A stretch of DNA of 51,443 bases from an uncultured Desulfocicer sp. Its GTDB lineage: Bacteria; Desulfobacterota; Desulfobacteria; Desulfobacterales; SURF-7. The notes beneath the pieces are model-generated. The model searched no databases. It worked only from the letters and a program-made list of their open reading frames with translations, and had not been told where the DNA came from. Positions 1-51,443 of the stretch are shown here, piece after piece; within the stretch, counting starts at the first letter, position 1, and the number at the start of each line of letters is the position of its first letter. A program made the translations under genes and the position numbers. Location: positions 1 through 51,443 of the forward strand of contig CAYTGW010000002.1 in assembly GCA_964437395.1 (NCBI GenBank), written 5' to 3'.

Positions 1-46
1 CACGCTTGCCGGCAAGTTCAAGATCCTCAACAGTCAATTTTTTCAT
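1..46 (-). CDS. pgk: 5' end of phosphoglycerate kinase gene (partial, runs off window)
   Basis: The reverse strand has ATG at 46..44 followed by MKKLTVEDLELAGKR. This resembles the conserved Pgk N-terminus (..DLDLxGKRV..). An AGGAGAGG Shine-Dalgarno lies at 51-58 on the reverse strand. Only 15 codons are visible. Confidence 0.45.
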   Translation of the reverse strand, partial: MKKLTVEDLELAGKR

Positions 47-92
47 GTTACCTCTCCTAATTTAAGCTTATTTTTTAACAATATTTAAATGC

Positions 93-377
93 CTACCGGC
101 CTTCTTTTATCTTGATCTGGATTTTTCGGTTAATGTCTTTTTTTCTGGACCATCTCTCGAAAAACCCGATCAGTCCGGATTCGTATGCTCTGTCCGCTTG
201 CTCTTCTTTTACCTTTAGGCCATCCAATTCGTCCATTGCAGATTGAATACACTTTATTTTTAAAAAACATGGCATACATGATTCTGGACTATGCCGTAAC
301 CCATCTTCACCTTTTGGAAATACAATTGCGAGTTTTCCAAAACATGCTGGAATTTCTTTGTTTGAATTATCTTTCAT
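93..377 (-). CDS. small Cys-rich hypothetical protein (94 aa)
   Basis: Open frame 23 nt downstream of the radC stop on the same strand. Four Cys (C-x21-C-x2-C-x5-C) and a basic C-terminus. No recognisable family and no clear RBS. Confidence 0.45.
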   Translation of the reverse strand: MKDNSNKEIPACFGKLAIVFPKGEDGLRHSPESCMPCFLKIKCIQSAMDELDGLKVKEEQADRAYESGLIGFFERWSRKKDINRKIQIKIKEGR

Positions 378-400
378 TTCAATTGCTTTTTACAGCGAAA

Positions 401-1120
401 CTACAGTTTGCTTTCATACTCATCATTCATGCGGTGAATATGGCCCTGATCTGCAAAGCTGAAATACCGGTTATCACCAATAATGATATGTTCATGCACC
501 GTTATCCCCACTACCTTACACGCAAACAGCAACCTTTTGGTGATATGAACATCGACCTTCGAAGGTTCCGGATCACCGGATGGATGATTGTGAGCAAAAA
601 TAAGTGCAGCAGCCCTTTGTTCAAGGGCAACCCTCACCACTTCACGAGAGTAGACAGCGCTCTCGGTCAATGTGCCTTTGAAAAGAATCTTTGAACCAAT
701 CACCTTGTTTTTGGCATCCAAAAAAATAATAGAAAAGCACTCCTGTGATTTATCTCGTAATGTTTGATACAGATAATTAAAAAGATCTTGTGAGTTTTGA
801 ATCAATTCCTTTCCCAGTAATTTTTTTTCAAAAAATCTATCTGAGATCGCCTTTATCAGTTTGATACCGAACATGTTTTTCGGTCCAATTCCCTCTACGG
901 ATAAAAGCTCATCTCTTGAAGCTTCTAAAACACCTGGCAATGTTTTAAATTTTTCTAATGCTTTTTTGGCTGCGTCCTTGCAGTCTTTTCGGGGTGTGGC
1001 AAGGGTGAGAAGCAATTCTATAATTTCATAATCGTGAAAACCGGACAAACCGGATTCAATAAATTTCTCTCTGAGTCGATTCCGGTGACCATCCCCTTTA
1101 TGCGTTTGGTTTTTTCCCAT
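401..1120 (-). CDS. radC: RadC-family JAB/MPN domain protein (UPF0758)
   Basis: N-terminal HhH-like region (GHRNRLREKF..) and a C-terminal JAMM motif (AHNHPSGDPEPS). Length 239 aa is typical for RadC. Confidence 0.9.
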   Translation of the reverse strand: MGKNQTHKGDGHRNRLREKFIESGLSGFHDYEIIELLLTLATPRKDCKDAAKKALEKFKTLPGVLEASRDELLSVEGIGPKNMFGIKLIKAISDRFFEKKLLGKELIQNSQDLFNYLYQTLRDKSQECFSIIFLDAKNKVIGSKILFKGTLTESAVYSREVVRVALEQRAAALIFAHNHPSGDPEPSKVDVHITKRLLFACKVVGITVHEHIIIGDNRYFSFADQGHIHRMNDEYESKL

Positions 1121-1135
1121 GTTTAGTAAACATAT

Positions 1136-2173
1136 TCAGACTTCATCAAATTCATTTTTCAGACTTCTTGTCATTAAACGATACACTGCATCTGCTGGAG
1201 ATCGATCCTCATACAGAACCCGGTACACTTCATGGGATATCGGCATTTCAACCGCCAGCTTTCTGGATAGATTGTAAACAGATTTTGCTGTCTTAATGCC
1301 TTCGGCTATCATCTGCATTTCAGCTAAAATTTCCTTCAATTGTTTTCCCTGTCCGATCTGTTTTCCCACGAAATGATTGCGGCTTAAATCTCCTGTACAA
1401 GTAAGCATCAAATCTCCAACCCCGGCAAGGCCCGAAAATGTCTCAGCTCTGGCACCAAGCCGCAAACCCAGTCGCCGTATTTCCGTCAATCCTCTGGTAA
1501 TCAAAGCAGCACGGGTATTCAGTCCCAGTCCCAATCCATCCACAATACCAGATGCGATTGCAATCACATTTTTTACGGCTCCACCCAGTTCAACACCAAT
1601 CATATCATCAATGGTATACACACGAAAGGTTGGTGTTGCAAAAACATGCTGAACAAACTCAGCAACCGTCTGATCCTTTGCCGCTACGGTTACAAGAGTT
1701 GGAACACCACAGGCAACTTCCCGTGCAAAGCTGGGACCAGACAGCACGGCAAACTTTTCTTCAGATCGGTCTGAAAAAACCTCTTTTAACACACCGGACA
1801 TCGTCAGGTGTGTCTTGTTTTCAATGCCCTTTGAAGCAGATACAAAAATAGTTTTGTCCGGTACCCGTTCCACCAGTTTTTTCATCGTCTCTCTCATGAG
1901 ATGGGAAGGCACAACAACCAAAAGGAGATCCTTCCCGTATGCAACCGAATCGAAATCATTCGATACGGATATGTTTTTTGAAAGTGTAATATTGGGAAGA
2001 AAAACCTTGTTCTCGCGATGTTCCTGAATCTGATCTTTCACCTGGATCTCATAAACCCAGAGGTCAATAATATATCCTTTTCCAGCCAGATGATTGGCAA
2101 GGGCTGTTCCCCATGACCCTCCACCGACAACACCGATTTTTATATTTTGAAAATCAACATCCATATGATCCAT
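1136..2173 (-). CDS. gpsA: NAD(P)H-dependent glycerol-3-phosphate dehydrogenase
   Basis: Rossmann motif IGVVGGGSWGTALA, SGPSFAREV and GAVKNVIAIA motifs, 345 aa. Its ATG overlaps the gyrA stop (TAATG). Confidence 0.95.
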   Translation of the reverse strand: MDHMDVDFQNIKIGVVGGGSWGTALANHLAGKGYIIDLWVYEIQVKDQIQEHRENKVFLPNITLSKNISVSNDFDSVAYGKDLLLVVVPSHLMRETMKKLVERVPDKTIFVSASKGIENKTHLTMSGVLKEVFSDRSEEKFAVLSGPSFAREVACGVPTLVTVAAKDQTVAEFVQHVFATPTFRVYTIDDMIGVELGGAVKNVIAIASGIVDGLGLGLNTRAALITRGLTEIRRLGLRLGARAETFSGLAGVGDLMLTCTGDLSRNHFVGKQIGQGKQLKEILAEMQMIAEGIKTAKSVYNLSRKLAVEMPISHEVYRVLYEDRSPADAVYRLMTRSLKNEFDEV

Positions 2174-4623
2174 TATTCATCTTCTTCCTTCTCAGCAAGC
2201 CTTGCTGCGCCGGCAACCTTTTCATGAGTTTCCATTCCGATCAACTTTACACCTTGTGTGTTGCGACTGATCACCGAAATCCCTTTTACAGCCATCCGGA
2301 TCAATTTACCGCTATCTGCCATCAGCATAATATCATCATCTTCATCAACCAGAAGAATTGCGACGACCTCTCCATTACGAACACTTGTTTTGATCGTTAT
2401 AACACCTTGACCACCTCTTTTCTGAACCGGATACTCATCAATGGATGTTCGTTTTCCAAATCCGTTTTCTGTTACCGCGAAAAGGGTCTGGCCATGACTC
2501 AACACTTCCATACCAATGAGCCGATCATTCTGGGCCAGCCGAATCCCTCTGACCCCCCTGGCATTCCTTCCGGAAGGCCGGATATCTGATTCCAGAAACC
2601 GAATCGATTTCCCATTGGCCGTACAGAGGAAAACATTCATGGTTCCATCCGTGACCCTGGCTGAAATCAACTCATCTCCTTCAGCAAGGTTCAAGGCAAT
2701 GATTCCACCAGCTCGTGGTCTGCTGTATGACATGAGATCGGTTTTTTTCACCGTACCATTTCTTGTCGCCATCATGATATGATATCCGGGCTCAAATTTG
2801 GATACAGCCAAAACCGTTGTCAGTTTTTCATTTTGATCAAAATCAAGCAGATTGACAATTGCCTTCCCTCTGGTGGAACGACCGGCTTGCGGAATATCAT
2901 AAACCTTACACCAATAGACTTTGCCGTTATTGGTAAAAAACAGGAAATTATGATGTGTCGAAGCAACAAACAAATGCTCGACAAAATCCTCATCTTTTGT
3001 GCTCATTGCGGTTTTTCCTTTGCCACCGCGATTTTGCTGCTGATAAAGAGTAATGGGATTTCTTTTGATATAGCCGCTCTTTGTAATGGTAACAACCATA
3101 TCTTCTTCAGCAATCATATCTGCCAAAGTAATCTCTTTTGTAGACTCTGCAATCTCCGTCCTTCTGGCATCCCCAAAATCATCTTTAATTTGAGAAAGTT
3201 CAGATTTATAAATATCCACTACCAACTGATCGCTGGCAAGTATCTCTTTGTAGCGTTGAATATCCTTAAGCACGGCCTTGTATTCTTCTAAAATTTTCTC
3301 CTGCTCAAGACCGGTTAACCGTTGGAGACGCATCTCCAGTATCGCCTGGGCCTGAATTTCAGAAAGGGCAAACCGTTGCATTAGACCGGTTTTGGCTTCC
3401 TGAGGCGATTTTGATCCCCGGATTAATGCAACCACATCATCCAGATTATCAAGCGCAATCTTCAGGCCTTCCAATATATGTGCTCTTGCTTCTGCTTTAG
3501 CTAGTTCAAACTGGGTTCTTTTTATGATGATTTCCTTGCGATGCAGAATAAAATGCTGGAGGACCTCTTTCAATGAAAGAATCTCGGGACGATTGTTCAC
3601 TACAGCAAGAAAAATAATTCCAAAACTAGTTTCCAACCGCGTATGCTTATAGAGCTTATTGATGATTACTTCTGCAAATTGATCTTTCTTCAGACCGATT
3701 GCGATTCGCATCCCATGACGGTCTGACTCATCCCGTACATATCTTACCCCCTCAATCTGCTTGTCTCGTATCAATAGTGCTATTGTTTCTATAAGCTTGG
3801 CTTTGTTTACCTGGTAAGGCAACTCTGTTATCACGATCGTCTCTGATTCGGTCTGCCGTTCCTTCTCAACCTCCACCTTGGCACGGATACGGATAATTCC
3901 ACGTCCGGTTTTATATGCTTCATGAATGCCCCTGGTGCCATATATGATTCCTGCTGTTGGAAAATCCGGACCAGGGATGTATTCAAGCAACTCCTGCCAT
4001 GTGATATCCGGTCTATCGATAAGAACGGTTATGGCATTGATGACTTCGGTCAGATTATGAGGTGGAATGTTGGTTGCCATACCAACAGCAATTCCAGATG
4101 AGCCATTTACCAAAAGAGCTGGAATCTTGGCTGGAAGAACGGCTGGTTCTGTCAGGGATTCATCATAGTTTGAAATAAAGGGTACTGTTTCCTTGTCCAG
4201 ATCCTCAAGCATTTCATGGGCTAGCCGCATCATTCGAATTTCTGTATATCGCATTGCAGCCGCCGAATCCCCGTCAACAGAACCAAAATTACCCTGTCCA
4301 TCGACAAACGGATATCGAAGAGAAAAGTCCTGTGCCATGCGAACGATGGTATCGTATACTGCTGTATCTCCATGTGGATGATATTTACCGATAACATCAC
4401 CAACAATACGAGCCGACTTTTTATATGGTTTGTTCCAATCGTTTTTCAGTTCCCGCATGGCATAGAGAACCCTTCGGTGAACCGGTTTCAGACCATCGCG
4501 TACATCCGGCAGTGCCCGACCGATAATAACACTCATCGCATATTCGAGATAGGACTTCTTCATCTCGCTTTCAATACTGACTTTTGTTTCCATCTCTATC
4601 ACTGGTATGTCTTGCATATTCAT
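2173..4623 (-). CDS. gyrA: DNA gyrase subunit A
   Basis: [24 protein letters not shown], the active-site region AAMRYTE, and C-terminal beta-pinwheel repeats. 816 aa. Confidence 0.97.
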
Positions 4624-4713
4624 TCTCTTTCAACCATAAAAAAGTAATTTTAAAAATCGATAGGTAACACCCCCGTATTTTACACCGAAGTAAAAACCTC
4701 GAACACTCTTTAT

Positions 4714-5808
4714 CTAACCTGAAAAAACACTACCAACCGGCTCCACCATCTTTTGATAGTTTTCATGATATATATCAACCAGGGTTAAAAAACAGGTGAC
4801 AATCAAAGGCCCATAAATGATCCCTAAGATACCGAATAATTGCATCCCACCAATAATAGCCAGAAAAACCAGCAATGTATGCATTTTTACACGGTTCCCT
4901 ACAATTTTTGGTTTTAAAATGTTCTCCACTCCAAAAGATACTACCAGATAAAAAACAATAAAAAAGCATCCGGCGAACAGACGATCCTGTATAAACATAA
5001 AAACAGCCGCAGGAATAATTACCACACCGATTCCGATAATGGGGAGAAAAGCCAGAAGTGCCATCAAAATACCCCATAAAAAGGGTGCATTTAACCCAAA
5101 AGCTGCAAACACAAACCCACCGATGGTTCCCTGTACAATGCCGGCAAAACCATAACCAATCAGAATTGCTCCAGCCATGTCCTTGAACTTCTGAATCAGC
5201 TTCTCATCCTGATCCTTGGGAAGAGGAGACAGATCGATTATAAAATCAACCAATTTTCCGCTATCCATAAAAAGAAAGAATACAATCATTAACATAAAAA
5301 AGAAATTTATAACAAAACTGAATATGTTTGAAGTGATCAATTTGGCCTGATCAAACAGAAACAGGCCCAATGCCTTTCCCACTTCAGATAGGGAACGGTT
5401 CATATCTTCTATGGATACGTTCATGTTGATATTTGAAAGCATTATGTTGATTTTGTCAATTACATGATAGCTTTCTAAAAATTTTTTAACCTGACCATCC
5501 AAAACAGCCGTTTTACCCATCAGATACAAATCATACGCCTCTTTTGATAAAATGCCTGTGAAAAAAAGTATCGGTACAAACAGAATAAAAAAGATAAGCA
5601 CACAGGTAATCAGCGCTGAAACTGTTTGACGGATCCCAAGTTTTTTATATATACAGAGATACACTGGGTTGAATACTCCCGTGACAACCGCAGCAAGTAC
5701 GATCGTCGATAAAAACGGAAGCATTAACCATCCGATCAAAAAAAAAGAGATCAAGAACAACCCCAAAAAAAACCAAAAAATAAGATCGATCATTGTTCGA
5801 TCCTGCAT
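4714..5808 (-). CDS. AI-2E family transporter (PerM/UPF0118-type permease)
   Basis: Polytopic membrane protein with the family-typical central soluble segment and C-terminal TM bundle. The ORF extends to 5856. ATG 5808 (MQDRTM..) is preferred because GGGGA lies 5 nt upstream; alternative starts are 5829 and 5793. Confidence 0.8.
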   Translation of the reverse strand: MQDRTMIDLIFWFFLGLFLISFFLIGWLMLPFLSTIVLAAVVTGVFNPVYLCIYKKLGIRQTVSALITCVLIFFILFVPILFFTGILSKEAYDLYLMGKTAVLDGQVKKFLESYHVIDKINIMLSNINMNVSIEDMNRSLSEVGKALGLFLFDQAKLITSNIFSFVINFFFMLMIVFFLFMDSGKLVDFIIDLSPLPKDQDEKLIQKFKDMAGAILIGYGFAGIVQGTIGGFVFAAFGLNAPFLWGILMALLAFLPIIGIGVVIIPAAVFMFIQDRLFAGCFFIVFYLVVSFGVENILKPKIVGNRVKMHTLLVFLAIIGGMQLFGILGIIYGPLIVTCFLTLVDIYHENYQKMVEPVGSVFSG

Positions 5809-6108
5809 ATTTTTCCCCGATAAATTCATCTCGATTTTAATAAAAATCAAAAACAATCATATGCTGTGAATTACAAATGGCTTGACGAAGGGCCTGAAAA
5901 CCATTTCAATCTTTACGATCATAGATATCATAACGGGCAGGGTAATGGTTGGCAGGAAACAAGATAATGTACCTGAACAGGCGAATTGTCATTAACCGGC
6001 CACCTTAAGGGTTGTTGTGGATTATGATATTCCACCCTGTTCACCTAGCTCTCTCCTAAAACGCTTCCCAATAAGACCGGTCTGTTTTTAATCGAAAAGA
6101 ATGAGATC

Positions 6109-6264
6109 CTATCTGCTGAGAAATCCACCTGCGATCAAATAAAGAACCAGTTCATATACAACAACCGGTGTATAAACGTGAAAAGCGTGGTAGACAATAC
6201 CTCCGCCGATTATGGCTGGTACCATAAAAAAAACCAAAATTCCAAATTTTCTGGCAATGCTCAT
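6109..6264 (-). CDS. possible 51-aa two-TM small membrane protein
   Basis: ATG..TAG frame read by hand: MSIARKFGILVFFMVPAIIGGGIVYHAFHVYTPVVVYELVLYLIAGGFLSR. It is below the ORF-track length cut-off. No RBS and no homology support. Confidence 0.25.
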   Translation of the reverse strand: MSIARKFGILVFFMVPAIIGGGIVYHAFHVYTPVVVYELVLYLIAGGFLSR

Positions 6265-6550
6265 TTTTTTATTTATCTCTTTTCGTCCTTTTCTTCATGA
6301 TGGCAATCCATTTGACAAATTGTTTTTTCCAAAAAAACTGCATTGGTTTTAGCAATTCGATCTGGTTTAGTAAAGAAAAAAATTCCAAGATTGATTTCTT
6401 TTTTCAGACTGTTTTTATTCGATTTTTTTTCAAAAAACAAAGGATAATTGGTATCAACAATAGGCAATCATCCGATTTCAACGGTAGCATAGCTCATCAT
6501 CATTTTCTGATTCAATGGGAATTACGCTGAATATACTCTTCCGAACTTAT

Positions 6551-6585
6551 AAAAACGGCCTGGTCTGCAACCAGGCCGTTTTTAT
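6551..6585 (-). terminator. rho-independent (bidirectional-looking) terminator after the thiolase gene
   Basis: AACGGCCTGGT (6554-6564) pairs with ACCAGGCCGTT (6570-6580) across a 5-nt loop. An A-run flanks one side and a T-run the other. It lies 28 nt downstream of the thiolase stop. Confidence 0.75.
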
Positions 6586-6612
6586 TTCATCTTTCGAATC
6601 AGAGATGTTGAT

Positions 6613-7902
6613 CTACGCTTGTTCAACAATCATGGCAAGACCCATACCGCCACCAATACACATGGTAATCAAACCGGTCTGATAACCCTTACGTTTCATC
6701 TGATAAATCCCTGACACCATTTGACGCGCTCCAGTAGCACCAATTGGATGCCCCAGAGAAATACCACTGCCAAGTTCATTTGGTTTTTCAACATCTATTT
6801 TGAGCTCACGCATACATCCGATTGCCTGTGCAGCAAAAGCTTCATTCAACTCAATCATCTCCATATCATGAATTGCCATTCCACAAGAATGTAATACTTT
6901 TCGCACAGCAGGAACCGGACCAAGCCCCATGTAAGCAGGATCCAGTCCTCCGGCAGCAAACCCCTTGATCCGAACAATTGGATTCAATCCAAGCTCCCTT
7001 GCTTCTTCCGCACTCATCATTAAAACCGCTGCTGCTGCATCATTTATTCCTGAAGCATTTCCTGCGGTTACACTGCCATCTTTTTTAAATGCAGGCTTCA
7101 ATCTTGCCATCTTTTCAAGGGTGGTTTCCATTGGCCGCTCATCCGTATCAAAAACGGTTTCCCCTTTTTGAGACTTGATGATCACCGGAACGATCTCTTG
7201 GGCAAAAAAACCATTATGGATCGCACTCAAAGCCCGCTGGTGACTCATGACAGAAAGCTCATCCTGTTCCTGCCGGCTGATTCCATAAAGAGCGACGATG
7301 TTTTCAGCCGTTAATCCCATATGATATCCATAAAAAATTTCATATAGTCCATCAAATACCATCAAATCATAAATATCCCCTGTGCCGGTTAATTCCATTC
7401 GATGTCCCCAGCGAGCCTTGGGCAAGGCCATCGGGGCCAAACTCATGTTTTCCTGACCACCTGCAAGCACCACATCTGCTTGACCGGCCATAATTTGGGT
7501 TGCTCCAAGAGCAATCGCCTTTAATCCGGAACCACAGATTTTATTCACTGTAAAAGCTGGGGTCTCCTTTGGTATACCGGCTCGAACCATTGCCTGCCTT
7601 GCTGTATTCTGTCCTTGAGCTGCCTGGAGAACGTTTCCCATAATCACTTCGTCAATCACAACCGGAGCCAAATTGTCATCCCATTGATATGCATTTTTCT
7701 CCAGATCAATCATCCCCTGTTTTTTTAATTTATCCGGTGCCATATTTTTCATCACATCACTCACCACCGGCCTGAGTCCTGTTTTTTTTAAAACATCGAT
7801 CATTACAATTGAACCAAGCTCAACCACAGGTACTGTTTTCAAAGAACCGCCAAATGCAGCAATGGCTGTTCGTGAACCACCGACAATAACCACATCCTTC
7901 AT
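6613..7902 (-). CDS. acetyl-CoA C-acetyltransferase (thiolase II)
   Basis: [21 protein letters not shown] start, active-site [10 protein letters not shown], and the C-terminal [10 protein letters not shown] and CIGGGMG motifs. ATG 7902 is preceded by GGAGGA. The ORF track extends it to 7938. Confidence 0.93.
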
Positions 7903-8074
7903 AATCGTATCCTCCTGCCTTGTATTATTGAAAAACATTTAGTATTTTACTGTTGTGATCAAGATACTTCCGGCCGGTTAAACAATATTGGATCTCTTTC
8001 TACCGGATAGATATAAATATTTGAATAAAATTAAAAAATATCACAAAATATAACCCAAGGTCAATAATGAGAGT

Positions 8075-8854
8075 ATGTGCCTTATTCTTTTTTCTTTTAA
8101 CGAGCACCCTGATTATACATTAATCCTGGCCGCAAACCGTGACGAATTTTTTAACCGTCCTGCAAAACCGCTTGAATTCTGGGAGGATGAACCTTCCGTC
8201 CTGGCAGGAAAGGATCTGATTGGAGGCGGTACATGGCTTGGGGTTACACGCTCAATAAGGTTTGCAGCGATCACCAATTTTCGGGATCCGTATGAATTAA
8301 AAAAAGATGCTCCCACCCGAGGGAGTCTTGTGCGTAATTTTCTTTGTAGCCAGATATCTCCCGAGGAGTATATCAAACAAATTCAGAAGATTGGACATAA
8401 TTATAATGGTTTTAATCTCCTGGTGGGCGAAAGGGATAAAATTTGGTATTATTCAAATCATTCTTCCACAATTTTTACTGTTCCAAAAGGTTTTCATGGT
8501 CTAAGCAACCACCTGCTAAACACTCCATGGCCAAAAATTACAACTGGCAAAGCAAAGCTAAGACCTATTTTTTCTCAACCAGAAATAGATATTGAAGCCA
8601 CCTTTGAGGTACTTGGAGACAGCGCCTGTCCACCTCCTGAATATCTTCCGGACACCGGTGTGGGTCCGGAATGGGAACGGATTCTTGCGCCATTGTTTAT
8701 CCACAGTGCTTTTTATGGAACTCGTTGTTCTTCTCTGCTTACCATCAAGCGAACCGGAGAAGTCATGTTTATTGAGCGCACATTCTCATCTGAAAAAAAA
8801 ATGACCCTTCAAAAAGAAACTGCCTTCTGTTACAACCAGTCCGGTTTGATCTAA
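8075..8854 (+). CDS. NRDE-family protein (TANGO2/DUF833-like)
   Basis: N-terminal MC.. followed by LILAANRDEF (the NRDE motif). 259 aa is the typical size. Confidence 0.85.
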   Translation: MCLILFSFNEHPDYTLILAANRDEFFNRPAKPLEFWEDEPSVLAGKDLIGGGTWLGVTRSIRFAAITNFRDPYELKKDAPTRGSLVRNFLCSQISPEEYIKQIQKIGHNYNGFNLLVGERDKIWYYSNHSSTIFTVPKGFHGLSNHLLNTPWPKITTGKAKLRPIFSQPEIDIEATFEVLGDSACPPPEYLPDTGVGPEWERILAPLFIHSAFYGTRCSSLLTIKRTGEVMFIERTFSSEKKMTLQKETAFCYNQSGLI

Positions 8855-8933
8855 ACGGATTAATATATTAGACATCTGAAGCATTCGCCTGAAGCATGAA
8901 CTGGCTTCACGCAAACACACGCTAACTAAGCCC

Positions 8934-8962
8934 TTGCATGTTATTCATTATCATAGTATAGT
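8934..8962 (+). promoter_or_regulatory. candidate sigma70 promoter
   Basis: TTGCAT, a 17-nt spacer, then TATAGT. It lies about 130 nt upstream of the receiver gene at 9095. Confidence 0.35.
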
Positions 8963-9094
8963 AAAAACATTATAAGAGTGAGCATCTTTTCAATATCAGT
9001 CACAACTCACAGACACCTGAAATTTACCAACAGAATATTGCACAGCTTACGACTGAATAGGTTTTGCATCGCATTAACCAACTTAGGATTAAGG

Positions 9095-9481
9095 ATGATT
9101 GAAAAAAAAATCTTGTTTGTCGATGATGAAGAATCCCAGAGAGATATTATGCAGCGTGTATTAACGAAATTTGGTTATTCCGTGACACTCTCCTCTAGCT
9201 CTCAAGAGGCATTGGAAATTCTTAAAAATGAATGTTTCCCTCTTATTATAACCGACTTAAATATGCCTGGCATGGATGGCACAATGTTATGTAAAAAGAT
9301 TCGTGCTAACAATTCCAAATCCATTATTTACGCTTTATCTGGATTTATTGAATCCTATCAAGCGGAAAGACTTGAGGACGTTGGATTTGCCGGATATCTC
9401 AGAAAGCCGGCAACTTCAGCCATGATTAAAAAGGCTGTTGATGGTGCTTTTTATAAACTGAAACAGATCTCCATAACCTGA
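9095..9481 (+). CDS. stand-alone response-regulator receiver protein
   Basis: KILFVDDEE, the phospho-acceptor context IITDLNMPGMDG, and LRKP. ATG 9095 is chosen because homology begins there. The ORF track starts upstream at 8978. Confidence 0.85.
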   Translation: MIEKKILFVDDEESQRDIMQRVLTKFGYSVTLSSSSQEALEILKNECFPLIITDLNMPGMDGTMLCKKIRANNSKSIIYALSGFIESYQAERLEDVGFAGYLRKPATSAMIKKAVDGAFYKLKQISIT

Positions 9482-9577
9482 AATTGCTTTGAAACCGATG
9501 TATATTTTCTGTCGTTTCTCCAGGGTAAAAAAGAAGCAGTTCAAAAGGCAAAAATGATCTTCTCTGTTTTTGGGTGA

Positions 9578-11041
9578 CTATTTCAGTATTTCGCAAAGCA
9601 ACCGTACTCCAAATCCAGTCCCACCTTTCGGACAATATGCTGTTCCTTTTTTGGTAAATGCAGGCCCGGCAATATCGATATGAGCCCATTTTGAAACTTC
9701 TGCAAATTCTGAAAGAAATAAAGCAGCCGTGATTGCCCCGCCCATTCTTGAACTGGCCAGGTTCTTAATATCTGCTAAATCACTTTTGATCAGTTCTTTG
9801 TAGTCTTCCGGTAACGGCAGACGCCAGCACCGCTCAAAAGTTTTTTCACCAGCAGAAATCAGGATATTGGCTAAATCATCGTCTGGGGAGAACACCCCCG
9901 CAATTTTTTCACCAAGAGCCATTACACAAGCACCGGTCAAGGTTGCTAGATCAATCACGGTTTCCGGCTTATATTTTTTTATGGCATATGAAATTGCATC
10001 GATTAAAATCAGTCTTCCTTCTGCATCGGTATTTCCGATTTCAACGGTTTTACCTGCATAACTTGTAACAATATCTCCCGGACGAGTGGCATTTCCGGAC
10101 GGCATATTTTCCACAATCGGAATAACACCAATCACCTTATCTTTTGCTCCAAGCTTTGCAATGGTTATCAAGGTTGCCGCCACTGCTGCCGCTCCAGCCA
10201 TATCCATCTTCATATCTTCAAGTGATCCGGATGGCTTTAGATTGATACCTCCGGAATCAAAGGTAACCCCTTTTCCCACCAGGATGATCGTTTTTTTTGC
10301 ACCAATCGGCGCATGTTCCATAATCACAAGTCGGGCACTACTTTCACTTCCAGCAGCAACTGCGAGCATCGCATTCATCTTCAGCTTTTTCAGTTCACTT
10401 TCCTGAATCACACGTACCTTGAGTTTTTCCTTTCTGGCCAGACCTGCAATCTCACAGGAAAACTGTTCTGGTTTTTTCTCATTCGGAGGGGTTGAAACCC
10501 AGTTTCTTGCCAAAATCGTTCCCTCACAGATTGTTCTGATTCGACCTGGAAGGAATCGATATCTTGTTGCCAGATCAGGAGATGTCCATACGCTAATTTT
10601 TTGTAGTGGATTGTTCTTTTTTTCTTTTTTATAGCGATCAAAAATATGGTTTCCAAGACAGGCCCCCTCAAGCATGGCTTCAAGAATTACTCCGGCCGGA
10701 TGGTTCAAACTATTCTCATCCGGAGCTACAAACAGAATATGTGAAAAGCCTTTTTGAATACACTTCTGGACGCTGCTACCGGCCAAACTTCGGAAACTCT
10801 CCTGGCTGATTTCTGAAAATTTGCCCAATCCCAAAAAAATAATCCGTTTGGGCTGAACCTCAGTTACGTTATAAAGTATTACCTCATCTGACTTACACCC
10901 TTTAAACTCTTTCAGCTCTTTCGCCTCCTGAATCAAGTAGATAAACTCTTTTTTTGAATAAAGCATTTTATCTTCACATACAGGCAGCACAATCGCATCC
11001 GCTTTAATCTTGTTGAGTCCTGTTGAAATTAAATGCAACAC
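9578..11041 (-). CDS. pepA: leucyl aminopeptidase (M17)
   Basis: VGKGVTFDSGG and NTDAEGRL metal-site motifs. 487 aa. GTG start preceded by AAGGAGA. Confidence 0.93.
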   Translation of the reverse strand: MLHLISTGLNKIKADAIVLPVCEDKMLYSKKEFIYLIQEAKELKEFKGCKSDEVILYNVTEVQPKRIIFLGLGKFSEISQESFRSLAGSSVQKCIQKGFSHILFVAPDENSLNHPAGVILEAMLEGACLGNHIFDRYKKEKKNNPLQKISVWTSPDLATRYRFLPGRIRTICEGTILARNWVSTPPNEKKPEQFSCEIAGLARKEKLKVRVIQESELKKLKMNAMLAVAAGSESSARLVIMEHAPIGAKKTIILVGKGVTFDSGGINLKPSGSLEDMKMDMAGAAAVAATLITIAKLGAKDKVIGVIPIVENMPSGNATRPGDIVTSYAGKTVEIGNTDAEGRLILIDAISYAIKKYKPETVIDLATLTGACVMALGEKIAGVFSPDDDLANILISAGEKTFERCWRLPLPEDYKELIKSDLADIKNLASSRMGGAITAALFLSEFAEVSKWAHIDIAGPAFTKKGTAYCPKGGTGFGVRLLCEILK

Positions 11042-11358
11042 AATTTTTCTCCTTTACAGTGTATATCGCAATCGATAATATCCAAGTTTTTCAGGATAAC
11101 CAGTTACCTGTTTTTATGCCGGAATTATACGGCCATCTCCATGTTGTGTCAAATAAACGATTTCATTTATTCCGGATATAAACCCGAATGAAATTCCTTG
11201 TTTTACGATTCCTATCTTGACGGACGGAGTAGACTATCTTACTGTGGAAAAAACAAGTACTTGACGATAATTTCAACTTTTTTTATCCTACGTATACGAA
11301 TCAAAATTAAACCATAGTGACCTGGAAAGGAGGCTTCGGCTGCTGCCGATCAACCGTT

Positions 11359-12036
11359 ATGACCATAAATATTGTAGATAAAACGGACAACCTGGTAAAG
11401 GTTCAACACGTTCTGGTAAGTGTATCGGATAAAACCGGCCTGGAACGGTTTATTCCAGAGCTCCTTGACATCAACCCTCGGATTCATTTTTTTTCAACTG
11501 GCGGTACGTTTTCAAAAATAAAAGAGATACTAGGGAATAACCGGGAATCCTCTTTAACACAGGTTTCTGATTATACGGGTCAGCCTGAAACGCAAGGAGG
11601 CCTGGTGAAGACCCTTGATTTCAAAATCTATCTCGGACTTCTGACCGAAACCTACAACAACTCCCACCAGGAGGATTTGCAACGAACCAATGCTGTTCCC
11701 ATTGACATGGTTGTTGTAAATCTCTATCCCTTTCAACAGACCATTTCAAAGCCGGATGTGACCCCTGAGATGGCCCGCGGAAATATCGATATCGGCGGCC
11801 CGTGTATGATTCGAGCCTCAGCAAAAAACTTCCTGAGGGTTGCGTCAGTGGTAGATCCTTCTGATTATCTGCAGATACTTTCATGGTTGAAAGACAATAA
11901 TGGATGCACCTCTCTGGACATACGCTATAAGCTTGCCTGCAAAGCTTTTAGGCATACAGCAGAATACGATATGACCATTACAGATTTTTTCAAGTCCATA
12001 TCGTTTGATGAGGTTCGCAACTGTTACCGCCTTTAA
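11359..12036 (+). CDS. purH: IMP cyclohydrolase (PurH N-terminal MGS-like domain as a separate gene)
   Basis: VLVSVSDKTGL, STGGT, VVVNLYPF, NIDIGGP and SAKN motifs of the IMPCH domain. A stop codon falls at the usual domain boundary. The start is uncertain (GTG 11317 or ATG 11359). Confidence 0.85.
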   Translation: MTINIVDKTDNLVKVQHVLVSVSDKTGLERFIPELLDINPRIHFFSTGGTFSKIKEILGNNRESSLTQVSDYTGQPETQGGLVKTLDFKIYLGLLTETYNNSHQEDLQRTNAVPIDMVVVNLYPFQQTISKPDVTPEMARGNIDIGGPCMIRASAKNFLRVASVVDPSDYLQILSWLKDNNGCTSLDIRYKLACKAFRHTAEYDMTITDFFKSISFDEVRNCYRL

Positions 12037-12076
12037 CGCTGTAGACTGAATTCTTGTATACCCAAAGGAGACCGAA

Positions 12077-13327
12077 ATGACCGAAGATCTGAAACAGATG
12101 TACAAAACCATTATGGATGACCATTTCACTCCGGAAATGGAAATCAGCTTTATAGACAATGGGTCAAGACAAACTCTTTTCTACGAAAAGGTTGCCTGGA
12201 CCATCAATAACATCCAGAAAGGACTTCGTTATGGTGAAAACCCAGGACAGGAGGCCGCATTATACAAACTGGTGAATGGCAACCTGGTATTGGGGAAGAC
12301 AGAGACCATTTCTCCAGGACAATATCTAGCCTCGGATATCGAATTGCTTCAATCCGGGAAACACCCTGGAAAAACAAATCTGACAGATACAGACAATGCA
12401 TTGAATATTTTGAGATATTTCAAGGACAATCCCACTGTAGTAATCGTAAAGCATAACAATCCCTGTGGTGTTGCCAGATCAAGCTCACTGGCGGATGCCT
12501 ATCAAAAAGCCTATATGGCCGACAGGGTAGCTGCTTTTGGAGGCTGTATTGCATTAAATCGAGCCGTTGATAAAGAGACCGCCACTGGTATTGCTTCCCA
12601 GTATGCAGAAGTCGTTGTAGCTCCAGATTTTGAAGATGGCGTCCTTTCAATTCTTGGCCAAAGAAAAAATCTCCGGGTCATTCGCATTGGGAACATCCAC
12701 AGACTTCATGATTTTATTGGTAAACGCTTCGTTGAATTCAAAAGTCTGATTGACGGAGGCTTGATTGCTCAATGGTCCTTTGTTCCAAATGCCAAAACAA
12801 AAAAAGATGTTCAATTGGCTGAGTGTGAATATCAAGGCAAGATTTTCAAAATCAATCGAGTACCAAGCGATCAAGAGTATAATGATTTACTGTTTGGGTG
12901 GCTTGTTGAATCCGGAATTACATCCAACTCTGTAATCTATGTAAAAAATGGCGTTACCGTTGGCATCGGGACCGGAGAGCAGGACCGGGTTGGTGTTGCA
13001 GAAATCGCCAGAGATAAGGCATACCGAAAACTGGCGGATCGATATTCCTGGGAAACGTTCAAAATAGCTTACAGCAACCTTAAAGACCCTAATCAACGAA
13101 AAGAAATCGATGACAAGGTTGCTTATGAAAAAGGAGGGCTCATTGGAGCAAGCATGGTCAGTGATGCATTTTTTCCATTTCGGGATGGAATTGATATTGG
13201 TTTGAGGGAAGGTGTTCTGTCTGTAATCCAACCCGGAGGCTCTTTAAATGACTATCAATCCATCGAGGCATGTAACGAGGTAGGAGCAACAATGGTACTG
13301 ACCGGACAAAGGAGTTTTAAACATTAA
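12077..13327 (+). CDS. purH: AICAR formyltransferase (PurH C-terminal domain as a separate gene)
   Basis: LRYGENPGQ, VKHNNPCGVA and GGSLND-type motifs. It has its own RBS (AAAGGAGA) 40 nt after the upstream stop. Confidence 0.9.
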   Translation: MTEDLKQMYKTIMDDHFTPEMEISFIDNGSRQTLFYEKVAWTINNIQKGLRYGENPGQEAALYKLVNGNLVLGKTETISPGQYLASDIELLQSGKHPGKTNLTDTDNALNILRYFKDNPTVVIVKHNNPCGVARSSSLADAYQKAYMADRVAAFGGCIALNRAVDKETATGIASQYAEVVVAPDFEDGVLSILGQRKNLRVIRIGNIHRLHDFIGKRFVEFKSLIDGGLIAQWSFVPNAKTKKDVQLAECEYQGKIFKINRVPSDQEYNDLLFGWLVESGITSNSVIYVKNGVTVGIGTGEQDRVGVAEIARDKAYRKLADRYSWETFKIAYSNLKDPNQRKEIDDKVAYEKGGLIGASMVSDAFFPFRDGIDIGLREGVLSVIQPGGSLNDYQSIEACNEVGATMVLTGQRSFKH

Positions 13328-13631
13328 ATCTGAATATAAAATGGAAATCAGGAATAAACATAAAAAAAAACATGAAAAATTGCGTGATGAAATTAAAATT
13401 TTATGATATCATCTGAACAATAGTAAATGTAACCACAAACATGTTGATAAATTCTTTCCTTTGATCTGAATTCAGCATAAAATATCAAATAAATAGCTTT
13501 ACATGTCTTTATTGATTCCTTTTTTACAATATTGAAAACGGAACGCTTTGGAATGATTGCCACCTGGTTTTCAATTCTTACATATTAATTTTTATTCAAA
13601 ATATCTGTTTCAACTATCCTTCTGAGGATTC

Positions 13632-15191
13632 ATGCATAAAGATATAAAAACCAATCTCGGACAAAACATCAACGGCCATATTTTATTTGTGGATGATGAG
13701 GAGAACATTCTTGAAATTGCCGTCGAATTTTTTCAACACAAAGGGTATGATATTATTACAGCAAATAATGGTGTTGAAGCCCTGAATTTATTGAGTACAG
13801 AAAAAATAGTATGTTGTTTTACAGATATAAACATGCCTGAAATGGATGGCTTACAACTAGCAGAGGAAATCAGAAAAATTGATAATACAATTCCTGTTAT
13901 TGTCATGACCGGATATCCATCACTTGAAAACTCTATCCGAACCTTGAAAAATGGAGTTGTTGACTTTTTGATCAAGCCTGTAAACCTAAACCAGATGGAA
14001 GTATGTGTTCAACGCGTTCTCCGGGAAAGACAACTTTTCATTAAAAATATCCTTTTGTCCAAAGAAGTTGAGGGAAAAGAACGGCTTGAAAAACTCAATA
14101 AAGAACTCGTATACAAGCTTGAAGAGCTTCAAAATTTAAATAAAATCATGACAGACTTGTCGATGATAAACAATACAACAGATATCTTCAAGCTGATTGT
14201 TGAAATGACGATTGTACTTACAAAAGCAGATGAGTCAAAATTTTTTGTCATCAATGAGTCTGAAAATCTCCCCTTTGAAGTAAGTTCTTCCTTTTCCGAT
14301 TCATATCTCAAATTATTGTCCCAAAAACAGATGGAGATATCTCAGAAAGAAGGCAGCCGTTTTCAGCAGGTGATCATTGAGACCGTTGCTGATGAAATCC
14401 CGCTTCTTGTTTCTGAAAATAAAAATATTGATGCCGGTTTTGATGACCATCTTTCATTTATGATTGTTCCATTAAAAATACAGGAAAAGGTTTTTGGTGT
14501 TCTTACCGCTTCCATAAAAACAGGAAATAAGCGTTTTACGGAAAAAGAACTGTATTATCTGTCTTTTATGACGCAAAGAGCGGCATCTGCCATTGAGAAT
14601 CTTGCGTTGTATGAGCATATCAATCGTGGCTTGATGACGACTTTAAAAGCCTTTGTAAAAGCAATTGAGGCAAGAGACCCCTATACAAAGGAACATTCAA
14701 ACCGGGTAACGGAGATTGCTATTGCTATCGGAAAAAAAGTAGGTTGTAGTGATGAAGAAATTGACATTCTAAAAATTTCCGGTCCACTACATGACATTGG
14801 GAAAATTGGAATTCGTGATGAAATACTATTAAAACCCGGAAGACTCACAGAAGACGAATTTAAAAAAATTATGGAACACCCGGATATCGGGGCCGATATT
14901 ATCGGTCAGCTGGGAATGTGGGATGAACATCAAGAGATTATTCGTCATCATCATGAACGGTTTGACGGAACAGGATATCCCTCAAAATTAAAAAAAGAAG
15001 AAATCCCCCGTTTAGCACGAATCGTTACGGTTGCCGACTCATACGATGCAATGGCATCTGATCGTGCGTATCGGAAAAAAATGGACCCCGAAAAAATTTT
15101 GGCAATTCTTTCCGATTGCAGTGGCACACAATTTGATCCAGTATACGTAGATGCTTTCCTGGCCCTTTTCAAAGAGGGAAAGATAAATTGA
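13632..15191 (+). CDS. response regulator with REC-GAF-HD-GYP domains (c-di-GMP phosphodiesterase type)
   Basis: REC (LFVDDEE .. FTDINMPEMDG .. LIKP), a central GAF-like segment, and a C-terminal HD..HDIGK..HHERFDGTGYP HD-GYP signature. Confidence 0.9.
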   Translation: MHKDIKTNLGQNINGHILFVDDEENILEIAVEFFQHKGYDIITANNGVEALNLLSTEKIVCCFTDINMPEMDGLQLAEEIRKIDNTIPVIVMTGYPSLENSIRTLKNGVVDFLIKPVNLNQMEVCVQRVLRERQLFIKNILLSKEVEGKERLEKLNKELVYKLEELQNLNKIMTDLSMINNTTDIFKLIVEMTIVLTKADESKFFVINESENLPFEVSSSFSDSYLKLLSQKQMEISQKEGSRFQQVIIETVADEIPLLVSENKNIDAGFDDHLSFMIVPLKIQEKVFGVLTASIKTGNKRFTEKELYYLSFMTQRAASAIENLALYEHINRGLMTTLKAFVKAIEARDPYTKEHSNRVTEIAIAIGKKVGCSDEEIDILKISGPLHDIGKIGIRDEILLKPGRLTEDEFKKIMEHPDIGADIIGQLGMWDEHQEIIRHHHERFDGTGYPSKLKKEEIPRLARIVTVADSYDAMASDRAYRKKMDPEKILAILSDCSGTQFDPVYVDAFLALFKEGKIN

Positions 15192-15320
15192 TTTGAATAT
15201 TTACAGATTAAAATTCAAATGATATACTGATAATAATTAAATACTCATTGCCTGTCTTGCCAAATGAGCAACAACTATCAACATTAAGAATGTCATCTCT
15301 GTATCTATTGTAATTATCCT

Positions 15321-15953
15321 ATGACTATCAAGGATTGGCTGGAAAAAAGAAATAATGTTCGGGCAGCAATTTCTACAAAAGTCACGATAAGGCTGATTGA
15401 TAATGATATTGCTCATAATTTATTGCTTCCGAAAAAACCGGTTTCTCAGGCAACCAAAAGAGCTGCATCTGAAAAAGATTTATCAAAGAAAGGGAGTTCA
15501 AACAAAAACTCCTTGATAATGCCTGATTTTCCTTTTTCATCTGATAATACTATGAATCCGATGCTCTCTTATCTTGTTGATTCTATTTTTTTACTGAATG
15601 ACAAACTGGATAAGATTATTGATTTACTGGAAGACAACAAAGGAGAGACCCAAATAACAGTCAAGGAAACGGTTAATATCAGTGGTACGGGTATGAAAAT
15701 GATTTTGTATGATTCTGTTGAAATAGGACAAATTCTTAACATATCATTAAATTTACCTGGATTCCCATTAAGTGGTTTCAATACCTATGGTGAGGTTGTT
15801 CATAAAAGAGTAGTTCAAAAAAAGGACAAGCCTCTTTATGAGATCGGAGTTAAATTTATCAATATCCTTGAAAAAGAAAGAGATCTCCTGATTGCATACG
15901 CTTTTTCTCAAGAACGGCAAAAAATTAGACAACTGAAAAAGGATATCACATAA
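15321..15953 (+). CDS. PilZ-domain protein with a long insertion between the c-di-GMP motifs
   Basis: RNNVR (RxxxR) at residues 10-14 and NISGTG (D/NxSxxG) about 110 residues later, followed by a PilZ beta-barrel-like C-terminus. There is no obvious RBS. Confidence 0.6.
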   Translation: MTIKDWLEKRNNVRAAISTKVTIRLIDNDIAHNLLLPKKPVSQATKRAASEKDLSKKGSSNKNSLIMPDFPFSSDNTMNPMLSYLVDSIFLLNDKLDKIIDLLEDNKGETQITVKETVNISGTGMKMILYDSVEIGQILNISLNLPGFPLSGFNTYGEVVHKRVVQKKDKPLYEIGVKFINILEKERDLLIAYAFSQERQKIRQLKKDIT

Positions 15954-16084
15954 CAATCCTCTGCTCCTTTCAGGAACAGATTTATATGATATTTGCAAAA
16001 CATAATATCCAGCTAACGCAAATCTTACCAAGGCACAGTTCATTGTCATAGAATCGATACCGCATTATAGGGAGAAACATTGCC

Positions 16085-16435
16085 ATGACAGAGGCCGACA
16101 TTGATCGAAGAAAAAAACTCAGGGTAGATTTTAAAACCAATATCATTTTAAAAACAGATCAATCTGAAATCCATATTGAGGGCAGTTCAAAGGACTTGAG
16201 CCTCAAAGGAATATTTGTCCACACCCAGGAGGAGACTACCATTGGTACAAAATGCCAGATTGAAGTAAATCTAACAGGTATGACGGAACCGCTCTCATTG
16301 TACATGCAAGGAAAAATAATCCGAAAAGATCTCAATGGTATTGCCGTTGAATTTGACTCCATGGACCTGGATAGTTATACACATCTGAAAAACATGGTTC
16401 GATATAATACAGCAGATCCTGATGATGTTCATTAA
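16085..16435 (+). CDS. single-domain PilZ c-di-GMP receptor
   Basis: RRKKLR (RxxxR) and DLSLKG (DxSxxG) at canonical spacing. 116 aa. A GGGAGA RBS is present. Confidence 0.8.
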   Translation: MTEADIDRRKKLRVDFKTNIILKTDQSEIHIEGSSKDLSLKGIFVHTQEETTIGTKCQIEVNLTGMTEPLSLYMQGKIIRKDLNGIAVEFDSMDLDSYTHLKNMVRYNTADPDDVH

Positions 16436-16552
16436 AAAATAATAAGTACGTACTGATCCACTTCTTCTCGAAATATATCATTACACAACATAAAAAAATT
16501 TATTTCCATATATGTTCGATTAATAACCAATTGAATCCAGGGAGGCCAGATA

Positions 16553-17014
16553 ATGGACGCAAGTCTGATCAATCCATTTATTAATGCGACAATAAACGTC
16601 CTTGAAACAATGGCATTTATTAAGTGTAAAGCAGAAAAACCTTATCTGAAAAAGGATGATGTGGCAAAGGGTGACGTCACAGGCATTATTGGAATTACCG
16701 GAGAATCAAATGGAACAATTGCCGTAACCTTTGAAGAAGAAACCATTCTGAAAATTGTATCAAACATGTTTGGAGAAGAGATGAAAAAATTGAACAGCGA
16801 AGTTGCAGATGCGGTTGGTGAACTAACCAACATGATATCCGGACAGGCAAGAAGGGAGCTGGAAGAGAACGGAAAAGTTTTTGAGGCCGCCATTCCTTCT
16901 GTCGTCTCTGGGAAAAATCACCAGATTACACACTATACAGATGGCCCCAAAATTGCCATTCCATTTCTAACAGATGGAGGTCGGTTCACAATAGAAGTCT
17001 GCCTTGAAAATTAA
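16553..17014 (+). CDS. cheX: CheX-type CheY-P phosphatase (CheC/CheX family)
   Basis: INPFINATINVLETM N-terminus and the ELTNMISGQA (ExxN-type) motif typical of CheX. 153 aa. Located next to cheY. Confidence 0.78.
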   Translation: MDASLINPFINATINVLETMAFIKCKAEKPYLKKDDVAKGDVTGIIGITGESNGTIAVTFEEETILKIVSNMFGEEMKKLNSEVADAVGELTNMISGQARRELEENGKVFEAAIPSVVSGKNHQITHYTDGPKIAIPFLTDGGRFTIEVCLEN

Positions 17015-17174
17015 CGGTCGGAAAATCAGCTCCATGGCAAACAGTACTTTCAATAAAGGCACATAGGTTAAGTCAATAATATATGTTTTCCATATTTCCC
17101 ATAAGATGAATAATCAAAAAAAACAGCGCTGAGTATTTTTCTATATTCATCAGAATGAAAGGAGAAAAAACCAG

Positions 17175-17549
17175 ATGGATCGATCTATCAAGATTCTGAT
17201 TGTTGATGATTTCGCAACCATGCGTCGAATTCTCAAGAATATCTTAAAGCAACTGGGGTTTGTAAATATCACAGAGGCTGACGATGGTACCACAGCCCTT
17301 GAACAGCTGAAAAGCGGTCACTTTGACCTGATCATCTCAGATTGGAATATGCCGAAAATGACAGGGCTTGAACTTCTCAAAACCGTTCGCGGAATGAATG
17401 ATATAAAAAGCATACCGTTTTTAATGGTTACCGCAGAAGCTCAAAAACAGAATGTAATTAGCGCAGTGCAGGCGGGTGTATCCAATTACGTAGTCAAACC
17501 ATTTACCGCCGAACAGATATCGGATAAGTTAGAAAAAATATTGAAATGA
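17175..17549 (+). CDS. cheY: chemotaxis response regulator CheY
   Basis: Near-collinear with enterobacterial CheY: LIVDDFATMRR, ISDWNMPKMTGLELLK, MVTAEA, YVVKPFTA. 124 aa. Confidence 0.92.
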   Translation: MDRSIKILIVDDFATMRRILKNILKQLGFVNITEADDGTTALEQLKSGHFDLIISDWNMPKMTGLELLKTVRGMNDIKSIPFLMVTAEAQKQNVISAVQAGVSNYVVKPFTAEQISDKLEKILK

Positions 17550-18538
17550 TATCCAATGCTGGTAACAAAAATTTCAGGTCTCAGGCATTTATCGGAAACA
17601 ACCCTGAAATTCTGAATATATTGAATATCGTAGATAAAGTGGCAGATGAAGATGCGACCATTCTCATAACCGGTGAAAGTGGAACGGGAAAAGAGTTAAT
17701 CGCCAAAGAGGTTCATAAAAAAAGCAGCAGACGATCAGAACCACTCATCACCGTTAATTGCGGAGCGATCCCTTTTGAGCTGCTGGAAAGTGAACTATTC
17801 GGGCATGAAAAGGGAGCATTTACAGGGGCACATCGTGAACGAATCGGTCGTTTTGAATTGGCAGATAACGGAACGATTTTTCTAGATGAAATTGGTGATG
17901 TTAGTCCTGAAATACAAGTCAAACTGCTCCGGGTATTACAAGAACACAGCTTCGAACGAATCGGCAGTACCCAAACAATTTCTGTCAATATCAGAATCAT
18001 TGCAGCCACAAATAAAAATCTTGATCACGCCATTGCAGAAGGTAAGTTCCGTGAAGATCTTTTTTATCGATTAAGTGTGATACCAATCAAAATGCCTCCC
18101 CTTCGTGATCGAAAATCCGACATCCCGCTTTTAGTGAATCATTTTCTCGAAAAGCTTCAATCAATAAGGAATACTAAGGAAAAAAATTTTTCAAACGAGG
18201 CCTTGGAGGTGCTCATTCAGTACAACTGGCCGGGAAATATCAGAGAGCTTGAAAATTTAATTGAACGTCTCTCTGTTCTTGTGGATAAAAGCGTTTTCGA
18301 TGTATCGGACCTGCCTGAAAATTTTTTATACAAAAAACAAGAGGAATTTAAAAAATCCGTGTCTCGATTAAAAAAAGATATTGGATTCAATGATGCTGTT
18401 GAACAATACCAGCAGCACCTTATTCTACAGGCTCTCAAAAATACAGACGGAGTGAAATCAAAAGCTGCTGAATTGTTAAAAATCAATCGAACCACTCTGG
18501 TTGAAAAACTTAAAAAAATGAACATAAAACAACATTAG
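17546..18538 (+). CDS. sigma54-dependent transcriptional activator lacking a receiver or sensory domain
   Basis: The AAA+ domain begins about residue 15 (GESGTGKE Walker A, GAFTGA, FLDEIG Walker B). C-terminal Fis-type HTH. Its ATG overlaps the cheY stop (ATGA). Confidence 0.9.
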
Positions 18539-18747
18539 CATACTGCCAAAAAAAATGGTGCCAAATTCTTGACTGTTTCAACAGAACATCCTCATGATTT
18601 CCGCGCTCTTTCTCCTTATCGGAAATGACAAGCATCGCCGAACCTATCCTCAGACCAATCCAAATCCCTTTGTTATTCAGGATGTGAACTCCCTCTATTT
18701 TAGGGCTTACATCAATTACCCCTTTTTTATTCGACCATAAAAAATAT

Positions 18748-18762
18748 TGGCACACTGTTTGC
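18748..18762 (+). promoter_or_regulatory. sigma54 promoter (-24/-12)
   Basis: TGGCAC-actgt-TTGC(T) with exact GG-N10-GC spacing, 127 nt upstream of ATG 18889. Confidence 0.75.
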
Positions 18763-18888
18763 TATTTTATTCAAAAAACGCGGCCGATTATTCTATATCA
18801 ACATCCCTATACGAGTATCAAAAATCATCGAAACACGGCGAAAAGTAACTATGAAATTAATCCTTCCTTATTTAAATATCGAAAGGTT

Positions 18889-21429
18889 ATGATGTTTTTG
18901 AATTATTCAAAAACCAAACGGCTCTTGATCCTTATTTCAATGGGGTTGCTTTTTTTCGTGCAGCTCACCGCATGTTTCAGCCTTTGTTTTGCAGCCCCTC
19001 GTCAAAATGTTATCAATCAAATCCGACTTCATGATTCCCCGCAGAGGATGTACCTTAACCTTAATCAGAAATCTCTCTATAAAATCATTCAGGTTGAAAA
19101 AAATGAAATGATCATTGCCTTTAAAGATGTCGGCATCGCGGATAACATTATAAAAAAGGGTTCTACCTCCTCTTTTATTCAAAACATCCGAATTGAAAAA
19201 CTCCAAAATAATGTAACCATGCTCGTGATAAAAACCGCACCGGAATTAAAAAAAACAGATGCCGATTGGGATGGTTTGTCCAATACACTTATTGTGAATT
19301 TCTATTTCGAAAAACAGAAACATAAGAAAAGAAAACCTCTGAAAAAGAAGCCTGATGAGAAACATGCACTCTATAATAATCAATCTGATCCAGATAAACC
19401 GAAGGAAATCATTACGGCGTCTGCCTCCATAAAAAAAGAAATCATTGAGGAACCTACATCGATAAAAGAAGAAGTCAGACCGGATCCACCTTCAGATCTT
19501 AGTGGCGGCAGAATTGATGATATATTAATCGAGTTATCAACAGAAAGCTGTTTGGCAAAATCGGAATTCAAAAAAATTTTTGATGAATTGGCAAATGGCG
19601 ATTGGAAGTCAGCTGAGAATGCGTTAACCGGTTTCCTGAAAACAAACACTATCGAAACCTGTAAGGATCCAGCCTATTTTTTAAGGGCCTATTGTTTCTA
19701 CAAACAAACAGATTCCGATAAAGAAGAAGGCGTATTGGAATCCATTTCGATTTGTCAGGAAGCAGTCAATTATTTTCCAGATTCAAAATATCAACCCTAT
19801 GGAATGACAATTCTCGGAAAGCAATATCTCAAGTTAAACAGCATTGCAGAAGCAAAAGGTTATTTTAAAATTGTTTTGGACAAGTACCCGCAATACAAAG
19901 GCACGCCTGAAATCATTTTTGAACTCGGAATTCTTGATCAGAAAGCAAATTATTCCCGAAGTGCCATCGAACATTTTCAAAAAATTCTCTCAAAATACCC
20001 GAAAAGTGTTTTGGTTGCAGATGCAAATCTTGAACTGGGAAAAACTCTTTTCAAAATGAATAATTTTTCAAAGGCTATAGAACATCTCAACTTTATAATC
20101 AAGGAACACCCTCAAGTAATATATGATTCCTTCGAAGTACTGTTATATATCGGTAACAGTTATTATCATATGGGTAACTACAAGGAGGCCAGAAAAATAT
20201 TGGAAAAAGCATATAATCTTTTTCCGGAAATAGATTCAAGTCATATTGTACTGACCCGAATTGCAGATACACTGGCGGATGAAAACCAAAATGAAAAAGC
20301 AAAAAAATTGTATCAATTGGTGATCAATAAATATCCTGGATCAGATGGATTTGTGATCAGCTCCGTCCGACTTGCCAAATACCTTGCAACTAGAGAAGAA
20401 AAGGAAAAGATTTATAACCTCATTATTGAAAATTATCCGGAAAATCCGATGGCTAACCTGGCCAGGCTTCGAATTGCTGAAATCCAAAACAAGGCCGGTG
20501 AATATAAGCAATCCATTGAAACGATAAACGAGATCTTTCTGAATAATCCCCAGGCGCTAAAACAAGAGGCTCTTTTCCTGAAACAAAATTCTTTTGAATC
20601 CTTATTTAAATGGATGCTTGAAAAGGGGAACTATCCTGAAGTGCTGTCCATTTACGAAAAGGATAAACGATCTCTTGACACTTATGAAAATCCAAACCTC
20701 TTCTCCCTGGTTGGAGAATCTTACTTTCAAGGGCATCTATATGAAGGTGCAGCCAAGCTTCTCCTGGAAGCGGAAAATCAAACAAGAGACACAAAAAAAC
20801 CGGATAAATACACTTATATGCTGGGTATTGCGCTGCAAGAGTCCGGCAACACGGAAAAATCGTTAACGCATTTGAATCGATATATCAAGGAAAACCCCAA
20901 AAGCGAATTTACTTCCGATGCTTTTCGGAGGATTGCGAGAATTGAAAATCTAAAAAAGAACACTCAAAAGGCATCTCAATATTTACAAACCGCATTTGAT
21001 CGGAGCCAGAGTGAAATTGAGAAAGCAGACATTCTAATAGAACATTCGAACTTATATATGAAAAACAATCAATATAAGGAAAGCTCAACGGCACTGATAA
21101 AGGCAATCAACATTTTGTCTTCATCACCGAAAAGTGATAAGGCCATGATACTGGCAGCCTACAGAGAACTAGGGAAGTCGTATATGGTTCTAAATGAATT
21201 TCTCAAGGCTGCAGATGCCTTTGCCATGGCCCTCAAATTTACAGAAGCGGATGAAGATCAAATTGGTTTAAATTTTTTGTTAGGAGAGTCCTTTTCAAAA
21301 GGCAACCATCTGCAAGAAGCATCCAAGGCATATCAAAATGTTGTTTCTTCAGGTGACTCCTTTTGGAGCAAACTTGCGGCAGAAAAACTGAAAGGTCTGC
21401 AGCTCACCGAAAAAATAAAAAATACATGA
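18889..21429 (+). CDS. secreted AMIN-like + multi-TPR protein (846 aa)
   Basis: Signal peptide (..FSLCFA/AP). The N-terminal ~110 aa have an AMIN-like beta pattern, followed by a Lys-rich linker. The rest consists of TPR / YbgF-like repeats (recurrent ..A...F..(I/V)(I/L)..YP......A...LG..). Confidence 0.8.
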   Translation: MMFLNYSKTKRLLILISMGLLFFVQLTACFSLCFAAPRQNVINQIRLHDSPQRMYLNLNQKSLYKIIQVEKNEMIIAFKDVGIADNIIKKGSTSSFIQNIRIEKLQNNVTMLVIKTAPELKKTDADWDGLSNTLIVNFYFEKQKHKKRKPLKKKPDEKHALYNNQSDPDKPKEIITASASIKKEIIEEPTSIKEEVRPDPPSDLSGGRIDDILIELSTESCLAKSEFKKIFDELANGDWKSAENALTGFLKTNTIETCKDPAYFLRAYCFYKQTDSDKEEGVLESISICQEAVNYFPDSKYQPYGMTILGKQYLKLNSIAEAKGYFKIVLDKYPQYKGTPEIIFELGILDQKANYSRSAIEHFQKILSKYPKSVLVADANLELGKTLFKMNNFSKAIEHLNFIIKEHPQVIYDSFEVLLYIGNSYYHMGNYKEARKILEKAYNLFPEIDSSHIVLTRIADTLADENQNEKAKKLYQLVINKYPGSDGFVISSVRLAKYLATREEKEKIYNLIIENYPENPMANLARLRIAEIQNKAGEYKQSIETINEIFLNNPQALKQEALFLKQNSFESLFKWMLEKGNYPEVLSIYEKDKRSLDTYENPNLFSLVGESYFQGHLYEGAAKLLLEAENQTRDTKKPDKYTYMLGIALQESGNTEKSLTHLNRYIKENPKSEFTSDAFRRIARIENLKKNTQKASQYLQTAFDRSQSEIEKADILIEHSNLYMKNNQYKESSTALIKAINILSSSPKSDKAMILAAYRELGKSYMVLNEFLKAADAFAMALKFTEADEDQIGLNFLLGESFSKGNHLQEASKAYQNVVSSGDSFWSKLAAEKLKGLQLTEKIKNT

Positions 21430-22796
21430 ATAATCCGAAAATTCTCATCATTGAAAAAAATATCCGGGAACGTACCCTTTTTTCCAGTCTATTGGAAAAT
21501 TGGGGATATTATGTCACTACTTCCCATGACGGAGAAGATGCGCTGGAAAAAATTCATTCCGAGGAATTTCATCTGGTTATTTCTGATTTTATGTTACCAG
21601 GAGGCTCAAATGGTGTAGATCTGATTCAAAGTATCCTTTCTGTAAGTGATAAAACCCACATTCTATTCATTTCTTTAGAAAGCTCCGTAAAAAATGATGT
21701 GGATGCCATGAAAGCCGGAGCCATCGACTATCTAGTAAAACCCGTTGACGAAGCTCAAATCCAACACATTCTTGAAAAGAATCTGCATGACCACCCAACA
21801 GAGAACAATTCACCATACCGGAAACAAAATGGTAAAGTAACGATTGTCACCAAAAATAAAACCATTATGCAGTTGCTCGATTTATCAAAGCAGGTTGCGA
21901 AAAGTACAGCCTCTGTATTCATTCAGGGAGAAAGCGGAACAGGAAAAGAACTATTTGCACGTTTTATTCATGACTGTAGTAATCGGGAAAAAGGACCCTT
22001 TGTGGCCGTAAACTGCGCCGCTCTTCCTGAGTCACTCCTTGAGAGTGAATTGTTTGGACATGAAAAAGGTTCATTCACCGGTGCAGTATCTCAAAAACCA
22101 GGCAAGTTTGAATTAGCAGATAACGGTACGATACTGCTGGATGAAATAACAGAAATGCAGCTCCACCTCCAGTCCAAACTTTTACGAATCATTCAGGAGC
22201 ATGAGGTGGACAGGGTTGGTGGACTGAAACCAGTAAAAATTGATGTCCGCATCATCGCAACCAGCAATCGAAACATTACCCAGTCGATCAAAGAGGGAAA
22301 ATTCAGAGAAGATCTTTATTTTCGGTTGAATACAATTCCTCTCACCATTCCGCCACTAAGAAAAAGGCCGGAAGATATTGAGCCACTCGCATTATTTTTC
22401 ATTCTTAAATATAACCGAGTCGACGGACGAAATGTCAAAACTTTGACTAAATCTGCTCTGAATACTCTACAAAATCTGAAGCTTAACGGAAACGTCAGAG
22501 AACTGGAAAATATTATTCAGCGAGCGGTATTGCTTTCAGACAATGAGACCATTCAGGAAAAGGATCTTTTTCTTGAAAACCATGATCCGACTTTCCCGGA
22601 CAACCCTCAAAACACTGAAGAACCAGCTGCCAACAGGATTGCCGTACCCTTGAAAGATGTTGAAAAAAAGATGATATTCCAAACGCTTGACCAAACCAAG
22701 GGCAATCGAACACATGCTGCAAAAATACTGGGCATCAGCGTTCGAACACTCAGAAACAAATTAAATGAATACCGGGAAATAATGGAAGTCCTGTAA
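21426..22796 (+). CDS. sigma54-dependent response regulator (NtrC family, FlrC/FleR/FlgR-like)
   Basis: REC (VISDFMLPG, YLVKP), AAA+ ([22 protein letters not shown]) and a Fis-type HTH. ATG 21426 overlaps the stop of the TPR gene (ATGA). Confidence 0.9.
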   Translation: MNNPKILIIEKNIRERTLFSSLLENWGYYVTTSHDGEDALEKIHSEEFHLVISDFMLPGGSNGVDLIQSILSVSDKTHILFISLESSVKNDVDAMKAGAIDYLVKPVDEAQIQHILEKNLHDHPTENNSPYRKQNGKVTIVTKNKTIMQLLDLSKQVAKSTASVFIQGESGTGKELFARFIHDCSNREKGPFVAVNCAALPESLLESELFGHEKGSFTGAVSQKPGKFELADNGTILLDEITEMQLHLQSKLLRIIQEHEVDRVGGLKPVKIDVRIIATSNRNITQSIKEGKFREDLYFRLNTIPLTIPPLRKRPEDIEPLALFFILKYNRVDGRNVKTLTKSALNTLQNLKLNGNVRELENIIQRAVLLSDNETIQEKDLFLENHDPTFPDNPQNTEEPAANRIAVPLKDVEKKMIFQTLDQTKGNRTHAAKILGISVRTLRNKLNEYREIMEVL

Positions 22797-22813
22797 CCGG
22801 CACACTATTTGCT
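22797..22813 (+). promoter_or_regulatory. sigma54 promoter (-24/-12) for the flgB operon
   Basis: CGGCAC-actat-TTGCT with GG-N10-GC spacing. The core GGCACACTNTTTGCT is almost identical to the 18748 promoter. It lies 153 nt upstream of the flgB ATG. Confidence 0.7.
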
Positions 22814-22871
22814 TTTTATTAAACTCGAGATGGATGAAACCGTAAAACATCTCAATTCTGTTTTTCTGAAA

Positions 22872-22905
22872 TAACCGGATTCCTGCATTCGCCGGAATGA
22901 CAAAA
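22872..22905. repeat. short hairpin element in the flgB leader (GGAATGAC-type interspersed-repeat look-alike)
   Basis: CCGGATTCCTGCATTCGCCGGAATGACA. CATTC/GAATG and ATTCC/GGAAT can pair. By eye it resembles the small palindromic elements dispersed in many proteobacterial genomes. Copy number cannot be measured here. Confidence 0.3.
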
Positions 22906-22964
22906 CCGTTTACCATAAACTTTTGACTATCAAGATTGATTGCTTTTCACATCAGGAGATGGCT

Positions 22965-23372
22965 ATGAATACAATATATCCTTTTGATCGAACGTATGAA
23001 CTGCTGGGAAAATCACTCGATATTTCGGCAAGAAGGCACAGCCTGATTACAGGTAACCTCGCCAACATGGATACCTTGGGATATCAACCCAAGGACTTGG
23101 ATTTTAAACAAACCCTCCAAACTGCAATGAAAAAGGGAAGTGGGAAGCTTCACGGGACTCACCCCAGTCATATGAAACATCGATCGGAAAAAATGATCTA
23201 TCAAGGAGAAACCCGAATCAATAGTGCTGATTCACATAATCCGGATTCCGTGAATATCGATACGGAAATGACAAATCTGATTTCAAACAACGGAATGTAT
23301 AAAACCAGTGTGGAAATGCTCTTACGGAAAATTGCGATTCTCCGGCAATCCATTACCGAAGGAGGTAGTTAA
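22965..23372 (+). CDS. flgB: flagellar basal-body rod protein FlgB
   Basis: NLANMDTLGYQPKDLDF motif, 135 aa. AGGAG lies 6 nt before ATG 22965. The ORF-track start at 22923 is unlikely. Confidence 0.9.
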   Translation: MNTIYPFDRTYELLGKSLDISARRHSLITGNLANMDTLGYQPKDLDFKQTLQTAMKKGSGKLHGTHPSHMKHRSEKMIYQGETRINSADSHNPDSVNIDTEMTNLISNNGMYKTSVEMLLRKIAILRQSITEGGS

Positions 23373-23806
23373 TGGACCTTTTACAGGCATTGAAAATCAG
23401 TTCTTCCGGACTAACAGCTCAACGGACAAAATTAAATATCATTTCAGAAAATCTTGCAAATTCAGAAACCACCCGAACCAAAGAAGGAGGGCCTTATAAG
23501 CGCCAGATGGTTGTTTTTAAAGCAAAACAAATACCATCTTTTCAGAACGAACTCGACAATAGGAAAAAAAAGTATGACGGTGTTCAGGTTTCGGAAATCG
23601 TAACCTCATCAGAAAATTTTAGAATGGTATACAAACCATCTCATCCCGATGCAGACCCGATAACAGGCTACGTTGCCATGCCGAATGTGGATCATCTGAC
23701 GGAGATGACCGATATGATGGTTGCCAGAAGAGCATATGAGGCGAATGTAACTGCAATTGAAAACACCAGAAGCCTGATCAACAAAGCTCTGGAGATTGGA
23801 AAATAA
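23372..23806 (+). CDS. flgC: flagellar basal-body rod protein FlgC
   Basis: ISSSGLTAQRTKLNIISENLANSETT N-terminus and C-terminal ARRAYEANV. 144 aa. Confidence 0.93.
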   Translation: MDLLQALKISSSGLTAQRTKLNIISENLANSETTRTKEGGPYKRQMVVFKAKQIPSFQNELDNRKKKYDGVQVSEIVTSSENFRMVYKPSHPDADPITGYVAMPNVDHLTEMTDMMVARRAYEANVTAIENTRSLINKALEIGK

Positions 23807-23809
23807 ACC

Positions 23810-24103
23810 ATGGATAAAATCAATATTCAAAGCATGGGCGAAATCACCCGAAACGAGCCAAAACAAAAGACTGCGACATCGCATGAAAATGGCTTTGCGG
23901 AAAAATTAAAAACCTCGATTATGGAGGTCAATCAACGCCAGCAGAATGCCAATCAGGCGATCGAAAAAGTTGTAAATGGGGAGATGGATATTCATGAGGG
24001 AATGCTCAAGATTCAGGAGGCAGATATCTCCATGCGAATGCTTCTTCAAGTCAGACGTAAAGTAATGGATGCATACACAGAAATAATGCGAATGCAGTTT
24101 TAA
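23810..24103 (+). CDS. fliE: flagellar hook-basal body complex protein FliE
   Basis: 97 aa. FAEKLK..V...Q..A and a C-terminal LQVRRKVMDAYTEIMRMQF, as in FliE. Confidence 0.9.
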   Translation: MDKINIQSMGEITRNEPKQKTATSHENGFAEKLKTSIMEVNQRQQNANQAIEKVVNGEMDIHEGMLKIQEADISMRMLLQVRRKVMDAYTEIMRMQF

Positions 24104-24253
24104 AACGTTTCAGATCTCTTAATCCTGTGCGGATATCATAAATCCAAGTCTGACCCTTAAACATGAACTCCTGTAAAATAGGCAAGGAAGTAACCTTGTT
24201 GCTGATAATCAAAATTCTGTAATAAATTATTATCAAAAAAAAGGGTGCTGAAC

Positions 24254-25870
24254 ATGGCAGATAAAGAAAATCAGCTAAGCGTAGCAAAAAAAGCAGATAG
24301 CCCTGTTGTCAATCAAATCATTCAAATATACAGCAGCATGCCTCTGTCACGTAAAATGGTAATAGGAGCTGTCGTATGCATGGTGATTCTGGGCTTTGCC
24401 GGTATGTTTTTCTGGGCCAATAAAATCGATTATCAGACTTTGTATACCGGTCTTTCATCAGAAGATGCAGCCGCCATTGTTGAAAAGCTGAAAGAACTGA
24501 AAATAAAATATGAACTGGCCGGCAGTGGAAGCGTTGTGCGTGTTCCTGCTGAAAAACTGTATGATGTCCGATTGTCACTTGCTGCTGTTGGACTTCCGAA
24601 AGGAGGAAATGTCGGATATGAACTGTTTGATGAAACCGATTTTGGAACTACCGAATTTGTTCAACAGTTGAACTATAAAAGGGCACTACAGGGAGAATTG
24701 TCCAGGACCATCAAGGAGTTCAGAGAAGTTGAAGATGCAAGGGTGATGATTGTTACACCAAAGGAGTCGGTTTTTGTGGAAGATTCCAAGCCACCTTCCG
24801 CTTCTGTGCTGTTAAAACTGAAATCAGAACTGTCACAAGAAAAAATAAGTGCTGTTGTCCATTTGGTTGCCAGTTCTTTAGAAGACATGACTCCTGAACT
24901 TGTGACCGTTGTAGATACAAAGGGAAGGGTTCTTTCCAGAAAAACTTCAGAAAGTGAAAAACTCGGGGAAGTAACGACCACTCAGTTCAAATATAAAAAT
25001 GCTTTTGAACTCAACCTTGCAAAACAGATCCAAACCATGTTGGAGCAGATCGTCGGCAGCGGGAAAGCAATTGTCCGGGTTACTGCGGATATGGACTTTG
25101 ACCAGGTAGATATGAATGAAGAGCAGTATGATCCGGACGTCAGTGTGGTACGAAGCAGACAAAACATTGTTGAAACAGTAAACAAATCAGAGGGGCCAGG
25201 TGAGATTTCCAGCGTAAATCCGGTTGTTCCTCCAGGCGGAGGTCCGAGCAGCACTCAAACCAACGAAAAAAATGAAAAACAGGATGAAACCGTAAACTAT
25301 GAATTAAATCGAACCATACGCAAAACCACAAAACCGGTGGGCATGCTGAAGCGCCTTTCGGTGGCCACTGTTCTGGATGGAACATATACCATGGAAGCCG
25401 ACCAAACCGGTAAAACCATTCGAAAATATAATGCAAGAAGTGATGAAGAACTGACCCAGTTTCGGAAAATTGTGCAAAATGCCATGGGATATAGCGAAGA
25501 TCGAGAAGATCAAATCACTGTTGAATCATTTCCGTTTGATCATGTTGAAGATTTTGAACAGGAGGGATTTGACTGGCAATCACTTTTTCGGCAATATGGC
25601 AGATCCATTACCAATATTCTTCTCGTATTTCTTCTGTTCCTGTTTGTTGTCTTACCTTTGCTGAAAACCATGAGAGAAATTAAAGTCAAGGTTGTCGAGG
25701 CGCTGCCATCACCAGAGGAACGAAAAGCGCTTTCTGGAAAAGATCATGAAGCAGGAGCGTTGACAGATCCATCCAAAATGGATTCAAAAGATAAATCAGC
25801 CTACCTCGCAAAGGATAATACAGGAAAAGCGGTTAATATTTTAAGGGGTTGGCTTTCTGAGGCTAAATAA
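24254..25870 (+). CDS. fliF: flagellar M-ring protein FliF
   Basis: N-terminal TM, LYTGLSSEDAAAIVEKL, RALQGELSRTI, a second TM near the C-terminus, and position before fliG. The ORF track starts at GTG 24245. Confidence 0.93.
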   Translation: MADKENQLSVAKKADSPVVNQIIQIYSSMPLSRKMVIGAVVCMVILGFAGMFFWANKIDYQTLYTGLSSEDAAAIVEKLKELKIKYELAGSGSVVRVPAEKLYDVRLSLAAVGLPKGGNVGYELFDETDFGTTEFVQQLNYKRALQGELSRTIKEFREVEDARVMIVTPKESVFVEDSKPPSASVLLKLKSELSQEKISAVVHLVASSLEDMTPELVTVVDTKGRVLSRKTSESEKLGEVTTTQFKYKNAFELNLAKQIQTMLEQIVGSGKAIVRVTADMDFDQVDMNEEQYDPDVSVVRSRQNIVETVNKSEGPGEISSVNPVVPPGGGPSSTQTNEKNEKQDETVNYELNRTIRKTTKPVGMLKRLSVATVLDGTYTMEADQTGKTIRKYNARSDEELTQFRKIVQNAMGYSEDREDQITVESFPFDHVEDFEQEGFDWQSLFRQYGRSITNILLVFLLFLFVVLPLLKTMREIKVKVVEALPSPEERKALSGKDHEAGALTDPSKMDSKDKSAYLAKDNTGKAVNILRGWLSEAK

Positions 25871-26889
25871 TGGCAAAATCCAAACTTGATCCGCAAAAGC
25901 TCACCGGGACGCAGAAATCAGCTATTTTTCTTCTATATATGGGGGAAAAATTTACATCTGAGGTATTCAAACAGATGGAAAACGAAGAGATTACGAAAAT
26001 CGCTTCCGCCATGTCTGAAATAGATGAGATCCTCCCGGAAATACTTCATGCGGTTACAGAAGATTTTGTTAAAATCTATGAAGACACTAACCGGTTGATA
26101 GTTGGTGGTGACAGCTTTCTGAAGAATGTTATCGGCAAATCACTTTCAGCAGAAAGTGCAAAAAAAATTTTCAGGGAAGTGGAAGATAGCAAACGGGAAC
26201 AGCCGTTTATATGGAGCCATGATATCAATGCTGCTACACTTACCGGATACTTGAAAAGTGAGCATCCACAAACCATTGCAATGATCCTTGCAAATCTTCC
26301 ACCGGAAATTTCCGCTGAAGTTATGGTAGGACTTCCGGAGGAAAAAAAGGGGGACTTGGCAATACGGATTGCACAACTCGGACAGGTTCCGGAAGAGGTG
26401 ATAAGAGATGTAGATGAAGCTTTAAAAAGAGAGCTCAGCTCCATCGGCAAAGGTGGAGGAAGAGGTGGTGGTATCCAGGTTCTGGTTGATATTCTCAGTA
26501 ATGTGGATAAAGCAACAGAAGATATCATAATGGAAAATCTAGAAGAAGAACATGCTGAAATGGCCAGTGAAATCCGGCAACTCATGTTCATCTTCGAGGA
26601 TCTGAAAAGTGTTGATGACAGAGGTATGCGAGAAATTCTTAAAAAAGTTGAAAGCTCTCAACTTACCCTCGCTCTTAAAACAGCCAGTGAAGAAATGAAA
26701 AATAAAATTCTCTCTAACCTGTCGTCGCGGGCTTCAGAAATGCTTCTTGAGGATTTAGAAGTCATGGGACCGGTTAAGCTGTCTGATGTTGAAGCAGCAC
26801 AGCAGGAAATTGTTAATGCAGCCAAAGAATTAGAAGCCGATGGCACAATCTCGCTTGGCGGAAAGGGTGCAGGTGAAGTACTTGTCTAA
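25870..26889 (+). CDS. fliG: flagellar motor switch protein FliG
   Basis: LTGTQKSAIFLLYMGE, the EHPQTIA motif, MFIFEDL, and the C-terminal torque helix region. 339 aa. Confidence 0.95.
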   Translation: MAKSKLDPQKLTGTQKSAIFLLYMGEKFTSEVFKQMENEEITKIASAMSEIDEILPEILHAVTEDFVKIYEDTNRLIVGGDSFLKNVIGKSLSAESAKKIFREVEDSKREQPFIWSHDINAATLTGYLKSEHPQTIAMILANLPPEISAEVMVGLPEEKKGDLAIRIAQLGQVPEEVIRDVDEALKRELSSIGKGGGRGGGIQVLVDILSNVDKATEDIIMENLEEEHAEMASEIRQLMFIFEDLKSVDDRGMREILKKVESSQLTLALKTASEEMKNKILSNLSSRASEMLLEDLEVMGPVKLSDVEAAQQEIVNAAKELEADGTISLGGKGAGEVLV

Positions 26890-27712
26890 GAAATCCATCA
26901 ATGAAATCAATAATAATCCACTGGAGTGGCAACCGATGATTCCTGAGCAGGGGCGTTCTTACCGGATTGCGATGTCCAAAAGTCAAAACCCCAAAATCCT
27001 GAATGAACAACCGATTTTTAAACCTCTGTATGAGGGAAGCGACCCAAAAGGGCCAAATGACAATTTTGAACTGATTTACAAAGTAAACAAACAATCTGTA
27101 TCCTCTTCCCGATCAGAACCGAACCTGCCAGGTGATGCAAGTAGGGAAACAGGGTCAAATACTTTGGAAGCCACCCAACAGAACAAGTTGGAACAAATAC
27201 AAAAGGAAGCCCATGAGAAAGGTTTTTCTCTTGGAAAAAAAGAAGGATATGAGGCAGGAATACAGGAAGCCAGGCAGATCGTTGAAAACCTCGTCCAGAT
27301 TATGGTTTCCATTGAAGATCTGTGGCATCGCATGGTTGTGCAAAATGAAAATGATATTATCGAACTCGTGAAGCGCATTTCTGAAAAAGTGATTTATGGG
27401 AATGCTCAAATTGACAACGAAATTGTAAAAAAAGCGATTCTGAAATCCTTTGAACTGATACCTGAACCCACTGAAGCAACCATCAACGTATGTGTAGAAG
27501 ACTATGATTTTATCGAAACCGCCAAGGAAGATCTATTTGAAAAGATAAAGTCTTTAAAAAGGATATCGATTGTATCAGATCCCTCTTTAACCAGAGGCGG
27601 ATGCCGAATTGAAACAACAGTCGGAGAAGTCGATTCGGATATTCAGAGCCGCCTTGATGCCATATCCAAAAGTATTATCGATGCAGCCAGCGAAATGGCT
27701 GACGATCAATAG
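26840..27712 (+). CDS. fliH: flagellar assembly protein FliH
   Basis: Central EAHEKGFSLGKKEGYEAGIQEA FliH/YscL-type motif, located between fliG and fliI. The start is uncertain. ATG 26840 overlaps fliG by 50 nt. GTG 26873 with the upstream GAAAGGG is an alternative. Confidence 0.75.
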   Translation: MAQSRLAERVQVKYLSKKSINEINNNPLEWQPMIPEQGRSYRIAMSKSQNPKILNEQPIFKPLYEGSDPKGPNDNFELIYKVNKQSVSSSRSEPNLPGDASRETGSNTLEATQQNKLEQIQKEAHEKGFSLGKKEGYEAGIQEARQIVENLVQIMVSIEDLWHRMVVQNENDIIELVKRISEKVIYGNAQIDNEIVKKAILKSFELIPEPTEATINVCVEDYDFIETAKEDLFEKIKSLKRISIVSDPSLTRGGCRIETTVGEVDSDIQSRLDAISKSIIDAASEMADDQ

Positions 27713-27721
27713 GAGTCTTTT

Positions 27722-29056
27722 ATGGTAACCACAAACAATCTCGATATGGATATAAAGTGGAACCATTATTTTCAGGCAGTTGAACAGTGTGCCTGCACTC
27801 GTCTTGAAGGCAAAATCGTTCAGGTTATCGGTCTGATTGCCGAAGGTCATGGCCTTGGGATGAGCATCGGCAGTTTGTGTAAAATTGAAAATGACCATGG
27901 TTTGCCCATTATTGCAGAAGTTGTCGGATTCAGAGAAGATAGAATTCTTCTTATGCCCTATGGAGAAACCATGGGAATCAAACCTGGAAGCCGTTTATCC
28001 TTTCTTGATAATAATCCAAGGGTTGCGGTTGGCGACAATTATATCGGACGTGTAATTGATGGCATGGGGAAGCCAATTGATGGACTGGGTCCTATAAAAC
28101 CTTCCGGTCATTATCCATTGTATGGAAAACGGATCAATCCCATGCACCGCAAGCATATCGATCAATTCATGGATGTCGGTATCACTGCCATTAATATGAT
28201 GGTACCTCTCGGCCGGGGCCAGAGGATCGCCATCATGGCAGGGTCAGGTGTCGGTAAAAGCCTTCTGATCGGTATGATGACCCGACATGCAAAAGCGGAT
28301 GTAACCATCGTCGGTTTAATCGGAGAAAGAGGGCGTGAAGTAAAAGAGTTTGTACAAGAGAATCTGGGTACTGAGGGTTTAAAAAAAGCGGTTGTTGTGG
28401 CAGCAACATCCGATTCTCCTCCTCTTATACGCATGCGAGGGGCCTATCTTGCGACCACTCTTGCTGAATATTTCATGAATCAGGGAAAAAACGTTTTATT
28501 GATTATCGACTCCATCACCCGTTTCGCCATGTCTTCTCGGGATGTCGGTCTGGCTGCTGGAGAACCGCCCACAAACCGAGGCTATACGCCTTCATTTTTT
28601 TCAAAAATCCCTATTCTCCTGGAAAGGGCAGGAAATGTCCAGAATAAAGGTAGCATTACCGGAATATATACGGTCCTTGTCGAAGGTGATGATTTGAATG
28701 ATCCGGTTGGTGACACGGTTCGATCCATTGTGGACGGTCATATTGTTCTGTCCAGAAAGCTGGCCAATCGTGGCCACTTTCCTGCAATCGATGTTCTTGA
28801 AAGCATCAGCAGAGTAACCAAAAATGTTGTCGGACCGGAACATTTAAAACTCAGGGAAAAAGCAATTGATATGATCGCTACCTATCGGGATGCCGAGGAT
28901 ATGATCACAATTGGTGCCTACAGAGACGGATCAGATCCAAACGTTGACTTTTCAAAAAAAGTAATGCCGGCCATGAATCACTTTCTCAAACAGGATATCT
29001 CTGAAACGATTCCGTATGAAGCCTCTATTGAGAGACTTCGAAAAATTATCACCTGA
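27722..29056 (+). CDS. fliI: flagellum-specific ATPase FliI
   Basis: Walker A GSGVGKS, Walker B LLIIDS, and F1/T3SS ATPase architecture. 444 aa. Confidence 0.95.
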   Translation: MVTTNNLDMDIKWNHYFQAVEQCACTRLEGKIVQVIGLIAEGHGLGMSIGSLCKIENDHGLPIIAEVVGFREDRILLMPYGETMGIKPGSRLSFLDNNPRVAVGDNYIGRVIDGMGKPIDGLGPIKPSGHYPLYGKRINPMHRKHIDQFMDVGITAINMMVPLGRGQRIAIMAGSGVGKSLLIGMMTRHAKADVTIVGLIGERGREVKEFVQENLGTEGLKKAVVVAATSDSPPLIRMRGAYLATTLAEYFMNQGKNVLLIIDSITRFAMSSRDVGLAAGEPPTNRGYTPSFFSKIPILLERAGNVQNKGSITGIYTVLVEGDDLNDPVGDTVRSIVDGHIVLSRKLANRGHFPAIDVLESISRVTKNVVGPEHLKLREKAIDMIATYRDAEDMITIGAYRDGSDPNVDFSKKVMPAMNHFLKQDISETIPYEASIERLRKIIT

Positions 29057-29102
29057 CCCATAACATTAAAACATCAACCGCTTTTCAGCATAAAAACACA
29101 GT

Positions 29103-29552
29103 ATGAAAAAATTCCGATTTCGTCTTCAATCCTTTCTTGGTTATCGAAAACATCTGGAACAGGAAGCCAAGCAGGCTGTCTCAATAACACAAACCAAAAT
29201 GAATGATTGTAAAAATCGAATCGATGCATACGAAATGAATCAACAAAAAAGTATCACGGAATTATATGATAAAATGTCCACTGGAATTGAAGCAAAGCAG
29301 ATACCCATCTACACTTCCTATCATGATCGACTCAGTTTCATTCTGAAAAATGAAAATATGCAGTATGCTCAATTAAAAAATGAGTTCTCCCATAAACAGA
29401 AAATTCTAAAGCAACGATCCGTGGAAAAAAAAGCCCTGGAAAATTTACAGCAGCGTAAAAAAGAGGAATATTATAAAAAAATTTCCGATTCCCTTCAAAA
29501 GGAATCCGAAGATATGAATATCATACGGAAAATCAGGGATACCCATAAATGA
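29103..29552 (+). CDS. fliJ: flagellar export chaperone-like protein FliJ
   Basis: 149-aa all-helical coiled-coil protein with a FRFRLQSFLGYRKHLE start, in the canonical position after fliI. Confidence 0.75.
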   Translation: MKKFRFRLQSFLGYRKHLEQEAKQAVSITQTKMNDCKNRIDAYEMNQQKSITELYDKMSTGIEAKQIPIYTSYHDRLSFILKNENMQYAQLKNEFSHKQKILKQRSVEKKALENLQQRKKEEYYKKISDSLQKESEDMNIIRKIRDTHK

Positions 29553-30304
29553 AAAAATCTTTCCAGCCTTTTCTCAAACTGCTTTTAATCGGCCTTGTTG
29601 CAACAAAGATCACCGCTTCTTTTTGTTTACTTTCCGATTTTGGTTTTGACTCTGCGCTGTTTCATATTCAACAACTTGCCCATGCAGAGGATCAAAAACA
29701 TGAAGGGCAGAAAAAAACAGAGGAGCAGAAAAAAAATGGAAAACCAGAAGAAAAACCAGAGGACTCGAAAAAACCGGATGAACATAAACAAAATGAAAAA
29801 ATAGAAGAAAAACCTTCATCCGAAGCTACTGCCGCTATACCGGAAAAAGAAGATACGACTACTACAGAAACAAAAGTTATGCTGAAAAGCCTCGAAAAAA
29901 AACGCCTCTTTCTTCAACAGGAAGAAATCCGAATTGGGGAAGAGAGAAAACAGATAGAGGCTTTAAAAGAAGAAATGGAAGAAAACCTCCTGAACCTGTC
30001 GAAAGTCCAAAAACAAATTGAAGAAAAACTGTTATTGATTGAAAAAAAAGAAACTGAAAAAGAACGTCTAAAAAGAGAAGCCAAACAAAAAAAACTGAAA
30101 CAGCTCCTCAAGATATACACGAGCATGAAACCCAAAGATGTTGGTACAATTATTAATAAATTGGATTTTGAAGACGCGTTGACAATCTTCCTCATGATGA
30201 AAGGTGATCAGGCTGCTAAAATACTGACCTATGTAAATACTGAACTTGCTGTAAAAATCAGTGAACAACTCATTAATGAAAAAAATCGTGTCCAGCCAAA
30301 ATGA
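29549..30304 (+). CDS. MgtE-N/FlbB-type flagellar protein (Bacillus YlxF / spirochaete FlbB position)
   Basis: N-terminal TM, a K/E-rich coiled coil, and a C-terminal MKPKDVGTIINKLDFEDALTIFLMMKGDQAAKIL MgtE-intracellular-N-like motif. ATGA overlap with fliJ. Confidence 0.7.
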   Translation: MKKSFQPFLKLLLIGLVATKITASFCLLSDFGFDSALFHIQQLAHAEDQKHEGQKKTEEQKKNGKPEEKPEDSKKPDEHKQNEKIEEKPSSEATAAIPEKEDTTTTETKVMLKSLEKKRLFLQQEEIRIGEERKQIEALKEEMEENLLNLSKVQKQIEEKLLLIEKKETEKERLKREAKQKKLKQLLKIYTSMKPKDVGTIINKLDFEDALTIFLMMKGDQAAKILTYVNTELAVKISEQLINEKNRVQPK

Positions 30305-30515
30305 AAAATTATATTCTTACAATCCGCTGTTTACCCTGCCATTGCCACCATTCTGTATAAATTCCGGACAAACCTTTCTATAGGAAAAATTTTCCGATTT
30401 CTAAAAGCCCTTCATGGAAATAACTGCTTCACACCATGCTTTTCAATTACTTTCGAAATCTCAATATTGACATATGTGTTTGAATTTATACCCGGGCATT
30501 GCAGCGCTCCTGCTT

Positions 30516-30530
30516 TGGCATACTCATTGC
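30516..30530 (+). promoter_or_regulatory. sigma54 promoter (-24/-12) for fliK-flgD-flgE
   Basis: TGGCAT-actca-TTGC(T) with correct GG-N10-GC spacing, 82 nt upstream of the fliK ATG. Confidence 0.7.
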
Positions 30531-30611
30531 TCACTATGCTTTCAAACTGAAACTCCAAATCATCATGTTTGGATTCAAAATCTGAAACCATTGTAAAGTT
30601 CAAGGCGATCC

Positions 30612-32279
30612 ATGATCTCTCAGGGTATACAACCGGAAACACTATTTAAAGAATTCCTATCGTTGAAAACAGGAAGCGAAAACAGTTCTTCTTCAACTCA
30701 TTCCTTTGGTGAGCTTTTTGCGAACCAGCTCCAAAATAGGAAGCAAAATCAGAACCTTTCTGCGTCTACTCTTTTCAATGGCCTGAAAATGACAACCGGA
30801 AATGAATTTCTGGAAAGTGTGAAACAATATCTCCAGGCCACTGGATTGAAACTGGAACAGATTTCTGCAGGTCAGGATTCGCTTACTGTACTAAAAAAAA
30901 TATTACTTTACAAAGGCTTTGATCGAGATGAAGTCAATTTTCTCTTTGATCAATTACAGACAACTGTAAATGGAAAACAGGTAAAATTATCAGATCTGTT
31001 TGCAAAATTACGCGAATTAAATGGAAACAAGGAAAACGAAGAACTATCCCTCCTGTTACCCAGTTCTTCACTTCCTTTTTTCCAAACCCTTTTACCCCTG
31101 CTGGGCCTTGATGAACAAACAATGGAATCTTCTCTTTCCTATGCAAAAACACAAAGCGGTAACATCAATTTAGAACGATTGGTGTCTTTTTTAAAAGGGC
31201 TGGGAACAATTCATACAGATACCGGGGAACCAAAACAGTTGCCGAATAATGTTACACAAATATTGAAGAGCATGGGTCTCCCAGTATTGACAGATAAGGA
31301 AAACAAACTATCCCTTTCTCAATTTGTTTCCAGGCTTGAAATCATGCTGTATGAAAACGCGAGCAAAAGCACTTCTGAAACACATTTAAAAAATGACCTG
31401 ATTGGATTTCTAAAAAATCTGAATGTGAATCATGTTTTTTCGGATAATCATTTATTAACCGAGAACCTAACCCGTCTGAAAAGCACAAATCCTCTTGAAG
31501 CCTCAAAATTCAAAACCGACCATAAAAGTTCACTTTTCTCACGAAATGAAACAGCCAGATCTGCAGCAATCAACAATGAGCACTCTGCCGAAAAACCATA
31601 TGACTCCTTGAATCACGAAAATCCTTTTCAGGGAAGAAATTATTCATCCCTCCTTGATGATACAGCAGACAAGAACAAAGAAAATCTGCTCAAGTCATCT
31701 ATTCAGGAACAATTTGAAAAAACCATGGATAATGAAAATGGGCAGCAGGAGATTGATGCCACTTTGAAAGTCGGACTTCTCGGAAGTGATAAAAAGGAAA
31801 CACACTCGGTTGTAAACAACACAGTGACTTCAGAAAAATCTTTACCTGCCTATGTTATGAATCAGGTCAGCAAACAAATCCTTCGATCATTTCAAGATGG
31901 TTTGAATGAAATTCGGCTCCAGTTAAAGCCTCCGCATCTTGGAAGAATTCAGATTCATTTAAAAAATGAAACCGACGGCTTGAAGGTGAGTATCCTTGCC
32001 GAAAACAATACAACACAAAAACTTTTAAAAACCCATACATCCGAATTAAAAGCTGCCCTTCTGGAACATGGAATCCGTCTGGAAAAAATTGATGTTCAAG
32101 TCTCTTTTAACTTTGACCAGTCCATGTCCCAGGCAAAACAGGATTCACGGAAAGCGCCCCATAAAAATGAACTGATTTTCAGTCTGGACAACAAATCTGA
32201 AACAGCCGGCTTCATCGCTCCACAGCATCGTGATCCTTTAATCTGGAGAAATACAGGCATCCTTGATCTGGTTGCATGA
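30612..32279 (+). CDS. fliK: flagellar hook-length control protein FliK
   Basis: Low-complexity N-terminal ruler region. C-terminal Flg_hook domain (IRLQLKPPHLGRIQIHLKNETDGLKVSILAEN..T...L......LK..L...G). Located upstream of flgD and flgE. Confidence 0.85.
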   Translation: MISQGIQPETLFKEFLSLKTGSENSSSSTHSFGELFANQLQNRKQNQNLSASTLFNGLKMTTGNEFLESVKQYLQATGLKLEQISAGQDSLTVLKKILLYKGFDRDEVNFLFDQLQTTVNGKQVKLSDLFAKLRELNGNKENEELSLLLPSSSLPFFQTLLPLLGLDEQTMESSLSYAKTQSGNINLERLVSFLKGLGTIHTDTGEPKQLPNNVTQILKSMGLPVLTDKENKLSLSQFVSRLEIMLYENASKSTSETHLKNDLIGFLKNLNVNHVFSDNHLLTENLTRLKSTNPLEASKFKTDHKSSLFSRNETARSAAINNEHSAEKPYDSLNHENPFQGRNYSSLLDDTADKNKENLLKSSIQEQFEKTMDNENGQQEIDATLKVGLLGSDKKETHSVVNNTVTSEKSLPAYVMNQVSKQILRSFQDGLNEIRLQLKPPHLGRIQIHLKNETDGLKVSILAENNTTQKLLKTHTSELKAALLEHGIRLEKIDVQVSFNFDQSMSQAKQDSRKAPHKNELIFSLDNKSETAGFIAPQHRDPLIWRNTGILDLVA

Positions 32280-32342
32280 TGACCGTCATCTTTTTTTATT
32301 ATAATAATTGTCCGATCATTCGATTTTCCTATGGAGGATAAA

Positions 32343-33053
32343 ATGAACGTAACTCAAACCGCATACGGAAACAGCAACATAAATAAACTTTTTACCGGGC
32401 ATACCGAAGAAGTTGAGGAAAAAAAAGACCCCTTGGGAAGAGATGCTTTTTTAACCATGCTGGTGGCTCAACTTCGAAATCAAGATCCGTTGAATCCCAT
32501 GGAAGGAACAGATTTCACAGCCCAATTAGCCGAATTTTCAGCACTTGAACAGCAATTTACTATCAATGATAATCTGGAAGCGATACTCGATGCGCTAAAA
32601 CCCAAAACCCAGGATAATCTGATGGATTTTATCGGTAAAGAGGTCATGGGAGAATCCAATACCATATCCTCTTCAAATGGAAGTACCACCACTGGATACT
32701 ACACCATTGAAGACTCAGCCGATGTTGCGATTGCCATTTACGATCAAGAAGGAACCTTGATTCAAAATATTTATTCTGGCCAAAAAGAGGCCGGAACACA
32801 CCCCATCCAATGGGATGGTAAAAATCTGGAAGGAGCGATAGTACCGGATGGCACCTACAATTTCGAAATTATGGCCTTGAATGACATCGGAGGATATATT
32901 GAGGCCAAAACCACCGTAGAAGGAAAAGTAACCGGTGTAACCTATGAACATGATATTCCGTATCTTCAGATCGGGGATAGACTTCTGGATCCTTCGACGG
33001 TTACAAGAATACTTCTACCCCCGGAAGAGGATGAAGCAGCCGAGAGTACCTGA
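32343..33053 (+). CDS. flgD: flagellar hook capping/assembly protein FlgD
   Basis: DAFLTMLVAQLRNQDPLNPM signature and a FlgD Ig-like C-terminal domain. GGAGGA precedes ATG 32343. ATG 32331 is an in-frame alternative. Confidence 0.92.
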   Translation: MNVTQTAYGNSNINKLFTGHTEEVEEKKDPLGRDAFLTMLVAQLRNQDPLNPMEGTDFTAQLAEFSALEQQFTINDNLEAILDALKPKTQDNLMDFIGKEVMGESNTISSSNGSTTTGYYTIEDSADVAIAIYDQEGTLIQNIYSGQKEAGTHPIQWDGKNLEGAIVPDGTYNFEIMALNDIGGYIEAKTTVEGKVTGVTYEHDIPYLQIGDRLLDPSTVTRILLPPEEDEAAEST

Positions 33054-33102
33054 AGCTTTTCTATACTAACCATTTAAAATCACCGTTAAGGAGGAATAAA
33101 AG

Positions 33103-36100
33103 ATGTCTCTAACCAGCTCATTGTTCTCAGGAATCAGCGGAATGACCAACCTGGGAAATGCCATGCAAATCATCGGTGATAATATCGCAAATGTCAATAC
33201 AACCGCATTTAAAGGCAGTAATTATGTTTTTCAGGATCTCCTGAGTCAACAAATTGCAACTCAGTCGGGTACAGCCCAGGTAGGACGAGGTATGGCACTT
33301 GGAGAAGTTGCTTCTGTTTTCGAACAGGGATCGTTTGAGTCTACCGGAAATACAACTGATCTGGCCATTGGCGGCGATGGTTTTTTTGTTCTTCGGGAAT
33401 CCACATCAGAAGAGTTATATTATTCCAGAGCCGGAAATTTTAAATTCGACCGGGACGGAGTTTTAATTAACTCGGTGGGATATGTTGCTCAGGGTTGGGC
33501 GCTGGATGATGATGGCGATGAGGTCGGTTCCGTTACCGATATCAAGCTGGCCTCCTTTACCTCACCGCCCAAAATAAGTGAAAGTCTCACCATGATAACC
33601 AATCTGGATTCTGACGCACTCAGTCAATCTGTTGTTCTGGCAAATGCATGGGATGCGGAAGAAACAACTCCCATAGTCGGTTCCGCTTATAATTATCAAT
33701 CGGTTGTAAAGGTATATGATTCACTTGGAAGTACCCACGATATTACCATCTATTATGACAAACAATCCGAATCCAAATGGGAGTACATTGTCACCTGTAA
33801 TCCGGAAGAAGATAAAAGGGGACTGGTTCAGGAAACTTCCGCAAAAGGGCTCCTGGCAAAGGGGGAAATTACATTCTCGGACAGCAGTGGAACAATTTCC
33901 AACCTGACCATGAGGCAATTTACCGGCAGAATCGGAAATATTTCTGCCGACGGAGCCATCACAAATGAGACAACCAATTTTACCATCAACAATTATGATG
34001 CTCTGTCTCTGGATGGATATAATTTCAGTCTTGAATTCGATGGAACCAACTGGTCTTTTGAAGATTCTGCAGCACCCATTGGTGCATTAACTGCTTCCGA
34101 TCTTCCGACAAATTACCCGTTTGCCACTATTATAAGTGGTGATGCCAACGGTATTCAGATTAATCTGGACGGAGATACGGACAGAACAGCCGACCTTACC
34201 ATCTCATTTTCAACACCAGCCCAGGCCACTGATGCACTGACTTTTGATATTATCAGTCCGCAGAATATTCATATTCAGGATGTGATCAACACCCAATATA
34301 TTGGAGATACCGGAAACGAAAATACCCAGCTTGATATCAACCATCCGGAAGTTCTGACCACTGACTCCTCAGATTTGCGTATCAATTGGGATGCCAGTGA
34401 ACAGGACTGGTATTGGGCAATGCCTCTGCTTCAAAACGTTACAACTATGAATACAGCCAGTTTATCACCCGCTGCCCTGACCGGATCAGTCAATGTAACC
34501 AATGCTTCCGTCATGACCAGTTATTCTGAAGATACTACCGTATGGTTTGACAACAATACCGGTCTCTGGAATTTTATCTCTCCCTATGCCCGGGATTTAA
34601 CCAATCAGAGCTACACCGGAGGCATTACCGAAGCAAACACCTCCATTTTGGTAGCAGATCCTACAGTTTTGGAAAACCATTCCACCGGTATTACACTTGC
34701 CTGGGACAATATCGTGGGAATGACCAATCTTGCATACAGCAACACCAGTGGATCTAATGAAATCCTTGCAACCAATACAACTGTAACCGTTTCCCAGGAA
34801 GAAAACTTTACAAGGGATTCCAGCATTACCTATATTCTGGAATATGATGGAGTAGGAGATACCTGGGGTTGGGGAGCCGGTGGAGATCCGGTAGTGGATT
34901 ATTTGAGCAGACAAACTCCTACATGGGATTCGGTTTCCCAGCGTTTAAGTGTTGATCTTTCCGGTTCGGGAGCAGATTTCCTAGTCGACTTTTCTTTTGC
35001 CGGCGGCCTAACCGCAGCTTCTGACGGAGATACCATTTCCTTCCAAATTGATGCCGATGGCGCTTGGACCTGGGCCATGCCGACCTATAGTATTTCCAGT
35101 ACCACCGGTGGTGTTGTTTCGACCAACATAACTGGAAATATTTCTTCCTCTCTTACTGCACCTGCAGCTTACTATGATTCATCTTCGGATGTGGGCGGAC
35201 CTGAATATAATCTGGTTTTTACCAGTGCTACCAACACCTGGAGCTGGGATGCTGCCGGACACACTCCTGCCACAGGAGGTGCGGGAGCGACAACCGGTTC
35301 CTATGATTCTGAAACCTTTATCGTAAACAACGAAAATGAGGTTTCCATTGATCTTGACGCTGATGGTTTGGCCGATGTCACCTACACCTTTACGATCCCT
35401 TTAACCGCAGACGGCACCTTGAATTTTTCCATTGATGCAATCGGCAATCCTCCACCCGAATATTCTTCTGCGAGTATCTCCTCCACTTCAGGATCCGACA
35501 TATTGAGCATTGATATGACCGGAAACGGAACCTCGGATCTGGTGTTAAGCTTTCTCTCCCCCTTAAACTCCAACGGTACCATCACTTTTGATGTTGATAC
35601 CCATATTCCACCGTTCGAATACCCAAATGCCTCCATTGACAATGTTTCTTCGAATGCCAGTGCTCTCTATATGGACCTGAATGGAGACAGCATCAATGAT
35701 ATCAATTTTTCATTTCTTGCTGCAGGAATACCCCAGTCCCTGACTGGTAACGGAACATTTGTCTTTGATATCGATCCCAGGGTTCCGCCGACTGAATACT
35801 CCTATGCGACCATCTCCGGTGATACGGATGAAGTTATGATTGACTTGAACAATGATGGTGAAGATGACATCACTTTCACTTTTCTCACACCTTTACCAAC
35901 TGGAGCATCCGCACAGGATAGTGCCATCACATTTGATATTGAGGGAACAACTGCATGGACTGCCGTCCCTACGAATTCAAACGGGTATTACGAATTTATG
36001 GTGGATTTCCAGGGAGGCGAAATCGGTGTGACCGAGAACGACCTGGAGTTCAACATTGGTACCAAGGATGATGGAACCGGTCAATTTATCAATGATTCTC

Positions 36101-36522
36101 TCACAACCACTCAATATGCACGGTCATCTACAACGACATTCCAATCCGCCGATGGATATGGAGCAGGTGATCTTGAAGGAGTTGATGTGGATACGGACGG
36201 CTCCATGACCGGCATCTATTCAAATGGTCAACTTATACCGCTTTACCGCATCGCTCTCGCCCATTTTCTGAATGAGCATGGACTATCCAAACTGGGAGGC
36301 AACCTGTATCGTGAAACCAGGGACAGTGGAACCGCCATCACCAATAAACCAGGCACAAACGGTCTTGGAAGCATTACACCCAACTCTCTAGAACAGTCTA
36401 ATGTAGATATTGCCAACGAATTCGTAAAGATGATTACTACCCAGCGGGCTTTCCAGGCTAACTCGAAAATTGTGACCACTGTCGATGCCATGCTTGGTGA
36501 AGTGATCAATATGAAACGGTAA
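33103..36522 (+). CDS. flgE: flagellar hook protein FlgE, giant form (1139 aa)
   Basis: Canonical N-terminus (LFSGISGMTNLGNAMQIIGDNIANVNTTAFKG) and C-terminus (SLEQSNVDIANEFVKMITTQRAFQANSKIV). It follows flgD. About 700 aa of extra sequence lie between the conserved blocks. Confidence 0.9.
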   Translation: MSLTSSLFSGISGMTNLGNAMQIIGDNIANVNTTAFKGSNYVFQDLLSQQIATQSGTAQVGRGMALGEVASVFEQGSFESTGNTTDLAIGGDGFFVLRESTSEELYYSRAGNFKFDRDGVLINSVGYVAQGWALDDDGDEVGSVTDIKLASFTSPPKISESLTMITNLDSDALSQSVVLANAWDAEETTPIVGSAYNYQSVVKVYDSLGSTHDITIYYDKQSESKWEYIVTCNPEEDKRGLVQETSAKGLLAKGEITFSDSSGTISNLTMRQFTGRIGNISADGAITNETTNFTINNYDALSLDGYNFSLEFDGTNWSFEDSAAPIGALTASDLPTNYPFATIISGDANGIQINLDGDTDRTADLTISFSTPAQATDALTFDIISPQNIHIQDVINTQYIGDTGNENTQLDINHPEVLTTDSSDLRINWDASEQDWYWAMPLLQNVTTMNTASLSPAALTGSVNVTNASVMTSYSEDTTVWFDNNTGLWNFISPYARDLTNQSYTGGITEANTSILVADPTVLENHSTGITLAWDNIVGMTNLAYSNTSGSNEILATNTTVTVSQEENFTRDSSITYILEYDGVGDTWGWGAGGDPVVDYLSRQTPTWDSVSQRLSVDLSGSGADFLVDFSFAGGLTAASDGDTISFQIDADGAWTWAMPTYSISSTTGGVVSTNITGNISSSLTAPAAYYDSSSDVGGPEYNLVFTSATNTWSWDAAGHTPATGGAGATTGSYDSETFIVNNENEVSIDLDADGLADVTYTFTIPLTADGTLNFSIDAIGNPPPEYSSASISSTSGSDILSIDMTGNGTSDLVLSFLSPLNSNGTITFDVDTHIPPFEYPNASIDNVSSNASALYMDLNGDSINDINFSFLAAGIPQSLTGNGTFVFDIDPRVPPTEYSYATISGDTDEVMIDLNNDGEDDITFTFLTPLPTGASAQDSAITFDIEGTTAWTAVPTNSNGYYEFMVDFQGGEIGVTENDLEFNIGTKDDGTGQFINDSLTTTQYARSSTTTFQSADGYGAGDLEGVDVDTDGSMTGIYSNGQLIPLYRIALAHFLNEHGLSKLGGNLYRETRDSGTAITNKPGTNGLGSITPNSLEQSNVDIANEFVKMITTQRAFQANSKIVTTVDAMLGEVINMKR
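35341..35946 (+). repeat. four tandem ~53-56-aa coding modules inside flgE
   Basis: The modules begin at 35341, ~35500, ~35662 and ~35831. Pattern: (I/M)DL(D/N)xDGxxD(V/I)xF(T/S)F..(8-12)..G(T/A)(I/L)xFx(I/V)D....PPxEY.xA(S/T)I. More diverged copies occur near 34150-34258 and 34942-35057. Confidence 0.85.
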
Positions 36523-36556
36523 ACAATCGTAAGCACCTGAATTCTGTCCGATATAA

Positions 36557-36597
36557 ATCAGGAAAAGAAGTCTCTTTCTTTTCCTGATTTTTTTTAT
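36557..36597 (+). terminator. rho-independent terminator after flgE
   Basis: A 13-bp stem (ATCAGGAAAAGAA at 36557-36569 with TTCTTTTCCTGAT at 36576-36588), a 6-nt loop, then a T9 run. Confidence 0.85.
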
Positions 36598-36732
36598 CCA
36601 TTTTTCAAGTGTGCATGCTGAAGCCACTCTGTTTTCTTCTTTTTCACTGGTAAGGGGTGTTGTTCCCACTTCACTACTGCCGGTTTCATTTATATCAATG
36701 TCTCATATCTTTATTGAGATTCTCATTATGGT

Positions 36733-37029
36733 ATGGTACAAGCCGGAGCTATGATCTGGCTGGCGGATGTCACGGCATCTGTTCTTGCATTAATCGGAAA
36801 GAGTGTTGGGGATGATGGAAAGGGTTTTCCTCTGGCGATTGATCTTCATACAACGCTGATCAGCAACCAGAAAGATGGAGAAATCAAAGCAGAAGCCCGA
36901 TTTGTTCGCAGAGGCCAAAATGTCCTGGTGATCAGAACGACAATCATTAGAAATGGCAATCGCTTATTGGCAGAAGTTACTTCAACGCATCTATTCGCTC
37001 ATTCGAGTGCTTTCGCCAGACCCGCGTGA
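36733..37029 (+). pseudogene. N-terminally truncated PaaI/4HBT hotdog-fold thioesterase remnant
   Basis: GMVQAGAMIWLADVTAS aligns with the N.xGxxHGG....LAD core of PaaI-type thioesterases, followed by the ..A.A....GR.... strands. About 40 N-terminal residues and the HGG motif are missing. No RBS. Confidence 0.45.
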
Positions 37030-37180
37030 TGTAATAGTCTGTATCCAAAACGAATACCCAATGGCGATTCAGAACCATCCCCTCAATCATCAGGATCATC
37101 CAGGGGGAAAAGGTTGAGAATGTCGATCAAGCTCATATTGTAAATCTCTTATTTGAGCTAATTTCAAAACTATTAAAAAG

Positions 37181-37255
37181 CGTCACACCGGCGAAAGTCG
37201 GTGCCCAGAAAAGAGCCGAAAATACTGGATAGCGCTACGCTTCACTGCGTGTCTA
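37181..37255. repeat. possible short interspersed palindromic element
   Basis: GTCACACCGGCGAAAGTCGGTGCCCAG ... CTGGATAGCGCTACGCTTCACTGCGTGTC. There is a local CACCG/CGGTG hairpin at 37186-37203. By eye the architecture resembles small dispersed REP/MITE-like elements. It lies just downstream of the minus-strand repeat-protein gene. Confidence 0.25.
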
Positions 37256-37311
37256 GTTTTCACCGGAACTACAACAACAGACTTTTGAAATTGGCTCATT
37301 TGAAATGGAAC

Positions 37312-38547
37312 TTATGTAATTATAACGGTGATTGTGGTTACATCCGCTGCACCGTTTTTATCCGTTACCGTAAGTGTGATCAGATGTTCTCCAACAGAGA
37401 GAATTGATATACTGAAACTTGTTCCCGTGCCGATGAATCCATCCAGATCCGATGTCCATACAAGGGAAGCTCCATATAAATTGCCATCCTCGGCGTCAAT
37501 ACCGGTTCCGGTGAAAATCACTAAGGAACCGCTGGCATATGAAGATGCGGTGGCTGGATTGGTAATGGTTGCGGTTGGAACGGTATTCTCCACGGTAACA
37601 ATAACTGAATCGGTTCCGGTCGCACCATTGCTATCGGTTGCAACCAGGGTAATGGTATGGTCACCACTGGAAAGATAGGCTACGGTTGATGAATTACCAA
37701 TCCCAATCCTTCCGTCTTTATTGGAAATCCATTCCAGCGCTTCACCATCAAGAGAACCATCTTCCGTATCGGTTCCGGTACCGTTAAATGTAATGGACTC
37801 CCCTTCAAAAATCGACACGTCTGCAGATGGAACAATTATGGTTGCCGTGGGAGCTGTATTGCCGATTGTGATTATGACAGATGCGACACCCGTGGTATCC
37901 GCACTGTCAATGGCCTGAAGCTGAATGGTATGACTGCCTACTGACAGGGTGTTGGTCGTGAAGGCGTTTCCAATTCCAATCTGGCCATCCAGATTGGAAT
38001 TCCAGATCAATGAAAAATCTTTGAGAGATCCGTCTTCCGAATCGCTTCCTGAACCACTGAAGGTTATGTAATCTCCTTGGCTGAAACTGCTCGCAGTAAC
38101 CGGAGAAGCAATCGTAGCCGTCGGAATCGTGTTGCCTATCGGGTTCACAATTACATTTATGGCCGTACTTCCGGTTCCACCACTGGTATCCGTCACAGTG
38201 AGAGTGATCACATGTGTACCGTTTGATAAGGAAACATTCCGCATGGACGTACCGATGCCCAGCATGCCATCCTTGCTCGAATGCCATTCCAAGGCTCCTC
38301 CGGTCAGTGTTCCGTTTTCTGAATCGGTTCCGGACCCGGAAAAAGTAACTTTATCATTTTCACTGAATGCTGCATTATCTTCCGGAGTCCTGATCGTTGC
38401 TGTGGGTAATGTGTTGAGTCCCTGTGGTGTAATGGGTTCCTCCATTTCATCCCCACTCGTACCGATAATGCTGACCAGTCCGATTATGATTGCTGACCCC
38501 AACAGGAAACTACGAAAAACAGTATAGATAATTTTTTTGATTTTCAT
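37312..38547 (-). CDS. secreted/anchored protein made of four tandem Ig-like (Big/PKD-like) domains
   Basis: N-terminal hydrophobic segment (FRSFLLGSAIIIGLVSIIG), then four 88-94-aa repeats. Each repeat has PTATI...P......F..G..(I/V)TF(S/N/T)G(S/T)G.D.E(D/N)G.L....L.W.S..DG.(I/L)G.G.......LS.G.H.I.L...D..G. It lies 58 nt downstream of the FlgP-like gene on the same strand. Confidence 0.8.
   Translation of the reverse strand: MKIKKIIYTVFRSFLLGSAIIIGLVSIIGTSGDEMEEPITPQGLNTLPTATIRTPEDNAAFSENDKVTFSGSGTDSENGTLTGGALEWHSSKDGMLGIGTSMRNVSLSNGTHVITLTVTDTSGGTGSTAINVIVNPIGNTIPTATIASPVTASSFSQGDYITFSGSGSDSEDGSLKDFSLIWNSNLDGQIGIGNAFTTNTLSVGSHTIQLQAIDSADTTGVASVIITIGNTAPTATIIVPSADVSIFEGESITFNGTGTDTEDGSLDGEALEWISNKDGRIGIGNSSTVAYLSSGDHTITLVATDSNGATGTDSVIVTVENTVPTATITNPATASSYASGSLVIFTGTGIDAEDGNLYGASLVWTSDLDGFIGTGTSFSISILSVGEHLITLTVTDKNGAADVTTITVIIT
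37315..38409 (-). repeat. 4 x ~273-282-nt tandem coding repeats (Ig-like domains)
   Basis: PTATI starts at residues 48, 142, 233 and 324 of the 411-aa protein, giving periods of 94, 91 and 91 aa. The several long antisense ORFs across this interval are shadows of the repeat. Confidence 0.85.
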
Positions 38548-38605
38548 GATTTTGAAAACTCCTGTGTCTGTGTTTTAAGCGCACAAAAATCAAGATGAAG
38601 AATAG

Positions 38606-39277
38606 CTACTCTTCGGCAAGGGCTGACCCTGCCAGAGATCCTGCAGTTGCGCCAATGGCCATGGCACCGGGAGTTCCGCCCAAAGCATCTAGAGTGACGG
38701 AGCTCTGACCGAGTGCCGTTCCAGTAGCTGATCCTGCTGCTGCTCCGGCAGCACCACCACCCAGTGATCCCAAAAGGCTTCTTGAAAAAAATGAACCATC
38801 GTAAAACTTGAACTCTCGAGGCGCCATATATATTTTTACGGTTGCATTTGCCACTCCGTCTTTAAAGCTGACAAAATTCACCTGTGCTCCGCGGAGATAA
38901 GCATTTGTTTCACTGGTTACCTGGTCAACAGAAATGTTGTTATAACCCGCAGCAGAATAGGCATTGATGATCATCCCGGCCACCCGCTCTGAAATTTTTC
39001 GGTACCCGTCGATTACAGCAGCTCTTTCGGCCATCAATTTTTTCTGCTGAGGTGACCCGGTTTCAGGCTCGATTCCCTGTCCGCGGACACTGATCAAAAT
39101 TTTTTGCGAAGCTTCTTCCGGTTCCAGTCCTGGAATCAGATTTAACGCACTGTTGTTCATCGTGGTTTGATATTTTATAATTTCATGGCTGGTTGAACAT
39201 CCAGTAAAAAGCAGGAGTAAGGATACCATAAAGACTGGCATCCATTTACGTTTTGATACACCACATTCCATTTGCAT
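38606..39277 (-). CDS. flgP: FlgP/LPP20-family lipoprotein with a C-terminal Gly/Ala-rich (glycine-zipper-like) tail
   Basis: Signal peptide plus lipobox (KRKWMPVFMVSLLLLFTGC). LPP20-type core (GQG....Q.KLMAERAAVIDGYRKISERVAGMII......V..V.......LRGAQV......DG.A.ATVKI). AAGGAGA lies 7 nt before ATG 39277. A sigma54 promoter lies upstream. Confidence 0.7.
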   Translation of the reverse strand: MQMECGVSKRKWMPVFMVSLLLLFTGCSTSHEIIKYQTTMNNSALNLIPGLEPEEASQKILISVRGQGIEPETGSPQQKKLMAERAAVIDGYRKISERVAGMIINAYSAAGYNNISVDQVTSETNAYLRGAQVNFVSFKDGVANATVKIYMAPREFKFYDGSFFSRSLLGSLGGGAAGAAAGSATGTALGQSSVTLDALGGTPGAMAIGATAGSLAGSALAEE

Positions 39278-39341
39278 AGTCTGTTCTCCTTAAGAGATAT
39301 GGGTGATCCTTCAGTCAAATCAGGGCTTACAACAAAGGATA

Positions 39342-39356
39342 GCAAAGGCTGTGCCA
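39342..39356 (-). promoter_or_regulatory. sigma54 promoter (-24/-12), minus strand, for the flgP-like operon
   Basis: The reverse complement reads TGGCAC-agcct-TTGC(T), 65 nt upstream of ATG 39277. Confidence 0.72.
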
Positions 39357-39664
39357 TACAAAATATTATCAATTTTTCACATCATTTTAATTCGTTACAG
39401 AAATAACCCAGAAGAATCGCCCTTTCAGAATGCGGAAATTCATTCCAGGAACAGCAAGATTTTCCGGGAAAGTATGATCATCCATTGTATTGGGCAACCT
39501 GCCAACAAAAATAATGGAATTGAGTTTCTGGTTTCGTCATTATCTTGACATTGCACAAACAGGATTGACATGATTCCTCCTGCCCATGGATGATAATTTT
39601 TCCCTGAGTATAACAACTGACTGATAATGCATGACTTTTATTCATCCAACAAGCTGCATGGGCT

Positions 39665-39679
39665 TGGCATGGAGATTGC
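39665..39679 (+). promoter_or_regulatory. sigma54 promoter (-24/-12) for the motA operon
   Basis: TGGCAT-ggaga-TTGC(T), 88 nt upstream of the motA ATG. It is divergent from the 39342 promoter. Confidence 0.7.
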
Positions 39680-39766
39680 TTTTTGGTGATAGATAATAGA
39701 CATCAATCATGAAACAATTTTATTAACCTGCATAAACTTCCCAAGCATAATCGTAAGAGAAAAAAA

Positions 39767-40531
39767 ATGGATATTGCAACACTGCTCGGAACCATCTCCG
39801 CATTTGGTCTGGTAATCCTGGCTATTTATATGGGTGGTGGTATCTTACTATTCATTGATGCACCTTCACTCATGATCGTTGTTGGAGGAACATTCGGAGC
39901 AACCATGATCAACTATCCGATCCGGGATGTCCTCGGTGCTTTAAGAGTGGTAAAAAACGTCTTTTTCACAAACCCCCTGCCCATTGGAGAGATTGCCGGA
40001 AAATTTGTAACCTTTGCCGGAAAAGCCAGACGTGAAGGAATATTGTCACTGGAATCCGATCTCCAATCCATCCCGGATGATTTCTTAAAAAAAGGATTAC
40101 AGCTTTCTGTTGATGGAATTGAACCACAATCCATACAGGAAATTATGGAAACCGAAATCAATTTTTTACATGAGCGGCATCAGCTTGGAGCCGAAATATT
40201 TACAACCATGGGGTCATTTGCACCTGCTCTTGGAATGGTTGGCACCCTGATCGGACTGGTTCAGATGCTTCAATCCATGGATGATCCAAATTCCATCGGG
40301 CCAGCCATGGCTGTTGCCTTATTAACCACTTTCTACGGATCAATACTTGCAAATCTTGTATTTATGCCGGTTGCCGGCAAATTGCGAACCCGAAGCAAAG
40401 AAGAAATTCTGATAAAGGCAATGATTGTTCAAGGCGTTATCGCTCTTTCCCGTGGAGACAATCCACGACTGCTTGAACAAAAACTACTTTCATTCTTAGC
40501 ACCCAAATTCCGGGAAAGTGCATTTAAATAA
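39767..40531 (+). CDS. motA: flagellar stator protein MotA
   Basis: Four-TM MotA/TolQ/ExbB topology with the C-terminal motif GPAMAVALLTTFYG..LAN. 254 aa. Confidence 0.93.
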   Translation: MDIATLLGTISAFGLVILAIYMGGGILLFIDAPSLMIVVGGTFGATMINYPIRDVLGALRVVKNVFFTNPLPIGEIAGKFVTFAGKARREGILSLESDLQSIPDDFLKKGLQLSVDGIEPQSIQEIMETEINFLHERHQLGAEIFTTMGSFAPALGMVGTLIGLVQMLQSMDDPNSIGPAMAVALLTTFYGSILANLVFMPVAGKLRTRSKEEILIKAMIVQGVIALSRGDNPRLLEQKLLSFLAPKFRESAFK

Positions 40532-40586
40532 ACGTAAATCCTTCACAATGAATATTGTGACGCTATCCCGGACAGGAAGTCAATAC

Positions 40587-41342
40587 ATGAAATCGGAAAA
40601 AAAAATGAAAAATGCCCATTTTTTTTCAAATGGCAAGATGCTGCAGTTGATGACGATTTCTCTTTTTATCATTCTGCTTGTTTTTTTCATTCTGCTGAAT
40701 TCAATTGCTGTTAGAAATGAACAAAAAGTGGTTGCTGCCATTGGATCACTTCTCGGGAGTTTTGGTCAAAAAATGGGTGGAGATTCGGATATTGACGGAA
40801 CCGGTGAAAAAAATCCAATCCTCCCCGTAAACACTTACACCGGAGGAATCGACTTCTCCGACATCCTTGTTAACGACCCGATGCTTTTGCAGCAAATCAA
40901 AATTCTTACTGACCCGAGAGGCACTCTTGTCCGGATAACGGCAGACACCTTGTTTACCAATTTTGAAACAACGATCAACCTTTCCGGGCACCGGTTTCTG
41001 GATGGAATCACCAGGACAATACAGAACAATCGTTATCCAGTCGAGATTTCAAGCCATACCGACAACATTCCAATCATCAAAAACGAGGAAAAAACGAATC
41101 AGGAAGTCTCTGCCTTGCGTGCACTTCATATTCTTCAATATGTAACGGAAAGCAAAAACATTTCAGTTGATCGGATCACTGCTTTTGGCTGGGGAGAATA
41201 TCAGCCCGCTTATTCCAATCGAACCCTGGAAACCAGAAAACTGAACAACAGAATCGATATCCTTTTTGTTCACAAACCAAAGAAGCAAAAGCCAAAAAGC
41301 GGATTTATTTTTAAAGATTTCTTTTTCCGGTCATTTGAGTAA
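40587..41342 (+). CDS. MotB-like OmpA-domain protein lacking the conserved TM aspartate
   Basis: A single TM that aligns with the MotB channel helix but reads LQLMT where MotB has (A/G)D(F/L)(M/V)T. The OmpA-like C-terminus is intact (SHTDN, NQEVSALRA, NNRIDILF). The start is uncertain (40518, 40548, 40587 or 40605). Confidence 0.72.
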   Translation: MKSEKKMKNAHFFSNGKMLQLMTISLFIILLVFFILLNSIAVRNEQKVVAAIGSLLGSFGQKMGGDSDIDGTGEKNPILPVNTYTGGIDFSDILVNDPMLLQQIKILTDPRGTLVRITADTLFTNFETTINLSGHRFLDGITRTIQNNRYPVEISSHTDNIPIIKNEEKTNQEVSALRALHILQYVTESKNISVDRITAFGWGEYQPAYSNRTLETRKLNNRIDILFVHKPKKQKPKSGFIFKDFFFRSFE

Positions 41343-41357
41343 GGAATTTCAATAATC

Positions 41358-42104
41358 ATGCCATCATCGAAAACACCAAAAAGAATTGAATCTTCAAAAA
41401 TAAATTCGGATTTATGGATGCTCACCTTTGGTGACCTGGTTATGCTTCTTCTGACCTTTTTTGTTTTGCTTTTGAGCATGAAATCTTTGGACACAAAAGA
41501 TCTGAGAGAATTATTTCCAAATCCTTCTCTCTGGGGCGGTCCCCTGAAATATTCGGAAAACGGGTTAACCGGAAAAACCACGGATTTTTATGGTGATAAT
41601 AAAAACTCAATTTTTGTGGAAAACAAAGATGCCCTGAAACAAATCTTTATGATGATGAAAGAGATTCAACCATCTCTTACGGAAAAAGATGTGGTAAATC
41701 ATTTTAAAAAATCGATTCTCATCGAGGATGATCCCAAAGGAGTCGTGATATCATTCCAGACAGAACAATTATTCGAGCCAGGTGAAACGACCATCAATCC
41801 ATCCAAAATCGATTTCCTTAATGCTGCCGGAGAATTGTTGAAAAAAACAACGAACAACATTCTGATAATGGGACATGCAAGCAGCATTCAACTCCCAAAA
41901 CCTGCATTGAAATCAAGTTGGGATCTGACCCTGTATCGGGCACTTAACGTTCTGTATTATTTAACCGCAAATTTTGAATTATTGGAAAACAGACTCGCTG
42001 TGGGAGGATTTGGAGATAAAAAACCAAAATTTCCTGTTACGGAAGTAGAGAATCAAAAAAAAAATGACCGGATTGAATTTATTCTCATGAAAGCAACAGA
42101 ATGA
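41358..42104 (+). CDS. motB: flagellar stator protein MotB (canonical TM Asp present)
   Basis: WMLTFGDLVMLLLTFFVLLLS channel helix with the conserved Asp. OmpA-like C-terminus (GHAS.., SSWDLTLYRA, NDRIEFIL). 248 aa. Confidence 0.85.
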   Translation: MPSSKTPKRIESSKINSDLWMLTFGDLVMLLLTFFVLLLSMKSLDTKDLRELFPNPSLWGGPLKYSENGLTGKTTDFYGDNKNSIFVENKDALKQIFMMMKEIQPSLTEKDVVNHFKKSILIEDDPKGVVISFQTEQLFEPGETTINPSKIDFLNAAGELLKKTTNNILIMGHASSIQLPKPALKSSWDLTLYRALNVLYYLTANFELLENRLAVGGFGDKKPKFPVTEVENQKKNDRIEFILMKATE

Positions 42105-42203
42105 ATGGAGACATATTCATAATTTCACAACAGGATGGATCCCGCAAACCACAATTGCGATAATCATAATGATATTTGATCCGCAGATATTTCCGGAGGA
42201 ATT

Positions 42204-42713
42204 ATGGCTGAAGAAGAAATCAAGATCGGAGAGAAATCGAAAAAAAGAAGGATGCCCCCGCTAAAATGGATCATTGTCGGGATTGTCGGGGTGGCAATCC
42301 TGTCCGGAGGAATACTCGGCTATGTTTTACTGAAAAAGCCGACACACGAAACTCCCCATAAAACAACTACCTCTGAAAGTGTCAGCAAGGTCGATACTTC
42401 TGGAAACGATCTGTCTCAAACTTTTCCATTGGAAAAGTTTGTAGTAAACCTGAATGATCCGGGAGGAAAACAATATCTGCACATAACAATTGAACTGGAG
42501 TCAACGGTCAATGGTTTTGCAGAAGAGCTCAACTCAAAAATGCCTCAAATCAAGGATGCGATCCTGATCATCCTCAGCAGCAAATCACTTTCAGATGTCC
42601 AGGGCATGGATGGAAAAATTACATTGCGGAAAGAACTGATTACCGAAATCAATAAAGTTTTGAATACAACCAAAATCCGCAATCTGTATTTTACTGAATT
42701 TGTCATCCAATAA
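42204..42713 (+). CDS. fliL: flagellar basal body-associated protein FliL
   Basis: N-terminal TM, F.VNLND..GKQYL.I.IELE, and a C-terminal NLYFTEFVIQ. 169 aa. A GGAGGA RBS is present. Confidence 0.88.
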   Translation: MAEEEIKIGEKSKKRRMPPLKWIIVGIVGVAILSGGILGYVLLKKPTHETPHKTTTSESVSKVDTSGNDLSQTFPLEKFVVNLNDPGGKQYLHITIELESTVNGFAEELNSKMPQIKDAILIILSSKSLSDVQGMDGKITLRKELITEINKVLNTTKIRNLYFTEFVIQ

Positions 42714-42803
42714 ATTTGATTTAATGCTTTCATGAGGCTATTTCATGGGAACTGCTCGAAGATCGAATTGCATTTTGTATCGCACAAAGGATTATAAAAC
42801 CGT

Positions 42804-43781
42804 ATGAGTGAAATCCTATCGCAAGAAGAGGTGGACAGTCTATTATCTGGCTTAAGCGCCGGAAAAATCGAGACTGAATCAGATAGAACCTCGAAGGAGA
42901 AAAAAACCGACCTGTATGATTTTGCCAGTCAGGAGAGGGTTATCCGTGGCAGAATGCCAACCTTTGAGGTAATCAACGAGCGGTTTGCCCGTGAAATCAG
43001 AACAACCATGTCATCCTTGCTTCATAAAACCGTGGATATCAGTGCAGAAGCAATGGAAACCATGAAATTTACCGATTTCATCCGATCGCTCCCCGTCCCA
43101 ACCAGTCTTCACCTTTTCCGGATGGATCCGCTTCGGGGTCATGCCCTGATGGTCCTTGAAACCCAACTGGTCTTTAATCTGATCGATACTTTCTTCGGAG
43201 GAAAGGCCACCGGACAAGCCAAAATTGAAGGCAGAGATTTTACGACCATCGAAGAGACCATGGTAAAAAAAGTTGTAATCGCTTGTTTAAAGGACCTTGA
43301 AGAAGCCTGGGAACCGGTTGAGCCGATTAAAGCTGTTTTTGTAAAATCAGAAGTGAACCCGCAGTTTGCAGCCATTGTTCTGCCTTCTGATCTGGTGATT
43401 GTCACGAAGTTCGAAATCGAACTGGAACAATCCGCCGGAATGTTTATTGTTTGTCTCCCCTATGCCATGCTGGAACCGCTTCGAAGTACTCTCACTGCAG
43501 GATTTCAGGCTGAAACTCTGGATATCGATCATGCCTGGCAGAAACGGTTACGAGAAATCATTCTGGATTCAAAAGTAGATGTCAGTGTGCAACTTGGAAC
43601 TGTGCAGATCAATGGAGAACGACTTATCCATATGAAAAAAGGAGATATTATTCAATTAGAACAGGATGCTGACAGCCCCCTGATCGCAATGGTGGAAAAT
43701 TTCCCCAAACTGGAAGGCTATGCCGGCATCCAGAGAGGATTTCAGGCATTTCGAGTTGTAAAACAGATACCCTTAGAATGA
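42804..43781 (+). CDS. fliM: flagellar motor switch protein FliM
   Basis: MSEILSQEEVDSLL CheY-P-binding N-terminus, a CheC-like middle domain, and a SpoA C-terminus. 325 aa. Confidence 0.95.
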   Translation: MSEILSQEEVDSLLSGLSAGKIETESDRTSKEKKTDLYDFASQERVIRGRMPTFEVINERFAREIRTTMSSLLHKTVDISAEAMETMKFTDFIRSLPVPTSLHLFRMDPLRGHALMVLETQLVFNLIDTFFGGKATGQAKIEGRDFTTIEETMVKKVVIACLKDLEEAWEPVEPIKAVFVKSEVNPQFAAIVLPSDLVIVTKFEIELEQSAGMFIVCLPYAMLEPLRSTLTAGFQAETLDIDHAWQKRLREIILDSKVDVSVQLGTVQINGERLIHMKKGDIIQLEQDADSPLIAMVENFPKLEGYAGIQRGFQAFRVVKQIPLE

Positions 43782-43788
43782 GGTTAAC

Positions 43789-44121
43789 ATGAAAGAAGAA
43801 AACAAAACAGCATCAGCCCAGTCTGAAGACAGGTCGGCTACTGAAAAAGCTTCTGAAAGCACAGATCTTGATTTTATTTTAGATATCCCGCTTGAACTTT
43901 CCGTTGAACTGGGAAAAACCAAAATGCTGATTAATGACCTTCTTCAATTGGGTCAAGGCTCGGTTATCGAACTCAATAAATTGACTGGAGAGCCTCTTGA
44001 AATTTTCATTAACCGAAAACTTGTTGCCAGAGGAGAGGTCGTGGTTGTCAATGAAAAATTTGGTGTCCGGCTGACCGATATTATCAGTCCGCTTGAACGG
44101 GTAAGGAGTCTCGGTCAATGA
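43789..44121 (+). CDS. fliN: flagellar motor switch protein FliN
   Basis: SpoA domain (LDIPLELSVELGKTKMLINDLLQLGQGSVIELNKL.GEPL.I..N.KL.A.GEVVVV). 110 aa. Confidence 0.93.
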   Translation: MKEENKTASAQSEDRSATEKASESTDLDFILDIPLELSVELGKTKMLINDLLQLGQGSVIELNKLTGEPLEIFINRKLVARGEVVVVNEKFGVRLTDIISPLERVRSLGQ

Positions 44122-44522
44122 ACCCAGTCGATACTTCCGCACCCGCTGCTGTCATGCCTGATCTTTGGATCACCATGCTGAAAAGCGGTATTATGCTATG
44201 TATCGTTCTTGCCGTTCTTTTCATCGTTCTTTACTGGATTAAGCGAATCCTCGAAGGACAAAGCCGTTTTCGAGGTCAAGGCGTAATCAAACAGATTGCC
44301 TCTCATCATTTTGAAAAAAAAAAAAAAGTTGTATTGCTGGATGTTCTCGGTCAGAAAATTCTCATTGGAATCACTGCTCATTCCATCAATTGCCTGGCAA
44401 CGATTGAACCGGAAGTCGATATCCATTTTGCTGAACCCAATGAAGCCAAGGGATTTTTCAAAGGACTTTTAAAAGCTTCTGCAGAAAAAAATTCCGCTCA
44501 AAAGGAAAAGCATTCGGTGTAA
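44118..44522 (+). CDS. fliO: flagellar biosynthesis protein FliO
   Basis: Single TM plus the soluble segment KVVLLDVLGQKILIGIT. Located between fliN and fliP, with an ATGA overlap with fliN. Confidence 0.75.
   Translation: MNPVDTSAPAAVMPDLWITMLKSGIMLCIVLAVLFIVLYWIKRILEGQSRFRGQGVIKQIASHHFEKKKKVVLLDVLGQKILIGITAHSINCLATIEPEVDIHFAEPNEAKGFFKGLLKASAEKNSAQKEKHSV
44314..44327 (+). repeat. A14 homopolymeric tract inside fliO
   Basis: gAAAAAAAAAAAAAAg encodes E-K-K-K-K. It is the longest mononucleotide run I found in the window. Confidence 0.95.
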
Positions 44523-44548
44523 GCTGAATATCCGGAGAATTGAATTTC

Positions 44549-45385
44549 ATGAAAAAAAAGAAAAATACAATCATCAATTTGTTTCGATTCGGCATGCATC
44601 TTGTGAATCCGCTCAGAGACCGACCCGTTCGATTGATTCTCTTTCTATTGATTACCATTCTGCTCGTGAGTCCTGGTATTGGAAGCAGCGCCGGCCTCAC
44701 GATACCCTCACTGAACCTGAGTGTGGAAAAAACAGATGACCCGGGCAAGGTTGCTGTTGTTCTTGAAATCGTTGCGTTGTTGACTATCCTTTCGCTAGCA
44801 CCGGCCATCCTGGTTCTCATGACTTCATTTACAAGAATTGTGATCGTTTTTCACTTTCTCCGTCAGGCGATCGGTACCCAGCAAAGCCCTCCCAATCAGA
44901 TTTTAATCGGTCTTTCCCTTTTCCTTACCTTTTTCATCATGACTCCTGTATGGCAAAATATTTATCAAAATGCCCTGAGCCCATACCTGGATGAAAAAAT
45001 GACCTATCAGGAAGCATTCACCAAAGCACAAGCCCCCTTGCGGAAATTCATGCTGAAAAATACCCGTGAAAAAGACCTTGCTCTCTTTGTCAAAGCTTCC
45101 AAGACAAAACGCCCTCAGACACCGGATGATCTCTCTTTGCTCACGCTGACACCGGCTTTTGTGATCAGTGAACTGAAAACCGCTTTTATTATCGGGTTTG
45201 TACTGTATATACCTTTTTTAATAATCGATATGGTTGTGGCAAGCGTTCTCCTGTCCATGGGTATGATGATGCTGCCTCCGATTATGATATCACTCCCGTT
45301 CAAACTAATGTTGTTTGTCCTTGTAGACGGATGGCACATGATTGTCGGGTCCATGCTGAACAGTTTTGGAATGTTTATGATATGA
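44549..45385 (+). CDS. fliP: flagellar export apparatus protein FliP
   Basis: Long signal/leader region, then TSFTRIVIVFHFLRQAIGTQQSPPNQILIGLSLFLTFFIM and the FliP C-terminal TM pair. The ORF track starts at TTG 44540. Confidence 0.94.
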   Translation: MKKKKNTIINLFRFGMHLVNPLRDRPVRLILFLLITILLVSPGIGSSAGLTIPSLNLSVEKTDDPGKVAVVLEIVALLTILSLAPAILVLMTSFTRIVIVFHFLRQAIGTQQSPPNQILIGLSLFLTFFIMTPVWQNIYQNALSPYLDEKMTYQEAFTKAQAPLRKFMLKNTREKDLALFVKASKTKRPQTPDDLSLLTLTPAFVISELKTAFIIGFVLYIPFLIIDMVVASVLLSMGMMMLPPIMISLPFKLMLFVLVDGWHMIVGSMLNSFGMFMI

Positions 45386-45651
45386 CTCCTGAATTTGTTG
45401 TCAATCTTGCAAAAGAAGCCATCATCCTTACCATTATCGTTTCCTTGCCGATGCTTGGGCTGGGACTTATTGTCGGGATAGCGGTAAGTGTTTTTCAGGC
45501 TGTGACATCTATTCAGGAAATGACCCTCTCTTTTATTCCGAAAATTCTTGCTGTTTTTCTTGGTCTTCTCTTTTTTGCACCATGGATGCTGGAAAAGCTG
45601 ACAACATTTACACAAAAGCTTATTGCCAATATTCCCATGTACATCCGGTAG
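45382..45651 (+). CDS. fliQ: flagellar export apparatus protein FliQ
   Basis: 89-aa two-TM protein (..FQAVTSIQEMTLSFIPKI..). Its ATG overlaps the fliP stop (ATATGA). Confidence 0.93.
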   Translation: MTPEFVVNLAKEAIILTIIVSLPMLGLGLIVGIAVSVFQAVTSIQEMTLSFIPKILAVFLGLLFFAPWMLEKLTTFTQKLIANIPMYIR

Positions 45652-45688
45652 CTTTCTAACAGGCTCTGTTTGAGCTGACAAAATTAAC

Positions 45689-46477
45689 ATGACTGAAATT
45701 ATAGACATTTCGCCTGATCAGTTTAAAATCTTTCTGCTTGTACTGACAAGGGTCAGTGTGATCCTGTTCCTGTTCCCGATTTTCGGAACCCAGGTACTTC
45801 CGGGACTTGTGAAAGCCGGTCTTTCACTTATGATCTCATTGGGATTATATACTGTGGTAACCGTGGATCCTCGGTATTTTCCAGATTCCATTGTCGGTTT
45901 TACCATTTTTATGGTTTCCGAACTGATCATCGGAGCAATCCTGGGTCTGAGCGTTCGCATGTTCTTATCAGCCGTTCAGCTTGCAGGACAACTCATCAGC
46001 TTTCAAATGGGATTTGCAATGATCAATGTTATTGACCCGCAGACCGGAGGTCAGGTATCGATCCTTGACGAAATCGGCTACTGGATGGTGCTTCTCATTT
46101 TTCTACTTCTGGGCGGCCATCATATCATGATTTATGCTCTTGCTGAAAGTTTTCAACTTATTGATATGGGAATGATTTCCTTAAACAAAGAGCTACTGAT
46201 GAAGTTCGTGACACTTTCGTCGGATATCTTTATCATTTCCTTGAAAATCGGAGCTCCCGCAATTGTTGCACTGCTTTTTGTCAGCACCGCCTTTGGTCTG
46301 AGTGCAAAATTTTCACCACAGATGAATATCCTCATTGCTGCTTTTCCGATACAGATCGTTGTCGGTCTTATCTTTTTCGGAATTACACTCCAGATTATCG
46401 TCATCGTAACCCGGTCCTACCTTTTGCAGCTTCCACATCTATTCATCACCATTTTAACATTATTGGGTTCTAAGTAG
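45689..46477 (+). CDS. fliR: flagellar export apparatus protein FliR
   Basis: 262-aa polytopic protein with RVSVILFLFPIFG and QLAGQLISFQMGFAMINVIDPQ motifs. Confidence 0.93.
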   Translation: MTEIIDISPDQFKIFLLVLTRVSVILFLFPIFGTQVLPGLVKAGLSLMISLGLYTVVTVDPRYFPDSIVGFTIFMVSELIIGAILGLSVRMFLSAVQLAGQLISFQMGFAMINVIDPQTGGQVSILDEIGYWMVLLIFLLLGGHHIMIYALAESFQLIDMGMISLNKELLMKFVTLSSDIFIISLKIGAPAIVALLFVSTAFGLSAKFSPQMNILIAAFPIQIVVGLIFFGITLQIIVIVTRSYLLQLPHLFITILTLLGSK

Positions 46478-46488
46478 CAGGATGAAAA

Positions 46489-47556
46489 ATGGCAGAAGAT
46501 AGTTTTCAGGAAAAAACCGAACAGGCCACCCCGCGAAAACTCCAAAAGAGCAGAGAAGAGGGGCAGGTCGTAAAAAGCGTTGAAATTCAGTCGGTTCTTG
46601 TTCTGCTTTCCGGATTGCTTGCGCTATATGGATTCGGCTTTTTCTATTACAAAGAATTCCTTTCCGTCATGCGGCACAGTTTTACATTTCACCATATACC
46701 GGAAATGAACCTCAGCCAGTGTGTAACATTGATCCACAAATACGGATTTCGAACGCTTATTATTCTATCTCCGATTTTTACCGCCGTCTTTATCATGGCC
46801 CTGTTGAGTGGATTTGTCCAGGTCGGTTTTGTGATCGCCCTGAAGGCAATTGAACCCAACTGGAGCAAAATAAGCATGATTAAAGGCTTCGAAAGATTGT
46901 TTTCATCAAAATCTTTTTTCGAGGCCATCAAGTCCATCTTCAAGCTGGCAATCATTGGACTGATTTCCTGGTATATTGTCAAGGATGAAACATCCAAAAT
47001 TAAAATGCTGTACAGCACAAGTATTGACCATATTCTTTTATACACCCTGCGGGTCGCTTTCAAAATTTTTTTCTGGGTCATCATTGTAATGATCTTTCTG
47101 GCGATTATCGATTATCTGTTTCAACGATGGCAATTCATGAACCAGATGAAAATGACCAAGCAGGAAGTAAAAGAAGAATCCAAACAGAGCGAAGGGGATC
47201 CTCAGGTTAAATCACGGATCAAAACACTCCAGTACCAGGCTGCTAGAAAAAGGATGATGCAGGAAGTCCCGAAATCAGATGTTGTTGTCACAAACCCGAC
47301 TCATCTGGCAATCGCCATCCAATATGATGCCTCTAAAATGAATGTGCCTAAGGTTGTCGCAAAAGGTGCCGGCTTGATTGCAGAGAGAATAAAGACAGTT
47401 GCATACGAACACGATGTTCCTGTGGTTGAAAACAAAGAGTTGGCTCAAAATTTGTATAAGTTAATCGATATCGGGGATGAAATCCCGGCGCAATTTTTTC
47501 AGGCTGTCGCAGAACTGCTCGCATATGTTTATAAACTTAAAGGAAAAACCTCATGA
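46489..47556 (+). CDS. flhB: flagellar export switch protein FlhB
   Basis: EKTEQATPRKLQKSREEGQV N-terminus and the NPTH autocleavage site (VVTNPTHLA). 355 aa. Confidence 0.95.
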   Translation: MAEDSFQEKTEQATPRKLQKSREEGQVVKSVEIQSVLVLLSGLLALYGFGFFYYKEFLSVMRHSFTFHHIPEMNLSQCVTLIHKYGFRTLIILSPIFTAVFIMALLSGFVQVGFVIALKAIEPNWSKISMIKGFERLFSSKSFFEAIKSIFKLAIIGLISWYIVKDETSKIKMLYSTSIDHILLYTLRVAFKIFFWVIIVMIFLAIIDYLFQRWQFMNQMKMTKQEVKEESKQSEGDPQVKSRIKTLQYQAARKRMMQEVPKSDVVVTNPTHLAIAIQYDASKMNVPKVVAKGAGLIAERIKTVAYEHDVPVVENKELAQNLYKLIDIGDEIPAQFFQAVAELLAYVYKLKGKTS

Positions 47557-47703
47557 CACTTTTTATTCTGACCATGGACAAGCTCCACAGCATAGAATGA
47601 TACGTCATTCTTTTAACATGGATGTCAAAATATGGTCGACCCAGACCGGAATTTCCTTTCAAATAAACCTTGATCTGTATTGCGCTGAAAGCAGGAGTAT
47701 TGG

Positions 47704-49803
47704 ATGAAAAATGAAATCATCAAAACGCTGAAGGACCTCGTAAAAGACTCATCAGACATGGCAATGGTGGTTGCCGTGATTGGTATCCTCTGTGCGATGC
47801 TGTTGCCACTCCATCCGGTGATACTGGATCTTTTATTGGCGCTGAACATAACCATCGCAATCATTATCCTCATCACTACCATGTATACGATTTCACCATT
47901 GGAATTTTCAATTTTTCCATCTGTCCTGCTGGTGATTACCCTGTTCCGCCTTGCATTGAATGTTGCCTCAACCCGTCTGATTCTTCTGCATGGCAGTGAA
48001 GGAAGCCTGGCAGCGGGAGCCATTATCAAATCTTTTGGCAGCTTTGTTGTCGGAGGCAATTATGTTATCGGAATGATCATCTTTGTCATTCTGGTCTTGA
48101 TTAATTTTATTGTTATCACCAAAGGCTCCGGCCGGATCGCTGAAGTTGCCGCCCGGTTTACACTGGATGGAATGCCCGGCAAACAAATGGCCATTGACGC
48201 GGATTTAAATGCCGGCATTATTGATGAAAATGAAGCCCGTGAACGGAGAAAAATGATTGCAAAAGAGTCGGAATTCCACGGTGCAATGGATGGTGCAAGC
48301 AAGTTTGTGCGCGGGGATGCCATTGCCGGAATTATTATCACTGCAATCAATATTATCGGCGGATTTGTAATTGGTGTGTTTCAACAAGACATGAGTATGA
48401 TTGATGCGGCAAAAAACTACACTCTGCTTACGGTGGGTGATGGTCTTGTTACTCAGATCCCGGCACTCATTATCTCCACCTCTGCCGGTCTTCTCGTATC
48501 CCGGGCAGCATCAGAAGATCGAATGGGCAAAGAATTTTTAAAACATATTTTTTCCACCCCAAATCCCATATACATTGGAGCGATTATCGTCTTCATGCTC
48601 GGGATGGTTCCCGGATTACCAGCCTTTCCCTTTATGACTCTCTCGATGATTCTCATCGGAACAGTTTACTATTATCACAATGTATCCGGAAAAAAGAAGA
48701 GAGAAGCACTGCCTGAAGAGGCTGGTAAAGAAAAAACTGCACCTACCGGACCCGAAGAGGTTGAACACTTATTAACCCTTGACGCAATGGAACTTGAGGT
48801 TGGTTATGGATTGATACCGCTGGTTGACAGTGAACAAACCGGTGATCTTTTGGGTCGAATTCGAGCCATTCGAAGACAGTTTGCAACCGAGATTGGAATC
48901 ATCATTCCGCCGATTCATATCCGTGATAACCTCAAATTAAAGCCTTCTGAATATCGACTGCTGATTAAAGGTGTCCAGATGGCTGGTGCCGAGCTTATGG
49001 TAAATCATCTCCTGGCCATGGACCCCGGTAATGTTACCCGGAAGATAGAAGGAATTCCCACAACAGAACCTGCATTCAACCTTCCGGCATTATGGATTCC
49101 GCCGGAAAGGGAAGAGGATGCCAAATTTAATGGATATACCGTTGTTGACAACTCTACGGTTATTGCTACCCATCTTACTGAAGTGATCCGGAATAATGCT
49201 TCAGACCTTCTGGGAAGACAGGAAGTACAACATCTTCTTGATAATCTTGCAAAAACCTATCCAAAAGCGGTTGAGGAGCTGGTTCCGGCGCAACTTCCCC
49301 TTGGCATACTTCAAAAAGTATTACAGAATCTTTTACGGGAAAGAGTATCCATCCGGGACTTATTAACAATTGTCGAGGTGCTTGCGGATTATGCTTCAAA
49401 AAGCAAAGATCCGGATCTACTGACAGAATATGTAAGGCAAAAATTAGCCCGATCCATGCTAAGCCCCTATGTTCAGGATGAAGGTGTGCTACCTGTTATC
49501 ACTGTTGATCAGGAAGTGGAAAATGTTCTTTCTAAATCCATACAGCATACGGAACACGGATCATACCTTGCTGCAGAGCCCAAGATCGTGGATTCAATTG
49601 TGGGTTCCATTAAAGAGGAGATTGAAAAAATTATGGCGATCAGCATTCAGCCGATCATTCTCTGTTCTCCTGTATTGAGGCGTCACCTGAGAAAACTTGT
49701 AGAACAATTTGCGCCATCTGTGTTTGTTTTTTCGCATGCTGAAATTCAGCAGAACATTCATGTTAAATCAACCGGTAAGGTAATGTTACGACATGGTCGT
49801 TAG
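47704..49803 (+). CDS. flhA: flagellar export gate protein FlhA
   Basis: FHIPEP family: RFTLDGMPGKQMAIDADL, FVRGDAIAGIII, and the cytoplasmic C-terminal ring domain. 699 aa. AGGAG RBS. Confidence 0.97.
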   Translation: MKNEIIKTLKDLVKDSSDMAMVVAVIGILCAMLLPLHPVILDLLLALNITIAIIILITTMYTISPLEFSIFPSVLLVITLFRLALNVASTRLILLHGSEGSLAAGAIIKSFGSFVVGGNYVIGMIIFVILVLINFIVITKGSGRIAEVAARFTLDGMPGKQMAIDADLNAGIIDENEARERRKMIAKESEFHGAMDGASKFVRGDAIAGIIITAINIIGGFVIGVFQQDMSMIDAAKNYTLLTVGDGLVTQIPALIISTSAGLLVSRAASEDRMGKEFLKHIFSTPNPIYIGAIIVFMLGMVPGLPAFPFMTLSMILIGTVYYYHNVSGKKKREALPEEAGKEKTAPTGPEEVEHLLTLDAMELEVGYGLIPLVDSEQTGDLLGRIRAIRRQFATEIGIIIPPIHIRDNLKLKPSEYRLLIKGVQMAGAELMVNHLLAMDPGNVTRKIEGIPTTEPAFNLPALWIPPEREEDAKFNGYTVVDNSTVIATHLTEVIRNNASDLLGRQEVQHLLDNLAKTYPKAVEELVPAQLPLGILQKVLQNLLRERVSIRDLLTIVEVLADYASKSKDPDLLTEYVRQKLARSMLSPYVQDEGVLPVITVDQEVENVLSKSIQHTEHGSYLAAEPKIVDSIVGSIKEEIEKIMAISIQPIILCSPVLRRHLRKLVEQFAPSVFVFSHAEIQQNIHVKSTGKVMLRHGR

Positions 49804-50884
49804 AAAATATCAAACAAAAAGTATCCAGGAAGGGGTCAGTAAAATCAAAAAAGAACTGGGCCCGAATGCGATGATACTGTCTACAAAATGTATTCGAAAA
49901 AACACCGTAGATCCATACGGAAAAGATCGATTTGAAATTACCGCGATTCCAGGTCAGTCAGCGGAGGAAGGTTATCCAAAAAATACAAAAACCATCCGTG
50001 AGGAAATCGCAAGCATCAAAGAAGTGCTGTTCCTGCTTGCTCAGCCAAATGGGCTCCCTGAAGCGTTTCAAAGCTGCCCGGACAGTTTCAAGATGTATTC
50101 CAGCCTCATCCGATCCGGAATCTCTGAAAAACGGGTCAACCATTTTTTTCATAAAGCGTTCCAGAATCCGGCCAATCAAAATCTAAAGAATGTCGAAATT
50201 GCCAAACAGATTTACAAAACTGTTTTTGATTCCATTACAGTATCCAACCCATTTCAAACAAATTATGGTCCAAAGCCTTCCGAAACGCCAAAGTTCGCCG
50301 TACTAATCGGCCCGACCGGTGTCGGCAAAACCACTACCATTGCCAAACTGGCTGCCGATCTTTGTTTACAACAAAGAAAAAAGGTTGGGCTCATCTCTGT
50401 TGACAATTATCGGATCGGTGCGGTTGAACAACTGAAAACATATGCATCCATCATCGGGATTCCCTGCTTGACCGCATTTTCAAAAGAAGACATAACCGCC
50501 GCAATTTACAAACTCAAAAACAGGGATTTTGTACTGGTGGATACAGCAGGTCACAGCCACCTGGATAAAGAAAGAATGGCCGAGCTTGTCTCTCTTCTGA
50601 GTGAAAAATTTTCCGGCTCCTGCCATCTGGTTCTAAGTGCGACAACCAAACAACCGGATATGAAAGATGCTGTTAAATACTTTTCCAGCTTAAACCCGCA
50701 AACATACATATTCACAAAAATCGATGAAACCAGACAACGTGGAGGAATCCTTGACCAGATTCTTGATTATGCACTTCCGATCTCCTTTGTGACAACCGGT
50801 CAGAAAGTACCGGAAGACATTATCGCTGCAACAAAGCAGAATATTTCGAGGCTGATATTTAACCGCAGCCGGTATTTATCTTAG
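49793..50884 (+). CDS. flhF: flagellar SRP-type GTPase FlhF
   Basis: NG domain with GPTGVGKTTTIAKLA, DTAGHS and TKIDET motifs. The start overlaps the end of flhA. Confidence 0.9.
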   Translation: MVVRKYQTKSIQEGVSKIKKELGPNAMILSTKCIRKNTVDPYGKDRFEITAIPGQSAEEGYPKNTKTIREEIASIKEVLFLLAQPNGLPEAFQSCPDSFKMYSSLIRSGISEKRVNHFFHKAFQNPANQNLKNVEIAKQIYKTVFDSITVSNPFQTNYGPKPSETPKFAVLIGPTGVGKTTTIAKLAADLCLQQRKKVGLISVDNYRIGAVEQLKTYASIIGIPCLTAFSKEDITAAIYKLKNRDFVLVDTAGHSHLDKERMAELVSLLSEKFSGSCHLVLSATTKQPDMKDAVKYFSSLNPQTYIFTKIDETRQRGGILDQILDYALPISFVTTGQKVPEDIIAATKQNISRLIFNRSRYLS

Positions 50885-50909
50885 AATAAAGAAAAAGGGG
50901 AGATAAAAA

Positions 50910-51443
50910 TTGGATCAGGCAAACCGTTTACGTGAAATCATAAAAACCGAAATTCACCAGCAAAAAAAAGCAAGTTTAAAACCACATCCGTTATCCCAAG
51001 GACTCACCTTTCCAAGGGTTATCGCTGTGACCAGCGGGAAGGGAGGGGTAGGAAAAACCAATATCGTTGGCAACCTTGCCATTGCTTTTACCCGATTGGG
51101 CAAAAAAGTTATCGTGCTGGATGCAGATCTTGGGCTTGCCAATATTGACATATTATTCAGGATTCATCCCCGTTACCATATGGGGCACGTGATCAACGGC
51201 GAAAAAGAACTATCCGAAGTCATGGCAGACGGACCTGAGGGAATCCGAATCATTCCGGCCGGATCAGGCTTTACAGACTTTACCCATCTTACCGAAGGAC
51301 AGAAACTGAACATCCTGAGCGAATTTGAATCGCTGGACGAATTGGTTGATATCTTTCTCATCGACACAGGGGCTGGGATCTCTTCCAACGTAATCTATTT
51401 TAATTTAGCTGCGGATGAATGTGTTATTGTGGCAACCGACGAA
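50910..51443 (+). CDS. flhG: MinD/ParA-type ATPase FlhG (FleN/YlxH), 3'-truncated by the window edge
   Basis: Not in the ORF track because the frame is open-ended. TTG 50910 follows AAGGGGAGA. The N-terminal DQANRLR matches the FlhG DQAxxLR FlhF-activating motif. The deviant Walker A is TSGKGGVGKT. Also LDADLGLANIDIL. Confidence 0.88.
   Translation, partial: MDQANRLREIIKTEIHQQKKASLKPHPLSQGLTFPRVIAVTSGKGGVGKTNIVGNLAIAFTRLGKKVIVLDADLGLANIDILFRIHPRYHMGHVINGEKELSEVMADGPEGIRIIPAGSGFTDFTHLTEGQKLNILSEFESLDELVDIFLIDTGAGISSNVIYFNLAADECVIVATDE

Follow-up and report, generated by a model that had tools for sequence, protein, structure and literature searches.

The hook of the bacterial flagellum is usually viewed as a conserved universal joint with a subunit of ~400 aa, the D3/D4 domains of Campylobacter and Helicobacter being the one well-studied exception. 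This study asks whether an open reading frame of 1139 aa from an uncultured Desulfocicer sp. specifies a genuine hook protein and, if so, what its additional sequence consists of. The ORF begins with ATG and lies at 33103..36522 (+ strand) in a stretch of DNA of 51,443 nt, referred to here as the window. It had been predicted from the sequence to encode a giant FlgE, with intact terminal signatures separated by a long insertion that ends in tandem acidic-loop modules. The overall explanation put forward here, which we consider very probable, is that it encodes a true FlgE, the hook subunit of an uncultured Desulfobacterales bacterium, with a repeat-built insertion in domain D2 that would serve as one or more extra outer layers.

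The FlgE core and its operon

The conserved D0, D1 and D2 core of the protein is intact. Four FlgE domains were matched above the Pfam gathering cutoffs: the rod motif Flg_bb_rod (PF00460, aa 10-37), FlgE/F/G D1 (PF22692, aa 88-131), FlgE_D2 (PF07559, aa 184-314) and the C-terminal helix, Flg_bbr_C (PF06429, aa 1094-1137). The NCBIfam subfamily model for FlgEFG, TIGR03506, scored 296.7 bits against a cutoff of 70.25, and together with the operon position these matches bear out the predicted identity and both terminal signatures. No NCBIfam FlgE equivalog model exceeded its curated cutoff, the best being NF004238 (291.9 bits vs 400), whose match falls in two pieces, one on either side of the insertion. 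This cutoff is missed because the insertion interrupts the architecture, and homology is not in doubt. The main features of the gene and its surroundings are as follows.

30612..32279, + strand: fliK, hook-length control, 555 aa (Pfam Flg_hook, E 2.6e-17); in one operon with flgE, from which flgD separates it
32331..33053, + strand: flgD, hook cap/scaffold, 240 aa (Pfam FlgD, E 7.6e-21; FlgD_ig, E 2.7e-16); directly upstream of flgE
33103..36522, + strand: flgE CDS, 1139 aa, 121 kDa, pI 4.05; four FlgE Pfam domains
33130..33495, + strand: rod motif of D0 at aa 10-37, then the N-terminal portion of D1 at aa 88-131; PF00460 and PF22692, aligning with the N-termini of Salmonella and C. jejuni FlgE
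33652..34044, + strand: N-terminal portion of D2, aa 184-314 (matching positions 8-124 of the 142 in the PF07559 profile), holding the conserved YDSLGSTHD hairpin at aa 204-213
34045..35940, + strand: all-beta D2 insertion specific to the lineage, aa ~315-946 (length about 632 aa); no Pfam match, strands only in the AF2 model, homologues only in FlgE
35941..36519, + strand: C-terminal portions of D2 and D1, then the D0 helix, aa 947-1139 (PF06429), aligning with Salmonella FlgE 222-402 and C. jejuni FlgE 708-850
36555..36590, + strand: intrinsic-terminator-like hairpin, 16-bp stem then a T-run, 33 nt past the flgE stop codon

An ORF of this length could be an assembly or frameshift artefact in which flgE has been fused to an unrelated repeat protein, but that explanation is effectively refuted. 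The insertion sits inside D2 and in one frame, with FlgE core flanking it on both sides, and 13 independent database clusters of 1116-1149 aa, drawn from NCBI, JGI, ENA and Logan assemblies, are collinear with the protein along its full length. Full-length collinear homologues share 55-93% identity with it, the synteny of the long flgE is common to four MAG loci (L001-L004), and the identical protein is on record from a 74-kb NCBI contig. At the DNA level, flgE in the window contains neither tandem repeats able to mislead an assembler nor a recent duplication. Purifying selection acts throughout the gene: dN/dS is 0.04-0.19 across the insertion, against 0.03-0.10 for the core. Given the collinear clusters, the syntenic loci, the low dN/dS of the insertion and the lack of DNA repeats, the ORF is not an artefact, and the insertion is a genuine, conserved part of D2.

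A different objection is that the giant FlgE is an accessory paralogue, belonging to a second flagellar system or to a surface-adhesive, hook-like structure, while a normal-sized FlgE encoded elsewhere builds the hook. Two flagellar systems do occur in some bacteria, and the window spans only 51 kb, with the remaining genome outside view. This alternative is nevertheless very improbable, for the gene occupies the canonical fliK-flgD-flgE slot of a complete primary flagellar locus (flgBC, fliF-J, motAB, fliLMNPQR and flhBAF), in the gene order fliF-G-H-I-J-(FlbB-like)-fliK-flgD-flgE. fliK and flgD likewise lie directly upstream of flgE in all four MAG loci, and in the complete genome of a cultured relative, Desulforapulum autotrophicum HRM2, a FlgE of 901 aa occupies the equivalent slot. 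D0 and D1 are also the most conserved parts of the protein (the lower dN/dS range given above), as expected of a polymerising subunit.

The original prediction had further suggested a high-torque or otherwise specialised flagellum, for which nothing in the window speaks. HMM scans of the genes neighbouring flgE in the window recognised no FlgP, PflA/B, MotX/Y or FlgT-type scaffold. A lipoprotein of 223 aa (38606-39277) was suspected of being FlgP/LPP20-like, but the scans gave no such match, and a TPR protein of 846 aa (18889-21429), suspected of being PflB-like, matched only generic TPR models of the YbgF/BamD type. Since neither FlgP/LPP20-like nor PflB-like matches were obtained, the high-torque idea was dropped.

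Repeat units of the D2 insertion

The composition of the insertion, predicted to be rich in Asn, Thr, Ser and Asp, is confirmed by count. It has no Lys and no Cys; with seven Arg against 87 Asp+Glu, its net charge is -80. N-x-S/T motifs are enriched in it (22 observed vs 11.6 +/- 2.8 expected). Its sequence is made of two kinds of repeated unit, six D-modules and six W-units, partly arranged as W+D super-units of ~100 aa, and hhalign probabilities between repeat units are 92-99%. The units are listed below.

33958..34053, + strand: W-unit W0, aa 286-317, at the D2 edge, first half of super-unit W0+Da (W-HMM iE 1.3e-6; a copy outside the seed)
34105..34251, + strand: D-module a, aa 335-383, loop INLDGDTDRTADL (module HMM; D364, D377 and F381 invariant over 69 family members)
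34309..34872, + strand: W-units W1-W4, aa 403-439, 457-491, 508-543 and 555-590 (W-HMM iE 7e-15 to 5e-10)
34948..35097, + strand: D-module b, aa 616-665, loop VDLSGSGADFL (module HMM; missing in relatives of 900-950 aa)
35128..35247, + strand: W-unit W5, aa 676-715, paired with D-module c as a super-unit (W-HMM iE 7e-6)
35341..35976, + strand: tandem D-modules c-f, aa 747-793, 802-846, 856-906 and 911-958 (module HMM iE 1e-14 to 3e-29; hhalign 95-99%)

The D-module is ~50 aa long and has four strands, with a D-x-[DNT]-x-[DN]-G-x-x-D loop forming the hairpin between strands 2 and 3; beside the loop, its conserved hallmarks are an F at strand 4 and a PPxEY linker. Four tandem modules had been proposed at 35341-35946, in good agreement with the region found here (aa 747-958). 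HMM-HMM comparison within the protein (hhalign, probability as listed) confirms them as repeats, with pairwise identities of 30-41% and E-values of 1e-8 to 1e-19. The two diverged copies predicted upstream were recovered by the module HMM at aa 352-383 (iE 1e-5) and aa 616-665 (iE 8e-8), and a search of the six-frame translation of the window returned no further copies. Only three of these four modules are followed by the predicted PPxEY; at the end of the fourth stands TAWTAVP instead.

Nor is the remainder of the insertion without features: it carries the second repeat, the W-unit, a Trp-hairpin of ~35-40 aa comprising an N-x-T strand, a P-x-V turn and a phi-x-phi-x-W-D ... W-x-W hairpin. 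The W-HMM gave no matches to shuffled sequences. Comparison by hhalign linked W1 with W3 (probability 96.5%), and also the super-units with one another, W0Da with W5Dc (95.7%) and W4Db with W5Dc (98.7%, E 4e-16). A derivation of the units from D2 itself was considered and rejected, the N- and C-terminal parts of D2 giving probabilities below 50% against all units. W0 does, however, share residues with the tail of the Pfam D2 match, an observation that bears on this derivation.

Structure prediction for the inserted region gave a confident all-beta model (AF2, aa 160-985), in which the insertion consists of strands only, with pLDDT 75-94; confidence is low for D0 and D1. When the tandem D-modules were modelled alone (aa 733-962) the pLDDT was 73 and the pTM 0.38, and the fourth strands were lost. 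Foldseek searches of the full model against the PDB matched only D1/D2 of FlgE, leaving the insertion without a neighbour, and those against BFVD returned only noise (TM ~0.05). The separate tandem-module model matched beta-propellers weakly in the PDB (E >= 0.02, TM about 0.2), and no closed propeller is predicted. Propeller, Ig-like and other fold labels were rejected, and no fold name is given here because the tandem-module model is poorer and the PDB matches are weak. The D-module profile likewise found nothing significant among PDB sequences (best E 0.034, unrelated), and Pfam searches with sub-segments of the insertion and with 42 family members assigned no family to it.

Relatives and other enlarged axial proteins

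The original prediction held that the protein has far more sequence between its termini than known hooks. This stands against structurally characterised hooks (FlgE in the PDB has 403 aa in Salmonella and 851 aa in C. jejuni), but not against the Desulfobacterales, of which hundreds of FlgE proteins in the databases have 900-950 aa. To judge from these records, such a length is the norm across the order, cultured D. autotrophicum included, so the size of the window protein is not unique; its clade adds about 200-230 aa. Relative to 54 shorter homologues the gap map places this difference in added units, with gaps at aa 523-568, aa 599-740 (one D-module and one W-unit) and aa 772-825 (D-module d). 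All members of the family longer than 1100 aa that were found come from MAGs.

The 900-950-aa proteins share with the window FlgE the insertion site, both unit types and the operon position, and their cores are 50-56% identical; they differ in carrying three or four D-modules and two to four W-units, against six of each. The proteins of D. autotrophicum HRM2 (901 aa) and Desulfobotulus mexicanus (914 aa) are members of the same insertion family, whose proteins are 715 to 1149 aa long and have between one and six D-modules. Units duplicated at 63-67% identity in P0074 and P0125 point to independent, recent duplications in other branches and to a copy number that is still evolving. A search with the insertion returned only 30 matches among 1.84e9 representatives. 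Ten were scanned, nine of which have a Pfam match, and all nine carry FlgE domains, four of them at full length. On these searches the insertion family is confined to FlgE of the Desulfobacterales lineage. Full-text literature searches found nothing relevant on giant Desulfobacterales FlgE or on Ca2+-binding hooks.

The enlarged hooks with which the protein was compared are those of C. jejuni and Helicobacter pylori (PDB 5JXL, 5AZ4, 5NPY). In C. jejuni, the extra domains D3/D4 add inter-subunit contacts, and the hook depends on them for its robustness (Matsunami et al. 2016, PMC5097172); the same cryo-EM paper states that extra FlgE domains occur only in epsilonproteobacteria. In both cases beta-rich domains are grafted on D2, with outer layers that they form in C. 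jejuni and H. pylori and are predicted to form here. The C. jejuni D3/D4 hook is the best model for how the giant FlgE probably works. The Campylobacter comparison of the original prediction holds as an analogy only; it does not extend to the insertion site, nor to any similarity of sequence or fold. The YDSLGSxH hairpin precedes the insertion in the window FlgE (aa 199-236) but follows D3/D4 in C. jejuni (610-651); this stretch alone aligns only weakly with C. jejuni (i-Evalue 91), and the motif is plain by eye. The inserted region has no sequence similarity to 5JXL (phmmer alignment -2.9 bits), 5JXL is missing from the top 50 Foldseek matches of the full model, and the flgE_epsilon model TIGR02489 scores 226.2 bits against a cutoff of 412.85, aligning at the termini only. 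The window insertion is also built of short repeats whose copy number varies, and it evolves under purifying selection; for the C. jejuni region, antigenic variability is described instead. The Desulfobacterales route to a bulky hook is thus separate from that of Campylobacter.

Another parallel is found in the giant flagellins of marine gammaproteobacteria, which, according to Thomson et al. (2018, PMC6248924), exceed 1000 aa by way of a hypervariable surface region and give a thicker structure. In that account they resemble the giant FlgE as axial flagellar proteins enlarged at a surface region; they differ in being filament rather than hook proteins, and their domains are unrelated. In passages of that paper hook proteins appear only as a class of contaminants to be filtered out.

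Acidic loops and the hook surface

The loops of the tandem modules had been proposed to be of the DxDxDG type, a calcium-binding pattern, and in sequence the D-module loops fit this class, binding itself being a prediction. The tandem loops are DLDADGLAD (c), DMTGNGTSD (d), DLNGDSIND (e) and DLNNDGEDD (f). Of these c, d and f fit the calcium-loop pattern D-x-[DN]-x-[DN]-G-x-x-D in full and e has Ser at position 6, while a and b, the other two of the six, deviate from it. Positions 1, 3, 5, 6 and 9 of c-f are nearly invariant in 13 long-clade sequences, and these loop positions are conserved across 439 D-module copies. As in the FG-GAP repeats of integrin alpha and in dockerins, the loop lies between two beta strands and a hydrophobic strand follows it. 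The D-module differs from these families in having its own F at strand 4 and PPxEY linker, and in that its matches are below family thresholds and cover the loop only: FG-GAP (PF01839) scored 15.4 bits vs 22.1, with a match in only 1/42 family members, FG-GAP_3 (PF13517) scored 14.5 vs 26.9, and Dockerin_1 (PF00404) was sub-threshold in 5/42 members (best E 0.025) and gave no match to the window protein.

Asp/Asn/Gly-rich hairpin loops can be purely structural, and the acidic loops could accordingly be metal-free hairpins, formed by Asx turns that carry a Gly bulge. The outer layer would then not be a stiffener stabilised by Ca2+ but a coat acting sterically and electrostatically, with a highly negative, lysine-free surface that is protease-resistant, phage-resistant or anti-fouling. 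We regard this as a possible, if tentative, alternative. The matches to Ca2+-binding families are sub-threshold and at the level of a motif, loops a and b are off consensus, the charge of the insertion would make its surface strongly repulsive with or without metal, and the excess of N-x-S/T motifs is consistent with a fold that habitually uses beta turns capped by Asn. It sits less easily with the near-invariance of the loop positions in c-f, given a mean identity of ~65% around them, and with the conserved acidic residue at position 9, the feature by which, in FG-GAP repeats, a Ca2+ loop of the integrin type is told apart from an ordinary turn. A charge of -80 per subunit, densely packed, would moreover normally need counter-ions.

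As for the hook itself, D2 is its outermost conserved domain, and since the insertion lies inside D2 it should be located on the outer hook surface, as had been predicted. After type III export and polymerisation the full-length FlgE would be incorporated in the hook, where each of ~120 subunits would display ~67 kDa of extra, very acidic, lysine-free beta structure outside D2. This mass would form one or more further concentric layers. In a back-of-envelope estimate, with an axial rise of ~4.1 A per subunit and a packing of 60-100% assumed, the hook diameter would increase from ~18 nm to some 24-27 nm. If D3/D4 of Campylobacter are a guide, the new layers probably add subunit-subunit contacts and so make the hook more robust, but an outer layer of great thickness could impede the bending required of a universal joint. 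With lower confidence, it may be suggested that the DxDxDGxxD loops serve as binding sites for Ca2+ (or Mg2+) from saline surroundings, and that metal binding would lock the modules in their folded state outside the cell. Ca2+ is known to rigidify RTX proteins and Ig-like repeat adhesins. It could be speculated, although we think it rather unlikely in this full form, that Desulfobacterales hooks are wrapped in an undescribed, Ca2+-stabilised fold, specific to FlgE and growing unit by unit, which arose independently of D3/D4; its modules would fold only after type III export, on millimolar extracellular Ca2+/Mg2+, and rigidify the hook, copy number tuning its stiffness.

An entire order of sulfate-reducing bacteria of environmental importance has independently tripled its hook subunit. 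It did so by way of a different entry point in D2 and a repeat-built domain family, found in FlgE only, that has neither a Pfam entry nor a structural neighbour; a metal-dependent hook is also raised as a concrete possibility. The natural size series of 715, ~930, 1045 and ~1140 aa allows outer-layer mass to be related to hook stiffness, bending and torque transmission, and D. autotrophicum HRM2, as a cultured and sequenced relative, makes first experiments feasible.

The flgE gene and its flagellar locus

The open reading frame (ORF) at 33103–36522 (+) encodes 1139 aa and shows each of the four Pfam matches expected of a FlgE-type axial protein: Flg_bb_rod (aa 10–37), D1 (aa 88–131), FlgE_D2 (aa 184–314) and Flg_bbr_C (aa 1094–1137). 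It passes the NCBIfam FlgEFG subfamily model (296.7 bits, cutoff 70) and lies below the cutoffs of the FlgE equivalog models because its match is split in two. By these signatures the 1139-aa FlgE of the original prediction is real, and it sits inside a complete flagellar locus.

Flagellar locus of the window, in gene order
sigma-54 activators
flgC (PF06429/PF00460), preceded by a 149-aa ORF without a Pfam match
fliF, fliG, fliH, fliI, fliJ
29549–30304 (+), FlbB-like ORF of 251 aa, in the fliJ–fliK gap
30612–32279, fliK
32331–33053, flgD
33103–36522 (+), flgE
36555–36590, terminator-like hairpin with a 16-bp stem, 3′ of the flgE stop codon
36733–37029 (+), ORF of 98 aa, just past the terminator
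37312–38547 (−), PKD/Big-like protein of 411 aa
38606–39277 (−), predicted lipoprotein of 223 aa
39767–42104, motA (PomA/MotP-like), then two MotB-family genes
fliL, fliM, fliP (Pfam)
further ORFs
47704–49803, flhA (FHIPEP)

The original prediction had named an assembly or frameshift artefact that fuses two genes as a possible refutation, and this is effectively ruled out. A homology search returned 13 clusters of 1116–1149 aa, from NCBI, JGI, ENA and Logan assemblies, that align to 99–100% of the query at 55–93% identity, and the identical protein is also recorded on a 74-kb NCBI contig. The order fliK-flgD-flgE-(hotdog, PKD, lipoprotein)-motA is common to four MAG loci (L001–L004), all assigned to Desulfobacterales, the lineage being confirmed for one ('Desulfosudis oleivorans'); three of them encode a full-length FlgE (1125–1139 aa), and that of L004 stops after 509 aa at the contig edge. 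No tandem repeats were found at the DNA level within flgE and the repeat modules of the protein (D-modules, below) are only 30–41% identical to each other, so repeat collapse or expansion by the assembler is not an issue. Against three orthologues, dN/dS (Nei-Gojobori) is 0.04–0.19 in the insertion and 0.03–0.10 in the core; the entire ORF is translated and constrained.

Relatedness across 30612–36522 is mosaic. FliK is 91–93% identical to those of L002 and L004 and 76% to that of L001. For FlgD the closer match is L001, at 95% identity, with 77% for both L002 and L004. Between flgE and its L001 counterpart, dS is 0.17–0.21 in the termini and 0.34–0.60 in the insertion. The pattern is suggestive of recombination, either between flagellar genes or inside flgE.

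Of the genes between flgE and motA, the lipoprotein, which has a Gly/Ala-rich tail, is kept at the same position in L001–L003, and the PKD/Big-like protein, with four tandem domains, in L001–L002; HMM scans recognised no FlgP/LPP20 or other flagellar family in either. Both are absent from this position in Desulforapulum autotrophicum HRM2, where fliL follows flgE and the order is the full fliL-M-N-O-P-Q-R-flhB-flhA-flhF. The 98-aa ORF matches hotdog-fold thioesterase models (TIGR00369; E 2e-6, below cutoff) over their C-terminal two-thirds only, is partly kept in L001 and L002, and may be a truncated gene.

Repeat anatomy and predicted structure of the insertion

The protein keeps the polymerising core of FlgE intact and bears an outer insertion that is conserved, modular and specific to FlgE. 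The four tandem copies of the original prediction, used as the seed of a module HMM, led to six D-modules, each running from a short strand (A-x-I) through a strand phi-x-phi-D-phi, an acidic loop, a strand D-phi-x-phi-x-F, a variable loop and a strand phi-x-F-x-phi-D to, usually, a PPxEY linker. The remainder of the insertion contains a second repeat not described in that prediction, the W-unit, in which an N-x-T strand and a P-x-V turn are followed by a phi-x-phi-x-W-D ... W-x-W hairpin.

Repeat units of the window FlgE (D-modules from the module HMM)
Da, aa 335/352–383
Db, aa 616–665
Dc, aa 747–793, loop DLDADGLAD
Dd, aa 802–846, loop DMTGNGTSD
De, aa 856–906, loop DLNGDSIND
Df, aa 911–958, loop DLNNDGEDD
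W0 to W5 (n = 6), aa 286–317, 403–439, 457–491, 508–543, 555–590 and 676–715

One of the six W-units was recovered although it lay outside the HMM seed, and the W-unit HMM gave zero matches in shuffled controls. Profile–profile comparison of 13-sequence sub-alignments (hhalign) upheld both repeat types, D-modules matching each other at 95–99% probability, so that the tandem modules are genuine repeats. It also saw super-units of about 100 aa, each a W-unit plus a D-module (W4Db vs W5Dc, 98.7%, E 4e-16; W0Da vs W5Dc, 95.7%; W0Da vs W4Db, 92.2%). The proposed unit order is D2(N) - [W0 Da] - W1 - W2 - W3 - [W4 Db] - [W5 Dc] - Dd - De - Df - D2(C), where D2 is the outermost conserved hook domain.

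With a 69-sequence alignment, AlphaFold2 modelled aa 160–985 confidently (block pLDDT mostly 75–94), and aa 302–985 consist of strands without any helix of four or more residues. The core domains D0 and D1 were poorly modelled, as is usual for an unpolymerised monomer. When the four tandem modules were modelled in isolation, confidence was lower and their fourth strands were lost; in the model of the whole protein they probably lie against the remaining insertion instead of forming a string of separate beads. In the 660 aa of the insertion (aa 301–960, window 34003–35982), Lys and Cys are missing altogether, and 87 Asp+Glu outnumber 7 Arg to give a net charge of −80. The nearest relatives mostly have 0–1 Lys in this region, whereas the shorter family of ~930 aa has about 11. 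The motif N-x-S/T is twofold enriched (22 observed, 11.6 ± 2.8 expected from shuffling, p about 0.0005).

Relatives and the Campylobacter hook

The original prediction considered the size of the protein unusual, and this holds only in part, since a FlgE of about 900–960 aa is ordinary among relatives; what stands apart is the insertion, whose family appears to be confined to FlgE. After the long clade (homologues of more than 1100 aa), the next ~107 matches were FlgE of 819–1045 aa, nearly all about 900–960 aa, from sources including Desulfobacter, Desulfobacula, Desulfotignum and Desulforegulaceae. Examples are those of Desulfobotulus mexicanus (914 aa) and D. autotrophicum HRM2 (901 aa), the latter encoded in a complete genome, where its gene likewise follows fliK and flgD in the main flagellar operon. 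FlgD of HRM2 (369 aa, L005 6802–7911) has two FlgD_ig domains and that of the window 240 aa and one, the window FlgD being the smaller despite the larger FlgE. The shorter relatives already have 3–4 D-modules and 2–4 W-units, and lack three segments of the window clade, aa 523–568, aa 599–740 (Db and W5) and aa 772–825 (Dd). The number of D-modules varies across the family: one in a 715-aa homologue (P0141), 3–4 in typical relatives of ~930 aa, five in P0074 (1045 aa) and six in the window clade (1114–1149 aa). Independent, younger duplications occur in P0074 and the homologue P0125, with unit pairs 63% and 67% identical.

Used alone as the query in an exhaustive phmmer search of 1.84 billion cluster representatives, the insertion gave only 30 matches at E <= 1e-3. 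Ten longer ones were scanned with Pfam and nine carried FlgE domains (the full set in four), the exception being P0124 (624 aa), which had no Pfam match; the others are short fragments. Neither a Pfam family nor a PDB sequence relative of the insertion was found, and Foldseek gave no significant neighbour in PDB or BFVD. From these searches the domain family appears private to FlgE of this lineage. The enlarged FlgE is already in databases with a generic automatic annotation; no published study of this giant Desulfobacterales FlgE was found in the literature searched.

Hooks enlarged by outer domains are already known. In C. jejuni, D3/D4 create further contacts both inside protofilaments (11-start) and from one protofilament to the next (17-start), are required for a robust hook and are stated to occur only in epsilonproteobacteria (Matsunami et al., PMC5097172). 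Membership of this Campylobacter type was considered for the window FlgE and rejected. The insertion point in D2 differs, the YDSLGSxH hairpin preceding the insertion in the window protein (aa 199–236) and following D3/D4 in C. jejuni (residues 610–651), and the two insertions are unrelated in sequence (domain score −2.9 bits). The flgE_epsilon model scored 226 bits (cutoff 413), and the C. jejuni structure 5JXL was not among the best 50 Foldseek matches of the window model. The enlargement is therefore an independent and convergent one. By analogy, the window hook probably works like that of Campylobacter, though it falls outside that family.

Acidic loops, hook architecture and motor

Loops c–f fit the pattern D-x-[DNT]-x-[DN]-G-x-x-D, the form that the DxDxDG class takes in integrin FG-GAP repeats. 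Across 439 copies of the module, drawn from 121 sequences (the window protein and 120 homologues), Asp occupies position 1 in about 92% of copies without a gap there and position 9 in 74%, with positions 3, 5 and 6 mostly D/N/T, D/S/N and G; the same positions are near-invariant in modules c–f of 13 long-clade proteins, and D914 and D922 are invariant in 69 of 69 aligned family members. Pfam matches were sub-threshold and confined to the loop, for FG-GAP in the window FlgE (15.4 bits, cutoff 22.1) and for Dockerin_1 in 5 of 42 relatives. Loops a and b depart from the pattern, as would suit the rival reading of Asx/Gly hairpins that bind no metal and belong to a strongly anionic coat, but the pattern in c–f and its conservation make cation binding plausible, and we place its likelihood slightly short of even.

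Each subunit would add ~67 kDa outside D2, and by our rough estimate (axial rise of about 4.1 Å per subunit, 60–100% packing) the hook could widen from ~18 nm to roughly 24–27 nm. As in C. jejuni, the additional layers would probably provide lateral and axial contacts that make the hook stiffer or more robust. Binding of Ca2+ or Mg2+ by the loops, if it occurs, would tie folding and rigidity to extracellular ions after type III export.

The high-torque motor of the original prediction remains speculation, HMM scans having indicated no motor scaffold within the window. The stator gene best matches PomA/MotP (Na+-type) models (E 8e-83, below the curated cutoff); of the MotB-family genes, that at 40518–41342 has an OmpA domain only and that at 41358–42104 an OmpA domain and the MotB plug. 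The FlbB-like ORF has a weak, sub-threshold match (E 6e-6, 26 bits, cutoff 110) to FlbB, the periplasmic collar protein of spirochaetes, and another to MgtE_N. Upstream of the flagellar genes, a regulatory cluster (13632–22796) encodes a response regulator whose HD domain is of the HD-GYP type, two sigma-54 activators, a PilZ protein and a TPR protein of 846 aa, a gene content that fits control of the flagellar locus by sigma-54 and c-di-GMP.

Follow-up and report, generated by a model that had tools for sequence, protein, structure and literature searches.

A conserved operon of the Desulfobacterales flagellar regulon encodes a putative FlgP-superfamily lipoprotein and a PKD-repeat protein, probably an undescribed flagellar-motor add-on

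The DNA analysed here (the window) is a stretch of 51,443 nt from an uncultured Desulfocicer sp. (contig CAYTGW010000002.1) that carries a flagellar gene cluster. The ORF layout leaves a gap of 3244 nt between flgE and motA, inside which two ORFs are read on the minus strand. Together with their surroundings, these ORFs present the following features:

32331-33053, plus strand: flgD (ORF layout)
33103-36522, plus strand: flgE (ORF layout)
37154-37298: MITE-like element of 145 bp, 3' of the PKD gene
37185..37204, minus strand: terminator-like hairpin with T-run, about 110 nt past the PKD stop codon and within the MITE-like element
37312..38547, minus strand: gene for a 411-aa protein with four PKD repeats, exported or membrane-anchored
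37315..38415, minus strand: the four PKD repeats, residues 45-138, 139-229, 230-320 and 321-411 (Pfam)
38449..38547, minus strand: N-terminal hydrophobic segment of the PKD protein, residues 1-33, with a GL-SIIGTSGDE motif (signal peptide or signal anchor; no Cys)
38606..39277, minus strand: gene for a 223-aa lipoprotein, putative long form of the LPP20/FlgP superfamily (from the ORF, homologues, profile and models)
38609..38800, minus strand: Gly/Ala-rich, glycine-zipper-like tail of the lipoprotein, residues 160-223
38807..39112, minus strand: SHS2/LPP20-like core, residues 56-157, with the AERAAVIDGYRK helix and the RGAQV strand
39197..39277, minus strand: lipoprotein signal peptide and lipobox, residues 1-27 (LFTG-C27)
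39286..39291, minus strand: RBS AAGGAG of the lipoprotein gene, 8 nt 5' of the ATG and kept in relatives
39341..39356, minus strand: sigma54-type promoter of the lipoprotein-PKD operon (-24 TGGCAC, -12 TTGCT), TGGCACAGCCTTTGCT, read directly
39433..39466, no strand: inverted repeat CGGAAA-N22-TTTCCG, 77-110 nt upstream of the lipoprotein promoter
39665..39680, plus strand: divergent sigma54-type promoter before motA, back to back with the lipoprotein promoter, in a conserved GCTTGGCATGGAGATTGCT block
39767-40531, plus strand: motA (ORF layout)

The locus had previously been described by a reading of the sequence alone, and all the sequence-level claims of that description stood up to re-reading with one correction, concerning the extent of the minus-strand block. 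The block had been taken to fill about 3.2 kb; this holds for 37312-39356 only, since 36523-37311 contains the terminator of flgE, what is left of a truncated thioesterase gene on the plus strand, and the small MITE-like element. The hairpin at 37185..37204 is, from its sequence, the probable end of the lipoprotein-PKD operon.

The lipobox LFTGC seen by the sequence-only reading is indeed present, with its cysteine at residue 27, and this Cys27 does not vary in alignments of 28 or of 86 homologues. The residue at position +2 is Ser, not Asp. The outer membrane is the probable destination of the protein. The lipoprotein core, with a pLDDT of 85-95 in the AF2 monomer model, is predicted by AF2 and Foldseek to adopt an SHS2-like fold (a three-stranded sheet with a helix across one face). 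The tail, which contains 15 Gly and 15 Ala in 63 residues, is modelled as a helical hairpin (pLDDT about 57-76, AF2 monomer); it was found in all flagellar-linked homologues and is missing from the short paralogs considered below. When compared with the Gly-zipper families PF13441, PF13488 and PF05433, it gave only sub-threshold matches (in 9, 4 and 2 of the 28 family members, respectively; best E = 0.052).

The second gene starts 58 nt after the lipoprotein ORF and, as had been claimed, encodes a 411-aa protein made of four Ig-like repeats, which Pfam identifies as PKD repeats: E-values and bit scores (cut-off in brackets) are 7e-17 and 61.6 (27) for PKD_4, 2e-14 and 53.5 (23.5) for PKD, and 2e-14 and 54.0 (27) for K319L-like_PKD, with 3-4 matched stretches. 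The repeats are 91-94 aa long, share 43-54% pairwise identity and are old; Tandem Repeats Finder detected no DNA-level tandem repeat in the gene. Hydropathy peaks at 1.9-2.0 in the N-terminal segment, where 14 orthologues all share G23, I27, T30 and D33; in distant loci the GL-SIIGTSGDE motif recurs as IVATS or IVATG followed by an acidic run. A PDB search with this protein returned clostridial collagenase PKD domains only and no motor component. The view that the partner resembles none of the known flagellar partners is borne out against flagellar accessory proteins with solved structures, none of which matched. The repeat type itself is generic (a PKD protein that is 44% identical, P0071, is encoded in a non-flagellar context), and, among the papers ranked highest in one literature search, those on flagellar motors did not use the term 'PKD domain'.

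The near-perfect sigma54 promoter and strong RBS attributed to the lipoprotein gene were both confirmed. The promoter at 39341-39356 is an exact match to the consensus TGGCAC-N5-TTGC, with GG at -24, GC at -12 and the fixed spacing; its TTGCT ends 64 nt ahead of the ATG, and the motif is kept when five related intergenic regions are aligned. The window contains 4 copies of TGGCAY-N6-TGCW, whereas 0.43 would be expected (0 of 100 shuffles reached 4), and all four (18748, 30516, 39341 on the minus strand and 39665) precede flagellar operons. Two sigma54 activators are encoded within the same flagellar cluster, at 17546-18538 and 21363-22796, and transcription of the pair in vivo would be expected to depend on sigma54. 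The inverted repeat at 39433-39466 is the sole match to CGGAAA-N22-TTTCCG in the window (0.10 expected) and its block is kept in four relatives; a mirror-type repeat upstream of the 18748 promoter can be likened to it. These observations are no more than suggestive, but the repeat may be an enhancer where an activator of the two divergent sigma54 promoters binds. A search for an enhancer motif common to the four sigma54 promoters of the window gave a loose TTTCCG/CGGAAA inverted-repeat theme only, not significant for all of them.

Conservation was assessed in 15 related Desulfobacterales loci carrying the long form of the lipoprotein gene and in 11 loci carrying a short paralog. All 15 long-form loci carry the sigma54 motif, 72-187 nt ahead of the gene, and none of the 11 short-paralog loci does; judged from the information content of the motif, a match would arise by chance with a probability of about 5e-4 per 560-nt upstream region. 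Linkage to flagellar genes across related genomes, which the sequence-only reading had proposed to look for, was found in 14 of the 15 loci: there the long-form gene is directly divergent from a flagellar operon, either motA-motB-fliL-fliM... or fliK-flgD-flgE. Locus L015 has no flagellar gene within its 2.9 kb of upstream sequence. One or more PKD-repeat proteins are encoded downstream in 14/15 long-form loci; in L011 the PKD gene is lost and the lipoprotein truncated. Orthologues of the 411-aa protein share contigs with orthologues of the lipoprotein. The small PKD protein varies between 320 and 415 aa across lineages, most of which, other than that of the window, add a PKD protein of 900-1300 aa that is missing here. 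The 11 short-paralog loci show no flagellar divergence, no sigma54 motif and no PKD follower. Among the carriers is a cultured organism, Desulfobotulus alkaliphilus ASO4-4 (locus L017).

The description of the operon as 'inserted between flgE and motA' applies to this clade only; elsewhere its divergent neighbour is fliK-flgD-flgE, or motA with no flgE in the vicinity. A recent insertion was considered and rejected: relatives keep the operon at identities as low as 44%, and nothing apart from the 145-bp element after the PKD gene looks mobile. We regard the lipoprotein-PKD operon as a genuine part of the flagellar regulon that has been conserved. In two loci (L003 and L007), small ORFs of 125 and 169 aa, for which there is no counterpart in the window, lie between the lipoprotein and PKD genes; they match no Pfam family and look like small membrane proteins.

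The lipoprotein had been said to follow the LPP20/FlgP pattern. A significant Pfam LPP20 match, which the same reading had set beforehand as a test of itself, was not obtained: scans of the single sequence gave neither LPP20 (PF02169, E<=10) nor an NCBIfam FlgP match. PF02169 is weak and sub-threshold in 6 of 28 family members (best E = 0.0022), and does occur in more distant relatives of the family. The similarity to FlgP rests on a family profile (A1), built from 28 sequences and searched against the PDB, and not on the comparison of one sequence with Pfam or NCBIfam. This profile matched C. jejuni FlgP (9hmf_C) with E = 3.1e-11 and Vibrio FlgP with 1.2e-5 (8z5n) and 1.8e-4 (V. cholerae 9yfg and 9yds), the Vibrio range extending to 4e-4; H. 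pylori Lpp20 was unmatched at E<=10. The core aligns with residues 60-161 of C. jejuni FlgP with one single-residue gap in 101 positions, and the products of genuine gyrA-flgP-flgQ-flgR loci (Sulfuricurvum) are 32-37% identical to the lipoprotein. For both AF2 models, the top Foldseek match in the PDB was 9hmf_A (FlgP of the C. jejuni motor), followed by Lpp20 and FlgT. Membership in the LPP20/FlgP superfamily is supported by the family profile and by the predicted fold.

However, FlgP proteins are not the closest relatives of the lipoprotein by profile bit scores. Matched to the profile, LPP20 lipoproteins of non-flagellar loci reach 158-244 bits, whereas Campylobacterota FlgP reaches 68-76 bits; the higher-scoring sequences are the short paralogs P0056, P0057, P0060 and P0228, plus P0245. 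The genomic context of such intermediate relatives was read from P0245, whose gene adjoins that of an OMP beta-barrel in a non-flagellar setting (P0256 is found on very short contigs only). Since these relatives outscore FlgP, orthology to FlgP is not established and the flagellar role could be a separate recruitment, so that an FlgP-like assembly is not guaranteed. In C. jejuni FlgP, the beta-hairpin that builds the ring comes from an insert separating the SHS2 helix from strand 2 (PMC12222027). The lipoprotein has a segment of the same length at this position, ungapped against C. jejuni and Sulfuricurvum FlgP, and these residues (117-128) are modelled as a helix (pLDDT 85-88, in the AF2 monomer only).

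FlgP forms the basal disk in Campylobacter and is part of the H-ring in Vibrio. FlgP proteins carry a lipid and assemble into rings at the outer membrane (PMC12222027, PMC13521929). The explanation that we favour, and consider somewhat probable though far from assured, is that the two genes form an operon of the sigma54-dependent flagellar regulon whose products build an accessory ring or disk of the FlgP type. The lipoprotein would be lipidated at Cys27, its core having the FlgP-like SHS2/LPP20 fold; it would oligomerise beneath the outer membrane around the L/P-ring region, giving a ring or disk, and its tail would dip into the inner leaflet. The PKD protein would contact this ring or disk, decorating it or extending it into the periplasm, and in most related lineages the 900-1300-aa PKD protein would join the structure. 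The pair would then represent a variant of the FlgP-type outer-membrane accessory, with a predicted structure, a putative partnership between lipoprotein and PKD proteins and a presumed role in motility. The most specific version of this proposal, in which Desulfobacterales motors carry a FlgP-like lipoprotein ring fastened in the outer membrane by glycine zippers and bearing a collar or cage of PKD/Ig strings (the 320-415-aa protein, joined in most lineages by that of 900-1300 aa), is speculative and in our view rather unlikely to be right in full.

Other explanations of the same data have to be weighed. The pair might encode an envelope or adhesion module outside the motor, i.e. a structure of the cell surface or periplasm, serving for example to attach the cell or to strengthen its envelope, that is induced together with flagella but stays outside the basal body. 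PKD repeats typically occur in proteins that are secreted or exposed at the surface, and the PKD proteins most similar to this one, its orthologues aside, are encoded in non-flagellar loci; the lipoprotein, too, finds its nearest sequence relatives outside flagellar systems, the FlgP hairpin is absent from the AF2 monomer model, and H. pylori Lpp20, the name-giving LPP20 member, is not known to be a motor part. We nevertheless find this unlikely, if worth serious consideration: the operon stays divergent from the start of a flagellar operon through several rearrangements of the cluster, its promoter is of the same type as those of the flagellar operons, and its best matches among solved structures, by sequence as well as by fold, are to FlgP residing in a motor. 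Least credible is a chance neighbourhood, in which an unrelated operon with a fortuitous sigma54-like motif has come to lie in a gap of the flagellar cluster. Although the gap also holds debris (the truncated thioesterase and the MITE-like element) and the exact position of the operon varies between lineages, persistence of the linkage down to 44% identity and the presence of the motif in every long-form locus and in no paralog locus leave this very little room.

Alternatively, the lipoprotein could act transiently in assembly or in penetration of the outer membrane, aiding L/P-ring formation or hook passage in the manner of FlgQ-type helpers, with the PKD protein as an accessory or passenger. 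Co-regulation with hook genes (fliK-flgD-flgE) and stator genes would fit such a factor, as would the fact that the PKD gene can be lost; C. jejuni FlgQ is required for disk assembly yet unseen in the structure (PMC12222027). Its probability seems low to us, given that the core aligns over its full length with a structural FlgP and with no known chaperone, and that the lipid anchor and hydrophobic tail suggest permanent residence in the membrane. On balance we retain the FlgP-type accessory ring or disk, and the pair is probably a flagellar-motor add-on that has so far not been described.

Accessory rings and disks account for much of the variation of flagellar motors in torque, stability and sheath formation, and the components are known mainly from Campylobacterota, Vibrio and spirochaetes. 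In a BLAST survey of 2018, known motor accessory proteins were not found in delta-proteobacteria (PMC5758724), and our search of the literature on FlgP in Desulfobacter or Desulfobacterota and on Desulfovibrio motor tomography yielded nothing relevant. The present locus supplies concrete Desulfobacterales candidates: a putative FlgP-superfamily lipoprotein with a new, possibly membrane-embedding tail, and its PKD-repeat partners; their promoter would bring them into the sigma54 regulon that also includes the hook and stator genes. They bear on whether the FlgP-type disk is ancient or LPP20 lipoproteins were recruited to motors repeatedly. Should the collar or cage exist, it would be the first motor accessory based on Ig repeats and would put an LPP20-family lipoprotein in the motor of a lineage that was BLAST-negative for accessories (PMC5758724).

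Several known systems resemble parts of the pair. Lpp20 of H. pylori (HP1456; PF02169) has the same fold class (Foldseek ranks 2-3), and the short paralogs, which occur in genomes that also have the long form, resemble Lpp20 in being non-flagellar. Lpp20 is not known to be linked to flagellar genes. In contrast to members of PF02169, the window lipoprotein reaches no score for that family, and Lpp20 falls outside the family-profile matches at E<=10. SlyB/Pcp-type glycine-zipper lipoproteins (Gly-zipper_YMGG, Gly-zipper_Omp, Rick_17kDa_Anti) likewise combine a lipoprotein with a Gly/Ala-rich hydrophobic hairpin, but all Pfam matches of the window family to them are sub-threshold; no other case of a glycine-zipper tail fused to an LPP20 core appeared in the searches run. 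The second protein has four repeats that pass Pfam thresholds, as in PKD-repeat proteins at large (PF18911, PF00801, PF22352); it differs from these by the lack of a catalytic or other domain, by its conserved N-terminal IIGTSGDE and by the fixed position of its gene beside that of a flagellar lipoprotein.

Among flagellar systems, no known partner of FlgP is encoded nearby within the scanned ORFs: FlgO, FlgT, FlgQ, MotX and MotY were all absent in a Pfam scan of 40 window ORFs, which covered those of about 110 aa or more apart from fliE, fliQ, fliP, fliR, flhB, flhA and the ORF at 49793-50884, the last one. An 846-aa TPR protein was considered as a relative of PflA/PflB and discarded, a PDB sequence search matching it to generic and designed TPR proteins only. 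With C. jejuni FlgP (9hmf), its best structural match in the PDB, the lipoprotein shares the lipobox, the SHS2/LPP20 core and an encoding together with flagellar genes. It differs in that identity to Campylobacterota FlgP is only about 30-37%, in the absence of an adjacent flgQ, with PKD proteins as partners instead, and in the hairpin segment being modelled as a helix (AF2 monomer). The Vibrio H-ring of FlgP, FlgO and FlgT (8z5n, 9yds, 9yfg; FlgT 3w1e) is similar in having a lipidated FlgP-type subunit, and FlgT is among the fold matches. The extra Gly/Ala-rich tail of 60 residues is found neither in C. jejuni nor in Vibrio FlgP. Vibrio FlgP binds its partner through a C-terminal extension (PMC13521929), and the window lipoprotein also has an extension at this end; however, instead of a short loop it is a glycine-zipper-like hydrophobic hairpin.

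Within the window lies a large flagellar gene cluster, delineated by ORF calls, a Pfam scan and tblastn, in the following order:

cheX, a response regulator and a sigma54 activator
an 846-aa TPR protein and a response-regulator/sigma54 activator
flgB and flgC (flgB assigned by position, its ORF having 0 Pfam matches)
fliF, fliG, fliH, fliI, fliJ and fliK
flgD and flgE
motA, a MotB-like gene and motB
fliL, fliM, fliN and fliO
fliP, fliR, flhB and flhA (assigned by position and conserved tblastn matches only, without a Pfam scan)

The gap between the end of flgE (36522) and the start of motA (39767) houses an operon of opposite orientation. All details listed for it by a sequence-only reading were found, namely two minus-strand ORFs, their spacing, a sigma54-type motif and an RBS:

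39341-39356, minus strand: sigma54-type motif TGGCACAGCCTTTGCT, 64 nt upstream of the lipoprotein ATG
minus strand, 8 nt upstream of this ATG: RBS AAGGAG
38606-39277, minus strand: 223-aa ORF (the lipoprotein)
37312-38547, minus strand: 411-aa ORF (the PKD repeat protein), 58 nt beyond the 223-aa ORF
37204-37185, minus strand: terminator-like hairpin after the 411-aa gene

The hairpin falls inside a 145-bp element (37154-37298) which begins 14 nt past the PKD stop codon, has 16-nt terminal inverted repeats (TGAGCYAATTTCAAAA) and looks like a miniature mobile element; a 90%-identical copy lies elsewhere in a related genome, between motA and the lipoprotein gene (locus L009, 9651-9794). The spacer from flgE to the PKD gene varies from ~355 to 790 bp across close relatives. 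At 36733-37029 (plus strand) lies a shortened hotdog-fold thioesterase, probably a gene remnant, which covers positions 38-115 of the 117-position model and has a stop codon just upstream. FlgE (33103-36522, plus strand) has 1139 aa and a rod/hook domain match at each terminus; its length is 1137 and 1139 aa in two related loci (L006 and L011) and 915-942 aa in Desulfobotulus-type loci. Two OmpA-family genes follow motA (39767-42104, plus strand), the first encoding a 274-aa MotB-like protein with a weak plug match and the second a 248-aa MotB with a clear one; the same triple occurs in related loci L001 and L007. A 251-aa ORF between fliJ and fliK (29549-30304, plus strand) had no Pfam match; genes found elsewhere at this place in the fla operon encode little-known motor proteins. 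The 846-aa TPR protein (18748-21429, plus strand), preceded by a sigma54 motif and followed by the response-regulator/sigma54 activator and flgB/flgC, is reminiscent of the motor TPR scaffolds PflA, MotK and the Bdellovibrio protein mentioned in PMC5758724; a sequence search of the PDB gave generic TPR matches only.

The lipoprotein begins with a signal peptide and a lipobox (LFTG-C27). As a single sequence it matched no family in Pfam or NCBIfam, so that the Pfam LPP20 match anticipated by the sequence-only reading was absent, LPP20 being present in more distant relatives. Its 60 close homologues in a large protein database are all nameless and all from Desulfobacterales or Thermodesulfobacteriota. 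In a 28-sequence alignment the Cys is invariant, the LIPGxEPEE motif and the core AERAAVIDGYRK...RGAQ are conserved, and most members have a Gly/Ala-rich tail. Searched against the PDB, the profile of this alignment matched a C. jejuni 'lipoprotein, putative' (9hmf_C, E=3.1e-11, ~100 residues with one single-residue gap), Vibrio FlgP (8z5n, E=1.2e-5) and V. cholerae FlgP (9yfg and 9yds, E=1.8e-4); H. pylori Lpp20 was unmatched at E<=10. Two AlphaFold2 monomer models, one from 28 and one from 86 sequences, were both confident in the core (pLDDT up to 95), and for both the FlgP of the C. jejuni motor was the top structural match in the PDB, ahead of Lpp20, FlgT and Tip-alpha. We conclude that the lipoprotein is a member of the LPP20/FlgP superfamily, as had been proposed from its core pattern; among solved structures, none matches it more closely in sequence or fold than FlgP.

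The tail (residues 160-223) contains 15 Gly and 15 Ala, is mildly hydrophobic and is predicted to form a helical hairpin (pLDDT 57-76); Pfam glycine-zipper families gave sub-threshold matches only. It is found in every flagellar-linked homologue and is missing from the short paralogs, related lipoproteins encoded in the same genomes. The 411-aa protein starts with a hydrophobic segment which closes with a conserved GL-SIIGTSGDE motif and has no Cys, and is therefore a signal peptide or signal anchor. An acidic linker follows, then four repeats of 91-94 aa (43-54% identical to one another) that pass Pfam PKD thresholds, which bears out the four Ig-like repeats claimed earlier. Its solved relatives in a PDB search were collagenase PKD domains only.

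The cluster has 2 sigma54 activator genes. The pattern TGGCAY-N6-TGCW occurs 4 times in the window (0.43 expected; 0/100 shuffles reach 4):

18748: before the TPR/activator/flgBC operon
30516: before fliK-flgD-flgE
39341, minus strand: before the lipoprotein gene
39665: before motA

The last two stand back to back within a single 490-nt intergenic region. Alignment of this region from five related genomes showed that both promoters, the RBS and two internal blocks are kept, one block being an inverted repeat (CGGAAA-N22-TTTCCG, 39433-39466). Inverted repeats of TTTCCG/CGGAAA half-sites lie at 18597-18626 and 39433-39466, ~80-150 nt upstream of two sigma54 promoters (each pattern with 1 window occurrence, 0.08-0.10 expected), and may be activator-binding sites. 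The longest perfectly conserved stretch of the motA-lipoprotein intergenic region in the five genomes, ATCATGTCAATCCTGTTTGTGCAATGTCAAGATAATGACG (minus strand, 39520-39560 region), contains two ATGTCAA direct repeats and may serve as a site for a regulator or for IHF.

Distinct long-form loci (those encoding the tailed lipoprotein) numbered 15, the window included; they came from targeted look-ups and from scanning species-representative genomes. A sigma54 motif was found 72-187 nt upstream in 15/15 of them and in 0/11 short-paralog loci. In 14/15 the lipoprotein gene and the first gene of a flagellar operon are direct divergent neighbours; the remaining locus (L015) showed no flagellar gene within only 2.9 kb of upstream sequence. 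The divergent operon is motA-motB'-motB-fliL-fliM in the window's clade and a sister group, and fliK-flgD-flgE in Desulfobotulus and others. The reported placement between flgE and motA holds for the window and its clade but not elsewhere, being clade-specific. PKD-repeat genes follow the lipoprotein gene in 14/15 loci, and 411-415-aa orthologues of the repeat protein share contigs with lipoprotein orthologues. In other clades the usual arrangement is a 320-415-aa protein that shares the N-terminal motif of the 411-aa protein, followed by an all-Ig/PKD protein of 900-1300 aa; in some loci a small membrane protein separates the two. In one close relative (L011, 10474-12450) an unrelated gene for a 658-aa multi-pass membrane protein, on the opposite strand, stands in place of the PKD gene, and the lipoprotein stops at residue 182, within the tail; either genuine gene loss or an assembly artefact could explain this. 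The short paralogs (L004, L005, L016, L020-L028) are 150-170 aa long without the Gly-rich tail, and a conserved exported protein of ~150-199 aa is encoded divergently from them; none of these loci lay close to flagellar or PKD genes or had a sigma54 motif. The next-best genome matches were Sulfuricurvum loci, with products 32-37% identical to the lipoprotein and the order gyrA-flgP-flgQ-flgR, which agrees with the order at the C. jejuni flgP locus.

Since the promoter type and divergent position are conserved and the core is FlgP-like, the lipoprotein-PKD operon very likely belongs to the flagellar regulon; a chance neighbourhood is a very unlikely rival reading. The FlgP label has its limits. 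Unlike other SHS2 proteins, FlgP has a beta-hairpin inserted between the helix and strand 2, and this hairpin builds the ring (PMC12222027). The equivalent segment of the lipoprotein has the same length, but residues 117-128 are helical in both models (pLDDT 85-88 in the deeper one). An exhaustive profile search returned 1198 relatives at E<=0.001, with only about five 50%-identity clusters having the long architecture. Per-domain scores against the profile were 158-244 bits for the same-genome short paralogs and for further single-domain lipoproteins, and 68-76 bits for Campylobacterota FlgP. The higher-scoring relatives have non-flagellar gene contexts; FlgP orthology is therefore not established, and independent recruitment of an LPP20 lipoprotein into the flagellar regulon is equally possible. 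As to function, the pair might be a co-regulated envelope or adhesion module (repeats of this type are common, and a PKD protein with 44% identity is encoded in a non-flagellar locus), or act as a transient assembly factor. The best single explanation is that the pair acts at the end of the basal body nearest the outer membrane.

BLAST searches by Chaban et al. 2018 detected no known accessory protein in delta-proteobacteria (PMC5758724). In our literature searches no paper described FlgP in Desulfobacterales; in the search on PKD domains and flagellar motors, the term 'PKD domain' was absent from the top-ranked motor papers; and database homologues are all 'hypothetical protein' or nameless. 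The novelty lies in the new C-terminal module and new partners of a FlgP-type lipoprotein, and in its lineage, for which none had been known; the finding is directly testable by cryo-ET. Campylobacter FlgP is a lipidated subunit in concentric rings, and Vibrio FlgP a lipidated 58-mer ring whose C-terminal extension binds FlgT (PMC12222027, PMC13521929). By analogy, the lipoprotein would form a ring or disk beneath the outer membrane, its glycine-zipper tail would be inserted in the inner leaflet, and the PKD protein would extend this structure into the periplasm. In alignments, the solved FlgP chains end shortly past the shared core and are therefore without a comparable tail.

What the first reader, a model, noticed from the sequence alone, without database searches (positions are those of the whole stretch)
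40518..42104. motA followed by two MotB paralogues, the first lacking the essential channel aspartate
Seen in sequence: the ORF directly after motA has a MotB-type single TM helix and a well-conserved OmpA-like peptidoglycan-binding domain (SHTDN, NQEVSALRA, NNRIDILF). At the position of the universally conserved proton-accepting Asp (E. coli MotB Asp32, context A-D-F-M-T) it reads L-Q-L-M-T. The next ORF has the canonical W-M-L-T-F-G-D-L-V-M helix, but its PG-binding motifs are more divergent (GHAS instead of GHTD). Established knowledge: this Asp is indispensable for ion-coupled torque generation in MotB/PomB. Inference: the Asp-less paralogue cannot conduct ions as a homodimer. It may act as a heterodimer partner, a stator anchor/scaffold, or a regulator or brake of stator incorporation.
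Basis: partly seen in the sequence, partly recalled or inferred. Interest (0 to 1): 0.65.

Follow-up and report, generated by a model that had tools for sequence, protein, structure and literature searches.

The report
Aspartate-less MotB paralogue inside stator operon
Between the flagellar stator genes motA and motB sits a second, strongly conserved MotB-like gene that has lost the ion-binding aspartate; the same gene triplet occurs in many sulfate-reducer and Nitrospirae genomes, which suggests a stator type that has not been described.

Summary
motA (39767-40531) is followed by two MotB-type genes, then fliL, fliM, fliN, fliO, fliP, fliQ and fliR.

**First gene (MotB′).** Its likely start is ATG 40587, giving 251 aa. 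It has a MotB-type membrane helix with no acidic residue and an intact OmpA-like peptidoglycan-binding domain.

**Second gene (MotB).** 41358-42104 has the canonical W-M-L-T-F-G-D helix.

**Evidence that MotB′ is functional and stator-linked.**
- motA-motB′-motB-fliL-fliM is kept in all 80 related genome loci where the contig allows, and in four much more divergent metagenome loci.
- MotB′ is under purifying selection, like MotB.
- Its membrane helix is about as constrained as the MotB channel helix.
- 75 of the best 150 cluster representatives from a full-database search lack the Asp.

**Lineage-specific detail.** The weak peptidoglycan-binding motif of the second gene (GHAS) occurs only in this small clade.

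**Best reading (inferred, about 0.4).** MotB′ occupies one of the two central positions in the MotA pentamer beside MotB. That would give an asymmetric stator with a single ion-accepting carboxylate.

**Rivals.** A non-conducting MotA5MotB′2 unit, or a peripheral anchor.

I found no description of such a paralogue in the searched literature or in Pfam/NCBIfam, so I rate it a new variant of a known kind.

The parts
39767..40531 (+). motA/pomA-like stator A subunit (254 aa)
   Evidence: PF01618 scores 113 bits. The NCBIfam best hit is PomA at 278 bits, below its 341-bit cut-off. BLASTP against E. coli MotA keeps the equivalents of R90, E98, P173, T209 and P222.
40587..41342 (+). motB′: Asp-less MotB paralogue (251 aa; the longest ORF starts at GTG 40518)
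   Evidence: OmpA domain PF00691 scores 48.8 bits, while MotB_plug scores only 18.1 bits, below its cut-off. There are 87 homologues. hhalign against the MotB family gives probability 100% and E 2.9e-48 over 226 columns.
40641..40712 (+). MotB′ membrane helix L-Q-L-M-T-I-S-L-F-I-I-L-L-V-F-F-I-L-L-N-S-I-A-V. Ser25 (40659-40661) lies opposite the MotB channel Asp. Asn38 is nearly invariant.
   Evidence: Register. Column counts. Entropy is 0.54 bits in the loci set and 1.11 bits in the unbiased representatives, against 2.49 bits for the rest of the protein.
40953..41246 (+). MotB′ OmpA-like peptidoglycan-binding domain with intact SHTDN / NQEVSALRA / NNRIDI motifs
   Evidence: Pfam. The AF2 model has pLDDT 82-93 in this region. 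Foldseek top hits are the periplasmic domains of MotS, DVU_2228, H. pylori MotB and PomB, at E 4e-13 to 2e-11.
41292..41339 (+). MotB′ family-specific aromatic C-terminal tail K-P-K-S-G-F-I-F-K-D-F-F-F-R-S-F-E
   Evidence: Conserved as KPxGxFxFKxFxFxxF in A1 and. AF2 gives a low-confidence beta hairpin at residues 238-249. Its function is unknown.
41358..42104 (+). motB: canonical stator B subunit (248 aa). Asp26 is at 41433-41435. GHAS at 41871-41882 replaces GHTD.
   Evidence: MotB_plug scores 47.5 bits and OmpA 47.2 bits. Alignment to 6YSF and PomB includes the membrane helix. Asp is present in 75 of 75 orthologues, and GHTD in 70 of 75.
42204..42713 (+). fliL, the stator-associated protein immediately downstream
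   Evidence: PF03748 scores 93 bits. It follows motB in the related loci.

Best explanation
The gene after motA encodes MotB′, an old and selectively maintained paralogue of MotB. It has kept the MotB membrane helix and the peptidoglycan-binding domain, but Ser (sometimes Ala, Gly or Asn) replaces the ion-accepting Asp.

**Shown here.** It is a real, conserved gene. It always lies between a single motA and an Asp-bearing motB at the head of the fliL-fliM-fliN-fliO-fliP-fliQ-fliR genes. Its membrane helix is homologous to, and in register with, the MotB channel helix, and is about as constrained.

**Inferred.**
- MotB′ inserts into the MotA pentamer next to one copy of MotB, giving MotA5-MotB-MotB′.
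- Both periplasmic domains anchor the unit to peptidoglycan.
- Only the MotB chain binds the coupling ion.
- The stator would therefore be intrinsically asymmetric, with half the ion-binding sites of a classical 5:2 unit.
For: - **Homology and register of the helix.** Searches agree. The FF pair, the leucines and the Asp at the start of the plug region (MotB′ position 44, Asp in 73 of 79, Asn in the window; MotB Asp45) line up. Only the channel Asp is replaced.
- **No carboxylate.** 74 of the 75 Asp-less cluster representatives have no acidic residue from -6 to +16 around the position. The exception has a Glu at -5.
- **Synteny.** motA-motB′-motB-fliL-fliM is found in 80 loci from Desulfobacterales, Desulfatiglandales, Nitrospirae and Bacteriovoracaceae. 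It is also found in four divergent metagenome loci where the first B has Gly, Ser, Asn or Ser and the second B always has Asp.
- **One transcription unit is likely.**
  - No terminator-like site lies on the + strand between motA and fliM.
  - The spacer between motB′ and motB is 15 nt in the window.
  - In three of the four metagenome loci the two genes overlap by 1 to 23 nt.
- **Purifying selection.** dN/dS is 0.16-0.27 for motB′ and 0.14-0.32 for motB.
- **Helix constraint.** Entropy of the membrane helix is 0.54 bits (MotB′) and 0.57 bits (MotB). The single-pass helix of FliL in the same operons has 1.92 bits. In the unbiased set it is 1.11 against 2.49 bits for the rest of MotB′, and 0.98 against 2.10 bits for Asp-type MotB. 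Conservation on all faces is what a helix enclosed by protein shows.
- **Intact MotB-type periplasmic domain.**
Against: - No physical evidence of any complex exists, and no multimer prediction could be run here.
- Asp32 substitutions in E. coli MotB are dominant-negative (established knowledge). The 5:2 model uses the two Asp residues alternately, in 36-degree steps (bioRxiv 10.1101/2020.05.12.089201). A one-Asp heterodimer would therefore be expected to stall unless the mechanism is modified.
- Gene adjacency fits the rival arrangements equally well.
- The helix-conservation figures from the 80 loci are inflated, because those loci were retrieved with peptide patterns inside that helix. The unbiased set still required an FF anchor for classification.
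- The NJ tree has no support values.
Confidence: 0.4

Rival explanations
1. MotB′ forms its own homodimer inside MotA pentamers (MotA5MotB′2). These units cannot conduct ions. They would bind peptidoglycan and the rotor as placeholders, brakes or a clutch, competing with the active MotA5MotB2 units.
For: The evidence that the helix fits the MotA pore is the same as for the best explanation. The peptidoglycan-binding motifs are intact. A dimer without a carboxylate cannot carry the coupling ion (established knowledge of MotB Asp32).
Against: motB′ appears to be co-transcribed from the same unit as motA and motB, and lies between them, in every locus. That would make inactive competitors at all times. 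No regulatory domain was detected on MotB′. The arrangement is very old and universal in these clades, which fits a structural subunit better than a conditional brake.
Confidence: 0.2
2. MotB′ is not in the MotA pore. It is a membrane-anchored, peptidoglycan-bound accessory that sits beside the stator or in a periplasmic ring, functionally like MotY/T-ring or FliL. It would recruit or stabilise stator units, possibly reaching further outward with its aromatic C-terminal tail.
For: It has an OmpA-like domain, as MotY does. A family-specific conserved C-terminal tail, KPxGxFxFKxFxFxxF, suggests an extra binding partner. In this clade the peptidoglycan-binding motif of MotB itself is weakened to GHAS and NDR.
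Against: The helix is homologous to the MotB channel helix and conserved on all faces. This differs from the peripheral single-pass helix of FliL in the same operons, at 1.92 bits. No signal peptide or MotY_N domain was found, and no other Pfam domain. The tail is absent from the Nitrospirae-type Asp-less subfamily, which keeps the same synteny. The GHAS change is clade-specific.
Confidence: 0.2
3. MotB′ still conducts or gates ions in a different way. For example, its conserved polar residues (Thr23, Ser25, Asn38, Ser39) could form part of a water or Na+ path together with MotA.
For: Asn38 is nearly invariant and Ser25 is kept in 74 of 79 sequences.
Against: Ser is replaced by Ala or Gly in more than 20 cluster representatives, so the side chain at that position is not essential. 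No carboxylate-free member of the MotB/ExbD/TolR family is known to translocate ions (established knowledge).
Confidence: 0.05
4. MotB′ is a decaying duplicate of motB without function.
For: Loss of the essential Asp is what a dead copy would show.
Against: dN/dS is 0.16-0.27, equal to motB. The reading frame is intact in 78 loci. The family spans at least 75 clusters at 50% identity. The helix is the most conserved part of the protein.
Confidence: 0.02

Closest known systems
Classical MotA5MotB2 / PomA5PomB2 flagellar stator unit (E. coli, C. sporogenes 6YSF, Vibrio 8BRI)
   Same: It has one motA gene. The B-type subunits have an N-terminal membrane helix, a plug-like segment, a linker and an OmpA-like peptidoglycan-binding domain. 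ORF3 is an ordinary member.
   Different: A second B-type gene lies between motA and motB, and its helix has Ser where the ion-binding Asp should be.
Aquifex aeolicus motA-motB1-motB2 operon (PMC4525482)
   Same: One motA is followed by two motB genes in one operon. The two B proteins differ mainly in the periplasmic region.
   Different: In Aquifex the N-terminal and membrane regions of the two MotB proteins are 97% identical, and each supports rotation as a chimera, so both are ion-competent. Here the first paralogue has lost the Asp, and its helix has diverged at about half of its positions.
AglR-AglQ/AglS gliding motor of Myxococcus, and paired TPH-vWA genes next to tolQ-like genes (PMC9389320, PMC12204202)
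   Same: One pentamer-forming A-type subunit is encoded with two different B-type (TolR/MotB-like) partners. A heterodimeric axle has been proposed for these systems but not shown.
   Different: Those systems are not flagellar. For the TPH-vWA pairs, the paper reports that both partners keep the conserved Asp.
MotY (T-ring) and other OmpA-like stator accessories
   Same: An OmpA-like peptidoglycan-binding domain associated with the stator without carrying ions.
   Different: MotY is a secreted periplasmic protein with its own N-terminal domain and no MotB-type membrane helix. MotB′ is a full-length MotB homologue.

Membership tests
MotB/PomB stator B subunit | Gene adjacent to and downstream of motA on the same strand | tested here: met
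   Both ORF2 and ORF3 meet this. It is conserved in 80 + 4 loci.
MotB/PomB stator B subunit | Single N-terminal membrane helix homologous to the MotB channel helix | tested here: met
   hhalign of MotB′ against MotB gives probability 100% and aligns the helices in register. HMMER against 6YSF starts at the FFILL segment.
MotB/PomB stator B subunit | Conserved ion-accepting Asp in that helix (E. coli Asp32) | tested here: not met
   For MotB′ the position is Ser25, and residues 17-43 contain no Asp or Glu. The family has Ser 74, Ala 4, Cys 1. For ORF3 the feature is met: Asp26, in 75 of 75 orthologues.
MotB/PomB stator B subunit | Pfam MotB_plug (PF13677) above the gathering score | tested here: not met
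   MotB′ scores 18.1 bits against a cut-off of 24, and only model positions 27-58 match. ORF3 scores 47.5 bits. Some divergent MotB′ relatives do carry a recorded PF13677 hit.
MotB/PomB stator B subunit | C-terminal OmpA-like peptidoglycan-binding domain with the GHTD ... R ... NRR signature | tested here: met
   MotB′ scores 48.8 bits for PF00691 and has SHTDN, LRA and NNR. The fold matches MotS, MotB and PomB. ORF3 has the domain (47.2 bits), but its signature reads GHAS and NDR.
MotB/PomB stator B subunit | Assembles as the central dimer of a MotA pentamer | not testable with these tools
   Only monomer prediction was available. Indirect support comes from helix conservation.
NCBIfam MotB/MotD/MotS/PomB equivalogs | Score above the curated cut-off of any equivalog model | tested here: not met
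   The best hit for MotB′ is MotD at 78 bits (cut-off 283). The best hit for ORF3 is PRK08944 at 103 bits (cut-off 259). No curated family covers MotB′.
Aquifex-type motA-motB1-motB2 | Two motB genes after one motA | tested here: met
   The operon is described in PMC4525482.
Aquifex-type motA-motB1-motB2 | Both B subunits share a near-identical, Asp-bearing membrane region | tested here: not met
   The MotB′ and MotB helices differ at about half of their positions, and MotB′ lacks the Asp.
MotY-type periplasmic accessory | Secreted protein with a MotY_N domain and no MotB-type helix | tested here: not met
   No such Pfam hit was found. The N-terminus is a MotB-type helix.
TolA/TonB-type transducers | Membrane helix with the SHLS motif, including the essential His | tested here: not met
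   The MotB′ helix contains no His. The motif definition is from PMC12204202.

The most novel reading that the evidence does not exclude
Many Desulfobacterota, Nitrospirae and related uncultivated lineages drive their flagella with an obligately asymmetric stator, MotA5-MotB-MotB′. Only one of the two central helices carries the ion-binding carboxylate. The stepping cycle, ions per revolution and torque per unit would then differ from the alternating two-site 5:2 mechanism.
Probability: 0.3. Interest if true: 0.85.

Novelty: new variant of a known kind. Interest (0 to 1): 0.62.

Why it matters
The current model of all 5:2 ion-driven rotary motors (MotAB, PomAB, ExbBD, TolQR) has two identical central helices that take turns binding the coupling ion.

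A naturally occurring B-subunit paralogue without the carboxylate, encoded inside the stator operon and conserved across deep lineages, gives one of two things:
- a natural one-site motor, which would test whether alternation is obligatory and how many ions a step needs;
- a built-in inactive stator unit or anchor, which would be a new way of regulating or stabilising stators.

It also matters for annotation. These proteins are named 'MotB', 'OmpA family protein' or 'hypothetical' in public records. No curated Pfam or NCBIfam model tells them apart from true MotB.

Tried and rejected
Rejected. Three alignments put Ser25 there.
2. **Complementary degeneration.** The idea was that MotB′ keeps peptidoglycan binding and loses the Asp, while MotB keeps the Asp and loses peptidoglycan binding. 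It is true for the window and its 4-5 closest relatives only. 70 of 75 MotB orthologues keep GHTD and 70 of 75 keep NRR. Rejected as a family feature.
3. **An acidic residue elsewhere in the helix.** None is found. The only nearby conserved acidic pair is consensus Asp44-Glu45 (Asn44-Glu45 in the window) after the helix. Position 44 aligns with MotB Asp45 at the start of the plug region, which the Asp-bearing MotB orthologues and representatives also have.
4. **Apparent N-terminally truncated MotB in L010/L011.** Resolved as a 304-aa MotB with a longer linker and a normal WMATFADL helix.
5. **Literature.** Six full-text searches and five papers read found no description of an Asp-less MotB paralogue. 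Only the Aquifex two-motB operon and the AglQ/AglS and TPH-vWA pairs are related.
6. **Taxon names for divergent representatives.** Almost no names were returned.
7. **Helix conservation from the 80 loci.** Recognised as biased by the retrieval patterns and recomputed on HMMER representatives.
8. **Multimer structure prediction.** Not possible with the tools, which accept monomers only and no fusions.
9. **Promoter scan.** The number of sigma-70-like sites equals the shuffled expectation, so it is not informative.
Full report
**What is in the window.** The + strand from about 23 kb to the end of the window is one large flagellar cluster.
- Upstream part: rod genes, fliF, fliG, fliH, fliI, fliJ, fliK, flgD and a 1139-aa flgE.
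- Two minus-strand genes then interrupt the cluster.
- Downstream part: motA (39767-40531), ORF2 (40518/40587-41342), ORF3 (41358-42104), fliL, fliM, fliN, fliO, fliP, fliQ, fliR, flhB, flhA and flhF.
- motA is ordinary. PF01618 scores 113 bits, and the equivalents of E. coli R90, E98, P173, T209 and P222 are present.
- The closest genome in the species collection is a Desulfosudis oleivorans MAG, with 91-97% amino-acid identity over these genes.

**Checking the observation.**
- ORF2 has an OmpA domain above the Pfam cut-off, with the quoted SHTDN, NQEVSALRA and NNRIDILF motifs. Its MotB_plug match is sub-threshold and covers the second half of the helix and the segment after it.
- ORF3 has both domains above cut-off, the helix W-M-L-T-F-G-D-L-V-M, and GHAS in place of GHTD.
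- The likely start of ORF2 is ATG 40587. It has AGGAAG 8 nt upstream, and most homologues start there. I number MotB′ from that Met.

**Which residue replaces the Asp.**
- HMMER aligns MotB′ residues 28-39 (IILLVFFILLNS) with residues 28-39 of C. sporogenes MotB (TLLLTFFILLYS). Ungapped extension puts MotB′ Ser25 on C. sporogenes Asp25.
- Profile-profile alignment of 79 MotB′ against 75 partner MotB sequences gives the same register. Probability is 100% and E is 2.9e-48.
- A MAFFT alignment that includes E. coli MotB, taken from NC_000913, agrees: Asp32 = MotB Asp26 = MotB′ Ser25.
- Either way, the helix and its borders (residues 17-43) have no acidic residue.

**Conservation elsewhere.**
- A word-indexed search gave 87 homologues. 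They come from Desulfobacterales MAGs, Desulfatiferula and Tectomicrobia, down to 29% identity. All have the helix motif M-T-[IV]-S-L-F-I-I-L-L-A-F-F-I-L-L-N-S-I-A.
- A scan of one genome per species returned 111 relatives. In the 80 loci kept, motA lies upstream and an Asp-bearing motB, fliL and fliM lie downstream, wherever the contig reaches.
- The taxa include Desulfobacterales, Desulfatiglandales, two Nitrospirae MAGs, a Bacteriovoracaceae MAG and the cultured Desulfatibacillum alkenivorans DSM 16219.
- A filter-free HMMER search of 1.84 billion cluster representatives gave 1403 hits at E ≤ 1e-30. Of the best 150:
  - 75 lack the Asp (52 Ser, 20 Ala, 2 Gly, 1 Asn);
  - 27 have the Asp;
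  - 48 could not be classified, mostly fragments and multidomain proteins.
- Four of the most divergent Asp-less representatives were looked up on their contigs. Each lies in flgD-flgE-(flbD)-motA-B′-B-fliL-fliM-fliN-fliO-fliP, and the second B always has F-[SN]-D-[LM].
- An unsupported NJ tree puts most Asp-less sequences in one block, separate from Asp-type MotB. A small second group with Gly, Asn or Ser sits elsewhere.

**Is MotB′ functional?**
- dN/dS against five relatives is 0.16-0.27 for motB′, 0.14-0.32 for motB and 0.06-0.10 for motA.
- The membrane helix is the most conserved part of the protein. Mean column entropy is 0.54 bits, against 2.04 bits for the rest. MotB is almost identical (0.57 against 2.07 bits).
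- The single-pass helix of FliL from the same operons is no more conserved than the rest of FliL (1.92 against 1.91 bits).
- The 80 loci were retrieved with peptide patterns from this very helix, so I repeated the measure on the HMMER representatives. The result is 1.11 against 2.49 bits for Asp-less proteins (n = 74) and 0.98 against 2.10 bits for Asp-type proteins (n = 27).
- That classification required the FF pair, so those two columns are uninformative.
- The conclusion stands in weaker form: the MotB′ helix is constrained about as much as a bona fide channel helix.

**Structure.**
- An AF2 monomer model has mean pLDDT 73.5. It gives a long N-terminal helix, a disordered linker (residues 51-80) and a confident OmpA-like domain.
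- The best structural matches of that domain are the periplasmic domains of B. subtilis MotS, D. vulgaris DVU_2228, H. pylori MotB and Vibrio PomB.
- The family-specific C-terminal tail (KPxGxFxFKxFxFxxF) is modelled as a low-confidence beta hairpin.

**The second paralogue.**
- ORF3 is a normal MotB.
- Its GHAS and NDR deviations occur only in the window's own small clade (columns 174/175 and 237). The idea of family-wide complementary subfunctionalisation is therefore rejected.

**Mechanism.**
- The following are shown:
  - MotB′ is homologous to MotB along its whole length.
  - The carboxylate has been lost.
  - The peptidoglycan-binding signature is retained.
  - MotB′ always occurs with one motA and one Asp-bearing motB.
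  - It is under purifying selection, and its helix is strongly constrained.
- Inferred, at about 0.4: MotB′ occupies one of the two central positions of the MotA pentamer beside MotB.
- The published 5:2 model uses the two Asp residues alternately, each ion binding giving a 36-degree step. A one-Asp unit would therefore need a modified cycle.
- Asp32 mutants of E. coli MotB are dominant-negative (established knowledge). This is the main argument against the heterodimer.
- Rivals:
  - a non-conducting MotA5MotB′2 placeholder or brake (0.2);
  - a peripheral anchor or scaffold (0.2), disfavoured by the all-face conservation of the helix;
  - a carboxylate-free conduction mode (0.05), disfavoured by the Ala and Gly variants;
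  - a dead duplicate (0.02).

**Comparison with what is known.**
- The nearest described arrangement is the Aquifex aeolicus motA-motB1-motB2 operon. There the two membrane regions are 97% identical, and both proteins work as chimeras.
- AglR with AglQ and AglS, and the paired TPH-vWA genes next to tolQ-like genes, are other cases of one A-type subunit with two B-type partners. Heterodimers have been proposed for them but not shown.
- No paper in the searched library describes an Asp-less MotB paralogue.
- Neither Pfam nor NCBIfam has a model for it.
- MotB′ fails the defining Asp test for MotB membership, yet it is clearly derived from MotB and linked to the stator.

**Verdict.**
- It is a new variant of a known kind.
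- Interest is moderate to high, because it offers a natural test of the alternating two-site model of 5:2 motors.

Noticed in passing
window 41292-41339; alignment A1 columns ~283-300: The MotB′ family carries a conserved aromatic C-terminal tail, KPxGxFxF(K/R)xFxFxxF. Some members end exactly on Phe (P0078, P0081, P0099), which resembles an outer-membrane-protein beta-signal. AF2 gives a low-confidence beta hairpin. The tail is absent from the Nitrospirae-type Asp-less subfamily.
   Followed up: partly
window 41871-41882 and 42066-42074 (ORF3 residues 172-175 and 237-239): The window's canonical MotB has GHAS instead of GHTD and NDR instead of NRR in its peptidoglycan-binding signature. Only 4-5 of 75 orthologues share this, so peptidoglycan binding by MotB may be weakened in this clade alone.
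   Followed up: yes
window 33103-36522: flgE encodes a 1139-aa hook protein. The rod/hook domains sit at both ends, and several hundred residues in between have no Pfam assignment. flgE in L082, L084 and L086 encodes about 420-507 aa.
   Followed up: no
window 37312-39277 (minus strand): Two minus-strand genes interrupt the flagellar cluster between flgE and motA. One is a PKD/Ig-repeat protein (411 aa). The other is a 223-aa lipoprotein-like ORF with no Pfam hit. The second is kept upstream of motA in L001-L005 and L008.
   Followed up: partly
L082, L085 (proteins P0159, P0212); also P0161, P0176, P0192: A second, more MotB-like group of 'first B' proteins keeps the W-x-x-x-[YF] start of the helix but has Gly, Asn or Ser at the Asp position. 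In the NJ tree it sits apart from the main Asp-less block. The Asp may therefore have been lost more than once.
   Followed up: partly
window 13632-18538: Genes of cyclic-di-GMP and chemotaxis type lie just upstream of the flagellar regulators. They are a response regulator with GAF and HD_5 domains, a PilZ protein, CheX, a single-domain response regulator and sigma-54 activators.
   Followed up: no
window 29549-30304 and 22923-23372: Two ORFs inside the flagellar cluster have no Pfam hit: one of 251 aa between fliJ and fliK, and one of 149 aa before the rod gene.
   Followed up: no
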